A program made the position numbers and the translations under genes. The notes under the pieces were generated by a model that saw only the letters and a program-made list of their open reading frames with translations, made no database searches and had not been told where the DNA came from. Below are positions 1 through 64,000 of a stretch of 64,000 nucleotides of DNA, one piece after another; positions within the stretch are counted from its first letter, which is position 1; every line of letters starts with the position of its first letter. The stretch comes from a virus, in the IMG/VR virus record IMGVR_UViG_3300043411_001575, positions 32,001-96,000 of that record. One strand, 5' to 3'.

Positions 1-1
1 T

Positions 2-262
2 CCTGATGAACACGCTAAAAGCAAATGGAGAGATAGTAACAAAGAAAATGAAGAGTTAAAAAAAGCTCGTGAAAGAGCAGAAAAATTAAGTAAAACCAAA
101 GATGAAACAGTAAAAAACTCTACATCTATGGAAGATTTAGAAAAGTTGAAAAAAAACGAGCAAATTCAAAGGTTAAATCAAGCTAGATTTGCTAAATTAG
201 CAGCTATATTACTAGAAGGTAAATACGTTAGGACTTACCAAACAATTGACAAAGAAAAATAA
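2..262 (+). CDS. hypothetical protein, 5'-truncated by window edge
   Basis: Open frame from base 2 to TAA 260-262, directly upstream of next ORF. Confidence 0.6.
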   Translation, partial: PDEHAKSKWRDSNKENEELKKARERAEKLSKTKDETVKNSTSMEDLEKLKKNEQIQRLNQARFAKLAAILLEGKYVRTYQTIDKEK

Positions 263-265
263 TTT

Positions 266-697
266 ATGCAAGACAATTTAAACTATACCAAAATTAAAGA
301 AAGATTCCCTTTAGCATTTGAAAAATTAGAATCGGTTGGTAAAGATAAACATGGAGATGTAAATCTAAAAGTTCGTGACAATGGAACTTTGCAATTTATT
401 GATATAGAAGGATACATATCTGAAAACTATCGTTGGCATGAGAGAATGCTTTTTGATTTTTTTGATGAGTTTCAAATTTCAGTTGAGATACAACCTTCGT
501 TTGATAGTAAGGTTAGATTTGCTCATGTTGTTTCGTATATGAATGATAGTTGTGACAAAATAATTTTTAAATCAGAAGGAGTTTGGACTCATAGAGAAAC
601 AGCGGAAAAAGAAGCTTTTGAAGCTGCGTTCAAGTGTTTAAATATACTTTTGGAAAGAGGGAAATTCAAAGACTTAAAATTAAATAAATTAATATAA
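266..697 (+). CDS. hypothetical phage protein (paralogous to 10746 and 42998)
   Basis: ORF track; shared L(F/Y)DFFD and RxxAExxAF motifs. Confidence 0.75.
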   Translation: MQDNLNYTKIKERFPLAFEKLESVGKDKHGDVNLKVRDNGTLQFIDIEGYISENYRWHERMLFDFFDEFQISVEIQPSFDSKVRFAHVVSYMNDSCDKIIFKSEGVWTHRETAEKEAFEAAFKCLNILLERGKFKDLKLNKLI

Positions 698-706
698 GAA
701 AAGTCC

Positions 707-904
707 ATGACTAAAGAAGAAAAAATTTGGAATGATGCATGCAAGGCAACATTAAAGTCAATATCAGAAGTGTTTCAGGATGAAAAATACTTAGCTAAAG
801 TTCCTAGAGAACTTGATAGCGTTGTAATAAAAGCTGTTGGCAAACAAATAATTAACTTTCCGATTCCTGAATACAAAACTAAAAAAACTAAAACGAAAAA
901 ATGA
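707..904 (+). CDS. hypothetical protein
   Basis: ORF in tightly packed operon. Confidence 0.65.
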   Translation: MTKEEKIWNDACKATLKSISEVFQDEKYLAKVPRELDSVVIKAVGKQIINFPIPEYKTKKTKTKK

Positions 905-1116
905 GTAAAGATGTAATTTTAATATGTGCTTTAATTTGGAGTATTTTGTATCCAATCGCAGCTACTCTTAACGAGACTATGAATTCTTATAGAAGAGTTA
1001 AAATTGAAGGAAAAGAACCGTATTCCGATGAGATTCATGGTACATCTCAGATTATTAATATTGTTTTATATTTATTAGGATTATCTTTATTTATTTACCT
1101 GTTAAATTTGAAATAA
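901..1116 (+). CDS. small membrane protein
   Basis: Two hydrophobic segments; ATGA overlap. Confidence 0.65.
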   Translation: MSKDVILICALIWSILYPIAATLNETMNSYRRVKIEGKEPYSDEIHGTSQIINIVLYLLGLSLFIYLLNLK

Positions 1117-1397
1117 TGAATAATACTCACTCAGCTTTTATTTCAGGTGAAATTAATGGAAGTAAATTCACTGCCTTTGTAGATGGTATTCCTGATAAGT
1201 GCGAACATGATGATAATGGAGAAATTCTTTCATTTAATGATTTAGGGCAATATTTTAAAGATAGTGAAATGCCTAATCCCAAAACTGATTATGATGCTTG
1301 GGTGGAATTTCAAGAAAAACATAAAATTAATGGAGGATGTGTTTCATGCTCTAAATGCGGAAAACCTTTTGAACCTGACTTTTTTAATATGCCATGA
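1116..1397 (+). CDS. hypothetical protein with CxxC motif
   Basis: ORF; TAATG overlap; CSKCG. Confidence 0.7.
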   Translation: MNNTHSAFISGEINGSKFTAFVDGIPDKCEHDDNGEILSFNDLGQYFKDSEMPNPKTDYDAWVEFQEKHKINGGCVSCSKCGKPFEPDFFNMP

Positions 1398-1885
1398 GTA
1401 GAATATCAGAAACATTGGATGCCGACTTAAATGCTTTAGAAATATATCTTAAATTAGGTTACACTAAAAAGGAATATAAAATGGCTTTTGAAAATATTTT
1501 TAAGACAACTCCTGCTATTGTAAATAGAGAAAAAGGAACTATTGAAATATCAAAAAGTGTTTTTTTAAATAAAGAAACTAATAACTTTATACCTATAATA
1601 ACGGAGCATGAAATAGAGCATTTTGACTTTCACGTAAGAAATAAAAAATTAAGGAGAAAACTTAGTGGGAAAAGAGTACAGGAATTTATTGATTACCTTG
1701 AAAAAAGCACTCCGAAAATGGATGAAGTTTTTAATAAATTTCGGGCAAAAATTGAAAACAAAAACATATACTACGACTTTAAATTCAATTACTATATTGA
1801 TAGGTACAAGAAAATATTTTGGTTTAAATTATTAATAAATAAGTTAAAAAATAAAGCATGTTCAATTTTCTCAAGAAAAAAATAA
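1394..1885 (+). CDS. hypothetical protein
   Basis: ORF; ATGA overlap. Confidence 0.65.
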   Translation: MSRISETLDADLNALEIYLKLGYTKKEYKMAFENIFKTTPAIVNREKGTIEISKSVFLNKETNNFIPIITEHEIEHFDFHVRNKKLRRKLSGKRVQEFIDYLEKSTPKMDEVFNKFRAKIENKNIYYDFKFNYYIDRYKKIFWFKLLINKLKNKACSIFSRKK

Positions 1886-2244
1886 AAGTAAATAATCCTG
1901 ATAATAAATCAGTTTCAGGTGTAGGCTCTTATAATCAATTTTTAATTGATAGAGATTCATTTCGTTCTAAATTAGCTCAAAAAATTCAAGATGATAAAAT
2001 ATCTATTGACATAATAAAAGAAGCTAACAGGTGTTTTCAGGAATGGTTAAATACACCAACTACAAGAATAGCAGGGAAGGATTTGAGACTTTGGATAATT
2101 GTACCTAGAAACATTTATCCTGTGTATTATATACATGATTATGAATCTGCTAAATTTAGAAAAACAGGTATAAGTAAATTAATAAGTGAAGAGTTTCATA
2201 AGCTTATGATTAAACATGAAGAAAAACAATTAATAAACAAATAA
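1858..2244 (+). CDS. hypothetical protein
   Basis: ORF in operon. Confidence 0.65.
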   Translation: MFNFLKKKIKVNNPDNKSVSGVGSYNQFLIDRDSFRSKLAQKIQDDKISIDIIKEANRCFQEWLNTPTTRIAGKDLRLWIIVPRNIYPVYYIHDYESAKFRKTGISKLISEEFHKLMIKHEEKQLINK

Positions 2245-2256
2245 AAAAAAGAAAAC

Positions 2257-2703
2257 ATGAGAAGAATGACAGCAACAGGCAACATCGTAAAAGATGCTGA
2301 AGTAAAGAATGTAAATGGAAGCAACGTAATTCAATTTACAGTTTGCGTAAACGAAAAATTCAACGATAAACAAGGTAACAAGCAAGAGAACGCTTACTAC
2401 TATGATTGTTCTATTTGGCGTGATGACACAAATGTATCAAAGTACATGAAAAAAGGAGTAAAAATGCTTGTAGAAGGTACTCCCGAAGTAAATCAATGGA
2501 CTGATAAAGACGGAAAGCCAAGAGCAGGAATTAGAATACGTGTTTCTATGTGGGAATTTTTGAGTAGTTCAAATAACAATAATACTCAAGCAGCAGCAAC
2601 AACTACTAATGCACAATCTAGTAATGGTAATTCAGGAATGCAGCAAAACACAGGGTTTACAAATCAAGGTTCTGCACAAGACGGAAGCGATATGCCGTTT
2701 TAA
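2257..2703 (+). CDS. ssb: single-stranded DNA-binding protein
   Basis: OB-fold pattern (GNIVKDAE...YMKKGVKMLVEG), Q/N/G-rich linker, acidic DMPF tail. Confidence 0.95.
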   Translation: MRRMTATGNIVKDAEVKNVNGSNVIQFTVCVNEKFNDKQGNKQENAYYYDCSIWRDDTNVSKYMKKGVKMLVEGTPEVNQWTDKDGKPRAGIRIRVSMWEFLSSSNNNNTQAAATTTNAQSSNGNSGMQQNTGFTNQGSAQDGSDMPF

Positions 2704-2757
2704 AATGGTAGCGTTAAAATAAAACTACCTTTCTAAAAATAAATTAAATTAAAAAAA

Positions 2758-3231
2758 ATGGAAGCAACACACAAAAACATAAAATACAAATTATTTTGGA
2801 ATGGCTTATTTAGCAATTGGCACGAGTGCTACTTCACTGATAACAACATAATGTTTAATTGTGGTGAGCAATACATGATGTATCAAAAAGCAATTACATT
2901 CGGGGACAATGAAACGGCAAATAAAATACTAAAAGAACTATCTCCTAGAAAACAGAAAGAACTTGGGAGACAAGTGAAAAATTTCAATCCTAAAGTTTGG
3001 GACTCTTTAAAGTATATCATAGTTAAAAATGGATTAACCGAAAAGTTCAATCAAAATCCTGAATTTAAAGATTATCTTTTAAAATATAAAGGATATGTTT
3101 TAGTAGAGGCATCTCCTTATGATAGAATTTGGGGCATTGGTTTTTATGACTATGAAGCTATTCAAAACATAGATAATTGGGGAGAAAACTTACTTGGTAA
3201 AATACTAACTGAATTAGCAATGGAATTATGA
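2758..3231 (+). CDS. NADAR/YbiA family N-glycosidase
   Basis: FSNW, EQYMMYQKA, KELGRQV, LVEASPYDRIWGIG, GENLLGKIL motifs. Confidence 0.92.
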   Translation: MEATHKNIKYKLFWNGLFSNWHECYFTDNNIMFNCGEQYMMYQKAITFGDNETANKILKELSPRKQKELGRQVKNFNPKVWDSLKYIIVKNGLTEKFNQNPEFKDYLLKYKGYVLVEASPYDRIWGIGFYDYEAIQNIDNWGENLLGKILTELAMEL

Positions 3232-3605
3232 TTACAAAAATCTTAAAAAATATAACTAAGTTTTTAGATAAAGTAAATCAATGGTTTGATGAGCAACAGA
3301 AATGCGAAATAATGAATGTTGAATATAATTTGGAGACAGATTATATTCACTGCATAGGTTGGGATGGTAAAATTATTTATCCTTTTTGTGGCAAATTTTC
3401 TTTGGAACTTTGGAGCGAGATTACCAAGTGGTCTCGCTTAACCAAGTTTCCATACACATTGATTTATATCTATGCAGGAAATGATAGAAAACACTTGGCT
3501 TATAGAGAACCGATTGAAGATTATTTAAAAGATGTAAGCCTTTTAAAAACAGGAAATGGTTATCATTATGGTAGCGAAAAAGTCTATAAACACAACTTAA
3601 TGTAA
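3228..3605 (+). CDS. hypothetical protein
   Basis: ORF; ATGA overlap. Confidence 0.65.
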   Translation: MITKILKNITKFLDKVNQWFDEQQKCEIMNVEYNLETDYIHCIGWDGKIIYPFCGKFSLELWSEITKWSRLTKFPYTLIYIYAGNDRKHLAYREPIEDYLKDVSLLKTGNGYHYGSEKVYKHNLM

Positions 3606-3618
3606 CTATTTTTATCAT

Positions 3619-3690
3619 TGTTAATAAGTTTATTACTATTTTGTTGCATAGTAAAAACAGAGTTGTTATTTTTGCAACAATACGGTCAAA
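3619..3690 (+). promoter_or_regulatory. Bacteroidota-type promoter with TGTTAATAA upstream box and CGGTCAAA downstream box
   Basis: TGTTAATAA 3619, TATTTTTG 3667-3674, CGGTCA 3683; architecture recurs elsewhere. Confidence 0.7.
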
Positions 3691-3729
3691 TATTTTATTA
3701 ATGGAGCATTCAAAAACATTTTTATTTCA

Positions 3730-4113
3730 ATGGAAATAGCTATTCTTAAAAAAATAAGGGAGAAGCTACGCATTGATTTTCCTGATGAATGGATTGAAAA
3801 TTCTGAGATTAAGTTTTTGGAATATAAAGGCGGTCAGTATGTTTTAGTTTCAGAAAAGATTGTCCATATATATTACAAAATAAAGAGTGATGACCAATTT
3901 GAACAAGGTTACATAATAGCGGAACAAACAGATATTCCTGATGAACTGAAAGCTTTATTTTTAGAAGCTAGTAACGTTTTTGAAGAGAAAGAATTCGACC
4001 CATTAGAAGTTCCATGCAGAAGGTCATTTTTATACGAAGATATGGTTGATAGAGGCGAGTTATTAGGAGATGAACTTTTAGAAAAACACGGATTATCAAA
4101 AAAGCAAAAATAA
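3730..4113 (+). CDS. hypothetical protein
   Basis: ORF after promoter. Confidence 0.7.
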   Translation: MEIAILKKIREKLRIDFPDEWIENSEIKFLEYKGGQYVLVSEKIVHIYYKIKSDDQFEQGYIIAEQTDIPDELKALFLEASNVFEEKEFDPLEVPCRRSFLYEDMVDRGELLGDELLEKHGLSKKQK

Positions 4114-4117
4114 GAAA

Positions 4118-4843
4118 ATGAACTACAAGTTAATACATAACCAAGAGGAACTACAAAAGTTTGTTGACTTCCTACCTGAGCTTAATCCAAATGAAGGTTA
4201 CTTTATTATTCTTATTGCTCGTAAAAAATGGTTTCCTGAAAGTGGAATAGCTTCTGCGCATAAATTAAGAAGAGAAACTGTTGGCAGAAAAGATAAGATT
4301 ATCCCTACTATTAAACAATGGGAAATTGAAGAAAGTGGCTATGATAGTAATGGCACTCCTATTGATATTAAAAACTTAGGTGTTTATATTGGATTTAACC
4401 CTAAGAATCAACACAAAGCTTGTTTTGAGTTAATCAATCAATGCCTAGAGGCTATTAAGTCAAATAAAGAAAATATCAATGTTAAGTCAATGGCTAACGA
4501 TGTTATTCAAGGCTCTAATGGAACTAAAAACTTTATTGATGTAGACGTTGATATTAAAGAAGATGAAAATTACTTAGATATTGTTTCCTACATCAAAGAT
4601 TTGATTAATCCTAGCAGACTAACTTTTATCAAAACAAATGGAGGATTTCATGCCCTTATCAATTTAATTAAATGTGAAGGAGAAGGTAGAATGATGGAGC
4701 TATCTCCTAATCATGGGAATCAATGGTATCAAAAATTACAAAATCATCCTTTTAAAAGTGAATTAAATATCATGAGTAATGACTTAGTTCCTGTTGTAGG
4801 ATGCAATCAGGGTAAGTATATTCCGCATTTTTTAAACGATTAA
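4118..4843 (+). CDS. hypothetical protein, possible AEP/primpol-like fold
   Basis: FIDVDVD and KTNGGFH resemble AEP motifs I and II. Confidence 0.5.
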   Translation: MNYKLIHNQEELQKFVDFLPELNPNEGYFIILIARKKWFPESGIASAHKLRRETVGRKDKIIPTIKQWEIEESGYDSNGTPIDIKNLGVYIGFNPKNQHKACFELINQCLEAIKSNKENINVKSMANDVIQGSNGTKNFIDVDVDIKEDENYLDIVSYIKDLINPSRLTFIKTNGGFHALINLIKCEGEGRMMELSPNHGNQWYQKLQNHPFKSELNIMSNDLVPVVGCNQGKYIPHFLND

Positions 4844-4853
4844 AACAAATAAA

Positions 4854-5549
4854 ATGGAACAGAATTTAGATTTTTTAGAATTTCCAAAGATGGCTAGACT
4901 GTCGAGAGAAATGATTATTACAGAAAAAATAGATGGTACTAATTCTCAAATTTTCATTTGGGATGAAGAAAAAGATATTAAGATGCTAGATGGTACTATA
5001 CAAAAAAAAGGTAAAAGACCTGACAATATTCCTTTTATATACTCAGATGGTAATTTTCATATTGCAACAGGTAGTAGAACCCGTTGGATTACACCAAAGG
5101 ATGACAATTATGGTTTTTCAAAATGGGTATTTGAAAATTCAGGAAAATTAATTGAACTAAATGACGGGAGACATTTTGGTGAATGGTGGGGAAGCGGTGT
5201 ACAAAGAGGATACGGATTACAGAAAGGCGATAAAAGATTTTCACTATTTAATGTTAGTAGATGGGCATTGCATGGAACACAGCCTAAATTAATTCCAAAT
5301 TCTGACCCAACAATTGAAAAGTTTCAGGATGTACTCCCTGAAATTTGTTCACTCGTTCCTGAACTTTATAGAGGTCAATTTGATACTCAAAAGATTAATG
5401 AAGTGTTAGAAGACTTGAAGATTAATGGTAGTTATGCTTCAAAAGGGTTTATGAAGCCTGAAGGAATTATAACGTTCCATGTTGCTGCAAACATTGGATT
5501 TAAAAAGACTATTGAAAAAGATGAAATACCTAAATCATTAGTCAGATAA
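4854..5549 (+). CDS. ATP-dependent RNA ligase (Rnl2-like)
   Basis: Motif I TEKIDGTN, GEWWG, EGII, terminal KK. Confidence 0.85.
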   Translation: MEQNLDFLEFPKMARLSREMIITEKIDGTNSQIFIWDEEKDIKMLDGTIQKKGKRPDNIPFIYSDGNFHIATGSRTRWITPKDDNYGFSKWVFENSGKLIELNDGRHFGEWWGSGVQRGYGLQKGDKRFSLFNVSRWALHGTQPKLIPNSDPTIEKFQDVLPEICSLVPELYRGQFDTQKINEVLEDLKINGSYASKGFMKPEGIITFHVAANIGFKKTIEKDEIPKSLVR

Positions 5550-6149
5550 ATGAGTTTATTTGAAAAACATAAATCAATAATTGAAGGAAACGTACCTTTT
5601 GGAGTTGTTATTGAGAACAACACCAACAAGGATGCTTATGTTGATTTTTTTGGTGTAGAAGATACTTATGGGTCTTATAGATGGAATAATGAAAGGGAAT
5701 ACAATTCTCATGGAATAAAAGTTTATCCACTGTATAGAGATATGTATCTTTCAGATATGACAATGTTAATGAATTACATATCATCGAAGGGAGCTATTTT
5801 AGTTGATGTAACTAAATTTCAATCATCAACATCTTTTAATTTAGAAAAAAAATATAGTATTAATATTAGAAAACATGACGCATCAGGATTTATACATACT
5901 CTTCCTATGGAAATAGAGAGTAATGAAGATGGCTCATTGTATACTAAAAAACTTAATAAAAAAATTTTAATTGATATGCACACTTCATTTGGAATGACTA
6001 TCGATAAGTATACAGATATGATTATAAAATTTTATCCGCATAAAATGGAAGAAGTATTTTTTAGTAGTAGTTTTTACAATAATATTAAAAACGAAGATAT
6101 AGAAAAACTAAACAAAGAAAAGAGAAAAAGAATTCGAATAATAATTTAA
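5550..6149 (+). CDS. hypothetical protein
   Basis: ORF abutting ligase. Confidence 0.7.
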   Translation: MSLFEKHKSIIEGNVPFGVVIENNTNKDAYVDFFGVEDTYGSYRWNNEREYNSHGIKVYPLYRDMYLSDMTMLMNYISSKGAILVDVTKFQSSTSFNLEKKYSINIRKHDASGFIHTLPMEIESNEDGSLYTKKLNKKILIDMHTSFGMTIDKYTDMIIKFYPHKMEEVFFSSSFYNNIKNEDIEKLNKEKRKRIRIII

Positions 6150-6176
6150 AAATAACAAACCAAAAAAAACAGCAAA

Positions 6177-6524
6177 ATGTCAAAAACAGCAACAAAAAAA
6201 GCAAAAGGAAACGAGTTAACAACTATAGTTGATTTAAACCGTATCCAAAATTTATCTTTCGATAACATCTACAACATGGATGAGAAAGAATTATCAAAAC
6301 AAAACTCATATAACCAAAAGAAGATTGGTAAAATGGGGCAGTTGAAAGCGAAAATTATTGATATGCAAAACAGAATTGCAAAATGTGAGCAGCAATTCAC
6401 TGTTTCTTTAACTGACCCTACAATGGACAGTGTTGAATTGCGTATTCAAATTGAATGCTACCAAAAAGAAAAGGAAGTTGCAACTACCTTACTTAAATCT
6501 TTATTTCCTGAAGAATTTGCTTAA
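6177..6524 (+). CDS. hypothetical coiled-coil protein
   Basis: ORF with A-rich leader. Confidence 0.7.
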   Translation: MSKTATKKAKGNELTTIVDLNRIQNLSFDNIYNMDEKELSKQNSYNQKKIGKMGQLKAKIIDMQNRIAKCEQQFTVSLTDPTMDSVELRIQIECYQKEKEVATTLLKSLFPEEFA

Positions 6525-6621
6525 CTATTAAAATAATTAGTTATAAAAAAAATAACGTAAATAATTTTGTAAATAACATTATTTACGTTATTTTTACAAT
6601 CAGTAAATAAAACTAAAAAAA

Positions 6622-7317
6622 ATGCTGATATATAAAATAACAAATAAAATAAATGGTAAAATATACATTGGATTAACTTCAAAAAAAGATATTACTAATT
6701 ATTGGGGGAGTGGAAAAATAATTATGAAATCCATAAAAAAATATGGAATACATAATTTTACAAAGGAAATTTTAGAATTTTGTGATTCTCAAGAAAAATT
6801 AAACGAAAGAGAAATACATTGGATAGATAAATTAAAGAAGGATGGGTATTCTCTTTATAACATTTCAAATGGTGGAAATGGAGGTAATCTTGGGGAAGAG
6901 GTTAATAAACTAATAAGCGATGCTGTTAAAGGAGAAAAGCATCGATTGTTTGGTAAACAAAATCTTAGCAGAAAAGGTAAAGGAGCTTGGAATAAAGGTA
7001 AAAAGAATGTTTACTCAGATGAAACTATAAATAAAATGAAAAAACCAAAAACAGAAGAGCATAGAAAAGCTCTTTCAGTTTCACATTCAGGAAAAATAAT
7101 ATCCGAAGAGCATAAAAAATCTCTTTCAATAGCTTTTTCAGGTGAAAAAAATCCAAGATGTAAAAAAATTGAAGTAGAAACAATATTTGGCGAAAAAATT
7201 AATTTTGAATTTATTTCTCAATTTTTAAATGAACATAAAATTTCTTGGTATTTATTTAGAAATTTAGAAAAAGGGAAAATAGTTAAAATTTTTAAGTCTG
7301 TAAAATATTTAAAATGA
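6622..7317 (+). CDS. GIY-YIG homing endonuclease with NUMOD3 repeats
   Basis: LIYKITNKINGKIYIG, YWGSG, YNI..GG, S/TEEH(K/R)K repeats. Confidence 0.92.
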   Translation: MLIYKITNKINGKIYIGLTSKKDITNYWGSGKIIMKSIKKYGIHNFTKEILEFCDSQEKLNEREIHWIDKLKKDGYSLYNISNGGNGGNLGEEVNKLISDAVKGEKHRLFGKQNLSRKGKGAWNKGKKNVYSDETINKMKKPKTEEHRKALSVSHSGKIISEEHKKSLSIAFSGEKNPRCKKIEVETIFGEKINFEFISQFLNEHKISWYLFRNLEKGKIVKIFKSVKYLK

Positions 7318-7730
7318 AAAAAAACAAATATTCTTATTTTAAAATAGCACTTCCAATGTATTTATTTGGAGTATTTATTTCACTTATTATTTTTATATTA
7401 AATCAAAACTATTATTGTTTTTTGTTTTCCACAATTGGATTTATTTTTCACTTTATATTATTAGGATATAAAAGTCCATTTCAGAAAAAACTGCAAATAT
7501 TAAGTGATAGAATGAATATGTGTATAAATGAATCAGACCCTAAAAAAGAAGCAATAATGCTATCTATAGTGGCAATGAGAAATGCAAATACTTGTGCAGC
7601 AGAATCAAATATTGATAAAGAAAATAAACATCATTGGATGTTTTTGTGCTTATTTTACGATAAACTAAGTAAAATACATAGAGAAAGTTTTTACGAATTA
7701 AATAGCAAAAAACAATGCGAACAGTATTAA
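7314..7730 (+). CDS. membrane protein
   Basis: Two N-terminal hydrophobic helices. Confidence 0.65.
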   Translation: MKKNKYSYFKIALPMYLFGVFISLIIFILNQNYYCFLFSTIGFIFHFILLGYKSPFQKKLQILSDRMNMCINESDPKKEAIMLSIVAMRNANTCAAESNIDKENKHHWMFLCLFYDKLSKIHRESFYELNSKKQCEQY

Positions 7731-8203
7731 GAAACAGAACCGACTACTCTGAACTAGAACAAGAGGCTATACATAAGTACCATTATTGTAATGATGAAGT
7801 ATTTAAAGAGTTTTTCCATACACTTTCAAAAAAGGATTCACTCATAGTATCAAGAGTACTTAATATCGGTATTTATAATTTGAATTTTAGCAGCATTGAA
7901 TACACTATAAAATACATGCCATCAGAGATTATGTTTACAAAACAAACATCAGATGTAACAGTTAATCATCACTTTAAATTTGAAATTACTATTGAAGGGC
8001 ATCAAATGGTAATGGGCTATAAGCACTACTTATCAGAAATACCTGAAAATGAAATAGGAGGAACTACAGATATTTGGTGCAATCCATTCGAAGGGGATAA
8101 GATTTCTAATTACCTTATTTCAAAAAAGGTTTCAGCTATTGATTATAGAGATGGGCTGATTAGTATTTATGAGTTCTTAATTGAAAATAACATAATCAAA
8201 TAA
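7715..8203 (+). CDS. hypothetical protein
   Basis: ORF in operon. Confidence 0.7.
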   Translation: MRTVLRNRTDYSELEQEAIHKYHYCNDEVFKEFFHTLSKKDSLIVSRVLNIGIYNLNFSSIEYTIKYMPSEIMFTKQTSDVTVNHHFKFEITIEGHQMVMGYKHYLSEIPENEIGGTTDIWCNPFEGDKISNYLISKKVSAIDYRDGLISIYEFLIENNIIK

Positions 8204-8204
8204 A

Positions 8205-8537
8205 ATGAAGCCGAAATTTAGAATAATAGAAAAGACAACCTTATCAGGAAAAAAGATATTTGTTCCTCAAGTTGGAATATGGGAAGAGACTCATATTACA
8301 GGAATTCTTTGGTGGAAAGAGTCTAACTATGCATACGTTTATTATGGATTAAAACCTCAGCCTAGCTCTATAGTTATTGATTTTAACACTAAATACACAA
8401 CAAGAGGTCATGGTTTTGAATCTACTTCTGAAGCTATGATTTTTCTTAATGAATTTAAGGAAATATTATTAAATCAGTATGAGAAAGATAAAGACAGATT
8501 ATTTCAAGAAGAAATTAAAATAATTGACGTAGAATAA
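8205..8537 (+). CDS. hypothetical protein
   Basis: ORF in operon. Confidence 0.7.
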   Translation: MKPKFRIIEKTTLSGKKIFVPQVGIWEETHITGILWWKESNYAYVYYGLKPQPSSIVIDFNTKYTTRGHGFESTSEAMIFLNEFKEILLNQYEKDKDRLFQEEIKIIDVE

Positions 8538-9076
8538 TGAGCAATTCATTTATACATAGATTAAGATTAGCAGTAAAGGAGGCTTTAACTAATCCTAAAA
8601 AAATATCTTCAAGGGAGGCGGCAAAGCAAATGGATATTAGCGCAGCTACTTTTTGTAGGTTTCAAAAGGGAGATTTGAGCATGGATGCTTCTACTCTTAT
8701 TAAAATTTGTGTTTGGCTAAGCTCTAAAACTAAATCAGAATTATCTATTGATGATTTTACAGAAGAAAATAATCCAACATACATTGATGTTAAGTTTAAC
8801 GAATCCGAAGAAAGAGATATTTACAACACAATAGAAACTATAAATAAAGCTGTAAACACAGATAGTTTTTCAGGATTATTTTCAGTAAAAGAAAAAATAT
8901 ATTCATACGTTACTATTGAAGGAATTAAAACTAAAATACTAAAAGAGGTTTGCAGAAGACTTGAATTATATGGGAAATGGGAAACGAAATTAATTAGTTT
9001 AAACTCTGATTCTTTTCCTAATAATTCAAATGGAATATGCTTGTTTAAAGAAAAATTTAATACAGATTTAAAATGA
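8537..9076 (+). CDS. XRE-type helix-turn-helix protein
   Basis: SSREAAKQMDISAATFCRFQKG...TLIKIC. Confidence 0.75.
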   Translation: MSNSFIHRLRLAVKEALTNPKKISSREAAKQMDISAATFCRFQKGDLSMDASTLIKICVWLSSKTKSELSIDDFTEENNPTYIDVKFNESEERDIYNTIETINKAVNTDSFSGLFSVKEKIYSYVTIEGIKTKILKEVCRRLELYGKWETKLISLNSDSFPNNSNGICLFKEKFNTDLK

Positions 9077-9450
9077 AAAAAATTGAACTAATAGGAGTAA
9101 TGAATTTATCTTCAAACCTTGTTACTTGGCTCAGAGGAGATAAAAGAGATGTTCCATCAGAAACAATCGTTAGCGCATTAACAGGTGTAATGATTATTCA
9201 GAAAGGAAGCCATCCAACTACCTATGAAAATTTTGAATGCATATTCGATTTAATGGAAAAAGAGCCGCTTGTAAGAACTAACTTTCACTTATTGAAATTT
9301 TTAGATAGAAATTGGAAAGTAATATCTGAAAACATAAATCAGATTGAAGAAATGTTTAAAGAGTGTTATTCTTTAAAAGATATTAATCCGAATAGTTATC
9401 TACTTGAGGTTATAGAGTTTAATGAAATGATTAAAAAACTTTTAAAATAA
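9073..9450 (+). CDS. hypothetical protein
   Basis: ORF; ATGA overlap. Confidence 0.7.
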   Translation: MKKIELIGVMNLSSNLVTWLRGDKRDVPSETIVSALTGVMIIQKGSHPTTYENFECIFDLMEKEPLVRTNFHLLKFLDRNWKVISENINQIEEMFKECYSLKDINPNSYLLEVIEFNEMIKKLLK

Positions 9451-9455
9451 ACAAC

Positions 9456-9944
9456 ATGTTAAACAAAAGCAAAAAAGGATTACTTATTTTTGATAATTTT
9501 AGAGTAGACTACAATTTACCTAAATACAAGAAAAATAGTAAAGAAGAACAGGAATCAACGCCAAATGAAATTGGATTTATTAATATGGATTCTGATGAAT
9601 TTGATGCAGTTGCGGTTGGAGGATGGGGGTCATTTTTTTTCCAATATGTAACAAGAGATAATTATTCATTCTGTATGAAATGTACATACGCAGAATATGA
9701 AATAGACGGGGAGATTGTGGGTATAGACATATTCAAAGACCCTATTACCGATTCAGGAATGAAAAAATCAGCTCGTGGATTAACGGCAGTTTTTAAAGAT
9801 GAAAATGGTGAATACTACTTAAAAGACCAAGCCACTTGGGAAGAAATTAATAACTGTGAATTAAAAACGGTATTTAAAGATGGTAAAATCCTACATGAAA
9901 CTACACTAACTGAAATTCGTGAGCGAATCAAGCAAAACATGTAA
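9456..9944 (+). CDS. C-terminal fragment of nicotinamide phosphoribosyltransferase (NAMPT-like) on an unrelated N-terminus
   Basis: GSFFFQYVTRDNYSFCMKCT, IFKDPITDSGMKKSARG, VFKDGK...TLTEIRER match the NAMPT C-terminus; only 162 aa. Confidence 0.75.
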   Translation: MLNKSKKGLLIFDNFRVDYNLPKYKKNSKEEQESTPNEIGFINMDSDEFDAVAVGGWGSFFFQYVTRDNYSFCMKCTYAEYEIDGEIVGIDIFKDPITDSGMKKSARGLTAVFKDENGEYYLKDQATWEEINNCELKTVFKDGKILHETTLTEIRERIKQNM

Positions 9945-9947
9945 CCA

Positions 9948-10433
9948 ATGGCAGTTCAAAAACATAAAGATATTGACATCGGTGACGTGGTTCTACATAA
10001 AGACAAGGAGTTCTTGGTTGAGTATGTTTGGAATAACGTAATAGGTCAATGGTATTTCGATTTAAAAGCTTTAACTCCTGTATTAGAGGGATTAGATATT
10101 TATGCCAATGAAGTTAGTGTACCTAGTTACGATTGTATTCTAGTTAAAAAGAAAGAGGTTGATGTTCTTTTGTTTGCATTCAAACTAAGTGACTTGAAGC
10201 TAGGTGAAAAATTTAAGTTTAAAGAAGGACAAAAAGCATTTTACTATACTAATGGAACACAATCTCAAGAACTTGAAACAGAGGAACACATTGAGTTTAT
10301 TGTACTAAAACGAAATCCTACATCTGTTAAATGTAAGATGACTTGTGGTAGAATAGAATATACATTCAAGTTTTCAGGTTATTTCTCAGGTTACATACCT
10401 GTTGAAGATAATTTAATTATAGCTAAAACTTAG
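9948..10433 (+). CDS. hypothetical protein
   Basis: ORF in operon. Confidence 0.7.
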   Translation: MAVQKHKDIDIGDVVLHKDKEFLVEYVWNNVIGQWYFDLKALTPVLEGLDIYANEVSVPSYDCILVKKKEVDVLLFAFKLSDLKLGEKFKFKEGQKAFYYTNGTQSQELETEEHIEFIVLKRNPTSVKCKMTCGRIEYTFKFSGYFSGYIPVEDNLIIAKT

Positions 10434-10436
10434 TTC

Positions 10437-10745
10437 ATGATTATTGAAAATAAAAAATATACTCAGAATTACGATGGTTCTCATTCAATTATGGTTTCCG
10501 TAGATGATGAATGGTGGTGCGGTAAGGATTTATATGAAACAATTTTAGATTTGGATAATCCTAATTGTAAAAATCAACACTTCATGCATCATGAAAATAA
10601 AATTGTAAAAAAACTACATGAAGAAGGAATTATATTCAAAACTGAACATACTACATGTTTAATGATTGGAGATAATAAAGATAAAATAAAAAAGTTTAAA
10701 GTAGAATTAAAAAGTATTATACTACCAATTTTAATAAGTGAATAA
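10437..10745 (+). CDS. hypothetical protein
   Basis: ORF in operon. Confidence 0.7.
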   Translation: MIIENKKYTQNYDGSHSIMVSVDDEWWCGKDLYETILDLDNPNCKNQHFMHHENKIVKKLHEEGIIFKTEHTTCLMIGDNKDKIKKFKVELKSIILPILISE

Positions 10746-11276
10746 ATGCAAGACATAAATGAATTATTAATTCATGATGACTCTGAACTTCAAAAAGATG
10801 ATTGGTTCTCATATGGATTAAAACAACAACAAAAAGAAAAAGAAATGGAAAACACAGAAAATCAAAACGAAGAAAACCAATTAGAAAATATGAATATCAT
10901 TGATTGGTTTAAAATTAAGGAAGATTACCCTCTTTCAGTTCAAGCTGTACAAGATTGGTTTACGGCTAGATATGACCTTGCTGATGCTGAAGTTATAATA
11001 GACCAATACTCAATACTAATAACAAATGGTGTTGGAGGAATGTACTTAAATATTCGTGATTTGTATGACTTCTTTGATGTATATAACGTAAGACCATTTG
11101 TTGTTCCTGAAGGAAATTTCCCGAATGTCAAATATATTATTCAGTCTAAAAAATCTATCATTGAATCAGAAGTTATATTTGAAGAACGAGCTGCTGCTGA
11201 GATAGCAATGTTCATTGAAACTTTTCAGTATATTGAGATTACTATCGAGCATCAAATGAAAACTCAAAAAACATAA
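10746..11276 (+). CDS. hypothetical protein (paralog of 266)
   Basis: LYDFFD...RAAAE motif. Confidence 0.7.
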   Translation: MQDINELLIHDDSELQKDDWFSYGLKQQQKEKEMENTENQNEENQLENMNIIDWFKIKEDYPLSVQAVQDWFTARYDLADAEVIIDQYSILITNGVGGMYLNIRDLYDFFDVYNVRPFVVPEGNFPNVKYIIQSKKSIIESEVIFEERAAAEIAMFIETFQYIEITIEHQMKTQKT

Positions 11277-11277
11277 A

Positions 11278-11520
11278 ATGGCTAAATTAAAAGGAAAAAA
11301 ATTAGAATTCATTAGCTTCATTAAGAGAGATGGTACAGGCACAATAATGTGCGGTACTGAATGGAATGAAAAAATGAATCATCCAAAGGTAGATGACATG
11401 AGCTACGTTGATGAAGAGGTTTTTAACATACGTGCGCTTTCTTTAAGCAAAGGAACTTTTATTGCAAGTAATTTCAATTGTTTTGTTGTTAAATTGAAAA
11501 ATAAAAATGCGAAAGTATAA
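11278..11520 (+). CDS. hypothetical protein
   Basis: ORF in operon. Confidence 0.65.
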   Translation: MAKLKGKKLEFISFIKRDGTGTIMCGTEWNEKMNHPKVDDMSYVDEEVFNIRALSLSKGTFIASNFNCFVVKLKNKNAKV

Positions 11521-11869
11521 GCCAAGCAACGGAACAGAAGGAGAATGGTTCATCGATAAGTATTGTATGAATTGTTTCCACTGTGACCCTGACCCAAGAG
11601 GAAAGAAGCAATGTATGCTTTTATGTGCCTCCATGTGTTATGATGTGAATGAACCTGAATATCCGAAGGAATGGATTTACGATGATGAAAATAAACCAAC
11701 ATGCACTAAATGGCAAAAATGGGATTGGGATACGGATGGTAATCCTGATGACCCTGATAATCCAAATGCTCCTCAACCTGAAGACCCTAATCAATTAGTT
11801 ATGCCATTTATTTTGGATGAGATTGAAATGAAAATAAATGAAAAAAAACATGAAAAAATTGAATGTTGA
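11507..11869 (+). CDS. Cys-rich hypothetical phage protein
   Basis: PSNGTEG...CxxC...C...PxCT pattern. Confidence 0.7.
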   Translation: MRKYKPSNGTEGEWFIDKYCMNCFHCDPDPRGKKQCMLLCASMCYDVNEPEYPKEWIYDDENKPTCTKWQKWDWDTDGNPDDPDNPNAPQPEDPNQLVMPFILDEIEMKINEKKHEKIEC

Positions 11870-12128
11870 TTATTACGATGTTAAAAACAAATTACCTATA
11901 ATTGGTGAAATTGTAAGCGTGTTTTTTGAAAATAAAGCGTATTCAGGTCATGGTATTTGGTTGAAAGGAATAAGAGTTTCTGATACCACTTTTAAATTAA
12001 ATGAATTAATTGTTAAAATTGATAAAACTGATAGAAGCGAATCAGGAATAGGAGTAACGCATTGGTCTTATTTAGAAGCTAATCATTTACCGAATTTATG
12101 TAGATTGCATAATGGTAATTGTTTTTAA
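11838..12128 (+). CDS. hypothetical protein, DUF551-like (VTHW)
   Basis: VKNKLP...GVTHW. Confidence 0.55.
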   Translation: MKKNMKKLNVDYYDVKNKLPIIGEIVSVFFENKAYSGHGIWLKGIRVSDTTFKLNELIVKIDKTDRSESGIGVTHWSYLEANHLPNLCRLHNGNCF

Positions 12129-12149
12129 AAAAATATAAAATCAAACAAA

Positions 12150-12344
12150 ATGACGAAAGCAGAAATGTTAGTCGCCTTGAAAAAAGGCAAAAAAGTTACG
12201 CATAAAAACTTCATGGATGATGAATACATGTACCTGAAAGATGGCATGATTGTATTCGAAGATGGTATATCTGTAACTGAAGAAGAATTTTGGATAGGTA
12301 GGAGAGATTATGATTGGCTCACAGATTGGGAGCTTTACAAATAA
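12150..12344 (+). CDS. hypothetical protein
   Basis: ORF, last of + operon. Confidence 0.65.
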   Translation: MTKAEMLVALKKGKKVTHKNFMDDEYMYLKDGMIVFEDGISVTEEEFWIGRRDYDWLTDWELYK

Positions 12345-12568
12345 TTTTTCCAAGCTTCAACAGCAACCTTTTTATATTTTATATTAAATGGATACTCATC
12401 AATTGGTAAATCAAGAAAGCCTCTATATATTTGTCCATGACCATGATTAGAATACATCGTGAAATCATATTCCTTTCCTGTTACAGTAGAAACATAAAAT
12501 TCAGGGTTACTCACTGAATGTTCTTCTTTACATATTAACCTATTGGTTAATTCTTCGTTAGTTAGCAT
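12335..12568 (-). CDS. hypothetical protein
   Basis: ORF overlapping upstream DUF4406 gene. Confidence 0.6.
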   Translation of the reverse strand: MLTNEELTNRLICKEEHSVSNPEFYVSTVTGKEYDFTMYSNHGHGQIYRGFLDLPIDEYPFNIKYKKVAVEAWKNYL

Positions 12569-12860
12569 CTACATCAAAGTAAATTGAAAAACCAAGCTCT
12601 TTGGCAAGCTCTAATTCTATCATAGCTCCTTTGCTTGTTTTGTAATTTGATAACATAAATATAGCATCACACTCCATCATAGCAATAATATCTTCCTTCA
12701 TATAGGATAGCCAAGTCTTATCATGGGCATGATTTAGCTTAATTGGATTAACAGGGATGTATCCTAATTTTATACATTTAGATTCTGCTTCATTAAATAG
12801 CCATTCGGCATCGCATAATTCTAAACCTGTTATTTTACCACTAATATAAATCTTTTTCAT
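12558..12860 (-). CDS. DUF4406 / nucleoside deoxyribosyltransferase-like protein
   Basis: IYISGKITG...PVNP...CDAIFML...SKGAMIE. Confidence 0.85.
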   Translation of the reverse strand: MKKIYISGKITGLELCDAEWLFNEAESKCIKLGYIPVNPIKLNHAHDKTWLSYMKEDIIAMMECDAIFMLSNYKTSKGAMIELELAKELGFSIYFDVDAN

Positions 12861-12892
12861 TCAATTAATTTTGTTATTTTACCGTTAAACCG

Positions 12893-12965
12893 TTGAGCGA
12901 CTAGGAATCGAACCTAGAGTCTCTTGAATCAAAATCAAGCGTGTTGCCTGTTACACTATCGCACA
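12893..12965 (-). tRNA. tRNA-Gln(UUG)
   Basis: Cloverleaf; anticodon arm CTTGA-TT TTG AT-TCAAG; GGTTCGATTCC. Confidence 0.9.
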
Positions 12966-13009
12966 ATAAATATTTTATTTTCAGAAAACAAATATACAAA
13001 AAAAATTAG

Positions 13010-13081
13010 TGTGAGTAACAGGAATTGAACCTGTGCGGACGGATTTTCAGTCCGTTGCTCTACCTGCTGAGCTATACCCAC
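13010..13081 (-). tRNA. tRNA-Phe(GAA)
   Basis: ACGGA-CT GAA AA-TCCGT; TAGCTCAG D arm. Confidence 0.93.
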
Positions 13082-13120
13082 ATAAGGCTTTTCAGCCTAT
13101 TGTTTGTTGTTAAATTATTA

Positions 13121-13864
13121 TTACCAATTACCCTTACCTGAATGATAATCATTTAATCTGTTTTTTCTTTTTCCGTTACCTATATTCTTTCCGCAATAAG
13201 TAGGAGTCTGAGCATGGCAGTTAGGGCATATGTTTCTTATATTAGAAACTTTGTCATTTTCAGAATCTCCATCTATGTGGTCTAATTGTAATGGTATTTT
13301 ATTTCCCATCCAATCATGTAAACCGCAAACCATGCACTTGTGACCATTTTTATCAATTAGATATAATTTAAGTATTTTATTCTTACTCGTTCCTGATATG
13401 TTACTTTTAAATGTTCCATCTTCTATTTTTTTGAAATTATATAGTTTCCTGTGATAATAACTACATTCACGAGAGCAAAATTTAGCCACATGGTTTTTTA
13501 ATTTTTTTCCACATATTATACAATTTAATTTTTCCCTCCACATTGGATGACTATTTCCTGACATCAAATATTTATTATTACATTCTCTTGAACACGATTT
13601 AAAATCTTTGTTTTTAGAACCAATAGCCTTCTCGTACTCTTTTCCACAATGACATATACAAATTACTCTTTCATACTTTCTTTTATTAATATTTGAATTA
13701 AAATGCTCTATACTTAAATTAAATTTATCTAACAGTTTTTTAATTTTTTTCATGTTAGCTCCGTTAATACTTAATTTTAAAGCTCTACATAAATCACTTT
13801 TTGAATTTGAATTAATTAATATTTTTTCAAATTCTTCTTTTGTTATACTTTTAAAGTCTAGCAT
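13121..13864 (-). CDS. HNH endonuclease with Zn-ribbon repeats
   Basis: LQLDHIDGD..N..N...CPNCH. Confidence 0.9.
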   Translation of the reverse strand: MLDFKSITKEEFEKILINSNSKSDLCRALKLSINGANMKKIKKLLDKFNLSIEHFNSNINKRKYERVICICHCGKEYEKAIGSKNKDFKSCSRECNNKYLMSGNSHPMWREKLNCIICGKKLKNHVAKFCSRECSYYHRKLYNFKKIEDGTFKSNISGTSKNKILKLYLIDKNGHKCMVCGLHDWMGNKIPLQLDHIDGDSENDKVSNIRNICPNCHAQTPTYCGKNIGNGKRKNRLNDYHSGKGNW

Positions 13865-13930
13865 TTGGATGTCGATTTAATGTAAAGTTACAAATAAAAT
13901 TAAATAAAACAAACGTCATCTTATACTAAG

Positions 13931-14002
13931 TCGAAAGTATCGGACTTGAACCGCTCCTGATTACCCCAAATAACCTATGCTACCAATTACAACATACTCT
14001 CG
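13931..14002 (-). tRNA. tRNA-Pro(UGG)
   Basis: GGTTA-TT TGG GG-TAATC; C1-G72, A73. Confidence 0.85.
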
Positions 14003-14041
14003 ATATTATTAAATAAAATTAAAGAACGAATTTTTGAACAT

Positions 14042-14069
14042 AAAAAAACCCTGATGATTAGTCAGGGTC
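14042..14069 (-). terminator. attenuator terminator of Pro/Phe/Gln tRNA operon
   Basis: Minus strand ACCCTGA-loop-TCAGGGT followed by T run. Confidence 0.85.
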
Positions 14070-14097
14070 TCTTATTGTTTGTTTGTGATATATTTTT

Positions 14098-14190
14098 TCA
14101 CCCACACGGACAATACGCTCCTGACAACTGCAATCTAAACTGCGGTTGTTGAGGAAAAAATTGTTGAGTGTATGTGTTTGTTATTTTCAT
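14098..14190 (-). CDS. leader peptide MKITNTYTQQFFPQQPQFRLQLSGAYCPCG
   Basis: 30-codon ORF between TACTTTG promoter (~14195) and terminator; Q/F/P run matches downstream tRNAs. Confidence 0.85.
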   Translation of the reverse strand: MKITNTYTQQFFPQQPQFRLQLSGAYCPCG

Positions 14191-14270
14191 GATGCAAAGT
14201 AACGAAATGTTTTTTAATCTACCAAATTTATTTTGAATTATTTTTAAAAATATTTTATTAACTTCGTGAA

Positions 14271-14768
14271 ATGATAGTAATGAAAGGTGTTTGCGAAGTT
14301 TGTAATGATGGAAAAGAAAAGCAATTAGCTAAGAAAAGACCTCCTTTGTGTGGTTATCATTACTCAATTGAACAGCGAAAAAAATCTGCTGAGAAAAACA
14401 AAGACAAGCCAAAGAAAGTTCAAAAGCAATTAAAACGTACTCCATTGTCTTATAAAAGAAAAGCTACAGGAGAGCTTGAACTTATGAAGAGTATTTGGGA
14501 TAACATGGAAGAACATAAATCTTTCATTAGCGGAAATCCAATTTATGAATTCAATGTAAGTTGCATGGCACATGTATTAGCAAAAGCAAAAAATAAGTAT
14601 CCTAAATTTAAATTGAATCCTGATAATATAAAATTACTCACATACGAAGAACACTTCAAATGGGATAATGCTCCACGCTCTGAGTTAATAAAACTTCCTG
14701 AGTGGGACAAAATGTTTAAGTTAGAAGAAGAACTAAAACAAGAATATAAATTATTGTTTGGATTATAA
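14271..14768 (+). CDS. HNH-like nuclease domain protein
   Basis: N-terminal CxxC/CxxH; AHVLAK...NPDNI.LL...EH pattern. Confidence 0.55.
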   Translation: MIVMKGVCEVCNDGKEKQLAKKRPPLCGYHYSIEQRKKSAEKNKDKPKKVQKQLKRTPLSYKRKATGELELMKSIWDNMEEHKSFISGNPIYEFNVSCMAHVLAKAKNKYPKFKLNPDNIKLLTYEEHFKWDNAPRSELIKLPEWDKMFKLEEELKQEYKLLFGL

Positions 14769-14769
14769 A

Positions 14770-15264
14770 TTAATGCTTATTGTTATGCTTTTCCCGATGA
14801 TGCTTTCTACACAACCAATTTACTGTTAAAGGCTCATTGTAATCTTCATGATGCGCAAATGTATTTATGCTATCACATCCTTCAGTCTCGCATATTCCAC
14901 GAATTAATTTACCTGTCTTAACTGCGTAATATACCTTTTTTCTTGCTCTTATCTTTTCAGGATACCTTTCGCATTGGATTTTTTTATAGTGGTAATTGTT
15001 ATTTGATATGCCATCCTTCCAATTAGGATTATTTTCACCATCAAATTTATATTTTTCATGTATTATTTTAGCACTTTTTTTACCGTTCTCTATTCTAAGC
15101 TTACTAATTTGTGCAGTTGTTCTTTTAATATTATTCCTCATCATTATCCTTTCAATACCCCAATGAGTCATATTGAATTTTTCAGCGAGTACTGAATTAG
15201 ATAAATGTAAATTATTTGAAATAAATTCAAGCATTTCATTTTTTTGTTCCTTTGTTTTTCTCAT
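14770..15264 (-). CDS. HNH-like endonuclease (start at 15264; the longer ORF call runs through tRNAs)
   Basis: NPNWKDG, C..C..AHHEDY...WLCRKHH; own TATATTTG promoter near 15290. Confidence 0.8.
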   Translation of the reverse strand: MRKTKEQKNEMLEFISNNLHLSNSVLAEKFNMTHWGIERIMMRNNIKRTTAQISKLRIENGKKSAKIIHEKYKFDGENNPNWKDGISNNNYHYKKIQCERYPEKIRARKKVYYAVKTGKLIRGICETEGCDSINTFAHHEDYNEPLTVNWLCRKHHREKHNNKH

Positions 15265-15306
15265 AATACAAATATACATAAATCTTAGTAGTTGTACAAT
15301 AAAAAG

Positions 15307-15387
15307 TATCCCTAGCAGAACTCGAATCTGCAAGTCAAAGACAATGGTTTTTAAGACCATCCTGTTTACCAATTTCAGCATAGGGAT
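15307..15387 (-). tRNA. tRNA-Leu(UAA)
   Basis: ATGGT-CT TAA AA-ACCAT; variable arm. Confidence 0.9.
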
Positions 15388-15393
15388 ATTTTG

Positions 15394-15475
15394 TACAGAT
15401 AGAGGTATTCGAAACCTCATGCATTTCTGCGTATGATTCTAAATCATGTGCGTCTTCCAATTCCGCCATATCTGC
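15394..15475 (-). tRNA. tRNA-Leu(UAG)
   Basis: ATGA-TT TAG AA-TCAT; TGGCGGAATTGG D arm; variable arm. Confidence 0.9.
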
Positions 15476-15491
15476 ATTTGTTTTTTTATTG

Positions 15492-15564
15492 TTGGAACAC
15501 TAGGAGTCGAACCTAGATTAGCGGTTTTACAGACCGAATTCTTACCCTTAGAAATGATGCTCCA
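15492..15564 (-). tRNA. tRNA-Tyr(GUA), short variable loop
   Basis: CGGT-CT GTA AA-ACCG; CTAGGTTCGACTCCTAG T arm. Confidence 0.8.
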
Positions 15565-15570
15565 ATTTTG

Positions 15571-15656
15571 CGGAAACAGCAGGACTTCAACCTGCACGGG
15601 CTTTTATACCCCTAGCGTTTTTCAAGAACGTGTACCTCTGTCAATTGGGTGCTTCC
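15571..15656 (-). tRNA. tRNA-Ser(UGA)
   Basis: CGTT-CT TGA AA-AACG; long variable arm; G73. Confidence 0.8.
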
Positions 15657-15685
15657 AAATTATTTTATTTCAATGAACTGTTTTG

Positions 15686-15769
15686 CGGAGAGCAGTGGTC
15701 GTGACCCACACTCGTTTAACCGAGCCGACAACTTAGCAGGTTGCGCCTACCCTGATAGGTTTACTCTCC
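15686..15769 (-). tRNA. tRNA-Ser(GCU)
   Basis: CAAC-CT GCT AA-GTTG; GGAGAG acceptor; long variable arm. Confidence 0.85.
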
Positions 15770-15774
15770 TTTTG

Positions 15775-15847
15775 GGTAATATATCGGGATTGAACCGATG
15801 ACCTCTCGAATCACAATCGAGCGTTCTACCACTGAACTAATATCACC
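15775..15847 (-). tRNA. tRNA-His(GUG)
   Basis: CTCGA-TT GTG AT-TCGAG; G-1:C73. Confidence 0.92.
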
Positions 15848-15881
15848 ATGTATCTTTTTAAAGAACGAATTAATATAAAAC

Positions 15882-15912
15882 AAAAAACCCCAAACTTTTC
15901 AGTTCAGGGTTC
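15882..15912 (-). terminator. attenuator terminator of His/Ser/Tyr/Leu tRNA operon
   Basis: Minus strand AACCCTGAAC-loop-GTTTGGGGTT plus T run. Confidence 0.85.
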
Positions 15913-15933
15913 TTATCATGTAAACAAATATGT

Positions 15934-16011
15934 TTAACTACAATAGAGATTTTCCTGAACCGATTGCTTCGGATACAGCGACAAATAACTATGTAATGAT
16001 GTATTTTTCAT
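15934..16011 (-). CDS. leader peptide MKNTSLHSYLSLYPKQSVQENLYCS
   Basis: 25-codon ORF after TAATTTG promoter (~16020); S/L/H/Y run matches downstream tRNAs. Confidence 0.85.
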   Translation of the reverse strand: MKNTSLHSYLSLYPKQSVQENLYCS

Positions 16012-16099
16012 AATGGATGCAAATTAAAGGATTATTTATTTATCCGCAAAATTTATTTTTAATAAAAATCATATTGAATTGAAAATGAGTGAAATAAAA

Positions 16100-16321
16100 T
16101 TATTCGATGCAAATTAATTCTACTTTTTTGACTTTATCCCAAATCTTACCGAATGCAGTAGGATTCAACCCAACTTTTGCAGTCCAATTTGTAGGGGCAA
16201 TCCATTTCTGTCCATCGTGTAAATTACCCACAGAAGCTACAGAAGTACCTCCTCCTGATTTTTTCTTCCAATAAATACGGTACAAACCACATCTTAATTC
16301 TTTAACGTCTTCTTTTTTCAT
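16100..16321 (-). CDS. hypothetical protein
   Basis: ORF in minus operon. Confidence 0.65.
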   Translation of the reverse strand: MKKEDVKELRCGLYRIYWKKKSGGGTSVASVGNLHDGQKWIAPTNWTAKVGLNPTAFGKIWDKVKKVELICIE

Positions 16322-16331
16322 CTTATTTTTT

Positions 16332-16652
16332 TTAATTTAAAATACGTCTAACTTCAGGAAAACATTTGTCTAATTTATTCTCCCATTCTACTGAGTAACG
16401 TGAATAATAGTCCATGTTTCTATTTACTCTTTCAATAGCCTGCTCTCTTGTGAAATTGTTACATATCATACAGAATTCAATGTGAGTTTCATGAGCATCT
16501 TTAGCTAATTTAAATTTGTCTTTCATTAAAACATCTTTGAAAAACCAATCCATAAACCAATCATATACGATTGGTAATTCTTTTGTTGGATTAGCATTCC
16601 ATTCTTTTAATTCCTTTAATGATTTTATTCTTTTTTTCATTTTATAATACAT
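16332..16652 (-). CDS. hypothetical protein
   Basis: ORF in minus operon. Confidence 0.65.
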   Translation of the reverse strand: MYYKMKKRIKSLKELKEWNANPTKELPIVYDWFMDWFFKDVLMKDKFKLAKDAHETHIEFCMICNNFTREQAIERVNRNMDYYSRYSVEWENKLDKCFPEVRRILN

Positions 16653-17235
16653 TTAATTCTGAATATTCTGTACCCCAATTTTCAATAGCAGCTTCATTAT
16701 ATGCTTTAGCAGCATCTTCTTCACTTAAAAAATAACCTAAATGCTTTTTCTTGTAGTCTAATTTTATTGACGCAGACCACTTGTTAGCGAACTTATTCCA
16801 ACTGACTCCTTTATAAATACTGCTTGGAACATTACCATTAGCGGTTCTTTGTTTTTTCTCTTTATAGTGAGCTTTTTGATGGCTTATTAATTCAAGATTA
16901 TCTCTTCTTAAATTTAATGGATTCCTGTCTTTATAATGAATTACCGTTTTACCTTCTGCTTCAAGTAATAATTTAGCAAAAGGAGCTACAATTCTTTTTC
17001 CTTCTTTTGAAATCCAAAGTGCCATTACTGCTTGTCTCTGTTCATCAAACCAAATATCTTGTTGCCTGAGAACTTCATAATCAAAATCATCAAACTGAAT
17101 ATTTTTTCCGCAAGTGGTTTTTACCCATCTGAATTGGTCTGCAAAAATACGCATTGCCTTTACCACATCTTCAGATGTAAAACTATTATTCTCTTTCCCA
17201 AATAAATCTTTTATAACCTGTATCTCTGTTTTCAT
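16642..17235 (-). CDS. HNH-AP2 domain protein
   Basis: Degenerate HNH (HYKDRNPLNLRRDNL) plus AP2 (SIYKGVSW...W.A.I...HLGYF..EEDAAKAYN). Confidence 0.88.
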   Translation of the reverse strand: MKTEIQVIKDLFGKENNSFTSEDVVKAMRIFADQFRWVKTTCGKNIQFDDFDYEVLRQQDIWFDEQRQAVMALWISKEGKRIVAPFAKLLLEAEGKTVIHYKDRNPLNLRRDNLELISHQKAHYKEKKQRTANGNVPSSIYKGVSWNKFANKWSASIKLDYKKKHLGYFLSEEDAAKAYNEAAIENWGTEYSELNVL

Positions 17236-17579
17236 CTAGCATAAATATATTTACCGCCATCCCAAAATCTTTCTGATTTATTTTTAATACCTAACCACTC
17301 CCTAAATGAAAGACCACTATCATCACTAAGGAATTCACGGTATCTTATTTGTGAACGAGTTAGTTTTTTAATTGGTGGCTTATGATTAAATGTTTCCAAG
17401 TATTGTACTTCCCATGTTGGATGGCAAGGCAAAGGCTCTGCGGTTACATTATCATAAAAATTAACTCCGATATAGTTTCCCATATCTTTTGTTATTACCC
17501 CTTTTTTACCATTAACAATTACCTCTCTGTGTATTTCAGCAGGAACATTATATCTGTTTTTTATGTATTCGAATTCCAC
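17232..17579 (-). CDS. hypothetical phage protein
   Basis: ORF; YNVPA..., CHPTW. Confidence 0.7.
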   Translation of the reverse strand: MEFEYIKNRYNVPAEIHREVIVNGKKGVITKDMGNYIGVNFYDNVTAEPLPCHPTWEVQYLETFNHKPPIKKLTRSQIRYREFLSDDSGLSFREWLGIKNKSERFWDGGKYIYAR

Positions 17580-17582
17580 TTT

Positions 17583-17858
17583 TTATTTCGTTTTAAAATC
17601 TTCGTATTCTCCAATATAACAAACTCCATATTCAAGATAATCACCATCCTTAGTAAATTCTTTTTCCATAAATCTAGCTTCTTTATAGGCACTATCTTCT
17701 GTTTCAAATAACTTACTCTTACCAAAGTACTTTTTAAGTTCCTTTTTACGCTTTACACTTCCTTCAGGAAAGAAATAAATATTATCTATGCATTGCGTAT
17801 AAATAACTCTATATCCATCAGGAAACTTAGCTATGTATATCCCATTGTCTGCACTCAT
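17583..17858 (-). CDS. hypothetical protein
   Basis: ORF in operon. Confidence 0.7.
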   Translation of the reverse strand: MSADNGIYIAKFPDGYRVIYTQCIDNIYFFPEGSVKRKKELKKYFGKSKLFETEDSAYKEARFMEKEFTKDGDYLEYGVCYIGEYEDFKTK

Positions 17859-18139
17859 TAATTTGTATTTTTATAAAACCAATATAAATCTCCATCAGGC
17901 TCTAAAATCCATTCGCCTAAATAATCTTTTGCGTTATCACAGGTTAAGGTTATTTTACTCATACTATCAATCTTCAAAGTTTTAGTATCCATAATAGTAG
18001 CAGCTCTTATTGTTAACTGCCCATGAATTTCCTTTACAACCACATCAGTACTTCCGATGTGGCTCTTTAGGTCTTTTGGTACACAAATGATAACAGTATT
18101 GTGCCTGTATGTAGTATCTACAATTTTAACTTGAAACAT
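17858..18139 (-). CDS. hypothetical protein
   Basis: ORF in operon. Confidence 0.7.
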   Translation of the reverse strand: MFQVKIVDTTYRHNTVIICVPKDLKSHIGSTDVVVKEIHGQLTIRAATIMDTKTLKIDSMSKITLTCDNAKDYLGEWILEPDGDLYWFYKNTN

Positions 18140-18141
18140 AA

Positions 18142-19194
18142 TTACTCTTCGTTATTGTAAAACACTTTGTAAAACTTCATTCCTTTTTCTTCATCAAAAC
18201 CTTTTTGAACTAGGTCATGTCTTCCATGAATGTAAAGATGAAAGTTCTTGTCTAATTTGATGATTCCTTTAAAATATTTCTCTTGTTTCTTTACCGCTGT
18301 TGCTGAAATTTCGAAGTCTTCAACATCATTTTTTACGTGATTAACTTCTTCACTAATTGTTCGGTATTCTTTGAAGCTATCAATTAATTCAGGTTGAGAT
18401 AAAACTTCTGCTTGAAACTCTTCTATGTTAAATCTATCCTTATCTTTAAAGTAGTTTAGTGACCTGTCTTTAATCAACATTTGGTCAACAGGCTCAACAT
18501 TGTTTTCTTGTGTTAAAACCTCTTCACAGAAATTATTAATTGTAGCTAACATGTTGTTTGTATGAAAGAATCTATCTTCACAAAGTTTTACCCCTAAGAA
18601 ATCTTCTGTCCAATATAAAGCTGCCTGAGCTATTTTATGACTATTATCAATGATGCTGATTTTATAACCATCTTCATTGTTAACATTGAATATCAAACAT
18701 CCCTTGTCAAGTTTATTGATGTTTATTCCATTCTCTGCTTCTACCTCAAAATTATCAAGGTTTTGATTTAATTTTAAGTATGTTTCTTTATTCTCCGACT
18801 TGAAGATTCCAATAGCATCACAAAGTTCTCCATCTACAACACAATCTCTGATATATGTCATAAAGAAATCACCACCTTTAATTTTAGGATGATTACTTTG
18901 GTCATAAAGACGTTGAGCAATCTTCTTAGAGTTTTCAAACATAGTTGATGGGTTATCAAACACATCTCGTACATACGATTGAACATCATAAATTTTAATC
19001 GCATCAGGCTTTCTGAATTGGAAATACACATCAGATTTAAAGGTATTCAGGAAGAAATGGTAAATAGTTTCCTTAACCCATTCATCGCCTATTTTATTAG
19101 GCATGTTTGCGAAGACAATCTCTTCTCCTAATCCTTTGTTACCAACGTAGTGTATTGCGATTTCGTTGGATTCACTTCTTTTAAATTCAATCAT
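18142..19194 (-). CDS. nucleoid-associated protein, YejK/NdpA family (Bacteroidota type)
   Basis: IHYVGNK, LY.QSNHPKIKGG, GIFKSENK, GININKLDKGCLIFN, YW.EDFL, IKLDKNFHLYIHG. Confidence 0.85.
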   Translation of the reverse strand: MIEFKRSESNEIAIHYVGNKGLGEEIVFANMPNKIGDEWVKETIYHFFLNTFKSDVYFQFRKPDAIKIYDVQSYVRDVFDNPSTMFENSKKIAQRLYDQSNHPKIKGGDFFMTYIRDCVVDGELCDAIGIFKSENKETYLKLNQNLDNFEVEAENGININKLDKGCLIFNVNNEDGYKISIIDNSHKIAQAALYWTEDFLGVKLCEDRFFHTNNMLATINNFCEEVLTQENNVEPVDQMLIKDRSLNYFKDKDRFNIEEFQAEVLSQPELIDSFKEYRTISEEVNHVKNDVEDFEISATAVKKQEKYFKGIIKLDKNFHLYIHGRHDLVQKGFDEEKGMKFYKVFYNNEE

Positions 19195-19214
19195 TTTTTT
19201 CTGTTTTTTAATTA

Positions 19215-19433
19215 TTATTTATCTTCTACTTTTTTAATTATTTCACACCATTCAGCTATGAAATCAGTTTCTTCACCTGATTCTAAGCGAACATAAACAC
19301 GATTATTATCCAAGAAGCCATACCCAATAATTTCTCCTTTAGATGAAGTTCCAAATGCTTTTTGCTCGACAATATCACCTACTCTTAAACCATAGTAGCG
19401 ACTTCTGTTTTCGTTATCAAATTCTTTTTGCAT
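19215..19433 (-). CDS. hypothetical protein (SH3-like)
   Basis: ORF; LRVGDIV. Confidence 0.65.
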   Translation of the reverse strand: MQKEFDNENRSRYYGLRVGDIVEQKAFGTSSKGEIIGYGFLDNNRVYVRLESGEETDFIAEWCEIIKKVEDK

Positions 19434-19434
19434 T

Positions 19435-20301
19435 TTAATCCTCCTCAGATAAAACAGGTTCTAACTCTAATTCAAGAAGAGTAGCTAGTTTTTGTTTTTC
19501 TTCTTCTGTTACTTCAATTAATTCTTCTTCATCCCATTTTTCACACAATGTTTTAGTTGGAAGAGAAGTTGGAGAAAAGAACTTATGCTCAATACCATTT
19601 TCATCAATTACAGTAATGATAGTTGTTCCACCATCTCTGTATCTAGTAAAGTTTTTAACTTCAAATTCTTTTACAACTTCATTTTCAATGACAAAAAATC
19701 TGTGGTTTTTATATTGGGAATTGTAAGCAGGTGAATCAACTAAAAAATATTTAGGGTTTTCATCTTTTGTCTTGAAACAATATTGAATTTTTCTAACATC
19801 TTCAGGTATTTTCAAAAACGTCATAGATAAAGCTTTTTCTATCTGTTCGAAATTTACAAAAGTTTCATTTGGGTATGGATGATTAAATGGATTACCCTTG
19901 TCGTAACTAGCAGCTTTTTTCATGAAATTAAATTCAGGTGTCCAATCCATCCTACCAATTAAAAGTATTAAATTATCACCATGTGAATAAACTGTAAATT
20001 GTGATTTATGCACATCATACCAAACGTTTTTACCATCTGCTTGTTTCATATCTCCACGACCTGAACCAAATCCACCACCAATCATTTCAACAAAATAATC
20101 TGTTTTAGGAAATCTAATGTAAACTTGATGGTCTCCACCTTCTAAACCGAATCTTAACAACTCAAAATATTCTTGTGCCGTTTCTCTGTTTTCATCTTCA
20201 ACATCTGTGAAGTAAATAGCAGTATTTTTTAAATCAGAACTTCTAAAAAGTTCCACATCTCTTCCTTTGAATTGTGATAAATCACCGAATTGTTTTTCCA
20301 T
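19435..20301 (-). CDS. hypothetical protein
   Basis: 288-aa ORF. Confidence 0.8.
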   Translation of the reverse strand: MEKQFGDLSQFKGRDVELFRSSDLKNTAIYFTDVEDENRETAQEYFELLRFGLEGGDHQVYIRFPKTDYFVEMIGGGFGSGRGDMKQADGKNVWYDVHKSQFTVYSHGDNLILLIGRMDWTPEFNFMKKAASYDKGNPFNHPYPNETFVNFEQIEKALSMTFLKIPEDVRKIQYCFKTKDENPKYFLVDSPAYNSQYKNHRFFVIENEVVKEFEVKNFTRYRDGGTTIITVIDENGIEHKFFSPTSLPTKTLCEKWDEEELIEVTEEEKQKLATLLELELEPVLSEED

Positions 20302-20325
20302 TTTGTTTTCTTTTAATTTAAATTT

Positions 20326-20724
20326 TTAAATATTTTCAAGTTTTTTCAACTCTTTCAATTTTTCATCTCGAAGCTTTCTTACTTCAGATAAAATTAATTC
20401 TTTTGTTTCTTCTAAAGAATATAATTCAGAATGCGCACCTATACCTCCTACAAACATGAATTTATGTTTATACCTATCTCTTATGAATCTAACTGAAAAC
20501 AAAATTGCATCATTAATAAAATGTTCAACTGAATAAAGAGAGTCAATATGTTTATCATAATCTGAATAGTGAACATCCTGATAAGTTGAACTTTCTTTCC
20601 AATAGTGTCCTACTCTAAATCCGATAGAGCGAATCCACCTGTCGAACTCATTGTATTTATCCAAGAAAGCTTGTCTTTCTTCTCTTTCTTTAATTGCTGA
20701 TGTTTTGTATTTTTTCTTTGCCAT
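20326..20724 (-). CDS. hypothetical protein
   Basis: ORF in operon. Confidence 0.7.
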   Translation of the reverse strand: MAKKKYKTSAIKEREERQAFLDKYNEFDRWIRSIGFRVGHYWKESSTYQDVHYSDYDKHIDSLYSVEHFINDAILFSVRFIRDRYKHKFMFVGGIGAHSELYSLEETKELILSEVRKLRDEKLKELKKLENI

Positions 20725-20726
20725 AA

Positions 20727-21092
20727 TTATCCAATTTGATTTTTAATAATTTCTTGTTTTGTCATATACTCATCAAATGCATTCATGAAAGCTAATACAT
20801 CATCATCGTAATCTGAATCAGGGTCGTAATAATCAAAATCTAACTTATGTGATATTTCTTTTGAAAAAATCATATCATATTTATTCTTCCATGATAAATC
20901 AGATGCAGCAATTTTTTTAGCTCTTTCGTATATAGCAACTTTTTCACCATAAGTTAATTCAACTTCATTCATTGATTCTTTTGTAGACTCAATAACATCA
21001 TTAACTAAAGTTAATATTTCATCTGTGAACCATTCACTTTCGAAATCATAACCTAATTTCTTTTCTAATATTTTTTTTACTTTCTCATCCAT
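20727..21092 (-). CDS. hypothetical protein
   Basis: ORF in operon. Confidence 0.7.
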   Translation of the reverse strand: MDEKVKKILEKKLGYDFESEWFTDEILTLVNDVIESTKESMNEVELTYGEKVAIYERAKKIAASDLSWKNKYDMIFSKEISHKLDFDYYDPDSDYDDDVLAFMNAFDEYMTKQEIIKNQIG

Positions 21093-21094
21093 GA

Positions 21095-21646
21095 TTATTT
21101 ATTTTCAATTTTATACTCGGTTCTAATTTTTGATGGAGAATAACTAATAGCAGGTAAAGTTTTAATAAATTGATTTAACTCATCTAGTTTATCTTGTAGT
21201 TCTTTTGGTATATCTCCATCTTCAGGCAATTTATCCTCCCAAATACTACTATCAATATTATCCAAATAATTTGAATCGCAAATTACAAGCATAAGGTCTT
21301 TTGGGTCAACTTCTGAGTCTTCACAAAAATCATCAATCTCATCAATATTATAAAAATATTTACTATAGTTCTCAGAATAAACAGGCTGTTTACCATCCCA
21401 CTCTTGAAAAGTATAAGCTTTATATCTTTCTACAGCCGATTTACTTATACAAAAATCACATTTAGTCCAACCTTTAGTTACCTTGTTCCCACACTCACAT
21501 TTATTATGAGTAGAACCATCATGACGAGCAGTACGTTCATCAGAGCCATAAAATCTACCATTACGACTTACCCATCCTGTTACTGTCATTTTTTTTGCAG
21601 CAATTTCATCATCAGGGAATACTACTAATTCTTTTTCCTTTTCCAT
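21095..21646 (-). CDS. hypothetical phage protein with Zn ribbon
   Basis: TVTGWVSRNGRFYG..ERTAR...THNKCECG...CDFC. Confidence 0.75.
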   Translation of the reverse strand: MEKEKELVVFPDDEIAAKKMTVTGWVSRNGRFYGSDERTARHDGSTHNKCECGNKVTKGWTKCDFCISKSAVERYKAYTFQEWDGKQPVYSENYSKYFYNIDEIDDFCEDSEVDPKDLMLVICDSNYLDNIDSSIWEDKLPEDGDIPKELQDKLDELNQFIKTLPAISYSPSKIRTEYKIENK

Positions 21647-21660
21647 TCTTTTTTTTTTAA

Positions 21661-21867
21661 TTAAGATTGCTCAGGCAAATTATTAAATTCTTCTTCTGTC
21701 ATCATTACGGGAGTAACAGTGTATTGTAAATCATCAATCTCATATTTACCATCATCTGTTTCAACATCGAAATCTGCTAAAATTATTTCTTCTGCTCTTG
21801 AAATATCTTTAATAGTTACTGATAAATCTCCGTTGCTTTCTACAAGCCAATATAATTTCTTTTCCAT
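21661..21867 (-). CDS. hypothetical protein
   Basis: ORF in operon. Confidence 0.65.
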   Translation of the reverse strand: MEKKLYWLVESNGDLSVTIKDISRAEEIILADFDVETDDGKYEIDDLQYTVTPVMMTEEEFNNLPEQS

Positions 21868-21883
21868 TTTTAGTTTTTATAGT

Positions 21884-22081
21884 TTATAATAATGAAAGTA
21901 TTTCATGATATTTGTTAGTTAATCTTACAAGTTCTTCAAAATCTTTTTTTGAAAAATCTTTAAATTCATCTATATTATCAATGTTATCAAGAATTAATTC
22001 CATTTGATTCAAGACTTTAAGAACATCCATTTTATGTATAATTCCTAATTGGATTTTTGCTTCTGAAGTTAGTTTACCCAT
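21884..22081 (-). CDS. hypothetical protein
   Basis: ORF in operon. Confidence 0.6.
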   Translation of the reverse strand: MGKLTSEAKIQLGIIHKMDVLKVLNQMELILDNIDNIDEFKDFSKKDFEELVRLTNKYHEILSLL

Positions 22082-22091
22082 TTTTATTTTT

Positions 22092-22463
22092 TTAGCTAAC
22101 TAAAATTGTTTCTTCAATATAAACAGATGGTCTTCCTCCTGACATCTCTTCATTGTATACCTGAGACTTCTTTTTATCTTCAGCTTTTTCTTTATCAGTA
22201 GTGCATAAGATAAAACCATTATCTCTTGATAAAACGATATAAACTTTTGTATCTTCCATGTATTTATTTTTTAAAAAACTTCTATTAGGTTCTCTTCCAA
22301 ATATTTTTATATAATGTTTAACAGTCCATTTTCTCCACCTTGCGCTCTTTTTATGATGATTTGAAAACAAACAATCTCCACTAGTACATCCGTTTTCTCC
22401 GCCTTCACAAGTAGCACTATTACATAGTTTCACCATAACATATTTTTCTTCTTTACCTTTCAT
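22092..22463 (-). CDS. hypothetical protein
   Basis: ORF in operon. Confidence 0.6.
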   Translation of the reverse strand: MKGKEEKYVMVKLCNSATCEGGENGCTSGDCLFSNHHKKSARWRKWTVKHYIKIFGREPNRSFLKNKYMEDTKVYIVLSRDNGFILCTTDKEKAEDKKKSQVYNEEMSGGRPSVYIEETILVS

Positions 22464-22870
22464 TTTTTAAAAGTTTTTTTATCAATAAATCCATTTCCTT
22501 CTTTAAGTAGTAGTTTGTATTTATCTTCATTGAATATTTTAATGCAATTATTTTGTTCATCATCTAAAGCAACAAAACCTCTTTTTACTATCAAGTGATG
22601 GTGAAAGTTTTTATTCATGCATTCAAGAACTAATAGATTTTTACCATCACGTTTGGCTGAGTATTCAAACCATTCAAAAACATCATCCAAATGACCATTT
22701 CCAATTTCATCATTCATAACAGAAAGGATAAAATAGCTATCACCCGAATCACCCCATTGACCATGACAAGTACCTACTTTGAATAGCATATGTTTTTTAC
22801 CAACAACGCTGTAAGGACTTTGAGCAACTTGGAAGTCTAAGTTATGTTTTGTTTGAATTACGTTTTCCAT
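22460..22870 (-). CDS. GNAT-like protein
   Basis: GNGH motif-A-like segment, N...L..RGF motif-B-like segment. Confidence 0.5.
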   Translation of the reverse strand: MENVIQTKHNLDFQVAQSPYSVVGKKHMLFKVGTCHGQWGDSGDSYFILSVMNDEIGNGHLDDVFEWFEYSAKRDGKNLLVLECMNKNFHHHLIVKRGFVALDDEQNNCIKIFNEDKYKLLLKEGNGFIDKKTFKK

Positions 22871-22872
22871 AA

Positions 22873-23361
22873 TTAAATCAATTTATAAACTCCTAATTCA
22901 ACTAATTCTTCTACTGAGTAATCCAAGTAAGGTAGAGCGTAACCTTTTGATTGTAAAAACTGAAAGCAATAAGCATATTCTAATGGAGAAGTACTAACCG
23001 AGTCTACCGATTTACCAAAAAAAACTTTTGTTGATTCCTTTCCAACTATAACGTACATCTCTTTAAGGTCATCTATATTTTGGTCTTCCCTAATATCCCC
23101 ATCCAATCTTTTTTTGATAATATCACGACCCCAATTTAAATATTTAGCTACCTCAATGGCATCTTCATCAGAAATATTTTGTATTTCATTCAGAATAACC
23201 TGAATATTTGAAAACATATAATGGTCTTCTTGTATTTTAGAACAAGTTTCATATGTAACTTTGAATAAATCGCTAGGCTCAACAATAGCAGGAGTTAAAA
23301 ATCTTTGCCCTATATATTGAGCAAATATCTTAGCTTTTATTTCTTTCGTTATTTCTTTCAT
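22873..23361 (-). CDS. hypothetical protein
   Basis: ORF in operon. Confidence 0.7.
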   Translation of the reverse strand: MKEITKEIKAKIFAQYIGQRFLTPAIVEPSDLFKVTYETCSKIQEDHYMFSNIQVILNEIQNISDEDAIEVAKYLNWGRDIIKKRLDGDIREDQNIDDLKEMYVIVGKESTKVFFGKSVDSVSTSPLEYAYCFQFLQSKGYALPYLDYSVEELVELGVYKLI

Positions 23362-23378
23362 AATTATTTTTAGTTTAA

Positions 23379-23876
23379 CTAAACTTCAAAACAACATTTA
23401 GGATTCATTATTAAAACACTTTCACAATCCCAACCATATAGTGAAATAGGATACGTTAAATGAGTTTCCCCTTGTCCTTTTTCAGTTAACCAAATGGCAT
23501 CACACATTGTTGATAAAAATGAAAAATCAGGATACTCTCTTTTAATTGAACCTAAACCTATATCCAATAGAGGAAGTTCAATAAGGTCTTTTAGGCTATC
23601 AATAAGAATTATCTTAGTATCAGGATTAAACTTCAACTTAAAGCTATTTGATTCATGGCATTGTCTAAATTCAGCACCTTCACACCAATCTTTCCATCCC
23701 CAATTAGAATCAACAGGAGAAGTCCATAAGCCACCTTTAGGTTTAACCCAATTTTCATTTGAAATTGGCTTAATAGATGACTCTATGTATTTTTTTGCTC
23801 CGTAATGAATAACAGTTAGACTACTAACAGCATCAGGATTTGCGAAATTAAGCTTATATTTAGTTTGATTTTCCAT
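23379..23876 (-). CDS. hypothetical phage protein
   Basis: KPKGGLWTSP...YGWDCES. Confidence 0.75.
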   Translation of the reverse strand: MENQTKYKLNFANPDAVSSLTVIHYGAKKYIESSIKPISNENWVKPKGGLWTSPVDSNWGWKDWCEGAEFRQCHESNSFKLKFNPDTKIILIDSLKDLIELPLLDIGLGSIKREYPDFSFLSTMCDAIWLTEKGQGETHLTYPISLYGWDCESVLIMNPKCCFEV

Positions 23877-23882
23877 AACTAA

Positions 23883-24266
23883 TTAATCAATTAATTCAAA
23901 TTCAACAGACTCCGAATAGTAACCATTTGATGAGCCAAACCAACGAATATCTACATATCCTTTTATGGTAGCTAATTTATAGAAAGTCCAAGTGTAAGAA
24001 TCATAACTAGAAGAATTTTTACCTTCATCTGATTCAGCATATTTTTTTTCAAAATCTTCGTTGCTAACTTGTTCAGATAACAAAATTGGACTGCCAACTA
24101 AATCTTGTAAATCACCATTAATATCATCAATCATTACGTTTTCGCAACAATCCTGAGAGTGATACATTTTGTATTGTAAACCTTCTGACGTAACGAAAAT
24201 TATTTCATCATTCCCATCATTAATCACAGAGGTAAGTGTTTTACCAACTAGAACTGAAACATCCAT
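23883..24266 (-). CDS. conserved hypothetical phage protein
   Basis: HSQDCCE, TWTFYKLAT.KG.V.IRW.G.SNGYYSE. Confidence 0.8.
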   Translation of the reverse strand: MDVSVLVGKTLTSVINDGNDEIIFVTSEGLQYKMYHSQDCCENVMIDDINGDLQDLVGSPILLSEQVSNEDFEKKYAESDEGKNSSSYDSYTWTFYKLATIKGYVDIRWFGSSNGYYSESVEFELID

Positions 24267-24281
24267 AATTGTTTTTAGTAT

Positions 24282-24338
24282 TTGACCATTGCAAATATAA
24301 TAACATTTTTGATATTACAAGCAAAAAAGATATTAACA
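24282..24338 (-). promoter_or_regulatory. promoter of the 24.3-16.1 kb minus operon
   Basis: Minus strand TGTTAATA...TATATTTGCAATGGTCAAAT, near-identical to the + strand promoter at 44963-45020. Confidence 0.75.
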
Positions 24339-24349
24339 ATTTTATAGAG

Positions 24350-24423
24350 TGACTATACAAGGACTCCAACCTTGAATCTTCGAGTTCGTAGCCCGATATG
24401 TTATGCGATTACACTATATAGTC
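24350..24423 (-). tRNA. tRNA-Arg(ACG)
   Basis: TCGGG-CT ACG AA-CTCGA; GACTATA/TATAGTC acceptor. Confidence 0.85.
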
Positions 24424-25487
24424 ATTTGTTTTTTATATCTCCTTACCCAAGAAGTAGCTCCACTCTTAGTTAGTCCAAATAAATTCATTATTTTTTTAAC
24501 TATTTTTTTATCATTTATATTAATGTTGTTTTCAGTTAAAATTTGAATTCTATTCTTATTGAACTTAATTGATTCATCTTTCATATTGTCAAAGTATCCT
24601 GATTTAGAACCATATTTCCTAGCCCTTGACAATCCATTTCTATCAGTCTTTTTAAAACACTTTGATTCATAAAAGTCAGGCATAAATTTAGACATCCATC
24701 CTTTAACTTTTTGTGGTATTAAGTCTGTTATTTCACTAACTCTCTTTGCCCATCCAAACTTAGAAAAATCAATATCTGAATTACTTATTATTTCTATTCT
24801 TTTAGAATGTATATTTTTAAAATTAAACTCATTAATACAATCAGTATATTCTTTACGTGATTTACTTTTAAATACTTCTTTTTTCTGTTTAATATAAAAA
24901 GAATAGTCAATATTACCCATATAATATTCATTCTTTAATCCTGAAATTAAATCACTTACAAATGATTTTTTATATATATTTGAATAGTGTATATCAAATA
25001 ATTTCCATCCTAATTCCTCTATTTCTTCTTTTCTTTTTTGATAATATTCTTTTAGAGAACCATCTCTATTATAATGTTGATTTCCATTTACCTCTATACC
25101 TATTTTTTTATCAGGGAATGCAATATCAATACTAAAAAACCTATTATCTAATGGTTTATACTCTTCTACAAAACTAATATCATTTTCAATAAATAACTTT
25201 TTTAAAATTTCACATGGTACAGATTTTAATTTTTCACTTCGTTTCCAAACGCATTTTTCAGGATTTTCTCGTAGATATAAAGACATTTTCAAACTTAAAT
25301 GCTTTCTTAATTCATCACTATGTTTTATTTTATGTTTTATTTTTTTGATGAAACCTTCTCTTTCAGCTCTATTTAATACATTTTTACCAATACCAAATTT
25401 TTTTGTTATTTTAGTCCAAAGTAATCCATTCTCATGTTCTGATTTAATTAAATCCCAATCTATTTTTGTTAAATCTAATCTCTTCAT
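24414..25487 (-). CDS. DUF559/Vsr-like PD-(D/E)XK endonuclease; stop codon lies inside tRNA-Arg 5' end
   Basis: IDIAFPDKKIGIEVNGNQHY...LGWKL. Confidence 0.8.
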   Translation of the reverse strand: MKRLDLTKIDWDLIKSEHENGLLWTKITKKFGIGKNVLNRAEREGFIKKIKHKIKHSDELRKHLSLKMSLYLRENPEKCVWKRSEKLKSVPCEILKKLFIENDISFVEEYKPLDNRFFSIDIAFPDKKIGIEVNGNQHYNRDGSLKEYYQKRKEEIEELGWKLFDIHYSNIYKKSFVSDLISGLKNEYYMGNIDYSFYIKQKKEVFKSKSRKEYTDCINEFNFKNIHSKRIEIISNSDIDFSKFGWAKRVSEITDLIPQKVKGWMSKFMPDFYESKCFKKTDRNGLSRARKYGSKSGYFDNMKDESIKFNKNRIQILTENNININDKKIVKKIMNLFGLTKSGATSWVRRYKKQMTI

Positions 25488-25527
25488 AATATTTATTTTT
25501 ATACAAATATATGAATATTATTTTTAG

Positions 25528-25617
25528 AATCCCCGATAGGAGTCGAACCTACATTATTCTTTTAAAAAGAAAGCAAAATTAGAAGTTTTGTGCATTATCC
25601 ATTTATGCTACGGGGAC
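25528..25617 (-). tRNA. tRNA-Arg(UCU) with extended variable arm
   Basis: CAAAA-CT TCT AA-TTTTG; extra TTCTTT/AAAGAA stem. Confidence 0.85.
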
Positions 25618-25691
25618 ATATATTTATCTACCTCTTCGCAATCTGCGAGAAGTAAAAAAAGTTTTTATGTGCCTTGTAGTTAACATTGAAT

Positions 25692-26093
25692 TTAATTTTT
25701 GATATGTTTATTAAAGGATAACATTAATCCATTTATATTTTCTTTTCCAACAGGATTAGCACTTTGAATATTATACAATGGTAATTTTAATTTATTATCC
25801 AAACAATATTCTACTAACCATTTAGCGCAATCATATCCTGTTTTTTCTTCTTTCTTTAATAATCTTGATTTTCTTTTACTCATTCCTTTTGCCCTAGCTT
25901 CTAAAGCAACTTCCATTCCTAAATCATGGTCAAAACAAATAGCTTCAGGTAATCCATTTTGGTTAATCCAATCAACAAATTCATTATAAGATTTAACCCA
26001 AATACAATCAAAAGGTTTTTCAATCGGACTATATGAAAGCCAATCTCCTTCAAAAGGATTTCTCAAATCATCTAACCATAAAAGTTTTTTCAT
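25692..26093 (-). CDS. cyclic-phosphate-processing receiver-like domain protein
   Basis: LWLDDLRNP, FDHDLG, TGYDCAKWLVE, SANPVG. Confidence 0.8.
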   Translation of the reverse strand: MKKLLWLDDLRNPFEGDWLSYSPIEKPFDCIWVKSYNEFVDWINQNGLPEAICFDHDLGMEVALEARAKGMSKRKSRLLKKEEKTGYDCAKWLVEYCLDNKLKLPLYNIQSANPVGKENINGLMLSFNKHIKN

Positions 26094-26107
26094 TTTAAAA
26101 ATATTTG

Positions 26108-26180
26108 TGGCTCAGGGGGAACTCGAATCCCCAACCCTCGCATTAAAAGTGCGATGCTCTACCGATTAAGCTACTGAACC
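26108..26180 (-). tRNA. tRNA-Lys(UUU)
   Basis: TCGCA-CT TTT AA-TGCGA. Confidence 0.92.
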
Positions 26181-26270
26181 ATATTAATAATTACTTACTC
26201 TTTCGCTTTCGCAAAAAAGAAGATAAAGATTTTATGTTTCTCGTAACTAACATTGTTTTATTTTTTTATG

Positions 26271-26342
26271 TACCCGTTGATAGAATCGAACTACCGACAT
26301 AATCCATGTAAGGGATTCGCTCTACCCCTGAGCTAAACGGGC
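26271..26342 (-). tRNA. tRNA-Val(UAC)
   Basis: AATCC-CT TAC AT-GGATT. Confidence 0.92.
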
Positions 26343-26352
26343 ATTTATTTTG

Positions 26353-26426
26353 TGGAGCGTACAGGATTCAAACCTGTGTAATCTTTCGTGCAAGGAAAGT
26401 GCATAGTCGGACTCTGCCAACACCCC
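26353..26426 (-). tRNA. tRNA-Ala(UGC)
   Basis: CTTTC-CT TGC AC-GAAAG; G3-U70. Confidence 0.9.
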
Positions 26427-26432
26427 ATTTTG

Positions 26433-26505
26433 TGTTCCCTACTTGAATCGAACAAGTGACCTCTCGGTTATGAGCCGAATGCTTCTACCCCTGAGCTAAA
26501 GGAAC
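26433..26505 (-). tRNA. tRNA CAU, probably Ile2 (lysidine)
   Basis: TCGG-CT CAT AA-CCGA; third CAU tRNA; the operon's leader contains an ATA codon. Confidence 0.8.
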
Positions 26506-26514
26506 TAATTAATA

Positions 26515-26760
26515 TTATTCTCTCAATGCATCTCTTATAACTTTATTCTTCTGTGTACGTTTATATTTGTTATATCCGCTACATCCAAAACAATTACAAG
26601 GTCTGCTTGTTGTTTTCAAAAAAGTATAACCATTTCCTGTTAATGCTTTCTTAATTTCTTTTTCGTCATTCCAAGATGGATGAGCGAACCAATTTTTTAC
26701 TCTTCTTTTAAATTTTGTTTCTTGTTTATGCCTATTGTAGGCACGACTTAAATTTTTCAT
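26515..26760 (-). CDS. small basic protein with CxCxxC
   Basis: PCNCFGC; within tRNA operon. Confidence 0.65.
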   Translation of the reverse strand: MKNLSRAYNRHKQETKFKRRVKNWFAHPSWNDEKEIKKALTGNGYTFLKTTSRPCNCFGCSGYNKYKRTQKNKVIRDALRE

Positions 26761-26833
26761 AGCTTCAAGGTTATCACCACTAGCGTAGCTTGGCTAATGG
26801 CTTATAGTTTGAATCTATGTTCTTTTATTGTTT

Positions 26834-27355
26834 TCATTTTTTAGCCTCGATTGATTTTTTAATAATAAAACTTATAGTTCCTTTGCTTTTAATATTTAGT
26901 TTTTCAGCTATTTGCTTATACGAAAGTCCTTCAATATGTAATTTAATTATCTCTTCATGATTGTGCTTCTTTACAAATGAAGTAGCTCTTAAAGCCATTT
27001 TCATTCTAACATCAGAAGGTTTATCCATATTGTTTTCTGAAGCTGTTCCTATTAAAATATTGTCTTTTGAATTATCTTTTTTATTCCCATTTAAATGCCT
27101 AACATGTACACCTTTTTTAAATATTTCATCTCCATATTTTTGATAAGCTACAAGACGATGTACCGAAACTTGTTTTGAAACAGATTTACCATCTATCAAT
27201 ATTCTTCTTGAAATATAGTAATATTTAGTCGTTGTATTAGTGGATAAATTATGCTTTCTTTTTTTATAAAAAACATTCCCTTCTTCATCAACCTTATATC
27301 CTACTCTAACAGCCTCTAATAAAGCTAATGTAGATATTGATTCTTTTATTTTCAT
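26834..27355 (-). CDS. HNH endonuclease with C-terminal HTH
   Basis: VHRLVAY...VRHLNGNKKDN..DN...GTASEN. Confidence 0.9.
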   Translation of the reverse strand: MKIKESISTLALLEAVRVGYKVDEEGNVFYKKRKHNLSTNTTTKYYYISRRILIDGKSVSKQVSVHRLVAYQKYGDEIFKKGVHVRHLNGNKKDNSKDNILIGTASENNMDKPSDVRMKMALRATSFVKKHNHEEIIKLHIEGLSYKQIAEKLNIKSKGTISFIIKKSIEAKK

Positions 27356-27368
27356 TTTGTTATTTTTG

Positions 27369-27442
27369 AGATAATGACCTGAATCGAACAGGTATTTCAG
27401 GTTTTGCAGACCTGTGCCAAAGCCAATATTAGCTACATTATC
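27369..27442 (-). tRNA. tRNA-Cys(GCA)
   Basis: CAGGT-CT GCA AA-ACCTG; U73. Confidence 0.88.
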
Positions 27443-27451
27443 TTTTTATTG

Positions 27452-27524
27452 AGCGAGTAGAGTGAATCGAACACTCATTTCCTGATTGGAAGTCAGGAGT
27501 AATAACACATTATACTATACTCGC
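27452..27524 (-). tRNA. tRNA-Gly(UCC)
   Basis: CCTGA-CT TCC AA-TCAGG; GCG start; U73. Confidence 0.92.
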
Positions 27525-27528
27525 ATTT

Positions 27529-27693
27529 TTGTTATTGGATTCCGTGAGGACAACGTGTACGCAGGTCGTTACCTTCATTATTCTGTCGTTCACAAATGAG
27601 AATCAAATGTATTTACGGATAATTCTGACTACAAAAATTAATTTGCACAGCTTATCAATGGTTGCGCTTACAGGAGCGGATTACCAATAACAA
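27529..27693 (-). ncRNA. candidate structured RNA of about 165 nt in tRNA operon
   Basis: Closed by TTGTTATTGG/CCAATAACAA stem; non-coding; between tRNA-Glu and tRNA-Gly. Confidence 0.45.
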
Positions 27694-27726
27694 TATTTTT
27701 ATTTTCAAAGAACTTAATTTTGTTAG

Positions 27727-27801
27727 TCACCCGTAGCGTGGTCGAAACGCTTTTTAATGGTTGAAAACCATTTGTCCTAACCTACCGTAGACGAACGGGC
27801 G
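27727..27801 (-). tRNA. tRNA-Glu(UUC)
   Basis: AATGG-TT TTC AA-CCATT; TCGTCTA D arm. Confidence 0.88.
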
Positions 27802-28042
27802 TTTTTGAATACCTCAAATGCCTCGTCCGATTCTGTTTTTTCTAATTTTGTTTTCATAATGTTTTTATTTTTTTAATCCAATTATCAGTGGATGCTGTTT
27901 TAAATTTATTTTCAAATTCAACCTCTTTAATTTCTTTGTGAGGTTTTATTTCTGTGTACTTTAATTCTTCTTTTACTACTCTTCCTTTTCTCTTTTTAAC
28001 TAATGGTTTCTTTTCTTCGCTATGAATGTTTCCTTCGCATTT

Positions 28043-28273
28043 TTATTTTTTAGGAGATAGCCAAACTTTTAACCTATTTAAATACCAATCATCTGATTGT
28101 TTTAAGCTCCTATGAGATTCATGCCTATCAACGTCGTGCATCCATCTTTTAAAGATATTATACTTCGCTACTGGGAACTTTTTTTTAATTGAACTATCAA
28201 ATTCAATTTGAGCCATAATTCCTGTAAGTTTTAAATATTTTTTTCCGTAATCTAAATATTCTTCTTTTGTCAT
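28043..28273 (-). CDS. hypothetical protein
   Basis: ORF with A-rich leader. Confidence 0.6.
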   Translation of the reverse strand: MTKEEYLDYGKKYLKLTGIMAQIEFDSSIKKKFPVAKYNIFKRWMHDVDRHESHRSLKQSDDWYLNRLKVWLSPKK

Positions 28274-28292
28274 TTTTTTTGTTTTAAAATTG

Positions 28293-28490
28293 TTATTGCA
28301 AATATATGTAATTTAAACTAATCCGTACAAAATCCTGCTTGGCATCCGCTGCCTGTTCCAAAGTTAAAATCCTGTGCAACCCTATTTTTTTAAATTCAAA
28401 GTAACTACCTTCTTTTTTCCATTCACATTTTGTAGTGCCACATCTTTGCTTCTGACCTATTCTGCAAAATTCAATTTCATTTAACCCCAT
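28293..28490 (-). CDS. hypothetical protein
   Basis: ORF with A-rich leader. Confidence 0.45.
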   Translation of the reverse strand: MGLNEIEFCRIGQKQRCGTTKCEWKKEGSYFEFKKIGLHRILTLEQAADAKQDFVRISLNYIYLQ

Positions 28491-28691
28491 TGTATTTTTT
28501 TTATTTTAATACCACTGAGCAATGGAGAGCAATTCATTTCATTTATCTTCATTATTTGCAAATAACAAAGGACTACTTTACTCTGCTCTTTACCCACTAC
28601 TCAATATTTTAAGAGTACAATTCAAGCTAACTTCCTACACTGAACACCGCTTCAGCAAGGCTTTGAGCCTATTTTAAATTATACTCTTTTG

Positions 28692-28776
28692 CACAAGCGG
28701 TAGGAGTCGAACCTACACATCCCTTTCGGGCAACAGATTTGGAGTCTATCCATCTCTCCATTGTATTAGCACTTGC
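28692..28776 (-). tRNA. tRNA-Trp(CCA) with long variable arm
   Basis: ATAGA-CT CCA AA-TCTGT; CCC-GAAA-GGG variable arm; G73. Confidence 0.8.
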
Positions 28777-28786
28777 GTTTTTTTTG

Positions 28787-28861
28787 CAGTTATGATGGGA
28801 TTTGAACCCACGACCTCTACCGTGACAGGGTAGCATTCTAACCGAGCTGAACTACATAACT
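28787..28861 (-). tRNA. tRNA-Asp(GUC)
   Basis: CTACC-CT GTC AC-GGTAG; G73. Confidence 0.93.
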
Positions 28862-28886
28862 ATTTTTTATTTTAAAGAACTATTTG

Positions 28887-28958
28887 CGTATAGAAAAGGG
28901 TTCGAACCTCTGTAACCTTCATTAACAGTGAAGTGCTTAGCCACTCAGCCATCTATAC
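28887..28958 (-). tRNA. tRNA-Asn(GUU)
   Basis: CTTCA-CT GTT AA-TGAAG; G73. Confidence 0.92.
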
Positions 28959-28969
28959 TTTTTTTCAAT

Positions 28970-29044
28970 TGGTAGCGGAAGGGTGACTCTAACACCCGAC
29001 CTTTGGGATATGAACCCAACGAGCTAACCCTGCTCTATTCCGCA
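28970..29044 (-). tRNA. initiator tRNA-fMet(CAU)
   Basis: GGG/CCC anticodon stem, unpaired 1-72, encoded CCA. Confidence 0.9.
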
Positions 29045-29614
29045 CTGTTTCATTTCATAATGTAGTTCTCTATGACAATTAGAACAAACAATTATGCATT
29101 TATCAAGTTCTTTTTTTATCTTTTCCCAACACGTTGTAGAATATCTTGATATATTAAAATCTTTTTGTTTTGGTTCAATATGGTGGAAATCAAACGCCCA
29201 TATACATTTATCATATCCACATTTTTCACATTTACCACCTTTATATTTAACTGCTTTTTCTTTAATTTTTTGCCGTGCTGTTTTTACTCTCAAATAATTT
29301 CTTTTTTTTCTTTCTTGTGTACTTAAAATTACTTTTTTTACTATTAATTTTAAATATCTTTTTATTCCTGATACAGAAACATTAAATTTTTCTGCTGTTT
29401 GTTTTAATGTATGTGTTTTATAATACTCTTGAACTTTTAATATTTTTTCATCAGATAGTTTCCTTGTATCCATAAGACCTATATATGATAGATTATGGTT
29501 TTTGCAATGATAACTAATAGTAGATGAAGAGCATTTTAGCTTATTTTTTATTTTGCTATAACTCCACCCTTTCTCTCTTAAATTTAATATTTTATTCTTC
29601 AAACCTTTACCCAT
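29024..29614 (-). CDS. HTH-HNH endonuclease; ends inside tRNA-fMet (start 29614)
   Basis: KGGKCEKCGY...FDFHH...ELDKC..VCSNCHRELH; TATATTTG promoter near 29634. Confidence 0.85.
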   Translation of the reverse strand: MGKGLKNKILNLREKGWSYSKIKNKLKCSSSTISYHCKNHNLSYIGLMDTRKLSDEKILKVQEYYKTHTLKQTAEKFNVSVSGIKRYLKLIVKKVILSTQERKKRNYLRVKTARQKIKEKAVKYKGGKCEKCGYDKCIWAFDFHHIEPKQKDFNISRYSTTCWEKIKKELDKCIIVCSNCHRELHYEMKQCGIEQG

Positions 29615-29661
29615 ATAAAAATTATTAATGATACAAATATAGTTAAAAGTTCGATAAATAG

Positions 29662-29735
29662 TACGCAAAGATGGATTTGAACCACCGACCACATGATTAT
29701 CAGTCATGTATTCTAACCAACTGAACTATTTGCGT
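29662..29735 (-). tRNA. tRNA-Ile(GAU)
   Basis: CATGA-CT GAT AA-TCATG. Confidence 0.93.
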
Positions 29736-29749
29736 ATTTAATATTTAAA

Positions 29750-30053
29750 AATGAGAACGCATGTGTGCTTCTTTGCGTTTTTCTCCAACCGCACAGGAAG
29801 GATTTCCAAAAGTGTTTCTCCACTTCCAAAATAAAATCGTATAGCCTCCAATAAAGAAAAGGTTTTGCGCTTTTCGGTCTTGTACCGCCCTGAAACCTCT
29901 GCTCATCTAAGTTATAGACAATTTTAGTTTCATCCAAATTTGGAGCAGTCCTGTTTTTCAACTACATTCATTTATTTTTTTCATAGAGTTTCTATTTCAT
30001 CAGGTCAAGGCTCGAAGCCCCTTTTTCTCACTGACACTCACAGGTAACTCATT
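29750..30053 (-). ncRNA. candidate structured RNA of about 300 nt in tRNA operon
   Basis: AATGAG/CTCATT closing ends, several short GC-rich hairpins, GC-richer than intergenic background. Confidence 0.4.
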
Positions 30054-30109
30054 CTAATCAATTCAGAAAATTCTGAATGATATTTTAATATTTCAAAGAA
30101 CTAAAAACG

Positions 30110-30183
30110 TCCCGACAGCAAGATTTGAACTTGCGACACTTTGGATATGAACCAAATGCTCTACCGAACTGAGCTATGTCGGA
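30110..30183 (-). tRNA. tRNA-Met(CAU), elongator
   Basis: TTTGG-TT CAT AT-CCAAA. Confidence 0.88.
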
Positions 30184-30246
30184 ATATAAGATTCCTTGCT
30201 GCAAGTCCCCGCACTATATCTGCTTTTATGGGGAGGAATCTTTTTG

Positions 30247-30318
30247 AGCCGTGAGAAGGAATCGAACCCTCGTGCGTAGATTACAAATCTACTGCTTTAC
30301 CAACTAAGCTATTACGGC
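30247..30318 (-). tRNA. tRNA-Thr(UGU)
   Basis: GTAGA-TT TGT AA-TCTAC; GCC start. Confidence 0.92.
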
Positions 30319-31025
30319 TAAAATGACTTACCATCTCTTGCTCTTTGTCTCCTACTATGCCTTCCATTACCTTTATTTAAAGCTTTATAATTCAGTGTTA
30401 GTGAATGGCAATTTGGACAAATTAACTCGACATTATCAGAATTATTATTTTTAGAATTTCCATCTTTATGATTTAGTTCAATTGGAACTTTTTTTGTTGT
30501 TTCATTTATTTCGTTCCAACCACACTTCATACACTTTTCACCATACATCAATATCAATGTTCTCTTTAATACAAAATCACTTAATCCGTCCGTATCATTA
30601 TTATTTATCCTTTCAATTAATTTTTTATTTCTGTAATCAGAGCAGCAAACAATAGAACAATATTTTGTAAAATTAGTTTTACACTCACTCTCACAATTCA
30701 CGCATTTTGGCTTCTCTTTTTTTTTCTTTCTAATTCTAAATTTATTAGAAAATGAAGCTGAACATGAATTATTACAAAATTTAGTTCTTACAACACGTTT
30801 GCCATTAATAAAATCAATATTACTAATAGAATTTCCACAATTTAGACACTCAATAATTTTCCTTTTCAAGTTTTCAGAGTAGTATCCTTCTCTATTCAAA
30901 TGATTTTTTATCAATCCCCATGTAAGATTTAATTCTTCCGATATTTGCATATACGTAAATCCTTCTTTAATCATTTTTTTAGCAAAATTTGATTGCTCAA
31001 TTGTTATTTTTCTATTAACACCCAT
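30318..31025 (-). CDS. HNH endonuclease; TAG overlaps first base of tRNA-Thr
   Basis: IELNHKDGNSKNN...N...CPNCHS; paralog of 13121. Confidence 0.9.
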   Translation of the reverse strand: MGVNRKITIEQSNFAKKMIKEGFTYMQISEELNLTWGLIKNHLNREGYYSENLKRKIIECLNCGNSISNIDFINGKRVVRTKFCNNSCSASFSNKFRIRKKKKEKPKCVNCESECKTNFTKYCSIVCCSDYRNKKLIERINNNDTDGLSDFVLKRTLILMYGEKCMKCGWNEINETTKKVPIELNHKDGNSKNNNSDNVELICPNCHSLTLNYKALNKGNGRHSRRQRARDGKSF

Positions 31026-31132
31026 TTGTTTTTAATAATTAGTTGAAATACAAATTTAACAAAAAAAATAAACAAAGTCAATAATTCAAATAAAACTATT
31101 GGCTCAATACATATTTTCAAAGAACGTAAAAC

Positions 31133-31162
31133 AAAAAGCCCCAACTTTTTAGGTTGAGGCTT
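31133..31162 (-). terminator. attenuator terminator of the 16-tRNA operon
   Basis: Minus strand AAGCCTCAAC-loop-GTTGGGGCTT plus T run. Confidence 0.85.
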
Positions 31163-31186
31163 CTGTGTTTGTATTTTTATGTTTTA

Positions 31187-31297
31187 TTACACTCCCATTG
31201 TCGTAATTAAACAATACACAGATGCCCCTTGAGTACACGCCTTATCGCCCGTATTCTCTGACCACATATTTTCCACTATAATATTTCTGCGTTTCAT
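31187..31297 (-). CDS. leader peptide MKRRNIIVENMWSENTGDKACTQGASVYCLITTMGV
   Basis: 36-codon ORF after TATATTTG promoter (~31340); first 22 codons include all 13 amino acids of the downstream tRNAs. Confidence 0.85.
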   Translation of the reverse strand: MKRRNIIVENMWSENTGDKACTQGASVYCLITTMGV

Positions 31298-31401
31298 TAT
31301 TTTTATTATTTATTACCACACCATGTAGTAATGAGCTGCAAATATACAACTATTGTTTTTTTAAATGCAAATTTATTTTCAATTATTTTTTCATTTTACA
31401 T

Positions 31402-31716
31402 TTAAAACATTGTAAATCTGATGATTAAAATTACATAGACCATCAAACTTATTATCCATCTATTAATTATTTTTCGATTAAAGCTTCTCCAATTAGCTAC
31501 AAATTTATCATCATACGACTGATAAAAAATAAAACGTGCAACACTCATTTTATCTTGATTTAATTTTAATTCAATGAGTACTTTTTCCTTGTATTTCAAT
31601 GCACTCAAGATACCTATAGTATATCGAATAACAAAAGAAAGTATTTTATATGGAAGCAGTATTACGAAGAAAATTAATCTGAAAATGGCTTCAATGAACA
31701 TTAAGTAGAGATACAT
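31402..31716 (-). CDS. membrane protein
   Basis: Hydrophobic termini. Confidence 0.55.
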   Translation of the reverse strand: MYLYLMFIEAIFRLIFFVILLPYKILSFVIRYTIGILSALKYKEKVLIELKLNQDKMSVARFIFYQSYDDKFVANWRSFNRKIINRWIISLMVYVILIIRFTMF

Positions 31717-31759
31717 AGTTTTTATTTTTTGCTGTTATTAATTATTTTATTTTAAATTA

Positions 31760-32044
31760 TTAAACGAAATTAGCGATTCCATTGGTAATAATGTAGTGAC
31801 TCCTACATTCAAATAACTGTTGTAATGATGGCTTCACTGTTAATTTACCATTTTCATTATCAATAGACCACTCGCCTTGTTTAATTGGTATTGGAGCTTT
31901 TACACCACATCCACATAGGCATAAATGATTTGCAACTCCGTATTCTTTTGAATAGTATAGTTTTCCAAATTCTAATTCATCAGGCATAAACTCATCATCA
32001 TTCAATTCTATAAGTTCTATTGGAACTCTTTTTAGCGTTTTCAT
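31760..32044 (-). CDS. DUF6527-like Cys/His protein
   Basis: HLCLCGCG...LTVKPSL....CRSHY. Confidence 0.75.
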   Translation of the reverse strand: MKTLKRVPIELIELNDDEFMPDELEFGKLYYSKEYGVANHLCLCGCGVKAPIPIKQGEWSIDNENGKLTVKPSLQQLFECRSHYIITNGIANFV

Positions 32045-32713
32045 TTACACGATTTCGTTTTTAAATTTATCGAAGAAATATTTTGGAATTTCAGAATGTC
32101 TTAACTTAACTTTTTCAGCTACTCCTCCTGATGATTCAATCTTCGAATCAAGTTTCGGTAATGCTGATTTTATTGCAGGGTATCCTCCCCAATTCGAATC
32201 ATTATAAACCATTTTTGTTTTTGAATTAAATGGTAAAGACAAGTACCTTTCGTTTGTAGAAGGGTCTATTAAACCAACGAATTTAAAATTATTGTTATAA
32301 GCCTTTTGTACGTTTGTTCCTCCTGCTGAATATCCTATAAGAGATGACGAACTTGTTTTATAATTATTATCAGAAAGATATTTTAAAGCTTCTGATTTTA
32401 CTGATTCAAAAGATGATGTGTATGGAGCGAAAACAACAATTGCTTTAGATAATACTTCAATAGGAACTTGTTGCAACATCCAATCAGGAGTAGCAAAATC
32501 AATACCTCCAAAAACATATATAAGTGGATAAGATTCTTTTTTTGATTTAGGAATTGAGATTAAAAGTTTACCGATTTTTTTTGTAGTATTACCTAATTCC
32601 TGATTTTCTAAGTTGGAGTCATCTGATTTTTTTCTGAAAAATATTTTGTAAATACCATAGATACTAGCAAATGCAAAAGAACCAATTAATATATTTTTAC
32701 CTGTCTTATTCAT
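32045..32713 (-). CDS. membrane-anchored alpha/beta hydrolase
   Basis: N-terminal TM helix; GYSAGG nucleophile elbow; LIDP; C-terminal His. Confidence 0.75.
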   Translation of the reverse strand: MNKTGKNILIGSFAFASIYGIYKIFFRKKSDDSNLENQELGNTTKKIGKLLISIPKSKKESYPLIYVFGGIDFATPDWMLQQVPIEVLSKAIVVFAPYTSSFESVKSEALKYLSDNNYKTSSSSLIGYSAGGTNVQKAYNNNFKFVGLIDPSTNERYLSLPFNSKTKMVYNDSNWGGYPAIKSALPKLDSKIESSGGVAEKVKLRHSEIPKYFFDKFKNEIV

Positions 32714-32728
32714 GCATCAAATATAAAC

Positions 32729-32760
32729 AAAAAACCTGAAACAATTAAGCTTCAGGTTTC
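32729..32760 (-). terminator. intrinsic terminator after tmRNA
   Basis: AAACCTGAA-loop-TTCAGGTTT plus T run on minus strand. Confidence 0.75.
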
Positions 32761-32764
32761 TTTT

Positions 32765-32985
32765 GAACCTCTTTCGAGGGCTGAGAATGTTCCCCACTAG
32801 GGAAGATTAAGCAGCTAATTTTACTTCGCCATTTAAGACTTGTGAGTTTCTAATTTAGTTTTCCTTACGCTGTCAAAACCGTGCGCACCCATGTGTAATA
32901 CTCATCATTGGTGGAAGCGGAGAGATTCGAACTCTCGTCCAAACATAACTATTAAAAAATTTCATGTATAAATACAAACGAAACT
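32765..32985 (-). ncRNA. ssrA: tmRNA, circularly permuted two-piece gene; tag (A)GEVKLAA
   Basis: T arm/acceptor GAGAGTTCGAATCTCTCCGCTTCCACCA ends at 32909; 18-nt spacer; 5' piece GGGTGCGCACGGTTTTGACAGC starts at 32890; G3-U70; tag at 32830-32807. Confidence 0.88.
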
Positions 32986-33210
32986 CGATGCAAATATACA
33001 AAATTATTTGATTAGTAAAAAAAGAAAACCCCGCAATGGAGTGAGCGGGGCTTTCAAAGGCAAACCATCTAATTTTATACGGTCAAATACTAGAGAAGAT
33101 GATGTGGTTGCGGTACAAATGTAGTAACATGATTCTAATCATTAAAAAATAAAATCAGTGCTTTATCAACATGGTTTTTAACATTCGTATTTATTGAATG
33201 CTTTTGTAAA

Positions 33211-33280
33211 TGTTAATAATTATTTTTAAGTTCTATTTGAATATTAAAACTAACAACTTATTTTTGTTTTTCGGTCATAT
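33211..33280 (+). promoter_or_regulatory. promoter with TGTTAATAA and CGGTCA boxes
   Basis: TGTTAATAA 33211, TATTTTTG 33259, CGGTCA 33272. Confidence 0.7.
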
Positions 33281-33297
33281 ACAATTACAAAAAAAAC

Positions 33298-33780
33298 ATG
33301 GTGAAGAACAAAAATATTTATATGAATAAGCTGACCGCTATTGACAAGTCATTATTATACGGAAAGCCCGCTACAGTAAGAGAACTACTTGAAGGATTAC
33401 AAAGTAAAGTTTTTTCTAAATCTAGTAAAGAAGCTCCTATTACTATTTCAACAACAGGAGAAGTTACAGAATTATTAACAGTAGTATACAAGTGTACAGA
33501 CTGCGAATGCCTTCACTTAGATAGTGGATACAACATAAGTAATCATTATAGTGCGGGAGATGTTGTTTACATTGATAAATCAGATGAAGAAGATTGTGTA
33601 TCGATTGGAGAAATGATTTCTCTTATTGAAGAAGGAGATATTGATTTAGATAGCCCAATTATCATTTCATGCTCTATTGATAATAACAGCTTTCCAATGA
33701 CTATGCTTATTAAGTGTAGTGAATCGTGTCCATCTGCACATATAACATTTCATGTTAGTAACGAAATCATAATGAATTAA
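33298..33780 (+). CDS. hypothetical protein with two internal CxxC..H repeats
   Basis: KCTDCECLH / KCSESCPSAH. Confidence 0.7.
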   Translation: MVKNKNIYMNKLTAIDKSLLYGKPATVRELLEGLQSKVFSKSSKEAPITISTTGEVTELLTVVYKCTDCECLHLDSGYNISNHYSAGDVVYIDKSDEEDCVSIGEMISLIEEGDIDLDSPIIISCSIDNNSFPMTMLIKCSESCPSAHITFHVSNEIIMN

Positions 33781-33781
33781 A

Positions 33782-33973
33782 ATGAAAGAAATTAAAGAAG
33801 TCCTTCAACTCGAATCAATAGAAGAGTTGGAAAGTCAAATTAAAGAAAGACGAGAGCTTGGCACTAAGACACCAAGCTTTATACACACCTGTATTTTAAT
33901 GAATGAAATAATTAAAATAGAGCAAAGAGTTTTAGAAGTTAAAAGCAAATTAAACATCAAAAAAACAACATAA
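33782..33973 (+). CDS. hypothetical protein
   Basis: ORF in operon. Confidence 0.6.
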   Translation: MKEIKEVLQLESIEELESQIKERRELGTKTPSFIHTCILMNEIIKIEQRVLEVKSKLNIKKTT

Positions 33974-34386
33974 TGGAGAGTAGAGAAATTTTACCTGCAC
34001 AAAGAAGATTAAGTATTGAGAAAGCAGTTGAGCTTTACGGCACATTTGGAGATGGAGACCAATTTGAATCATTGGTAAATATTATTACAAATTATGAAAG
34101 AGCATTAAAGTCAGTTGAGGACAACTTCTACAAATGGAGGCTAGATAATACTAAATACTTTACAACTTACTTTAAATGGAATAGAGTAAAAGATGGAGAA
34201 TATGTTTCATTTGGTAAGTTTACTCATTTCAGTTTTTATGATAGACTGAAAAAGTATATCGATATACTACCAAAGGCAGAAGCGTTCTATGAAGAAAACA
34301 GAATAAGTAAGATTGAAGACATGAAAAAGCGAAACGAAAGAAGTGCTGACAATGGACAAAAAAATGAATTAGAAAAAAAAGATTAG
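33973..34386 (+). CDS. hypothetical protein
   Basis: ORF; TAATG overlap. Confidence 0.7.
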   Translation: MESREILPAQRRLSIEKAVELYGTFGDGDQFESLVNIITNYERALKSVEDNFYKWRLDNTKYFTTYFKWNRVKDGEYVSFGKFTHFSFYDRLKKYIDILPKAEAFYEENRISKIEDMKKRNERSADNGQKNELEKKD

Positions 34387-34406
34387 TTTTACCAAAAATT
34401 AAAAAC

Positions 34407-34691
34407 ATGTTTATAGTAGAAGAAAAAGTTTATTTTAAGGGTACTGAAGATTACATAGTACCATTCGTTCAGGAAGAAAACTCAGAAGAACTAAAAAAAG
34501 TTCATTTCAAACCACAAACAACAAACATCCTTGCATTAGTTCAAGAAGATATAAAAATGGCTTTGATAAAGCATGAAGGAGGTTACGATATAAATACTTT
34601 CGTAGATTTAGAAATAGTTCCTGAGAGCTATCGTGATAGCGGATTAACTGCCATTTTAGTTGAAGAAGCTTTTTTAGAGAAAATAATGTAG
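34407..34691 (+). CDS. hypothetical protein
   Basis: ORF in operon. Confidence 0.7.
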   Translation: MFIVEEKVYFKGTEDYIVPFVQEENSEELKKVHFKPQTTNILALVQEDIKMALIKHEGGYDINTFVDLEIVPESYRDSGLTAILVEEAFLEKIM

Positions 34692-34709
34692 AAAAAAATA
34701 ATGGAGTAA

Positions 34710-35180
34710 ATGAAAAAAGAACAACAAGAAAAATTTGAACTGATTGCTAAAGAAGCTTTCAAAACATTTGGAGTTAAGTTTCAAAGAAACATGCTCGTAG
34801 AAGAATGTAGTGAACTTATAATGGCTATTCAAAAACTAAAAAGAGCTGAATATACAAATTGCAGTCCTATTGCATCTCAAAGAAAAAACAATCAAGCTAA
34901 TCTTATATCAAGAAAAGATAATCTAGTTGAAGAAATGGTAGATGTTTCAATCATCATTATGCAGTTTCATCTCTGTTCTTCTGACGCAGTAAAAAAGCGA
35001 TTCGATGATATTTTCGCTAGTAAAATGGAGCGATTAGATAAACGAACTAAAGAACATAAAAAGACTTTAACTTCAACAGTTAAATCAAAGAAAAAGAAGT
35101 CTCCCGCTAAAAAAGTCGCTTTAAAACCAAAGGACAAATTACCTAGAACTAAATTCAAAAAGGTAGCAATCAAAAAATAA
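34710..35180 (+). CDS. MazG-like NTP pyrophosphohydrolase with Lys-rich tail
   Basis: LVEECSEL...LVEEMVDV.I. Confidence 0.8.
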   Translation: MKKEQQEKFELIAKEAFKTFGVKFQRNMLVEECSELIMAIQKLKRAEYTNCSPIASQRKNNQANLISRKDNLVEEMVDVSIIIMQFHLCSSDAVKKRFDDIFASKMERLDKRTKEHKKTLTSTVKSKKKKSPAKKVALKPKDKLPRTKFKKVAIKK

Positions 35181-35251
35181 TAAAAACTGTTAATAACTTA
35201 TTTTTGTTATTAGTTGCATTATAACTATATTTGCATTTCATTAGCGGTCAA

Positions 35252-36307
35252 ATGAATCAAACTTTTAATAGTATTACATCAGAGGAACTTTGTAAAAAGC
35301 TTAGTATTAAAGATACTAGGTCTCTATTAACTACAGAAGGATTTCCTAAACCTTTATTCAATGAAGGCGAAATGCTATTTAGTAAAGAAGAAGTTTCGAA
35401 ATATTTTAACATTGAAAATATTGATGAGGCTTTTATAACTACTAAAGAAGCTGCTAAATATGTTAACTTAGGGACAGAACACCTTAAAAATTTAGCTTCT
35501 CAAAATAAAGTTCCTAGTTATAGGATGAAATCTGTAAAAGGGAGCGGTTATTTATTTAGAAAATCAGAACTAGACATTTTTTTGAAAACTGATGTTAAAG
35601 GTAATACCGAGTTCGTAAATTATTTTGTTGGCAATGAAATAATGAAAAACATTTTTTTAAATTACATTGAACTATACAGAAACGTAGTGACAATAAGGGA
35701 ACACGAGGTCGTTTATGAATATTTTTTTAACAGAAAAACATTTGTTGAAATAGGGAAACATTTTGATTTAACTCCAATTAGAGTACGTTCAATTTTTTAT
35801 AAAGCCATGAATAGGTTTAATAGAAAATTAACTACTCAAAACATGCTCGATATAGGTGAATTAGAAAGAAAAATAATTCAAAAGGACATTGAAATAAAAT
35901 ATTTGAGAGAATTGATATACGAAAAAAAATTGGCAAGTTCAGATGCCAAGCAGACTGAATTTAACGAGTATCAAAAAACGAAAACATGTGTTGATTTCCT
36001 ATCTAGGAATATTTTAGATGAAGACATAAGTGTTAGAGCATTAAACATATTAAGAGGTATTGACAAAATTAATATTTATGATATATTGGTCAACTTCAAT
36101 ACATTTAATAAAACAGCTAGACACCTTATTAAATTAAGAAATATGGGTAAAAGAACATGTAACGAATTAACTGAATTTATTATAGATAAAGAAAAAGAGT
36201 TTGAAATAGTAACAGGAGTGAGTTCTGAAGAGTTTTTTTCAGATAGACCAAAAACTCCTGAAAATCTATCTTTATTTTCAAAAATACACGCAAATTTTAA
36301 AAATTAA
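35252..36307 (+). CDS. multi-domain regulator: excisionase-type HTH + sigma region-4-like HTH + RNA polymerase alpha-CTD-like domain
   Basis: ITTKEAAKYV...YLFRKSELD; TIREHEVV...TFVEIGKHFDLTPIRVRSI; ISVRALNILR...LIKLRNMGKRTCNEL; promoter TATATTTG 35226. Confidence 0.75.
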   Translation: MNQTFNSITSEELCKKLSIKDTRSLLTTEGFPKPLFNEGEMLFSKEEVSKYFNIENIDEAFITTKEAAKYVNLGTEHLKNLASQNKVPSYRMKSVKGSGYLFRKSELDIFLKTDVKGNTEFVNYFVGNEIMKNIFLNYIELYRNVVTIREHEVVYEYFFNRKTFVEIGKHFDLTPIRVRSIFYKAMNRFNRKLTTQNMLDIGELERKIIQKDIEIKYLRELIYEKKLASSDAKQTEFNEYQKTKTCVDFLSRNILDEDISVRALNILRGIDKINIYDILVNFNTFNKTARHLIKLRNMGKRTCNELTEFIIDKEKEFEIVTGVSSEEFFSDRPKTPENLSLFSKIHANFKN

Positions 36308-36310
36308 TTT

Positions 36311-36589
36311 ATGACTGAAGAAGAAAAAACAATTTTATTTAATTTATTAGGGATAATTATTGTATTCGTAATATTAGGCTATTTTGCATTATGGATGGCA
36401 CGGAAGTCTTGGGACATATACGAGAATTTAGATAAATTAGAAAAAAGAGTATCTGTAGCGAAAAGCATTATAGAACTTGAAGAGTGTATTTCAGATATAG
36501 AAAAACTTAACTTGTTTCATCCTTCACATCACCAAGAGGTTCAAAAAATAAAGGATATGATAAAAGTTAAAATGCAATACTTAAATTAG
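36311..36589 (+). CDS. membrane-anchored hypothetical protein
   Basis: N-terminal TM helix. Confidence 0.65.
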   Translation: MTEEEKTILFNLLGIIIVFVILGYFALWMARKSWDIYENLDKLEKRVSVAKSIIELEECISDIEKLNLFHPSHHQEVQKIKDMIKVKMQYLN

Positions 36590-36592
36590 AAT

Positions 36593-37225
36593 ATGAAAGA
36601 AATCATTTACTACATCGTGATATTTGGAGTGTTCGCAGTAAATATTGCTGAACTTTATTTATCAAGAAAAGAAGATAATAATTGCTACAAATTAGTTTAT
36701 TTAAGAAGACCATTAGATTGGCTTTTAGCATTACTAGTTATCATTTGCCTTATTACATCTGTTGGATTATTATACCCATACATCCCTGAATTTCTTAAAT
36801 TCAGTTTATTTTCACTATTAGATAAAGATGGTACAAATGCAAATATTGAAATCATTAATAAATCAAATGATATATCGGTATATTTGACTATAATTATTTT
36901 CTTATTTTTCGCTTTACTATTACCTAAAGCAGCTTATTGGGAAGAACAAAAATTCAGGCAAGGTGATGAGAAATTCAGTCAATCTATTTTATCAAATATT
37001 AAATTTGGAATGATTCATTGCTTAATAGGTATTCCTGTTTACATTGGAATATTTTTGATAATCATTGGGTTTGTTTTAACTCTAAAATATTTAAGTACAT
37101 ACAGAAAAACAAATTCACACAAACTAGCTGTTGAATCAAGCACTAGTCTTCATGGAAAGTATAATATAATTCTAGTTTCAATATTAGCACTATCACTTAT
37201 ACTCAAAGAAGTTTATTCAAAATAA
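36593..37225 (+). CDS. CPBP/CAAX-family intramembrane metalloprotease
   Basis: EExxFR, FGxxH, HxxYN motifs with multiple TM helices. Confidence 0.8.
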   Translation: MKEIIYYIVIFGVFAVNIAELYLSRKEDNNCYKLVYLRRPLDWLLALLVIICLITSVGLLYPYIPEFLKFSLFSLLDKDGTNANIEIINKSNDISVYLTIIIFLFFALLLPKAAYWEEQKFRQGDEKFSQSILSNIKFGMIHCLIGIPVYIGIFLIIIGFVLTLKYLSTYRKTNSHKLAVESSTSLHGKYNIILVSILALSLILKEVYSK

Positions 37226-37231
37226 AAAAAT

Positions 37232-37435
37232 ATGGAATACGAGAAAGTTAAATTTAAAGAGTTAAAAATTGGAGATAAATTTGAGTGCTATGGTGATTCA
37301 TTAATAAATTATGATTACCCTAAGATTTGTAAATGTATAAAAACAGGATTAGATACAGCAGAAGAAATAAATGGCGTTTCATTTTATGTAGATGATTCAT
37401 CAGAAGTTTTTACACCGTCAAAAGACAAAAAATAA
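37232..37435 (+). CDS. hypothetical protein
   Basis: ORF in operon. Confidence 0.65.
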   Translation: MEYEKVKFKELKIGDKFECYGDSLINYDYPKICKCIKTGLDTAEEINGVSFYVDDSSEVFTPSKDKK

Positions 37436-37449
37436 TTAAAAAAAATATA

Positions 37450-38202
37450 ATGGAGCAGTTTAAATTAAAATTAGAAAGACCAATTTGCTTTTATGATTTG
37501 GAAACCACAGGAATTAAACCGAGTGATAGAATAGTTTCTATAACGGTACTTAAAGTTTTTCCAAGCGGTGAAAAAGAAGTAAAATCTGCATTAGTTAATC
37601 CTGAGATGCCAATTCCGAAAGAAGCTAGTGATGTACATGGGATTCATGATGCAGACGTGGCAGATAAACCTACGTTTTCGAAAATATCAAAAAACTTAAA
37701 TAAGTTTATTGAAGGATGTGATATTGGAGGTTTCAATAACCGACAATTTGATGATATTATTCTTTGTGAAGAATTTGGTAGAGCTAATATTGTTTTTCCT
37801 GCTGTAGATGTGAGAAGTGTTGATGCTTGTACCATATTTAAAAAAATGGAACAAAGAACTCTTACCGCTGCTTACAAATTTTACTGTGATAAAACACTTG
37901 AAGATGCTCATAGTAGTGAAGCAGATACATTAGCTACATACGAAGTGTTCTTAGCTCAATTACAAAAGTATGAAGAGCTACAAGGTAAAACTATTGATGA
38001 AATTTCTAACTTCTGCAAACTTGATAATAGAGTTGATTTAGCAGGTAAAATAATCAAAAATGAAAATGGAGATTACCTGTATAACTTTGGGAAACACCAA
38101 AACCAAAAAGTTTTAGAAAATACTAGTTATGCAAATTGGATGCTAGACAACGACTTTTCAGGGAACACAAAAGCAGTTTTAAGAATGATTTTAAATAAAT
38201 AA
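37450..38202 (+). CDS. DEDDh 3'-5' exonuclease (DnaQ-like, Bacteroidota type)
   Basis: YDLETTG, VHGI, GFN..QFD, AHS.EAD, NFGKH. Confidence 0.92.
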   Translation: MEQFKLKLERPICFYDLETTGIKPSDRIVSITVLKVFPSGEKEVKSALVNPEMPIPKEASDVHGIHDADVADKPTFSKISKNLNKFIEGCDIGGFNNRQFDDIILCEEFGRANIVFPAVDVRSVDACTIFKKMEQRTLTAAYKFYCDKTLEDAHSSEADTLATYEVFLAQLQKYEELQGKTIDEISNFCKLDNRVDLAGKIIKNENGDYLYNFGKHQNQKVLENTSYANWMLDNDFSGNTKAVLRMILNK

Positions 38203-38205
38203 AAA

Positions 38206-38547
38206 ATGACAAAAACAAAAATTATAGCACTCCTTGACGAAAGAGATGCTTTATACAAAAAAGATAGTAATAGTAAACGAGTAGATGAAATACAAAAAGA
38301 AATTTCAAATGCTATTAAAAAGAATTTCGATAAATATGAAGTTGATTTCATTTTGGAAACGTGGACACGATTTGGTTCAGCCCCTTGTTTGATTTACGAT
38401 GACAATGGGATGTTTGCTGTTACAGGAGAGGGATACCAACCAATAGTGACAGGTAAAGAAAGAATTGAAGGTAATTTTACTGTTTTTGTAGAAAAAAAGC
38501 AATGGAAGAAAACAATAAGACAAGCACTTAAACACTTTATAAATTAA
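38206..38547 (+). CDS. hypothetical protein
   Basis: ORF in operon. Confidence 0.7.
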   Translation: MTKTKIIALLDERDALYKKDSNSKRVDEIQKEISNAIKKNFDKYEVDFILETWTRFGSAPCLIYDDNGMFAVTGEGYQPIVTGKERIEGNFTVFVEKKQWKKTIRQALKHFIN

Positions 38548-38557
38548 AAACAGAAAA

Positions 38558-39526
38558 ATGGAGAAAATAGATTTTACAAAAGAAGAGAGAACGATTATTG
38601 CTGATTTCATTCATGCAGTTAGTTCTGACACGTTAATTAAAACAGAAGCAATTGACTTAATCAATATTTTACATGCTCATGATTTAATTGAAGATAAATC
38701 AGATTTAGTTAAAAAAGTTGAAGCTCAAGATGATGGTATTGTTTCTGAATTAAAAACAATATTAACTACAAAGGTATCTAGCGAACAGGGTGGAGCTATT
38801 ATGGATGAATACTATGGTAGAGAGCCAAGACCTAATCAGGAAGAGTCTAAAGAAAAAGAACCTAAAAAACCACAACACTATAATTGGGGAGTGGGAAAAG
38901 AAGCGAACTCAAAAGCATGGAGAGACGTTAAAGTTCGTGGCGAAGATTACGAGTTGATTCATGGTGAGTTTCCGCACTCAAGACAGGATAATAATACTTA
39001 CGCAAGGAGCAAGGAAAATCCTGAAGAAATTTATGAATTTGATGGGCATAGACTTCCTTTTAAAATTGAAATAGAAGAAAGTAATTATATCAAACGCTCT
39101 GACCTAAGTGGAAATGAAATCAGAAAAGCTTGTAAAGGAAAATTATTTTTAAATGGAGTTCAAATTTATGAGTGTGGCGGACGTACATATGAATATACAT
39201 TCAAAAATATCGATAGATTCATTAATAGTATGGAAGAACAATGGTCTTGGTTTCCAAATAATTTGAATGAATACTTGGGTAAGTTAATTAAATATGAAGG
39301 TCAAATTTTTAAGATAGAAAGTTTCGTTGTCTCTCAAGCCTGTATGATTCTAGTTACTCCTGATGGAAAAGAAAGACAACCATTCGCTTCAGAAGTAGAA
39401 GATTTAGAAAATGGTAATTTTGACGGAGTAGATACATTGAAAGTGGAGATTAATAGCCCACATATTTGGTGGTTTTTAACCGAAAAAGAACTTGCGCAGT
39501 TTGAAGTTGGAGAGAAAGCGAATTAA
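38558..39526 (+). CDS. hypothetical protein
   Basis: 322-aa ORF. Confidence 0.8.
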   Translation: MEKIDFTKEERTIIADFIHAVSSDTLIKTEAIDLINILHAHDLIEDKSDLVKKVEAQDDGIVSELKTILTTKVSSEQGGAIMDEYYGREPRPNQEESKEKEPKKPQHYNWGVGKEANSKAWRDVKVRGEDYELIHGEFPHSRQDNNTYARSKENPEEIYEFDGHRLPFKIEIEESNYIKRSDLSGNEIRKACKGKLFLNGVQIYECGGRTYEYTFKNIDRFINSMEEQWSWFPNNLNEYLGKLIKYEGQIFKIESFVVSQACMILVTPDGKERQPFASEVEDLENGNFDGVDTLKVEINSPHIWWFLTEKELAQFEVGEKAN

Positions 39527-39598
39527 TTATGTTTTGTAAAAAATAATCACTAAATTTAATGATGTTTTTTTCATTTTTATAATCTTAAAAAAATAAAC

Positions 39599-40045
39599 AT
39601 GTTATCTAAAATATTTAAGTCAGAAAAGTCCAAAGAAGATATAGTTCAAGAACATTATATCAACAAGATAAAGACTATCACAGAGCATTACAATGGGGTT
39701 AGAATAAATGAGACTCTAGTTGGTAAAATAAGTGTCATGAAAAAGATGAGTGATATATTTGAAAGTAACAAAGATTACTTAATGATTTCAAAATCTCTTC
39801 CAAGACCTAAAATATACACAACAGATGAGAATGGTGTTAAAAAGGAATTCTTTTTTAATAACCCATCTGAATGGCTAATTTATATCCATAAGGAGTACAA
39901 AGATGTTATTGAAAAGTTAAAAAAATATGAAGACGAAGAAAAAGAAAGGTATGAATATCTAAAAAACAAAATGAACGAAGATGCACTAGGAAAAAAACGT
40001 GAGTTTTTAATGGAATATGGTCTTTTACCTAAAAATACAAATTAG
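39599..40045 (+). CDS. hypothetical protein
   Basis: ORF. Confidence 0.7.
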   Translation: MLSKIFKSEKSKEDIVQEHYINKIKTITEHYNGVRINETLVGKISVMKKMSDIFESNKDYLMISKSLPRPKIYTTDENGVKKEFFFNNPSEWLIYIHKEYKDVIEKLKKYEDEEKERYEYLKNKMNEDALGKKREFLMEYGLLPKNTN

Positions 40046-40078
40046 AAATTATTATTAAAAAGCAATAAAAAAATAATT

Positions 40079-41056
40079 ATGAATAACGCTACAAAGATTG
40101 AAATAATCATGGATAAGCTTTCGAAAGAAAGACAAAACCACATTAACGCCTTAATAGAGGGAGCTATTAACAAAATTAAAAATAATTCTAATCAAAATAC
40201 GACTTATAATTTAGAAATAACAGAACGATTTGATAAAGAAGAACCTTTTCAATTTGTTTGGTTATCACTAAGTTTTTCAATTCAAAATTTGGGGTTTGCA
40301 ATACCTACTCCTAATGGAATGGCTAATGCAATAGGTACTAATTTAGTAATAACAGATATTGAAATATATCCTCAATCAGATATTGATGGATGGCTAGACC
40401 ACGTTAAAAGAATTAAAGAACAAGAAGCAACTAATCTACTGAAAGAAGCTGAAGTTAAAAATAACGCTTCTAATAATAAAAACATAGATAACAAAGTAGA
40501 AGTTGACACGGATGACGAAGATGATAGAATGGATGAACAAAAAGCTGTTGAAGAATTAGAATGGCTATTCACTCCTCTTTTTTCTTCTCCATTCCCTAAA
40601 GAATATTCTACTGACGAATACATTAAAATATTCCAAAGATATTCCTCTATTTTTGCTAATAGAATTATAAGTGGATTCATAAATATTCAAGACGAACCAA
40701 TTCAATCGATAAAAAATAAAATTGATGAAGCCTTAATTATGCTCACTTCTGAATTCGACAAATGCGACTTTACTAAATTCAGTAAAGAACAATTAGAGCA
40801 ATTAGGTTTTGTTAATTGGAGAAATAAAACTTTAATGATTCCTATTTGGGCTTATCCAATAATTCTAAAAAACAATAATGGTTTAATTGTAATAGATGTG
40901 CAAGGAGAAGAATGGGTAATTGGTAAGGAATATATTTTCACTGAAGACAAGAATGGAGCTATGATGGTGGGAATTCCTTTCAAAAAAGTTAAATCAGAAG
41001 TTTTTGATTCTACAATTGATACTTACGAAATTATCGCTGAATATAAAAGGAATTAA
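40079..41056 (+). CDS. hypothetical protein
   Basis: 325-aa ORF. Confidence 0.8.
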   Translation: MNNATKIEIIMDKLSKERQNHINALIEGAINKIKNNSNQNTTYNLEITERFDKEEPFQFVWLSLSFSIQNLGFAIPTPNGMANAIGTNLVITDIEIYPQSDIDGWLDHVKRIKEQEATNLLKEAEVKNNASNNKNIDNKVEVDTDDEDDRMDEQKAVEELEWLFTPLFSSPFPKEYSTDEYIKIFQRYSSIFANRIISGFINIQDEPIQSIKNKIDEALIMLTSEFDKCDFTKFSKEQLEQLGFVNWRNKTLMIPIWAYPIILKNNNGLIVIDVQGEEWVIGKEYIFTEDKNGAMMVGIPFKKVKSEVFDSTIDTYEIIAEYKRN

Positions 41057-41137
41057 TTTAATTGTTAAAATTATACTTATTATTGATATTAATCTCAATT
41101 TTATTGTTATATTTGTAGTTCAAAATACGGTCAAATT

Positions 41138-41599
41138 ATGCAGGGTGAAATAGAAGATTCTGAAAAAGAAAGAGGAATTACGATTACAACTAAGGAAAAG
41201 CAGTACGCATTAGAGAAAGCCGCTAAAAATTACGCTAAGGAATTGATTCAAAGTGGTGCAATTAAAAGCTTTGATTCATCTTGGATGGAGTCCGTTTTCA
41301 TGTATGTTGTAAAATCAGATGCCTCCAAAGAATACCATTCTAAACCTAAAATTGAAAATCCATCAGGAACAGAAAGACTGAAGGTAGCATACAGATATTT
41401 AAACAAGTTTATTATTGAAAATGATTTAGATGGAGCTATTGAGTTTTTAAAAGTATTTATGTTTCCTGAGTATGATTTTGGTGTATTAAGAATGCTTTTA
41501 GATTGTATAGGTAAGGTTGCTGATGAAGAAAAAATAATTCCGATTAGAAAAGAATTAATAAAATTGTGTGAACAAAAATTAGGTGAAAAATTATACTAA
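41138..41599 (+). CDS. hypothetical protein with N-terminal EKERGITI (translational GTPase switch-I) motif
   Basis: MQGEIEDSEKERGITITTK; no P-loop; promoter at 41063-41135. Confidence 0.7.
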   Translation: MQGEIEDSEKERGITITTKEKQYALEKAAKNYAKELIQSGAIKSFDSSWMESVFMYVVKSDASKEYHSKPKIENPSGTERLKVAYRYLNKFIIENDLDGAIEFLKVFMFPEYDFGVLRMLLDCIGKVADEEKIIPIRKELIKLCEQKLGEKLY

Positions 41600-41608
41600 A
41601 AAAACAAT

Positions 41609-42484
41609 ATGAGCCAAGAAGGATTACAAGAACAAAAAATAATTTTAGTACCTGTTACTGAAGTTAGAGAGATTGAAGATACAATCGAAATTGATGGTAA
41701 AGAATTCTCCAAGAACGTTAGAACTGATATGGGGGATATTCCATTGTTAGCAAAACAAATCCAAGAGAATGGAGTTTTAATGCCTTGTAAGGGTTTAAAA
41801 AAGGACGGGATAGTTTATCTTACTGATGGACACAGAAGATTTCAAGCTTGTAGTCTGATATTAGAAGAAACAGGTGATGTTACTTTTATGCCATTCATAT
41901 TAGAAAATGGAATTACAGAAGAAAAAAGAATTATGGAAATGATTCTTTGTAACGAAGGTAAGCCTCTTAATCCTGTTGAACAAGCAGAAGCCGTATTCAG
42001 ATTAGTAGATTGCGGAATGAATGAAGAAGAAATTAGAAATAAGACAGGTTTTAGTCACACATACATGTCTAACCTGAAAATGCTATACAATGCTCCTACC
42101 AAAATAAAAAATATGGTTAGAGACAATGTTATAACAGGAACACTTGCAATGGATGTCATGAGAAAAGAAAAAAACTATGATAAAGCCATCGAAACAATAG
42201 AGCAAACAATAGCTTTCAAAAAAGCAAATTCATCAGGGACATCAGAAGCACCTAAAATTACACTAAGGGATATTGGAAAGGCAAAAGACAAAGTTAATTC
42301 CTTCTCCGCTGTAAAAAAAGCTTACAGGCACTACGAAAAAGAAGGTCTCGTTATTCGTCAAGATAAACTAGAACTATTCACATTCATATCTAGTTTAATT
42401 GAAGGAGATTATTCTTATGATGAATTAATGGCTATCCTGTATGAACCAAAAATAAAAATTGACGGAAGAAGAAAGACTAACTAA
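41609..42484 (+). CDS. ParB/Srx-like protein with HTH
   Basis: NVR, LA.QI.ENGVL.P, LTDGHRRFQA, N...LNPVEQAEA. Confidence 0.88.
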   Translation: MSQEGLQEQKIILVPVTEVREIEDTIEIDGKEFSKNVRTDMGDIPLLAKQIQENGVLMPCKGLKKDGIVYLTDGHRRFQACSLILEETGDVTFMPFILENGITEEKRIMEMILCNEGKPLNPVEQAEAVFRLVDCGMNEEEIRNKTGFSHTYMSNLKMLYNAPTKIKNMVRDNVITGTLAMDVMRKEKNYDKAIETIEQTIAFKKANSSGTSEAPKITLRDIGKAKDKVNSFSAVKKAYRHYEKEGLVIRQDKLELFTFISSLIEGDYSYDELMAILYEPKIKIDGRRKTN

Positions 42485-42501
42485 AATTTTAAATAAACGT
42501 A

Positions 42502-42753
42502 ATGGCAGCAGCAGAAACAGAAAAAAAAGAAAATAATATTATTACATTATTTAATGTTGGAACTAAGTTTGGACATTTAACAAATGGAGTAATTAAACCA
42601 TATTATCAAGCAGAAGTTTTTAAACCTTTCACTCCTTCTGATATTCAAAATTTATCAGACAAAGGATTTGAAATCCAAATTAGACCTGCAACTAAACAGG
42701 AAATGAATTGGACTTACATGGAACTAGGAAAATATCACTTTAATAATTCATAA
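42502..42753 (+). CDS. hypothetical protein
   Basis: ORF in operon. Confidence 0.65.
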   Translation: MAAAETEKKENNIITLFNVGTKFGHLTNGVIKPYYQAEVFKPFTPSDIQNLSDKGFEIQIRPATKQEMNWTYMELGKYHFNNS

Positions 42754-42757
42754 AAAA

Positions 42758-42970
42758 ATGAACTCAAAAATAATAACAGCAGTTTTCAAAGGACAAAATG
42801 GTTCTTGTCGTTATAATACAAATAAAAGATACGCTTTAAAAGTATATCGTAATTCAATAAATGGTAACATACGAATAGAACTCGCAGGAAAAGATGATGG
42901 AATTGTAGAATATGGAGACATTACTAATTTTCTTAGCAATTGGGATAGTATTAGAGTAATGAATCAATAA
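42758..42970 (+). CDS. hypothetical protein
   Basis: ORF in operon. Confidence 0.65.
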   Translation: MNSKIITAVFKGQNGSCRYNTNKRYALKVYRNSINGNIRIELAGKDDGIVEYGDITNFLSNWDSIRVMNQ

Positions 42971-42997
42971 TTAATTGTTTAACTAAAATAACGAAAA

Positions 42998-43369
42998 GTG
43001 GATTGGAGCAGAATATTTTACAACTACAAATTAGCATCTTACGAGATGTACATGTGGATAATTGGAAGCAAATCAGTTAATTACAAGTTTTTTACCGAAG
43101 AATTATTCAAAGAATCCTTGAAAGAAAAGGGATATTTTGAAAATGAAGAAAAAGCTTTGGAGTTTTTTGATGCTGCCTTCATTTGGTGTCATATAATGCC
43201 AATGGGAATCAGTAAGTTTAAATCTGTTGCAGAAAGCGAGTATAGACAGATTTTAAGCTCAGATTGGACATCAAGGAGGGAAACTAGCTTGAAGACGCTA
43301 GAAAGTGCTTTTGAACTCCTAGAAGAGCGAAAAATCAAAGAAACACAGTGGCACAATGTAACAAAGTAA
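42998..43369 (+). CDS. hypothetical protein (paralog of 266)
   Basis: LEFFD...AFELL; GTG start. Confidence 0.65.
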   Translation: MDWSRIFYNYKLASYEMYMWIIGSKSVNYKFFTEELFKESLKEKGYFENEEKALEFFDAAFIWCHIMPMGISKFKSVAESEYRQILSSDWTSRRETSLKTLESAFELLEERKIKETQWHNVTK

Positions 43370-43460
43370 CATCAAAAACAGGTTAATAAAACAGAACAAT
43401 TTTTTAAACAAAAAACCAAAGTAAGGACTATATTTGTAGTCCCTACCTAAATTCAAACAA

Positions 43461-43763
43461 ATGGCAAAAAAAGTAACAGCAAAAAAAGCAAAGAAGACTG
43501 TTTCAGTAGAAACAGAAGTGAAAAAGAAAAAAGAGATTCAGGGGGTAACTAAATTCAAAATTTGGTGCATTAAACAGAATCTTACACAAAGACAAATTAG
43601 AAAAGATACTGAACTTTCAATCGGTACAATTCATTCTACTTGGTACAAAGGAACAGCTAATGCTAGTGTAGTTAAATTGCTATCATTAGTGTACAAAATA
43701 GATGAAAAAAAGGTTGAGAAGATGATTCAAACTTTTGACAACTCTAATCCAATTGAGGATTAA
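43461..43763 (+). CDS. XRE-type HTH protein
   Basis: NLTQRQIRKDTELSIGTIH; promoter TATATTTG 43429. Confidence 0.7.
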   Translation: MAKKVTAKKAKKTVSVETEVKKKKEIQGVTKFKIWCIKQNLTQRQIRKDTELSIGTIHSTWYKGTANASVVKLLSLVYKIDEKKVEKMIQTFDNSNPIED

Positions 43764-43786
43764 TATTATTGGATTGAGCATGTTCA

Positions 43787-44956
43787 ATGGCAAAGAAAAA
43801 AGGAAAAATACTACCGAAAAATAGTACGGATGATAATTCAAAAAAGTCAGCCAAAAAAAGTCCTATTTCTAAAAACGCCAAAGAGAAAACTAAATCTACT
43901 TCTTCAAGTAAAGTAAAAAAAAAACCGACAACTAAATCGGTAGGAAAATCCTCTAAAAAAAGTAAGGAAAAACCTAAAGTTGGCGGGTTTTCAAAAAACA
44001 ATTTCAATTTCATAAGGTCACTTCTTTGGAAAAACAATAGAAGTGACTTTATTTCTTATTTCGACCCTTCATTCATAAGGTTAGTACGAGAGATTTTCAA
44101 TGACTGCAAGGCAGCAGGTGTAAATTGTACTGAAGAAATAATACAAAAAAAGTATGAGCAGCTAAAGTCTGATGACAAAAGACCCAAACCATACATACTT
44201 CCTAAGTTCCAAAACCCAAATGTTTATTACGAAATAAAGGATGTTCCATTTGAAACATTATCACCATACCTATACGTAATAAGCCCAATGATAATTCCTT
44301 ATCCTCATGAATTTAGGATAACTGAGTATTTCAAAAAAACCATCCGTGATACCCCAACGGGGATAGTAGAATCAATCGAATCAAAAGGATACGACAAGTT
44401 CTTTGCTAAATGGGTTAATTGGTGTAATGCCTCTATGAGAAGCGAATACGGTAGCACTATAGGCTCTGAAGACTTAGACATCTATTTTAAAATGACAGAT
44501 GCAGAGTACAATGAATCCAAAAAAAGATGGGAAACATATATTTACACCTGTACTTCTATGGGGAAAGTATATGACTTTGGATTCAAACCTGAAGGAGAAT
44601 TAGAACGAGATGAAGAACCCGAATATAGACTTCCAACTGAATCTCAGGCATCAGAAAAACCAATTTCTGAAAAAGAAAAAAGCAAAATTAAGAGGATTAT
44701 CAAAAAACAAAAAATAAATGACTCCCTAAACTCTTGGAACAACTTCTTCTCATCAGTAAAAAAATCTTCCGAAAAAGAAGAAATGGAGAAATATGCCCAA
44801 GAACTATCCGATTTACAAAGCTTAAGAAAGGAACTAGAAAAGCTTATCCGTAAATATAAAAAAGAAAAAAACACTAAGAAATTAAAGCAAGTTAACAAGG
44901 AATACGACTTATTGACTGATAAATATTTAAAATTAGTTAAGAGGAAATTAAAATAA
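43787..44956 (+). CDS. hypothetical protein with Lys/Ser-rich N-terminus and coiled-coil C-terminus
   Basis: 389-aa ORF. Confidence 0.8.
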   Translation: MAKKKGKILPKNSTDDNSKKSAKKSPISKNAKEKTKSTSSSKVKKKPTTKSVGKSSKKSKEKPKVGGFSKNNFNFIRSLLWKNNRSDFISYFDPSFIRLVREIFNDCKAAGVNCTEEIIQKKYEQLKSDDKRPKPYILPKFQNPNVYYEIKDVPFETLSPYLYVISPMIIPYPHEFRITEYFKKTIRDTPTGIVESIESKGYDKFFAKWVNWCNASMRSEYGSTIGSEDLDIYFKMTDAEYNESKKRWETYIYTCTSMGKVYDFGFKPEGELERDEEPEYRLPTESQASEKPISEKEKSKIKRIIKKQKINDSLNSWNNFFSSVKKSSEKEEMEKYAQELSDLQSLRKELEKLIRKYKKEKNTKKLKQVNKEYDLLTDKYLKLVKRKLK

Positions 44957-44962
44957 TCATCC

Positions 44963-45020
44963 TGTTAGTAACTTTTATGTAATTAGTATTAAATTTGTTA
45001 TTATATTTGCAATGGTCAAG
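44963..45020 (+). promoter_or_regulatory. promoter at the head of the cassette array
   Basis: TGTTAGTAA 44963, TATATTTG 45002, TGGTCAAG 45013. Confidence 0.7.
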
Positions 45021-45043
45021 TACTAATAATAAATTTTTTAACA

Positions 45044-45253
45044 ATGGAAAGCAAAATAGTTATTGAAATTACAAATGAATATGAGGCATCAAGACTTTTG
45101 AATCTCATAGAGGATGGTATGAAGATACTTAACAAACAAGGTCGTTCACAAAGAGGTATTGATGGATATACATATTCAGAATTACAAAAATGGCATGATA
45201 AGCTATCTAAATTTACAACTGTGAAATGCAATTTTGCAGATGGGGAAATCTAA
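45044..45253 (+). CDS. hypothetical protein
   Basis: ORF after promoter. Confidence 0.65.
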   Translation: MESKIVIEITNEYEASRLLNLIEDGMKILNKQGRSQRGIDGYTYSELQKWHDKLSKFTTVKCNFADGEI

Positions 45254-45383
45254 GCGATGGTAGGTAAATCGAAGCCGAAATTTGAATTTATTACAAATGT
45301 TTAATCAAGGCACTAATATTGAATTTTGCACGTCAGCCCCACTATTGCAAAACCGATGTTATAAGCCGTTTTTATTTTAAATT

Positions 45384-45758
45384 ATGGAAGTTACATATTA
45401 TCAATTCTGTAAAACAATAGCTGATGATTTAAAAATTGAGTTAAATCAAAAGCATAAAACTAAATTAAGTCAATTTCCAATAAAAAATGGAAAAAGAAAA
45501 ATCAATTCTTTTCACGATGCTATAATTGTAGATTCTAATGGAAATGAATATCCATATATGCTGGGGCAAACAATTAGGAACGAAGAAAAATTAATTGATT
45601 TTGATTACATATACATTACACTACCAAAAGGATTAGAACAAATATTAAAAGAAACTGGAATTAATTTAAAGTCAGAAAAATGCAAAATTTGTGAAGGTGG
45701 TGGATGGTACAGTCAAGGAACAAGGTATTTTTATAAAGATATTTCTTGTGAAGTGTAG
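45384..45758 (+). CDS. cassette hypothetical protein (cassette 45358-45780)
   Basis: Flanked by GTTATAAGCCGTTTT / AAAATGGCTTATAAC. Confidence 0.75.
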   Translation: MEVTYYQFCKTIADDLKIELNQKHKTKLSQFPIKNGKRKINSFHDAIIVDSNGNEYPYMLGQTIRNEEKLIDFDYIYITLPKGLEQILKETGINLKSEKCKICEGGGWYSQGTRYFYKDISCEV

Positions 45759-45773
45759 TCGTTCTAAAATGGC

Positions 45774-45896
45774 TTATAACGTATGGTGCTATACTTAGTG
45801 CCGATTTATGAAAACGAATGTTAATTATTAAAAACAAAAAGATGTTAAAAAACGAAATAACCGAGAATGAGGCATTGAGTATAGCACGTGTTAGTG
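45774..45896 (+). repeat. attC-like hairpin 1 (contains MTase start codon)
   Basis: TAAC..GTGCTATACTTAGTGCC/GGCATTGAGTATAGCAC..GTTA. Confidence 0.85.
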
Positions 45897-46882
45897 GCAG
45901 TACTTTTGTGAATGCTGATTGCTTCGATGTTTTTCCTTTTATTGAGGATAAATCAATTGATGCTATTATTTGCGATTTACCTTATGGAACTACTGCTTGT
46001 GCTTGGGATATAATAATACCTTTTGAGAAATTATGGAAAGAATATGATAGAGTTTTAAAAGACAAAGGAAGTATTATTTTGACAGCATCACAACCATTTA
46101 CAAGTATTTTACTTATGAGTAATTTAAAATGGTTTTCTCACGAATGGATTTGGGAAAAAGAAATGGGTAGCAATTTTATGTTAGCAAACAAGCAACCACT
46201 AAAAATACACGAAAGTATATTGGTTTTTAATAGACCAATAAATGAAGTGAAAAATGATTTTGGCAAATACTCGGATATTAGGGATTATTTTCAAGAAGAA
46301 AGAAAAAAAACAAATTTATCGTATAAAGAAATAAACGAAAAATGTTTTGGTAGTGCTTCAAATGGTGGTGGTATGGCTTCAAATATTTTAACGAGTTATA
46401 AGAAAGGTTGGAGTTTTCCAAGTAAAGAAAAATATGAAGCATTGCAAAAAATAGGTATTTGTAAAACTCCTTATAATGAATTGAAAAATGAATATTTAAA
46501 AGCATTTGAGATTGATAGAACATACAACCCTATAAAAACCGATGGTAAACCTTATGTAATTAAACAAGGTGGCGTTTCTGATGTTTACGGAAATAAAGAA
46601 AACAATATCACAACTGAAAATAACGGAGATAGATTTCCAACTTCAATTTTAAAAATCAAACGTGATAAAGAAAAAATACACCCAACAGCTAAACCGCTTG
46701 AACTTATGGAATACCTTGTTAAAACATATACCAACGAGGGCGACACGGTTTTAGATAATACAATGGGTTCAGGTACAACAAACTTAGCCTGTATCAAATT
46801 AAATCGCAAATCAATTGGAATAGAAAAGGAAAAACAATATTACGATGTGGCTGTTCGGAGGGCTTCGGAGTATTGCCACTAA
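45818..46882 (+). CDS. N6/N4 DNA methyltransferase (beta class) with internal HTH-like insertion
   Basis: DLPYG motif IV, HPTAKP, VLDNTMGSGTT motif I. Confidence 0.92.
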   Translation: MLIIKNKKMLKNEITENEALSIARVSGSTFVNADCFDVFPFIEDKSIDAIICDLPYGTTACAWDIIIPFEKLWKEYDRVLKDKGSIILTASQPFTSILLMSNLKWFSHEWIWEKEMGSNFMLANKQPLKIHESILVFNRPINEVKNDFGKYSDIRDYFQEERKKTNLSYKEINEKCFGSASNGGGMASNILTSYKKGWSFPSKEKYEALQKIGICKTPYNELKNEYLKAFEIDRTYNPIKTDGKPYVIKQGGVSDVYGNKENNITTENNGDRFPTSILKIKRDKEKIHPTAKPLELMEYLVKTYTNEGDTVLDNTMGSGTTNLACIKLNRKSIGIEKEKQYYDVAVRRASEYCH

Positions 46883-47007
46883 CGTATGGTGCTATACGAA
46901 GGAGGCGATTATTAGCACTAAAGTTGATGCGGAGTACAAATGTTTGTTTAACCACAAATGTTTCTACGGAGTACCAAACCGCCTCTTTTGTATAGCACGT
47001 GTTACCT
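46877..47007 (+). repeat. attC-like hairpin 2
   Basis: GTGCTATACGAAGGAGGCG/CGCCTCTTTTGTATAGCAC. Confidence 0.85.
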
Positions 47008-47073
47008 GCTGGTGTGGTTTATTTAGCAGGATTTTGATTTGAAAACGAATAGAAAATTTAAAAAGTTTTAGAA

Positions 47074-47319
47074 ATGGGAACACAAAAAATGTATGCAGTA
47101 GAATATAAAACGGATAGTAGTTCTACTTATGAAATATTTGAAAATTATGATGATGCCTTAGCGTTTGCTAATAGTAATGAAAATGCTATGTTTTTATTTA
47201 CGGCAGACTTTAATAAGGATAGAATTTATTTAGATGGCGAAACTTGGAATTATGATGATTTTGCCGACACTTTTATTAACCAAGAAACAATTGAAACTTA
47301 TGAAATATATGGGAAGTAA
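47074..47319 (+). CDS. cassette hypothetical protein
   Basis: ORF in cassette 47001-48095. Confidence 0.7.
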   Translation: MGTQKMYAVEYKTDSSSTYEIFENYDDALAFANSNENAMFLFTADFNKDRIYLDGETWNYDDFADTFINQETIETYEIYGK

Positions 47320-48067
47320 GGCAAGATTTAGTAAAGATATTTTGCCGATAATATTAAAAGATAGAACAGTCGAACAATGGTATGTTGAACCATTTGCAGG
47401 AGGAATGAACGCTATTTGCGAAGTAGGTGGTAATAGACTTGCTAACGATAAAAACTATCACTTAATTGAAATGTGGAAAGGATTAGCAAACGGAATTAAA
47501 TATCCAACGGACATACCAAAAGAATTGTATAACCTTGCAAGAGATGTGTATAATGGCAGAGAAACAAGGTTTGAACATAAAATGAATATGGCTGACGATA
47601 TGGTAGGATGGATTGGTTGGATGGGTTCTGCAAATGGAAGATTTTTTGATGGTGGATATAGTGGGAAATCAAACACAAAAATTGGAACTGTCCGTGATTA
47701 CATTAAGGAAGCAATAAGTAATATTGAAAAGCAATTACCAAAGATGGCAGGTGTTAAATTTGAAAATAAAGATTATACCAAATTGGAAATTCCTAATTGC
47801 AGTATTATTTATTGCGACATTCCATATCAAGGAACAAAACAATATTCAACATCAAAAGATTTTAACCATTCTAATTTTTGGAATTGGTGTAGAGAAAAAG
47901 CAAAGCAAGGACATACGATTTTTGTAAGTGAATACAATGCACCTGATGACTTTGAATGTGTTTGGCAAAAAGAGGCAAAATCTTCTTTATCGGCAAACGG
48001 CAAAATCGGTGGCAATAAGTTGAGCGTGGAAAAACTTTTTAAATTTTCTCCCACAAATGTTCAATAG
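47300..48067 (+). CDS. Dam/D12-class N6-adenine DNA methyltransferase
   Basis: MKYMGSK, YVEPFAGG, AND, YCDIPY, FVSEY. Confidence 0.92.
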   Translation: MKYMGSKARFSKDILPIILKDRTVEQWYVEPFAGGMNAICEVGGNRLANDKNYHLIEMWKGLANGIKYPTDIPKELYNLARDVYNGRETRFEHKMNMADDMVGWIGWMGSANGRFFDGGYSGKSNTKIGTVRDYIKEAISNIEKQLPKMAGVKFENKDYTKLEIPNCSIIYCDIPYQGTKQYSTSKDFNHSNFWNWCREKAKQGHTIFVSEYNAPDDFECVWQKEAKSSLSANGKIGGNKLSVEKLFKFSPTNVQ

Positions 48068-48088
48068 TAGCACTATCGTAGCACTTGC

Positions 48089-48154
48089 AGGTAACAGACA
48101 AGGCTATATTCTCGTGCCGTTTTTCACGGCATGGAATTATAGCCGATGTTATGC
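48089..48154 (+). repeat. attC-like hairpin 3 (same stem as hairpin 16)
   Basis: GGCTATATTCTCGTGCCG/CGGCATGGAATTATAGCC. Confidence 0.85.
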
Positions 48155-48233
48155 AAGTGGGTTGGGTTGTGGGTGGCTCGTTTCAAAACTCTTTTTCTTA
48201 TTTTTTTAGGGAGGGATTTTTTATTTTCTTTTT

Positions 48234-48266
48234 TACTTGCCAATTGACAATTTATGTTTATCTTTG
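48234..48266 (+). promoter_or_regulatory. cassette promoter/operator, repeated at 51771, 56831, 61529, 62489
   Basis: TACTTGCYAATTGACAATTTATGTTTATCTTTG: TTG -33 and TATCTTTG -7 around a near-palindrome. Confidence 0.85.
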
Positions 48267-48308
48267 TAGCAGATAATTTAATACTAACAATTTAAAAACA
48301 AAAACAAA

Positions 48309-48524
48309 ATGAGCAAAATCACAGACTTTTGGGTGGTTACTAAACCAACGAAAAATTCAACATTGGCAGATATTCTGTTTAGTGCAGATATGAAACGAAT
48401 GGAATTGCAGTTCAAAGGAGGATTGACTGGAAAGGAAATTGTTGGAACATTTACCACAAAAGACCAAGCTACAAAGGTTGCTAAAATGGCACTTTTAAAA
48501 GCTGGTGCAAATGTAAAATTTTAA
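48309..48524 (+). CDS. cassette hypothetical protein
   Basis: First ORF after cassette promoter. Confidence 0.75.
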   Translation: MSKITDFWVVTKPTKNSTLADILFSADMKRMELQFKGGLTGKEIVGTFTTKDQATKVAKMALLKAGANVKF

Positions 48525-48542
48525 CATCTAAAACGAAACAAA

Positions 48543-48734
48543 ATGGGAATTTCAAAAACACTTGACCAAAGCAGAACCATTGTTTACGAAAACAAACTCG
48601 TTACTTGGGTTGATTGGGCATCTAAGGATGTTCACAAAGGAACAATTAAAATAAAAATACTCGGCAGGAAAACTTACATAACTGTTGATTACAACGACTT
48701 GAAAAATGTAAGTGTTACTAAAATTAAAAAATAA
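48543..48734 (+). CDS. cassette hypothetical protein
   Basis: ORF with A-rich leader. Confidence 0.7.
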   Translation: MGISKTLDQSRTIVYENKLVTWVDWASKDVHKGTIKIKILGRKTYITVDYNDLKNVSVTKIKK

Positions 48735-48739
48735 AAACT

Positions 48740-48907
48740 ATGGCAACTAAACCTAAAGCACCGTTTCAGGTAGGCGGTTACAAAGTAAAATGGTCTACAT
48801 CAAATAAAACTTGGCAGATTTGGAAAGGCAGTAAATTGATTGACGATTTTACAACTAAAGAAAGTGCAAGAACAAAAGCCGAAAGACTAACAAGAGGCTC
48901 TTACTAA
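48740..48907 (+). CDS. cassette hypothetical protein (55 aa, below ORF-track cutoff)
   Basis: MATKPKAPFQ...RLTRGSY. Confidence 0.7.
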   Translation: MATKPKAPFQVGGYKVKWSTSNKTWQIWKGSKLIDDFTTKESARTKAERLTRGSY

Positions 48908-48917
48908 AAACAAAACA

Positions 48918-49070
48918 ATGAAACTATCTGTAACAGAATATGCAAAACAGCTTGGTGTAACTCGTCAGGCTGTTTTGTTACAGATTAAAGAAAAAAGGCT
49001 ACCAAAAAATGTTATAGTTGAAAAAATTGGTAATACTTATCTCTTATCTGTGCGTGGGCAAAAAAAATAA
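48918..49070 (+). CDS. small HTH DNA-binding protein, copy 1
   Basis: MKLSVTEYAKQLGVTRQAVLLQIKEKRLP. Confidence 0.85.
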   Translation: MKLSVTEYAKQLGVTRQAVLLQIKEKRLPKNVIVEKIGNTYLLSVRGQKK

Positions 49071-49091
49071 GAAAAAGAGTTTTGAAATGTT

Positions 49092-49213
49092 GCATAACGT
49101 TATCTCGCTTGGCGAGGTTTGGGGTTGAAACCCTATAATTTCTAATTTAAAACAAAATATAATGAACACCGATATAAACGAAAATCCCAAATCTTGCCAA
49201 ACGAGTGTTATGG
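49092..49213 (+). repeat. attC-like hairpin 4 (contains MTase start)
   Basis: CTCGCTTGGCGAGGTTTGGG/CCCAAATCTTGCCAAACGAG. Confidence 0.85.
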
Positions 49214-49998
49214 TTAGTGCGGATTTGATTAACAAAATTCATAATGAAAACTGCCTTGAAACAATGGCGAAAATGCCTGATAATTTTATTGATTTAACTG
49301 TTACCTCACCGCCTTATGATGGATTAAGAACGTACAACGGTTATAGTTTTGATTTTGAAAGTGTCGCAAAAGAATTATACCGAGTTACTAAAGAGGGTGG
49401 TGTTGTAGTGTGGGTTGTGGGCGATGCAACAGTAAAAGGCAGTGAAAGTTTAACATCATTTAAACAAGCTATTTATTTCAAAGATATTGGGTTTTCTGTA
49501 GAAACTATGATTTATGAAAAGGCGCAATCTTGCTTTGGTAGTAACACCTATTATTTGCAGGCGTTTGAATATATGTTTGTTTTAACTAAAGGCACTAAAC
49601 CAAAAGCAATTAATCATTTACGTGACCGCAGAAATGAGCGTAGTGGCGTTGAGAGTATGGGAAAAGGAGGCTTAAATAAAAACGGCACTAAAACAGACAG
49701 GCATAAAAAAGAAATGCTCGAATATGGTAAGCGAAAAAATATATGGAAATACGGAGTGGGTGGAGGCAAGACGGGACATCCTGCGGTATTTCCTGAACAG
49801 CTCGCAAACGACCATATAATTTCGTGGAGCAATGAAAACGATATTGTTTACGATTGCTTTAGCGGAAGCGGAACAACTGCTAAAATGAGTATAATTAATA
49901 GCAGGCGATGGATAGCGTCTGAAATGAGTGCTGAATATTGCGATATTATAAAAGAACGTATTAAAGTAGATAAAGGTCTTTTTGAAAACGTATCGTAG
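49162..49998 (+). CDS. N4-cytosine/N6 DNA methyltransferase
   Basis: TSPPY, HPAVFP, YDCFSGSGTT. Confidence 0.92.
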   Translation: MNTDINENPKSCQTSVMVSADLINKIHNENCLETMAKMPDNFIDLTVTSPPYDGLRTYNGYSFDFESVAKELYRVTKEGGVVVWVVGDATVKGSESLTSFKQAIYFKDIGFSVETMIYEKAQSCFGSNTYYLQAFEYMFVLTKGTKPKAINHLRDRRNERSGVESMGKGGLNKNGTKTDRHKKEMLEYGKRKNIWKYGVGGGKTGHPAVFPEQLANDHIISWSNENDIVYDCFSGSGTTAKMSIINSRRWIASEMSAEYCDIIKERIKVDKGLFENVS

Positions 49999-50004
49999 CA
50001 TTAA

Positions 50005-50099
50005 CCATAACGGATGGTGCTATGAGCAGGTTTGCCTTGTAGAAATGTTCAAGTTACCGAAAATGTTATTGGCAAACTTGCTTATAGCACGTGTTATAC
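50005..50099 (+). repeat. attC-like hairpin 5
   Basis: GTGCTATGAGCAGGTTTGCC/GGCAAACTTGCTTATAGCAC. Confidence 0.85.
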
Positions 50100-50156
50100 G
50101 CTGGCACGGTAAATTCAGCAGAAACTTAATTTGAAAAACTAAAAGAAAAAATAAAA

Positions 50157-50735
50157 ATGAGCAAAGGAGATTTTACAACATTAGGAGCATCAGCACACTC
50201 AAAAGAAGAGCGTGAAGAAAATGACTTTTATGCAACAGACCCAAAAGCATTAGAGATATTCCTTGAACAAACAGGGATTGAATTGCGAAACGTATGGGAA
50301 TGTGCTTGTGGAGAAGGGCATTTGGCAAAAGTATTAGATGCAAGAGGATTGCTTGGAAGAGCAAGTGATTTGATTGATAGAGGTTATGGAATAACGGAGA
50401 GTAATTTCTACTACTTTTCTGAAATATGGGAAGGAGATATATTAACAAATCCACCATACGGAGATGCTATGAAATTTTGCCAACACGCTCTTGATTGTGT
50501 GGATGAAGGAAGTAAAGTAGTGATGCTTATGCGTATTCAATTCTTAGAAGGGCAAAGACGTAAACCTTTTCTTTTGAAAAACCCGCCAAAGTATGTTTAT
50601 GTTAGCAGTAGCCGATTGTTACTCGCTAAAAACGCAGACTTTGTAAAGTACAACACACCTTCCGCTAATTGCTATGCGTGGTATGTTTGGGAAAAAGGAT
50701 TTAAAGGCGAAACTACTTTACGTTGGTTTAATTAA
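50157..50735 (+). CDS. compact N6-adenine DNA methyltransferase
   Basis: DFYATDP, WECACGEG, ILTNPPY, YAWYVW. Confidence 0.9.
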   Translation: MSKGDFTTLGASAHSKEEREENDFYATDPKALEIFLEQTGIELRNVWECACGEGHLAKVLDARGLLGRASDLIDRGYGITESNFYYFSEIWEGDILTNPPYGDAMKFCQHALDCVDEGSKVVMLMRIQFLEGQRRKPFLLKNPPKYVYVSSSRLLLAKNADFVKYNTPSANCYAWYVWEKGFKGETTLRWFN

Positions 50736-50804
50736 AAAGTGCGTGGGAAGATTTTTATTTTTTCTCTCACAAATGTTGAATCGAAGAACGAATGTAGTGC
50801 TTGC

Positions 50805-50937
50805 GTATAACGGCATCGGGCTTTGTGTCCGTTGGCGACTTAACCCACCAATGTTAAATTAAAAAACGAAACTTGATATGAGTACAAATGATGAATTGAA
50901 AAACGAAACCGCCAATGGCACAAAACCCGTGTTATCG
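50805..50937 (+). repeat. attC-like hairpin 6 (contains ORF start)
   Basis: CGGGCTTTGTGTCCGTTGGCG/CGCCAATGGCACAAAACCCG. Confidence 0.85.
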
Positions 50938-51150
50938 GCTGGTTGGATTTCTGTAAAAGAGCAATTACCTGAATATTGGAGTCAACACCGAAATGATTAT
51001 GGAAGTGGTTACGTTCTTGGTTATACTAAATATGGTGAATGGGAAATAACTCAACTTTGGAATAATAAAGATTGGGAAGGTGATGATGACAATGAAGGTG
51101 ATTATATTACTCATTGGATGCCGTTGACCGTTCCACCAACTTGCCGATAA
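50878..51150 (+). CDS. DUF551 family protein
   Basis: WISVKEQLP...ITHWMPL..PP. Confidence 0.85.
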   Translation: MSTNDELKNETANGTKPVLSAGWISVKEQLPEYWSQHRNDYGSGYVLGYTKYGEWEITQLWNNKDWEGDDDNEGDYITHWMPLTVPPTCR

Positions 51151-51280
51151 CGTATCGTGGCTTTGTTGTCGTTGTGGCTATTTAAGACCAAACTTAACAA
51201 ATAATAACTAAAAATTAAATTTATGACTGAACTTTCAAAAAATGCCCAAGTGCCACAATGCGACAAAACCGCTGTTAGTG
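51145..51280 (+). repeat. attC-like hairpin 7 (contains ORF start)
   Basis: GGCTTTGTTGTCGTTGTGGC/GCCACAATGCGACAAAACC. Confidence 0.85.
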
Positions 51281-51621
51281 GCTGTGTTTTAGGATTACCT
51301 GAAATTGGAAAAACATATAATTGCTTTGATGATGGGAAAATAAGTAAAAGTAGAATGTATCAAGTTACAATAAGTGAAATAATCCCATTTGAAAAAGCCG
51401 ATAATGAATTGTTAGAATTATGGGAAGAAGAAGGATTACCGAGTTATTGGTTGTTTGAAAAAACAGATTATTTCATAAAATTTAAAAGTACAGAATTTAA
51501 AGACGAACCAAACGGAGTTTTTGCAAGAACTAAAAACGGTGGTTGGTTTGGTTTAGGGAACTATTGGAATAGTGGTAGATTAGATGTTGACGGCTCTTTA
51601 ACGCAAAGCTTGTCAACATAG
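51223..51621 (+). CDS. cassette hypothetical protein
   Basis: ORF crossing GTT junction at 51274. Confidence 0.75.
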   Translation: MTELSKNAQVPQCDKTAVSGCVLGLPEIGKTYNCFDDGKISKSRMYQVTISEIIPFEKADNELLELWEEEGLPSYWLFEKTDYFIKFKSTEFKDEPNGVFARTKNGGWFGLGNYWNSGRLDVDGSLTQSLST

Positions 51622-51622
51622 C

Positions 51623-51685
51623 CACTAACGGCATCCGTATAAGGGAAGTGCGAGGAACGAGCATTTACTTTATACGGTGTTAGCA
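51623..51685 (+). repeat. attC-like hairpin 8
   Basis: CCGTATAAGG/TTTATACGG. Confidence 0.8.
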
Positions 51686-51850
51686 AAGTGCGTTGGGCTG
51701 TGTGTTGGCTCGTTCCAAAACCATTTATTTTCTTTTTTTTGGGGAGGTTTTGAAAACTTTTTTACTAAAATACTTGCTAAATGACAATTTATATTTATCT
51801 TTGAACCATATTAACAATTAAAAAATAAAAACAATTAAAAAATAAAAACA

Positions 51851-52036
51851 ATGACAAAATTCGGAACAACAACTTGCCAATTTTACAACGGAACAGATTC
51901 AGTAACCGTAAATTCATCACTATTCAGAACCATTAGAGGTTGGGCTTCTACTGGTATTCCAAAAGATGCTATTAAAGGGGGAAGAAAGGTTTACGTTGCT
52001 AAAACAACTCTTGAACGCATTAAAAAAATTGCTTAA
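51851..52036 (+). CDS. cassette hypothetical protein
   Basis: ORF after cassette promoter 51771. Confidence 0.7.
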   Translation: MTKFGTTTCQFYNGTDSVTVNSSLFRTIRGWASTGIPKDAIKGGRKVYVAKTTLERIKKIA

Positions 52037-52221
52037 TGAGAATTTCTGTAACTGATTATGCAAAACAGCTTGGTGTAACTCGTCAAGCTGTTTTGTTACA
52101 GATTAAAGAAAAAAGGTTGCCTAATAATGTTAAGTCTGAAAAAATTGGCAACACTTACTCTTTAACTGTGGGTGGGCAAAAAAAGAATAAAAATGCTTCC
52201 AATAAACTACAATCGAAGTAG
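52036..52221 (+). CDS. small HTH DNA-binding protein, copy 2
   Basis: SVTDYAKQLGVTRQAV. Confidence 0.85.
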   Translation: MRISVTDYAKQLGVTRQAVLLQIKEKRLPNNVKSEKIGNTYSLTVGGQKKNKNASNKLQSK

Positions 52222-52236
52222 TATCGTAGCAATGGG

Positions 52237-52362
52237 GCATAACGGTTTCGGGCTTGGCGAAGTGGCTGAACTCGAAGCTAAATAGGATTACTAAACTTTA
52301 AAATTAAAAACGAATGTTAGATAGAATTACTGAACAGCCATTTTGCCAAACCCGTGTTATGT
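52237..52362 (+). repeat. attC-like hairpin 9 (near-identical to 12; contains MTase start)
   Basis: GGGCTTGGCGAAGTGGCTG/CAGCCATTTTGCCAAACCC. Confidence 0.85.
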
Positions 52363-53135
52363 GCAGGGCGGTTGATAATCTTGAACTCCTTTTGTCGCAG
52401 CCTGATGAAAGTGTAGATTTGATTTATTGCGATATACTTTACGGAACAGGTAGAAATTTCAGTGAATATCAGGACTTGAAACCAATTAGAAGTGAGATTG
52501 AAAGCCACTACCTACCACGTTTTATCGAAATGAAACGAGTCTTAAAACAAAGCGGCACTATATACATTCATACGGGAGTAAACACTTCCCATTGGATTAG
52601 AAGTTTAATGGATGATGTTTTTGGGTATAATAATTTTCAAAATGAAATTATATGGTACTACAAAAATTCCGCATTGAAAGCTAAGTCAAATAAATTTAGG
52701 CAGAATACAGATACTATACTTTACTATGTAAAAGAAAAGGGTAAACATATTTGGAATGATGTTTACGAAAAGTGTAAACCTTATAAAAACTCAAAGCATA
52801 AATTTAATCCAATAACAAAAAAAGCTGAAAGGCAGAGAAATGAAAGTGGTAGAATTGAATACTTTATGGTAGATGAAAGGAAGTGCGATAACCTAATTCA
52901 GATAAATGCTTTAAATAGTAGTGAAAAGGTTGGTTACCCTACTCAAAAACCAAAGGAACTAATAAGCCGTTTTGTTTTAGCTTCTACGAATGAAGGGGAT
53001 GTAGTGGCTGATTATTATTTAGGTAGTGGCACAACCGCAGTAGTTTGTAAAGAACTAAACCGAAATTTTATAGGTTGCGACATTAATCCAAAGGCTATTG
53101 AAATAACAAATGCTCGTTTAGATGCAGTTTCGTAG
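52314..53135 (+). CDS. N6/N4 DNA methyltransferase (atypical DILY motif IV)
   Basis: VDLIYCDILY, FQNEIIW, YPTQKP, DYYLGSGTT. Confidence 0.88.
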   Translation: MLDRITEQPFCQTRVMCRAVDNLELLLSQPDESVDLIYCDILYGTGRNFSEYQDLKPIRSEIESHYLPRFIEMKRVLKQSGTIYIHTGVNTSHWIRSLMDDVFGYNNFQNEIIWYYKNSALKAKSNKFRQNTDTILYYVKEKGKHIWNDVYEKCKPYKNSKHKFNPITKKAERQRNESGRIEYFMVDERKCDNLIQINALNSSEKVGYPTQKPKELISRFVLASTNEGDVVADYYLGSGTTAVVCKELNRNFIGCDINPKAIEITNARLDAVS

Positions 53136-53141
53136 CCTTGC

Positions 53142-53272
53142 GCATAACGGTCGAGTATTGGCGAAGAAGCGGATTTATACCACCAAAGCCGATACGAAGC
53201 ACTACACTTGATTGACCTACAAATGTTCATACGAAGCACCGAAACCGCTTTTTTGCCAATACTTTGTTAGTG
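53142..53272 (+). repeat. attC-like hairpin 10
   Basis: AGTATTGGCGAAGAAGCGG/CCGCTTTTTTGCCAATACT. Confidence 0.85.
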
Positions 53273-53412
53273 GCTGATGCGGATTTTTAGCACTCATTTT
53301 TAGTCAGTTAGAAAATATTTTGAAAATAGTTGAAAATAAATTTGGTTTGTATTGTTTTTGTATATACATTTGCATTACAATAATTAAGTAAAACAATTTA
53401 AAAACAAACAAA

Positions 53413-53820
53413 ATGGAAAAGCAAGTAAAAACAAACACATTGATAGCTGAATTTATGGGCTATGAAACTATCCCTTATAATGGAAACAAAAATGTTCCAA
53501 TTTATAATGGCAATAAGTATGCTAAAACAGTAGGTGAACAAAAAGCCTTATGGGGTGGATTAGATTTACAATTCACTGGAAGGTTTACGGAAAGAGTAAA
53601 CTACCCATTTGATACAGACTTTAATTATTTAATACCTGTTATTAAAAGAATAGAAGAGCAAGGGTATGTAGTAGCTATTAAAGGTATAAGCTACCAAGTT
53701 TATAAAGTTATGGATGAACAAAACCCTATTATAAGTTTAGTTTGTGGGGATTTATCTAAAAAAACAGAAATGACTTGTGATTTAGTTACATCGTTTATTG
53801 AACAACTTAATAATAACTAA
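53413..53820 (+). CDS. cassette hypothetical phage protein
   Basis: NTLIAEFMG...L.PV..RIE; own TACATTTG promoter. Confidence 0.75.
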   Translation: MEKQVKTNTLIAEFMGYETIPYNGNKNVPIYNGNKYAKTVGEQKALWGGLDLQFTGRFTERVNYPFDTDFNYLIPVIKRIEEQGYVVAIKGISYQVYKVMDEQNPIISLVCGDLSKKTEMTCDLVTSFIEQLNNN

Positions 53821-53822
53821 TT

Positions 53823-54038
53823 ATGACTATCAAAAAATTTGACTACTCGAAAAGCACGGAGGATATATTTTACAAAATAATTTATCCTATTTATGCAAAG
53901 GAATTTTTATATGGCAATAGCTATGAAAACTTTGCTTTTACTGTATCAGCCAACTTTATATTAAACGCTCCGCAATGGGAATACATTTTGGAACATTGGG
54001 AACAAAAGGAAAGCATTTTAACATACGAAACCAAGTAA
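53823..54038 (+). CDS. cassette hypothetical protein
   Basis: ORF in cassette 53266-54226. Confidence 0.65.
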   Translation: MTIKKFDYSKSTEDIFYKIIYPIYAKEFLYGNSYENFAFTVSANFILNAPQWEYILEHWEQKESILTYETK

Positions 54039-54039
54039 T

Positions 54040-54207
54040 ATGGAAAAGAAAAAACGAGATATAAGCCTACCTAAAAGGTTTAATTCAGAAGATGTAAAGA
54101 AGTGGCAAGAACAAGCCAATTTAACAACTGGTGGTAATCTTACCCTATGGATGGAAAACGCTTTAAATAACGCTGTAAAGAAGCAGAATGTCAAATCGAA
54201 GCAGTAA
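54040..54207 (+). CDS. small ribbon-helix-helix-like protein (55 aa)
   Basis: RF.SED..KW.EQA....GGNLT.WMENALN; last gene of a promoter-bearing cassette. Confidence 0.6.
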   Translation: MEKKKRDISLPKRFNSEDVKKWQEQANLTTGGNLTLWMENALNNAVKKQNVKSKQ

Positions 54208-54219
54208 TGTAGCATTTGC

Positions 54220-54313
54220 CACTAACGGTTTGGTGTATGAGAAGGTTTGCTTAACTGAACTTTCAAATTACCACTAAACTTTATAACAAACTTTCTTATA
54301 CACCTTGTTATAC
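54220..54313 (+). repeat. attC-like hairpin 11
   Basis: GGTGTATGAGAAGGTTTG/CAAACTTTCTTATACACC. Confidence 0.85.
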
Positions 54314-54422
54314 ACAGTACGGTTTATTAAGGTAAAATGTTAATACGAAGAACAGATAAAAACTTTTTAAAAATGTGCGATGGAAAAATTAATTTCAAAT
54401 ATTTATATATAAAGATAAAACT

Positions 54423-54728
54423 ATGAGCAAAGAAATGAGAAAATACATAGACACATTCAAAGGTAGAATGTTAAAAGAAAATGTTGAAGTTAATCAACAG
54501 AAATCAATTCAACATATCATCAATAATGAAATAGTTGATAGATTTGATACTGGCAATGTTTCAATTACAACTGCTATTGAAGCAGTTAAAATAGCATATC
54601 AAGAAATTATTGATATGATTGAATTGAACTTTGAAACTGCTGGTGAATTAGGTGGTGGAATAACAGAAGCACAATCTATAATTAACAGAATTGAAGAATT
54701 TAAAAAAAGAGCGAAGGAGAATTTTTAA
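54423..54728 (+). CDS. cassette hypothetical protein
   Basis: ORF in cassette 54307-54781. Confidence 0.75.
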   Translation: MSKEMRKYIDTFKGRMLKENVEVNQQKSIQHIINNEIVDRFDTGNVSITTAIEAVKIAYQEIIDMIELNFETAGELGGGITEAQSIINRIEEFKKRAKENF

Positions 54729-54774
54729 AAGGTTTTTACACAGAACTATGATTGAAACATGAATGTAGTATTGT

Positions 54775-54900
54775 GTATAACGGTTTTGGGCTTGGCGAAG
54801 TGGCTGAACCCGATGCTAAATAGAATTACTAAACTTTAAAATTAAAAACGAATGATTGATAGAATTACCGAACAGCCATTTTGCCAAACCCGTGTTAGTG
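54775..54900 (+). repeat. attC-like hairpin 12 (contains MTase start)
   Basis: Same stem and loop as hairpin 9. Confidence 0.85.
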
Positions 54901-55619
54901 GCAGTACTTTTGTGAACGCTGATTGCTTTGATGTTTTTCCTTTTATTGAGGATAAATCAATAGATGCTATTATTTGCGACCTGCCTTATGGAACGACTAT
55001 TTTGAATTGGGATAAAATTTTACCTATTACAGAATTATGGAAACATTATAATCGTATTTTAAAAGATAATGGAGTGGTAGTTTTGTTTGGTGCTGAACCA
55101 TTTTCGACTATGTTAAGAAGTAGTAATATTTTGAATTATAAATATGATTGGATTTGGCAAAAAACAAGACCTTCATTATTCCAACACGCAAACAAAAGAC
55201 CAATGAAAGACCACGAAAATATTATGGTATTTTATAAAAAGCAGCCGACTTACAACCAAGAACTAAAAGAACTTGAAAAGCCAAATAAAAGATGGCGAAA
55301 AAATAAAATGGGTGCTTTTTTAGAAAATGGTTGCAATGATATTGAAAGCAAACAAACCAAGACAGGATTTAATAGGCAAATTTTAACCTATGCAATGCAC
55401 AATGTAGGAATGGAACATAAAACACAAAAGCCGATTGAACTTTTGGAATACCTTGTAAAAACATACACCAACGAAAACGATATGGTTTTAGACAATACAA
55501 TGGGTTCTGGAACAACAAATTTGGCTTGTATCAAATTAAATCGCAAGTCAATAGGAATAGAAAAGGAAAAACAATATTACGATGTCGCTGTTCGGCGTGC
55601 TTTGGAGTATTGCCACTAA
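54852..55619 (+). CDS. N6/N4 DNA methyltransferase, paralog of 45818
   Basis: DLPYG, HKTQKP, VLDNTMGSGTT; ends nearly identical to 45818. Confidence 0.92.
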   Translation: MIDRITEQPFCQTRVSGSTFVNADCFDVFPFIEDKSIDAIICDLPYGTTILNWDKILPITELWKHYNRILKDNGVVVLFGAEPFSTMLRSSNILNYKYDWIWQKTRPSLFQHANKRPMKDHENIMVFYKKQPTYNQELKELEKPNKRWRKNKMGAFLENGCNDIESKQTKTGFNRQILTYAMHNVGMEHKTQKPIELLEYLVKTYTNENDMVLDNTMGSGTTNLACIKLNRKSIGIEKEKQYYDVAVRRALEYCH

Positions 55620-56005
55620 CGGTGTGGGCTATGAGAAGTAAAACCCCTTTTTGTGCGGTGGATTTTGTAAATTTGTAATTATTAACTAAAACCTTTCGGA
55701 GTATAGGCAACCGAGTAAATGTTATGGCAAAAAAATATCTTATCAAATCGTGGAAAACAAATTCTGCATTTACAAAAACAGGAAAGTTTTATCAAAAACC
55801 ATTGGAAACAGATAGTAAATCAGAAGCTAATGAAATAGCCAAAGATTTGATTAAAAAACACAAAGTATATGCTGTTGAAATAGCAGTTTTTGATGAAAAA
55901 GCTAATGGATATACAAGAGCCGAATTGATTGGCAACTTTCCAAACAAAAAGTAGTTTTTACAGGTGCTGTGGCAGGGGTTTTATTTCTTATAGCCCCTGT
56001 TATGG
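55614..56005 (+). repeat. attC-like hairpin 13 with a gene in its loop
   Basis: GGGCTATGAGAAGTAAAACCCC...GGGGTTTTATTTCTTATAGCCC. Confidence 0.8.
55724..55954 (+). CDS. hypothetical protein nested in attC-like loop
   Basis: ORF with TAAATTTG promoter-like box upstream. Confidence 0.75.
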   Translation: MAKKYLIKSWKTNSAFTKTGKFYQKPLETDSKSEANEIAKDLIKKHKVYAVEIAVFDEKANGYTRAELIGNFPNKK

Positions 56006-56020
56006 CATCGTTTTAATGTG

Positions 56021-56116
56021 CCATAACGGCTCTAATAAACACAGTGCAGCGACCTACTGCACTTTAATAGCAGACGAAACGCCAACTCGCTGCATTGGGT
56101 TTATTTATTGTTGGCA
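56021..56116 (+). repeat. attC-like hairpin 14
   Basis: ATAAACACAGTGCAGCGA/TCGCTGCATTGGGTTTAT. Confidence 0.8.
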
Positions 56117-56129
56117 AATTCGTTCATAA

Positions 56130-56312
56130 ATGGAATTAACAGTAAAACAGATTCAAGAAAAGCAAAAGCAGCTTAAACGAGAGCTGCGTGACAAACTCAA
56201 CCAATTTGAGCAAGAAACAGGATTGAAAGTAACGGGCGAAATTCATTATGGATATACAGAAGAAAAAGACCAACATTGGTTGAGTTTAAAGTACTCGAAC
56301 CCATTTATGTAA
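56130..56312 (+). CDS. cassette hypothetical protein
   Basis: Flanked by GTTGGCAAA/TTTGCCAAC. Confidence 0.75.
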   Translation: MELTVKQIQEKQKQLKRELRDKLNQFEQETGLKVTGEIHYGYTEEKDQHWLSLKYSNPFM

Positions 56313-56316
56313 TGTT

Positions 56317-56449
56317 TGCCAACGGTTGAGGCTAACCGCACGTAGCGGAATTTGAAACACTTAATTATCAAAATATGACAGACTTAAATACAAGCACCGA
56401 AGTAACGCAACCCACTGAACCCGCTATTGCGGTTGAGCCTGTGTTAGCA
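56317..56449 (+). repeat. attC-like hairpin 15 (contains ORF start)
   Basis: AGGCTAACCGCACGTAGCGG/CCGCTATTGCGGTTGAGCCT. Confidence 0.85.
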
Positions 56450-56677
56450 CCAGTATTTGTTTATGAATTTCTTTATAATTCTGATTGTTGCGAAGGTGCA
56501 GCATCAACTGTAAGCATTCACAAAACAAAGAAAGGTGCTGAAATGGCAATGGAGTTTCATAAAAACGAAAAACTAAAAGAGTGGGAAAAAGAATGCAAAG
56601 AATATCCACCTACAAAAGAATATCCGTTTGATTTTGACCAATGGTGGGGAGTTCGTGAATGCGAGTTGCTTCCTTAA
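56375..56677 (+). CDS. cassette hypothetical protein
   Basis: ORF crossing GTT junction at 56443. Confidence 0.75.
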   Translation: MTDLNTSTEVTQPTEPAIAVEPVLAPVFVYEFLYNSDCCEGAASTVSIHKTKKGAEMAMEFHKNEKLKEWEKECKEYPPTKEYPFDFDQWWGVRECELLP

Positions 56678-56683
56678 TATTGG

Positions 56684-56749
56684 TGCTAACGTTTACGGCT
56701 ATATTCTCGTGCCGTTTTTCACGGCATGGAATTATAGCCGATGTTATGC
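56684..56749 (+). repeat. attC-like hairpin 16
   Basis: Identical stem to hairpin 3. Confidence 0.85.
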
Positions 56750-56903
56750 AAGTGCGTTGGCTTGTGGGTGGCACGTTTCAAAACTCTTTTTCTTATTTTT
56801 TTTAGAGAGGGATTTTTTTATTTTCTTTATTACTTGCTAATTGACAATTTATGTTTATCTTTGTAGCAGATAATTAATACTAACAATTTAAAATCAAAAC
56901 AAA

Positions 56904-57188
56904 ATGAGCAAAGCAGGATTAACAAAATTTTTAGCAAAGTTCCCAGATGACACTAAAAGCTGGGCTAAAGCAACAGATGAAGTTCGTGATATTGCACGAA
57001 CAGCAAAAGAATATTACAATGAAATAGAAGGCAAAGATATTCAACCTTGCGATTTCCGTTCAATGAAAACGCCTTCCGAATGGAACACAAAAGGTAAAAG
57101 CTACATTTTTAAAGTGTATGATAAAATGAGTGCAAAAACAAAAACAGAGTTTAACGGCTATTTGAAAAGCCACTTTAATATTAAATAA
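56904..57188 (+). CDS. cassette hypothetical protein
   Basis: ORF after cassette promoter 56831. Confidence 0.75.
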   Translation: MSKAGLTKFLAKFPDDTKSWAKATDEVRDIARTAKEYYNEIEGKDIQPCDFRSMKTPSEWNTKGKSYIFKVYDKMSAKTKTEFNGYLKSHFNIK

Positions 57189-57189
57189 A

Positions 57190-57348
57190 ATGGAGCAACT
57201 ATCTGTAACCGATTATGCAAAATTGCTTGGCGTAACTCGTCAGGCGATTTTGTTACAGATTAAAGAAAAAAGGTTGCCGAAAAATGTTACAGCAAAAAAA
57301 ATCGGGAACACTTATCTACTATCTGTGCGTAGGCAAAAAAGAAAATAA
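57190..57348 (+). CDS. small HTH DNA-binding protein, copy 3 (52 aa)
   Basis: MEQLSVTDYAKLLGVTRQAIL. Confidence 0.85.
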   Translation: MEQLSVTDYAKLLGVTRQAILLQIKEKRLPKNVTAKKIGNTYLLSVRRQKRK

Positions 57349-57474
57349 ATGGTTTTGGAATGTTTGCTAACGGTGTGGGCTATGAGAAGTAAAACCCCTT
57401 TTTGTGCGGTGGATTTTGTAAATTTGTAATTATTAACTAAAACCTTTCGGAGTATAGGAAACCGAAATAAAGTT

Positions 57475-57720
57475 ATGGCAAAATCAGTAGCAATTTTTCA
57501 AGAAAAATCATCTAAAACAGGAAGTTTTATTGGTGATAAAATTTATTATTACAAAACAAAAAATCCTAATTGGTGGTTTGTTTCAGTTGGCAAAGCATAT
57601 TTAGGGACTGTGCCTGAATACGGAAGCGGAACAGGGCAATTTAAAAACAAGAAACAATACCCGACTATTGCTTCATTGGAAAAATACCACAAAGAAGATA
57701 ATATTCACAGAGTAGATTAA
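57475..57720 (+). CDS. hypothetical protein
   Basis: ORF followed by terminator. Confidence 0.75.
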   Translation: MAKSVAIFQEKSSKTGSFIGDKIYYYKTKNPNWWFVSVGKAYLGTVPEYGSGTGQFKNKKQYPTIASLEKYHKEDNIHRVD

Positions 57721-57730
57721 TGTTATTTAT

Positions 57731-57765
57731 GTAGTGGCTATGCCTTATTGTAGCCACTACTTTTT
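57731..57765 (+). terminator. intrinsic terminator
   Basis: GTAGTGGCTA-loop-TAGCCACTAC TTTTT. Confidence 0.8.
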
Positions 57766-57833
57766 AATCTTTTCACAGTTTTGAAAAAACTGAAAGAGTG
57801 CGTGGGCTTTTTCTTTTTTAATAATTTAATTGC

Positions 57834-57926
57834 CACTAACGTTGAAGGGCTTGGCGAAGGTGGGCTTGTAGGATGCTCAATTTTAGCAGAATGTTTCTGC
57901 CCACTTTTGCCAAACCCGTGTTATAT
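57834..57926 (+). repeat. attC-like hairpin 18
   Basis: GGGCTTGGCGAAGGTGGGC/GCCCACTTTTGCCAAACCC. Confidence 0.85.
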
Positions 57927-57996
57927 GAAGTGCCGACTTATTTACGTTGAAGCCAAATTGGAACACTAAACAGAAAAACAAAAAGAAAAAAAAGGG

Positions 57997-58809
57997 ATGG
58001 AATTAAATAAAATACATTTAGGAGATTGTTTAGAAGTAATGAAAACTTTGCCAAATGAAAGCATTGATTGTATTGTTACTTCACCGCCATATTGGTTACA
58101 AAGAGATTACGGATGGGATGGACAATGGGGTATGGAAGAAACGTTTTATGAGTATTTGGATAAATTGTTTTTAATGATGGATGAAGCAAAACGAATATTG
58201 AAAAACGATGGAACTATTTTTGTAAATATTGGCGATGGCTATGCAAGAACAGGTGGAAAATCATTAGGTAAAAAACAACCAAACGCTTTATTGTATGCAA
58301 CACAAGAAGGGATAAGGGGCGGAAATAACAAGGGAGTTGCAGGAATACAAGATAAAACATTACTACAAATACCATATCGTTTTTCTATTGGCTGTATTGA
58401 TAGAGGATGGATTTTGCGAAACAATATAATTTGGTTTAAAAGAAACGCAATGCCCGAAAGTGTAAAGGACAGATTTACAAAATCACACGAAGTAATATTT
58501 ATGTTTTCTAAAAACAAAGAATACTTTTTTGACGAAAAATTTGTAACACAAGATGTTTGGGATATTCCTTTAACTCCTAACGGCACAAAACATATAGCAT
58601 CTTACAATACTGATTTAATTGGCAGACCTATTGTTTGCGGTTGCAGAAAGGGTGGAATAGTATTAGATATGTTTTGCGGAGCAGGAACAACAGGAATAAG
58701 AGCATTAGAACTTGGGAGAAACTTTATAGGGATAGATGGTAAAAAGGAATACGTTGATATGGCACAACAAAGAATTAATGATATTGTATCACAACCACAA
58801 TTATTTTAA
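57997..58809 (+). CDS. N4-cytosine DNA methyltransferase
   Basis: TSPPY, NIGD.Y, W.K.NAMPESVKDR, VLDMFCGAGTT. Confidence 0.92.
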   Translation: MELNKIHLGDCLEVMKTLPNESIDCIVTSPPYWLQRDYGWDGQWGMEETFYEYLDKLFLMMDEAKRILKNDGTIFVNIGDGYARTGGKSLGKKQPNALLYATQEGIRGGNNKGVAGIQDKTLLQIPYRFSIGCIDRGWILRNNIIWFKRNAMPESVKDRFTKSHEVIFMFSKNKEYFFDEKFVTQDVWDIPLTPNGTKHIASYNTDLIGRPIVCGCRKGGIVLDMFCGAGTTGIRALELGRNFIGIDGKKEYVDMAQQRINDIVSQPQLF

Positions 58810-58881
58810 AAGTGCGGTGGCTTTTTTCTTTTTGTTTTTCCTTCACGGAACTTCAATTGGAAACGGTCAGCAAGGCATTTC

Positions 58882-58949
58882 ATATAACGACCGTGTGTTT
58901 ATGTCAGGTTTTGCTTTTCGCAAAACTTGCATTAAACACAATGTTAGCA
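58882..58949 (+). repeat. attC-like hairpin 19
   Basis: TGTGTTTATGTCAGGTTTTGC/GCAAAACTTGCATTAAACACA. Confidence 0.85.
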
Positions 58950-59059
58950 AAGTGCGTTGGCTTGTGGGTGGCTCGTTGTATTTAATAAAAAAGAAAAAAA
59001 GGAAGGCGTGTGTTGGCTATTTTAATTTGTAAATTTGTATAAACATAAATCATATAAAA

Positions 59060-59896
59060 ATGAGTAGATATAATAATAGTGGAGATATTGAAGAAGTTTT
59101 ACCGAAAGAGGTATTACAGAAAATAAAAGACAAATTCAAAGCAAAGAGTTTTAAAAAACTTGGTTCAGGTAGATATGGAAGTGCTTTTAAAATAAGTCCA
59201 AAAAAGGTTTTGAAAATCACAAAAGATTTGAAAGAGTATGAATATGCTAAAAAAATTGAAGGACTGAAAAATAAACATATTGCTGATGTTTATGAAACAT
59301 ATCACTTTGAATATGGCGACACAAAGTATGCTGTAATAATTAAAGAATATTGCAATATTGGAGAAGCATATTTTGATAAACTAATAGATAGTTTTGCTGA
59401 ATACACGGGAAACGAAATGTCATTATCATTTGTTTCATCTGAATTTTTGCACGGAGATTTATCAAAGGCGGTTTTTGATAACTACTTTAAAAAGTATAAG
59501 CAAAATCAAGGTTACGCAACAGGATTTGCAGATGATTGGCAAGAAATGATAATGGAATTAAAGAACAAAAAAATCTATGTTAAAGATTTTAACGGTGCTA
59601 ATATTGGAACGAAGCCGAGTAATAATAACATCTGCATCATTGAACTTGGATTAGGTTATTGGGAAACCATAAAATTACCTGATGCAGACAAAATAATATT
59701 AAAGGAAGGTGGAACTATAATTGGAAATTTTGAACCGCTTGGCTCTGCAAAAGAATTAGGAATTAAACCGAAGATTGAGGGACACGATATGATTGCCATT
59801 TGTGATTGTGGAGAAAAATTTAGTTACCAAAACTCAAAGAAGAATATTGTTTGGGAATGTCCTGAATGTAAAAGAAGAAATAAGATTGTAGAATGA
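59060..59896 (+). CDS. protein-kinase-like enzyme with C-terminal Zn ribbon
   Basis: LGSGRYGSAF, VLKIT, KDFNGANIG, IELG; CDCG...CPEC. Confidence 0.8.
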   Translation: MSRYNNSGDIEEVLPKEVLQKIKDKFKAKSFKKLGSGRYGSAFKISPKKVLKITKDLKEYEYAKKIEGLKNKHIADVYETYHFEYGDTKYAVIIKEYCNIGEAYFDKLIDSFAEYTGNEMSLSFVSSEFLHGDLSKAVFDNYFKKYKQNQGYATGFADDWQEMIMELKNKKIYVKDFNGANIGTKPSNNNICIIELGLGYWETIKLPDADKIILKEGGTIIGNFEPLGSAKELGIKPKIEGHDMIAICDCGEKFSYQNSKKNIVWECPECKRRNKIVE

Positions 59897-59969
59897 TTTT
59901 AAACCTTTTCACAATTTTGAAAAAATTGAAGGGAGCGTGGGCTTTTTCTTTTTTATTAAATACAATGTT

Positions 59970-60299
59970 TGCTAACGCATATCGGCTAAACGCAGTATTT
60001 AAAAACTTTTGCGAGGGAAATTCGTAAATTTGACAATTATAAACAATTAAAAAACAAAACAAAATGGCAACAGAAAAAAAGTATGCGGTTTTCGCTACAT
60101 TCAAAACAACAGGTAGAGAAAGTGAAATGACACTACCTATGACAAAAAAAGAAGCTGAAAAGGCTTTATCTGCTTTAAAGGAAAAATCAGCCGAGTTCAA
60201 AAAATTGAACTTTAAAGGATTTAAGATAAAGGCAGTTTAATTATCTCATTAGTGCGGTGGGAAAGTTTTTAAATATTGTCGTTTTAGCCGTTGTTATGC
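59970..60299 (+). repeat. attC-like hairpin 20 with gene in loop
   Basis: CGGCTAAACGCAGTATTTAAAAACTTT...AAAGTTTTTAAATATTGTCGTTTTAGCCG. Confidence 0.8.
60064..60240 (+). CDS. hypothetical protein nested in attC-like loop (58 aa)
   Basis: MATEKKYAVF...KIKAV; TAAATTTG upstream. Confidence 0.7.
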   Translation: MATEKKYAVFATFKTTGRESEMTLPMTKKEAEKALSALKEKSAEFKKLNFKGFKIKAV

Positions 60300-60357
60300 G
60301 AAGGTGTGGCAATTCCAAAATTTCAAATTATAGACAAAACTTTCTTGCCACACTTTT

Positions 60358-60488
60358 GCATAACGTTCCGAGTATTGGAGCAGTGCGGATTTAAACCACA
60401 AATGTTGATATAAAAAATGAAACTTAAATAAACCGATAACCTTTATTAGAAGCACTAAACCCGCATTGCTTACAATACTGTGTTATAG
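60358..60488 (+). repeat. attC-like hairpin 21
   Basis: AGTATTGGAGCAGTGCGG/CCGCATTGCTTACAATACT. Confidence 0.85.
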
Positions 60489-60540
60489 GGAGTGTTTTTA
60501 AAATTTTAGCGGGGATAATTACTAAATTTACAATAAAAAA

Positions 60541-60930
60541 ATGTCAGCAAAATCATATCAAGCACCTGCCAATAAAAAAGTTTATAGAGCAGAAAAAAAA
60601 GGAGTAAAAGGAAACTGGTTTGCATTAAGTAAAGATGATGCAATAGGTTACGGAAATTTTGGTTACAAAATTGTTTCAAAATCAATAGGAGGCAAGAAGT
60701 TTTTATATGCTTCTGAATTAGAAGATGGCGGAACTTATTTTGATACCATAATCAAAAAATTCCCTAAACTTTTCAAAATAAATAAAGGTATTTTATGGAA
60801 TGACTATGAATTGAAAGTATCTCCAAGTGAACTATGGAGAGAGTGTGAAGCATTTTTAAAAAAAGAAGGTTATTCTGGAATATTTACAGGGAAGAAACTT
60901 TCTATTGATTATGAACTTTTTTTGTTTTAG
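60541..60930 (+). CDS. cassette hypothetical protein, possibly ADP-ribosyltransferase-like
   Basis: VYR...GNWFA.....A..Y...GYSGI pattern; weak. Confidence 0.55.
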   Translation: MSAKSYQAPANKKVYRAEKKGVKGNWFALSKDDAIGYGNFGYKIVSKSIGGKKFLYASELEDGGTYFDTIIKKFPKLFKINKGILWNDYELKVSPSELWRECEAFLKKEGYSGIFTGKKLSIDYELFLF

Positions 60931-60959
60931 GTGCGTGGGAAAAATTTTAAAAACATTTG

Positions 60960-61306
60960 CTATAACGTATATCGGCTAAATGCAGTATTTAAAAACTTTT
61001 GCGTGGGAATTTAATTCGTAAATTTGATAATTATAAACCAATAAAAAACAAAATAAAATGGCACAAACAAAAAAAGAGAAACGAGTAATTGCAAGAGCAA
61101 GATACATCGTTGAAGTATTCGCAAAAAGTCATTATGATTCAAGAGATTTGTTTAAGAAAATGACTAAAGAAGAAAAGAAAATAACCATTGATTACATCGA
61201 GAGAATTGGCGAAAGTGCCGTTAGTAGGTATTTATATCAATGGTATTAATTCTCTCATTAGTGCGGTGGGAAAGTTTTTAAATATTGAGTTTAGCCGTTG
61301 TTATGC
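60960..61306 (+). repeat. attC-like hairpin 22 with gene in loop
   Basis: Same arms as hairpin 20, different gene. Confidence 0.8.
61058..61249 (+). CDS. hypothetical protein nested in attC-like loop
   Basis: ORF. Confidence 0.7.
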   Translation: MAQTKKEKRVIARARYIVEVFAKSHYDSRDLFKKMTKEEKKITIDYIERIGESAVSRYLYQWY

Positions 61307-61364
61307 GAAGGTGTGGCAACTGCAAAATTTCAAATTATAGACAAAACTTTCTTGCCACACTTTT

Positions 61365-61432
61365 GCATAACGTTTTGCAGCTAAACGCTGATTTTGTTCT
61401 TCACAAAATTTGCGATTTAGGTGCTGTTACCT
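61365..61432 (+). repeat. attC-like hairpin 23
   Basis: GCAGCTAAACGCTGATTTTGT/ACAAAATTTGCGATTTAGGTGC. Confidence 0.8.
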
Positions 61433-61602
61433 GCTGATGCGGTTTCATAGTACAAATGCTGATTTGGAACATAAAACTAAGGGTTTAATTTTTTTCTTTT
61501 TTTTAGTGGAGGAAAACTTTTTCTTTTTTACTTGCTAATTGACAATTTATGTTTATCTTTGTAGCATATAATTTAACAATAACAATTTAAAACAAAAACA
61601 AA

Positions 61603-61896
61603 ATGGCTGACATCGCATTACCAAAATCAAACCTTTACCTTGAAGGTAGCGGACTTGACACAAACGGAAACAAAGTTGTAAAACTTGGAATTTCAAGTTT
61701 ACCGAAAAACTTTAGTATTCAAACTAATGGCAATTTGCCGAAAACTGGAAGTATCCTTCGTGGCTTGAAAACCAAAAAGGATATGGAAAGCGTGAGTAAA
61801 TCCGATTTGCAAATAATTTCAAAAGAAGTTGTTGCATACATTAAGGAGTTTGGCTCAAAACTGCAAAGAGAAAAATTAAGAACTTACAACTCTTAA
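61603..61896 (+). CDS. cassette hypothetical protein
   Basis: ORF after cassette promoter 61529. Confidence 0.75.
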   Translation: MADIALPKSNLYLEGSGLDTNGNKVVKLGISSLPKNFSIQTNGNLPKTGSILRGLKTKKDMESVSKSDLQIISKEVVAYIKEFGSKLQREKLRTYNS

Positions 61897-61898
61897 TT

Positions 61899-62063
61899 AT
61901 GGAGCAACTATCTGTAACCGATTATGCAAAATTGCTTGGTGTAACTCGCCAAGCAATTTTGTTACAGATAAAAGAAAAAAGGTTGCCGAAAAATGTTACA
62001 GTTAAAAAAATTGGTAATACTTACTCCTTATCTGTGCGTGGGCAAAAAAAAGAAAAAAAATAA
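61899..62063 (+). CDS. small HTH DNA-binding protein, copy 4 (54 aa)
   Basis: MEQLSVTDYAKLLGVTRQAIL. Confidence 0.85.
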   Translation: MEQLSVTDYAKLLGVTRQAILLQIKEKRLPKNVTVKKIGNTYSLSVRGQKKEKK

Positions 62064-62113
62064 ACCCGACTTCTACCACAAATGTTCATTCGGAGCAACA
62101 AAGTAGCATTTGC

Positions 62114-62188
62114 AGGTAACGGACGAGGCTATGAGCAGTTGAGCGTAGCCTGTGCGATGGAAAGAATTGCTTATAGCCTGTGTTATGC
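62114..62188 (+). repeat. attC-like hairpin 24 (loop holds an empty GTGCGATGG site)
   Basis: AGGCTATGAGCAGTT/AATTGCTTATAGCCT. Confidence 0.85.
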
Positions 62189-62277
62189 AAGTGCGTTGGC
62201 TTGTGGGTGGCTCGTTTCAAAACTCTTTTTCTTATTTTTTAGGGAGGGATTTTTATTTTCTTTTTTAACAACAAAAA

Positions 62278-62484
62278 ATGGCTGATTCAATCGGTGGCTT
62301 AGAAGGCACAAAAACTAAATTTTTCATAGATGTAAAAGTTCCTATCAGAGCAGGGATGGAGTTTGGCACAAAGAATTATAAAATAAGAACAATCGGATAT
62401 GAGGTTTTTCGACAATACTTTGATACTAAAGAAAAGGATATGCAAGTAGGTAGGCAAAGAATTGAAAGAAAAATAAATAACTAA
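62278..62484 (+). CDS. cassette hypothetical protein
   Basis: ORF inserted ahead of cassette promoter. Confidence 0.6.
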   Translation: MADSIGGLEGTKTKFFIDVKVPIRAGMEFGTKNYKIRTIGYEVFRQYFDTKEKDMQVGRQRIERKINN

Positions 62485-62562
62485 CTTTTACTTGCTAATT
62501 GACAAATTATGTTTATCTTTGTAGCAGATAATTTAATATTAACAATTTAAAAACAAAACAAA

Positions 62563-62733
62563 ATGGCAAAAAGTAGTTATTACAAGTACGCAGTTGTAGC
62601 GGTAAACACAAAAACAGGTGAAGAAAGTTTAGTATGCAAAGTTCGTGCTGCTGGGGACTTAAACAACATTTTACACGGATTAGAAAAAGCAGTAGGAAGC
62701 TCTCCTATTAAATACAAATCTAAAAAACTGTAA
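62563..62733 (+). CDS. cassette hypothetical protein (56 aa)
   Basis: MAKSSYYKYAVV...; after promoter 62489. Confidence 0.7.
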   Translation: MAKSSYYKYAVVAVNTKTGEESLVCKVRAAGDLNNILHGLEKAVGSSPIKYKSKKL

Positions 62734-62735
62734 AA

Positions 62736-62957
62736 ATGGAACTATCTGTAACAGAATATGCAAAATCGCTTGGCGTAACTCGTCAGGCGATTTTGTTACA
62801 GATTAAGGAAAAAAGGTTGCCTAAAAATGTTACGGTTAAAAAAATTGGTAATACTTATTCTTTATCTGTGCGAGGGCAAAAAAAAAATAAGAAAAAGAGT
62901 TTTGAAATGTTGCATAACGTTATCAGGCTTGGCGAAGTGCCGCTACTCGAAACTTAA
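62736..62957 (+). CDS. small HTH DNA-binding protein, copy 5 (reads through into next hairpin)
   Basis: MELSVTEYAKSLGVTRQAIL; longer A tract shifts the stop out of frame. Confidence 0.85.
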   Translation: MELSVTEYAKSLGVTRQAILLQIKEKRLPKNVTVKKIGNTYSLSVRGQKKNKKKSFEMLHNVIRLGEVPLLET

Positions 62958-63006
62958 ATTTTAGCACTAAACTATCCTGCGGCATTTTGCCAAACCCGTG
63001 TTATGG
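62912..63006 (+). repeat. attC-like hairpin 25
   Basis: GGCTTGGCGAAGTGCCGC/GCGGCATTTTGCCAAACC. Confidence 0.85.
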
Positions 63007-63051
63007 GATAGTTTTAAAAACCTTTTAGGGTGGGCATTAAAAAACGAAATA

Positions 63052-63510
63052 ATGATAATAGCAATTGATTTTGACGGAACTTGCGTAACACACGAATTTC
63101 CCAAAGTGGGCAAAGACATTGGTGCTGTGCCTGTATTGAAAGAGTTGGTTAAAAATAACCACCAATTAGTTTTGTTTACAATGAGAAGTGATATAGTTAA
63201 TCCAACTGGCGAGGATAACGAATTGCACCTTGAAAGTGGGAACTATTTAACTGATGCAATTGAATGGTTTAAACAAAACGAAATACCGCTTTATGGAATA
63301 CAAACCAACCCGACACAGCACACTTGGACTACAAGCCCAAAAGCATACGCACAACTTTACATTGATGATGCTGCTTTAGGTTGCCCACTTTTGGTTGACA
63401 TTGTAAAAGATGGTGACGAAAGCATTAAGCAAGTTGGACGACCTTATGTTAATTGGGAGAAGGTAAAAGAAATGCTAATTGATAAAGGAATTATTGATGA
63501 TGAGGACTAA
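63052..63510 (+). CDS. HAD-superfamily phosphatase
   Basis: IAIDFDGT, LFTMR, K..A.LYIDD. Confidence 0.88.
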   Translation: MIIAIDFDGTCVTHEFPKVGKDIGAVPVLKELVKNNHQLVLFTMRSDIVNPTGEDNELHLESGNYLTDAIEWFKQNEIPLYGIQTNPTQHTWTTSPKAYAQLYIDDAALGCPLLVDIVKDGDESIKQVGRPYVNWEKVKEMLIDKGIIDDED

Positions 63511-63542
63511 CCCGTGCGGTGGGAAAAGGTTTTTAAAATTTC

Positions 63543-63908
63543 CCATAACGGTTCGTGGCTATAAGAAGTAAAACCCATTTTTGAGCGGTGGAAAATTTCG
63601 TATCTTTGTAACGCAATATTGCAAATAAATATAATACTTTAAAAAATGGGAAAAAAAATTGCTTACGTTATTATGGGTGGCGATGATTATGTAACAGAAT
63701 CTTCATCATCAAGGAACAATGGATATGCTTTTACGCATAATCTACAAGGTGCAACTTTTTTTGATTCCAAAGAAAAAGCAGATAATTGTATTAAAAACAA
63801 AAATCTCGAATTTCATCTTGGAAGAAAAGTAAAAGCAAAAAAAGTTTCATTGGTTTAATCTAAGCGGTGCGTTGGCAGGGGTTTTATTTCTTATAGCCCC
63901 TGTTATAG
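63543..63908 (+). repeat. attC-like hairpin 26 with gene in loop
   Basis: Same arms as hairpin 13, different gene. Confidence 0.8.
63646..63858 (+). CDS. hypothetical protein nested in attC-like loop
   Basis: ORF; TATCTTTG upstream. Confidence 0.7.
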   Translation: MGKKIAYVIMGGDDYVTESSSSRNNGYAFTHNLQGATFFDSKEKADNCIKNKNLEFHLGRKVKAKKVSLV

Positions 63909-63923
63909 CATCGTTTTAATGTG

Positions 63924-64000
63924 CTATAACGGTTTGCGTATATGAGAAGTGGCACTTGCACGAACTTAAAATTTAGCACAAATGTTTCTGTGCCATTTCT
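63924..64000 (+). repeat. attC-like hairpin 27, truncated by window end
   Basis: AGAAGTGGCAC/GTGCCATTTCT. Confidence 0.75.

Follow-up and report, generated by a model that had tools for sequence, protein, structure and literature searches.

The locus raises the question of how whole genes come to lie inside what look like recombination sites. The window, a stretch of 64,000 nt taken from the virus record IMGVR_UViG_3300043411_001575 (positions 32,001 to 96,000), contains part of an integron-like array, and in four of its attC-like hairpins a gene is located between the arms. It is probable that the four are 'inside-out' cassettes belonging to an integron-like system for gene shuffling, carried by the phage and based upon a small Xer-like tyrosine recombinase.

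The array is rich in repeats and ends with a TAAC at window-equivalent positions 83653–83656 (G000 115653–115656). Its genes are oriented towards that of a 289-aa recombinase, the ATG of which is found 46 nt past the array-terminal GCACATAAC. A scan for anchored hairpins (TAAC...GTT[AG] with paired flanking arms) revealed ∼44 sites, of which 40 are 66–136 nt in length and four are outliers of 330–392 nt. T-N6-TAAC is invariant in 44/44 sites. As in integrons, the inverse core (...AAC) and core (GTT...) lie within imperfect inverted repeats, and the chain rule, whereby each cassette begins with bases complementary to its own inverse core, is obeyed along the array. In the DNA folds the stems are continuous, with G.T pairs and just one C.A mismatch, and lack extrahelical or bulged bases; the asymmetry of the sites resides in a spacer of 5–6 nt on one side and 1–3 nt on the other. 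The best model for the recombinase is XerA_Arch (206 bits, cut-off 220), while TIGR02249 scores 155 bits (cut-off 265) in two separate stretches. Against the PDB the protein aligns with XerA (4a8e) in one stretch (155 bits) and with IntI4 (2a3v) in two (99 bits), and the IntI-specific extra domain is absent in both the profile and the PDB comparisons. Judged by its sequence, the enzyme is Xer-like (XerA/XerD-like) and not an IntI. Cassette entry at the attI side would fit the geometry of this phage, the end of the array lying beside the recombinase. The principal features are as follows, cassettes A–D being assigned from arm homology, the scan and DNA folding.

45777–64000, + strand: portion of the integron-like array inside the window, continuing beyond the window end.
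55617–56027, + strand: candidate inside-out cassette A, hairpin 13 (55617–56002, 392 nt by the measure of the scan); TAAC 55617–55620, left arm 55626–55648, TAnnTTTG box 55668–55675, ORF 55724–55954 (76 aa), right arm 55974–55996, GTTA 55999–56002, mini-body of 29 bp (55999–56027) with TAAC at its end.
56024–56321, + strand: ordinary cassette after A; hairpin 56024–56113, body GTTGGCAAA...TTTGCCAAC with ORF 56130–56312.
57371–57840, + strand: degenerate relative of A; left arm kept, ORF different.
59973–60364, + strand: candidate inside-out cassette B, hairpin 20 (59973–60296, 330 nt); TAAC 59973–59976, left arm ∼59983–60009, TAAATTTG 60025–60032, ORF 60064–60240 (58 aa), G-rich motif 60252–60261, right arm ∼60264–60290, GTTA from 60293, mini-body of 72 bp (60293–60364), whose own 20-nt ends pair.
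60963–61371, + strand: candidate inside-out cassette C, hairpin 22 (60963–61303, 347 nt); TAAC 60963–60966, left arm 60973–60999, TAAATTTG 61019–61026, ORF 61058–61249 (63 aa), G-rich motif 61261–61270, right arm 61271–61297, GTTA from 61300, mini-body of 72 bp (61300–61371).
63546–63930, + strand: candidate inside-out cassette D, hairpin 26 (63546–63905, 366 nt); TAAC 63546–63549, left arm ∼63556–63577, TATCTTTG 63601–63608, ORF 63646–63858 (70 aa), G-rich motif 63867–63876, right arm 63877–63899, GTTA from 63902, mini-body of 29 bp (63902–63930).

Each of the four long hairpins encloses a single + strand ORF, as the first-pass annotation had described, and in all four the arms are paired in the minimum-free-energy DNA fold. 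The arms of hairpin 13 are also paired in the centroid fold (z = −2.4, with 0/100 shuffles equally stable). A TAnnTTTG box is found 39–56 nt upstream of each enclosed ORF; by itself the motif is about as frequent in the window as expected (123 copies, 117.5 expected), and the earlier description of these genes as promoter-bearing is therefore kept as plausible. Hairpins 13 and 26 have homologous arms, as do 20 and 22, yet the genes they carry are unrelated: the enclosed proteins exhibit no mutual similarity by blastp (best E 0.26). None of the five window cargos matches a Pfam or PHROG family. In the degenerate relative of A, 57367–57483 (left arm, promoter region and ATGGCAAAA) is 96% identical to 55616–55732 of cassette A. 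It has its own ORF at 57475–57720 (81 aa), with neither a right arm nor GTTA ahead of the next TAAC (57837).

The pairing of the arms is under selection. The two 29-bp copies differ by the compensatory change that had been noted previously (ATGGCA/TGCCAT against ATAGCA/TGCTAT), and when all the mini-units are compared their 5-nt boxes are fully complementary in 106/124 copies, with no fewer than 16 box types represented. Across 50 arm families an arm scores 24.1 with its own partner and 6.9 in cross pairs. Non-Watson–Crick positions in the stems are strongly biased on the + strand, with 76 G.T and 3 A.C, and the fold of that strand is the more stable in 41/44 hairpins. This coding-strand bias fits folding of RNA as well as of single-stranded DNA.

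The gene-less stretches behind the hairpins (29 bp in A and D, 72 bp in B and C) are real, but their interpretation as separate empty cassettes is not sustained. Homology blocks, the position of recombinase and attI, whole units in other contexts and the cultured Freya phages (below) all place the boundary of a cassette directly after TAAC, so that a cassette comprises a hairpin followed by GTTA-body-TAAC, and the 'empty cassette' is the vestigial body of the loop-gene's own cassette. Among 32 homology blocks that span a hairpin, 15 extend >30 nt beyond GTTA and just one extends >30 nt upstream of TAAC; hairpins are thus tied to the downstream body in 15/32 and to the upstream gene in 1/32. 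Blocks of 97–99% identity break abruptly after TAAC (57763–57841 and 80953–81031, for example). The complete unit (hairpin, gene and mini-body) is also present in other contexts, where homology ends after TAAC on both sides (L074/L094 at 93.5%, L082/L106, L028/L122 and L004/L082), and cassette A is present in L169 between unrelated flanks. As a counter-observation, some blocks start exactly at GTTA (45887...) and 17 contain the hairpin only, so GTTA is at times also a module boundary. Taken together with the occurrence of the same arm family with different R boxes, this suggests that the other strand may also recombine.

The same design recurs in other phages of Bacteroidota with dozens of different genes. 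The 29-bp unit was found in at least 119 viral contigs, and in a further 27 genome contigs, mostly from Bacteroidota. A paired hairpin lies directly upstream in 87/124 copies; 65 of these 87 hairpins measure 191–1612 nt and almost all of them enclose a + strand ORF, and the corresponding figure for the genome contigs is 17/19. The ORFs in hairpins ahead of the unit encode 39–308 aa. In an ascertainment-free set, mini-bodies occur only after long hairpins (Fisher p = 1.4e-6): all 122 bodies behind short hairpins are long, with 0 mini-bodies, while behind long hairpins there are five mini-bodies and six long bodies, four of the latter measuring just 106–110 nt. The scaffold of cassette B carries other cargo in L010 and L011, and about 10 distinct gene-less copies of the scaffold exist, with hairpins of 117–144 nt. 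In a catalogue of homologous scaffolds, the check proposed at the outset, the same arms come with different cargo both here and in other phages.

The relatives include cultured, circularly closed phage genomes with the same architecture. In the Polaribacter phages Freya_1 to Freya_10 the differences are whole cassettes beside the integrase; in Freya_1, 2, 5, 6 and 10 these lie 48 nt before the integrase ATG, at attI. The block between GTTTACAAC and attI is 0, 842, 1744, 2216 or 4942 bp in length, between flanks that are 100% and 99.8% identical, and every block has a hairpin at its start and (C/T)AAC at its end. That of Freya_2 comprises an ordinary cassette of 382 bp and a cassette of 460 bp whose hairpin loop contains an ORF of 85 aa; the 61-bp mini-body of the latter is joined straight to attI with no further hairpin. 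As the two cassettes are gained or lost together, what the comparison fixes for the inside-out unit is its right-hand end alone. With just 31% identity between the Freya recombinase and that of the window phage, the Freya evidence applies by architecture.

The case for inside-out cassettes starts from what the computations show: the arms pair and covary, with a bias to the coding strand; module boundaries can be placed; long loops go with mini-bodies; cargo varies; and in cultured relatives whole cassettes are polymorphic beside the integrase. The steps that we infer are folding of single-stranded DNA, Xer-like catalysis with single-strand exchange, circular intermediates and the entry of genes into loops. 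Crossovers would occur on the coding strand at the C of TAAC, or one base earlier, between cassettes laid out as an imperfect hairpin, GTTA-N5..., the body and ...N5′-TAAC. Excised as a single strand, a cassette would form one long stem with a loop closing each end, the stem comprising the R box (N5′TAAC with GTTAN5), the asymmetric spacer and the variable arms. In an ordinary cassette the gene would occupy the loop beyond the R box, that is the body, leaving a loop of 20–90 nt beyond the arms. In an inside-out cassette the gene would lie beyond the arms together with a TAnnTTTG box of its own, with the body shrunk to an 11-nt or 32-nt loop that closes the R-box stem. The pattern seen is a single cargo for each cassette, in either loop, and arms plus mini-body would serve as a reusable scaffold in which only the ORF changes between copies. 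The earlier suggestion that both stem-loop classes can hold a gene is supported by the genes seen between attC-like arms, and sets the system apart from a classical integron. Folding is expected to be harder for a loop of 330–390 nt than for a short one, and activity of such a site is a prediction.

Chance inverted repeats, or mis-assembly of a repeat-rich array, are in effect refuted. The real 55000–64000 sequence has four anchored hairpins of 200–700 nt scoring ≥24 (best 32), against none at 24 in 12 shuffles (best 19.5), and the architecture is found in >100 independent contigs as well as in the closed genomes of cultured phages. A crossover between the G and TTA of GTTA, where a classical integron read on this strand would have it, is a distinctly improbable alternative; the gene-bearing hairpin would then be the attC of the upstream cassette, with the mini-unit and next hairpin forming a separate empty cassette. 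The array by itself is compatible with either phase, as the chain rule is satisfied in both, and the blocks that begin at GTTA would suit such a partition. Against it stand the linkage of hairpins with the body downstream of them, the co-inheritance of right arm and mini-unit up to TAAC, the direct junction of the Freya_2 mini-body with attI, where no hairpin follows, and the position of recombinase and attI at the TAAC end. Moreover, what comes next after each mini-unit is the hairpin of an ordinary cassette with a gene, as seen for 56024–56321.

The arms might instead function in RNA, as processing or stabilising stems in read-through transcripts like the RNase III stems of rRNA, with TAAC/GTTA incidental. 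This would account for the excess of G.T(U) pairs, and in many compact loops elsewhere the ORF begins just after the left arm and stops within the right arm, so that one transcript would span both. In the window units, however, the TAnnTTTG box lies inside the loop, 3′ of the left arm, and the gene's own transcript would miss that arm. The invariance of TAAC and T-N6-TAAC, module edges exactly after TAAC and the lack of any Rfam match also argue against a purely RNA role, which we regard as very unlikely. RNA and DNA roles of the arms are not mutually exclusive. It is unlikely, too, that a second mobile promoter-gene module, moron-like and bordered by G-rich motifs, has struck the loops and left the interrupted hairpins as dead sites. 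The motif (GTGCGGTGG/GCGGTGCGTGGCA) is confined to the array, 170 kb of sequence holding 24 copies on the + strand and one on the − strand. For the arm family of hairpin 13, G-rich motifs resembling direct repeats bracket the cargo here and at ≥12 other loci, and the orphan left arm at 57367 indicates that decay does happen. But the motif is present in the 5′ part of the loop in 15/59 arm families and missing from most, the arms of 50 cargo-bearing families have been kept complementary by compensatory change, and entire units travel as cassettes. The annotated cargo of loops elsewhere includes methyltransferases of four families (Dam, MT-A70, C5 and N6_N4) and a Mom-like protein, with no transposase, reverse transcriptase or nuclease. 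Insertion of this kind may be the loading route for one arm family.

The inside-out cassettes share with classical integrons (class 1 and the Vibrio superintegron) an array of single-gene cassettes, imperfect ...AAC/GTT... hairpins, cassette starts complementary to the inverse core and a preference for one strand. In both, the recombinase gene adjoins the insertion site, the hairpin is at the recombinase-distal end of the cassette (the array being flipped here) and, from the Freya series, the newest cassettes are nearest to the recombinase. The phage enzyme differs in lacking the IntI insertion, and the sites in having spacer asymmetry in place of bulged bases and an R box of 9–20 bp with its invariant motif. 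The phage genes are located on the folding strand and face the recombinase, and for this reason the hairpin precedes its own gene. While integron cassettes are promoterless and driven from Pc, here the hairpin is tied to the downstream gene and TAnnTTTG boxes precede the ORFs by 30–56 nt. AttC sites are usually <∼150 bp, roughly 57–141 bp with a short terminal loop. The four long sites exceed this range, and the loops here contain start codons, promoters or even complete genes for proteins as long as ∼300 aa. A review of integrons discusses only short ORFs inside attC (PMC8876359), and we found no published description of a gene-in-hairpin cassette design.

CALINs have been described in virulent phages such as Polaribacter phage P12002L, with two methyltransferase cassettes; 2–3 sites per phage were found using attC models, and IntI1 recombined one of the attC-like phage sites (Qi et al. 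2023, PMC9892861). The same study reports neither a dedicated recombinase, long arrays nor gene-bearing hairpins (PMC9892861). The likeness is that phages of Flavobacteriia have methyltransferase genes separated by attC-like sites. Models derived from attC of ordinary length would probably not accommodate sites of 330–390 nt. In CTX-phi, Xer recombination acts on the folded single-stranded attP hairpin, and an Xer-type enzyme would similarly act here on a one-strand hairpin with single-strand exchange; the 5′ strand of the site, with an R arm of ∼11 nt, a 5–6 nt spacer and then the arm, seems to resemble a dif-type layout. For CTX-phi the enzyme is the XerCD of the host, and a single site serves for integration of the entire phage, unlike the dedicated phage enzyme and the dozens of cassette-bounding sites in this system. 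IS1111-attC elements and group IIC-attC introns insert into attC sites (PMC3001079), and so also place a gene between two attC halves. They carry their own transposase or reverse transcriptase, in contrast to the methyltransferases, Mom-like protein and small ORFs found here between arms that continue to covary. For the PeSL (promoter/stem-loop) cassettes of T4-type phages the presumed mechanism is homologous recombination. They too have small accessory genes with their own promoters, swapped between phages via repeated flanking elements, but without TAAC/GTTA cores, the chain rule or an adjacent recombinase.

In integron theory the attC loop is a short, dispensable spacer and the gene lies outside the site, whereas this related system would keep whole genes, including anti-restriction methyltransferases, within the folded site. 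Either end of that site could then take cargo, loops of 0.2–1.3 kb would be tolerated, and the conserved unit would be the scaffold and not a gene-site pair. Standard attC finders probably miss such cassettes. The whole-cassette differences of Freya_1 to Freya_10 provide a cultured test bed. The scaffolds also offer a tangible way into the question of cassette formation. It is possible, though rather doubtful, that a dedicated process loads single ORFs into either loop of a gene-less scaffold of hairpin and mini-body; if true, this would show the birth of new cassettes, the main unsolved step for integrons. A homologue of cargo A in L167 is an ordinary operon gene without arms, and at the nucleotide level the two are homologous from roughly codon 5 to 12 nt beyond the stop codon. 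Taken as an example of loading, the cargo-A family would be one in which the scaffold supplies the promoter, the leader and ATGGCA.

The four longest hairpins of the window belong to an integron-like array in an IMG/VR virus record of 169,658 bp, whose bases 32001–96000 form the window (G+C content ∼30%). The array and its recombinase gene are as follows:

Window 45777 to the equivalent of 83656 (past the window end), co-oriented: integron-like array of ∼50 small units.
ATG 46 nt past the array end, which reads ...GCACATAAC: tyrosine recombinase gene, 289 aa.

Many of the units are DNA methyltransferase genes, of the N6_N4, D12 and Dam kinds. The units are set apart by imperfect hairpins of the form TAAC...GTT(A/G), and they obey a chain rule whereby the bases 3′ of each GTTA are complementary to the bases 5′ of the next TAAC, forming an R box (N5TAAC paired with GTTAN5). 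Position −7 relative to TAAC is T in every site. The hairpins contain no bulged bases; their asymmetry lies in the spacer, with 5–6 nt following TAAC and 1–3 nt preceding GTTA. The coding strand is the more stable strand in 41 of the 44 hairpins. The recombinase is closest to XerA and XerD. Integron-integrase models matched it only below the cut-off and in two pieces, so that it lacks the IntI-specific insertion.

Forty of the hairpins are 66–136 nt in length, while four are 330–392 nt (hairpins 13, 20, 22 and 26, at 55617, 59973, 60963 and 63546, heading cassettes A to D). The first-pass annotation, made from the sequence alone, placed genes between the arms of these four, and this is upheld. 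The arms are paired in a DNA fold of the entire 324–386-nt stretch, shuffled sequence gave no long hairpin of comparable score, and each long hairpin contains one ORF of 58–76 aa. Arm homology and protein comparison likewise confirm that hairpins 13 and 26 have common arms, as do 20 and 22, with unrelated proteins inside. The left arm and promoter of hairpin 13 are present a third time, at 57367, followed there by another ORF with the right arm absent. Each long hairpin leads into a gene-less GTTA-to-TAAC stretch of 29 or 72 bp with paired ends (the mini-body), and the compensatory change noted earlier between the two 29-bp copies of the window is indeed present. The genes had also been described as promoter-bearing. 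A TAnnTTTG box is located 39–56 nt 5′ of each ORF, but by itself this box is not enriched within the window, and none of 59 loops matches the canonical Bacteroidota promoter (TTTG, 17–23 nt, TAnnTTTG); promoters in the loops of the window units are thus likely from their position only. Searches of Pfam and PHROGs with five window cargos gave no usable match, and tblastn against all compared loci returned self matches and nothing else. An origin of the long hairpins by deletion between two adjacent similar hairpins was rejected, because their interiors retain no remnant arm or GTTA/TAAC pair, and because any long hairpin with a hairpin inside it was removed from the unbiased set described below.

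The array by itself cannot decide where a cassette begins. The first-pass annotation cut between the G and TTA of GTTA, and so read each mini-body as a separate, empty cassette. Four independent lines point instead to a boundary immediately after TAAC. Among the homology blocks of the array that cover a hairpin, 15 of 32 reach >30 nt into the downstream body, whereas the upstream gene is entered by >30 nt in 1 of 32. Blocks that are near-identical end exactly after TAAC. The geometry of the recombinase gene agrees, since the gene and its presumed attI lie directly past a TAAC boundary. Seen from the recombinase the layout is that of a classical integron, each cassette having its hairpin at the end distal to the recombinase, except that here the genes are on the other strand. 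Whole units of hairpin, cargo and mini-body are found elsewhere, including cassette A of the window in another contig (L169), with homology bounded by TAAC at both ends. The hairpin following a mini-body in the window heads an ordinary gene-bearing cassette (e.g. 56024–56321).

The fourth line comes from cultured Polaribacter phages. A protein search of a phage collection found a relative of the 289-aa recombinase in the integrase of phages Freya_1 to Freya_10, which the original description treated as an indicator of temperate lifestyle and nothing more (PMC8776804). The isolates compared were:

L130–L139 (MT732463–MT732472): Freya_1, Freya_2, Freya_5, Freya_6 and Freya_10.

Their flanks are 100% and 99.8% identical. 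The sequence ...GTTTACAAC is separated from a fixed sequence, 48 nt ahead of the integrase ATG, by a block of 0, 842, 1744, 2216 or 4942 bp, which in every case begins with a hairpin and ends with (C/T)AAC. The distal cassettes are common to isolates, and those closest to the integrase differ. The block of Freya_2 comprises an ordinary cassette of 382 bp and one of 460 bp, the latter with an 85-aa ORF between its arms and a self-pairing 61-bp mini-body joined directly to attI. The number of hairpin-headed cassettes 48 nt upstream of the integrase gene is the sole difference between these near-identical isolates. They offer a ready experimental system, and are not described as such in the original paper.

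The homology blocks, the recombinase geometry, the units elsewhere and the Freya series all contradict the cut within GTTA, and with it the empty cassettes. The stretch that lacks a gene thus belongs, as the body, to the cassette whose gene is in the loop, and cassettes A to D span 55621–56027, 59977–60364, 60967–61371 and 63550–63930. If so, the circle joint of the Freya cassette with a loop ORF (Freya10_78) should read ...GTTTACAA followed by C and then the left arm; the earlier partition would place it between G and TTG. GTTA also serves as a boundary at times: there are blocks whose start is at 45887, and one set of arms can be accompanied by different R boxes. It is therefore likely that the other strand is used to some extent, or that ordinary homologous exchange takes place. 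A tally of breakpoints around units picked by the 29-bp pattern was dominated by the pattern itself, and was discarded as evidence.

The 29-bp unit was searched with free boxes (GTTA-N5-TCGTTTTAATG-N5-TAAC), and occurs in at least 119 IMG/VR contigs and in 27 contigs of a species-genome collection, mostly Bacteroidota. It was also observed on large contigs of isolates, of 365 kb in Lutibacter holmesii CCUG 62221 (L157) and 250 kb in Roseivirga spongicola (L164), so such cassettes are not confined to free phage genomes but are also carried by bacterial chromosomes or prophages. Among the matches listed, a paired TAAC...GTTA hairpin lies directly 5′ of 87 of 124 copies. Of these 87 listed hairpins 22 are of ordinary length and gene-less, and 65 measure 191–1612 nt, almost all of them enclosing an ORF on the coding strand (up to 308 aa); the species-genome collection gives 17 of 19. 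Among the loop cargos elsewhere are a Mom-like protein and methyltransferases of the Dam, MT-A70, C5 and N6_N4 kinds. Both hairpin classes can carry cargo, as proposed earlier. The link of long loops to mini-bodies does not arise from ascertainment. In an unbiased set of hairpins from the same loci, found other than through the 29-bp pattern and excluding long hairpins with an inner hairpin, no short hairpin is followed by a mini-body and 122 are followed by a long body; of the long hairpins, 5 are followed by a mini-body and 6 by a longer one, which in four cases is only 106–110 nt (Fisher P = 1.4 × 10⁻⁶). The pattern is for a cassette to hold a single cargo, in either loop.

Selection acts on the pairing, as the compensatory change had suggested. 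The two boxes of the 29-bp unit are fully complementary in 106 of 124 copies among the matches listed, in at least 16 different complementary versions. For 50 cargo-bearing hairpins with distinct arms, the mean score of an arm with its own partner is 24.1, compared with 6.9 with other arms. Non-Watson–Crick positions of the stems, read on the coding strand, comprise 76 G.T and 3 A.C. Pairing of the arms in RNA would fit this strand bias, but leaves unexplained the invariant cores, the module boundaries and the likely in-loop promoters of the window units.

Cataloguing of loop cargo in homologous scaffolds, as had been proposed, revealed that in other phages the same scaffolds house different genes. 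At least six different cargos are carried by the hairpin-13 arms, and at least four by the hairpin-20 arms with the 72-bp body. Copies of a scaffold have in common the arms, sometimes the promoter and leader through ATGGCA, and everything from just past the stop codon; the ORF alone differs. A second kind of mobile module inserted in the loops may account for the loading of one arm family, yet does not account for the continued covariation of the arms. Chance or mis-assembly is excluded. One homologue of the cassette A cargo, a 76-aa ORF, is an ordinary gene of an operon:

L167:2550–2783: cargo homologue in a different phage-like contig, NinG nearby.

It has a Shine-Dalgarno-like leader and lacks arms. 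The proteins are 82% identical, and the nucleotide homology begins at about codon 5 and ends 12 nt beyond the stop. That only the ORF is common to both suggests a recent transfer of the bare ORF into or out of the cassette scaffold.

IntI acting on attC and XerCD on the folded CTXφ site both exchange a single strand, and provide a model for the step we propose. An excised cassette, as coding-strand single-stranded DNA, would fold into a single stem that comprises the R box, spacer and arms and is closed by a loop at either end; the gene could be carried in either loop. With both halves bound, the Xer-like enzyme would exchange one strand where arm and spacer meet, immediately after TAAC.

Qi et al. 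2023 (PMC9892861) described clusters of two to three attC-like sites in virulent phages; one of these phages, of Polaribacter, has two methyltransferase cassettes. Reviews mention only short ORFs within attC (PMC8876359). In the literature searched we found no account of long arrays in phages that have a Xer-like recombinase, nor of genes within hairpins.

Further features of the array were observed. The chain rule is broken in 56743–57840, where GTTATGCAA at 56743 is unmatched by the next TAAC box, TTTGCTAAC (57363–57371), whose TAAC precedes the orphan hairpin-13 left arm that has no right arm; this region looks like a fused or decayed cassette. Within 56317–56677, an ORF (56375–56677) begins in a hairpin loop (site CAAC 56318...GTTA 56445) and extends past the right arm and the GTTA junction into the body, so that loops give start codons to ordinary cassettes too. 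An HTH gene of 52–73 aa occurs in seven copies of 82–90% nucleotide identity, each behind a small promoter-driven ORF:

Window 48906–49076, 52036–52198, 57190–57348, 61899–62063 and 62736–62957; equivalents of 71410–71584 and 79220–79394: HTH gene copies.

The gene may encode an excisionase-like accessory factor or a regulator, and its only family match is a weak one in PHROGs. The single Rfam match, a sub-threshold sRNA, falls within an HTH gene. Lastly, a G-rich motif, G(T/A)GCG(G/T)TGG, is found 24 times on the + strand of the whole 170-kb record, always in the array, and once on the − strand:

Window 48022–80988 (e.g. 55653, 58812, 60252, 61261, 63514 and 63867), + strand: G-rich motif.

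No hairpin partner was found for it. It is usually placed directly past a stop codon or GTTA junction, often with a run of T or A after it, and in the hairpin-13 arm family it flanks the cargo on both sides.
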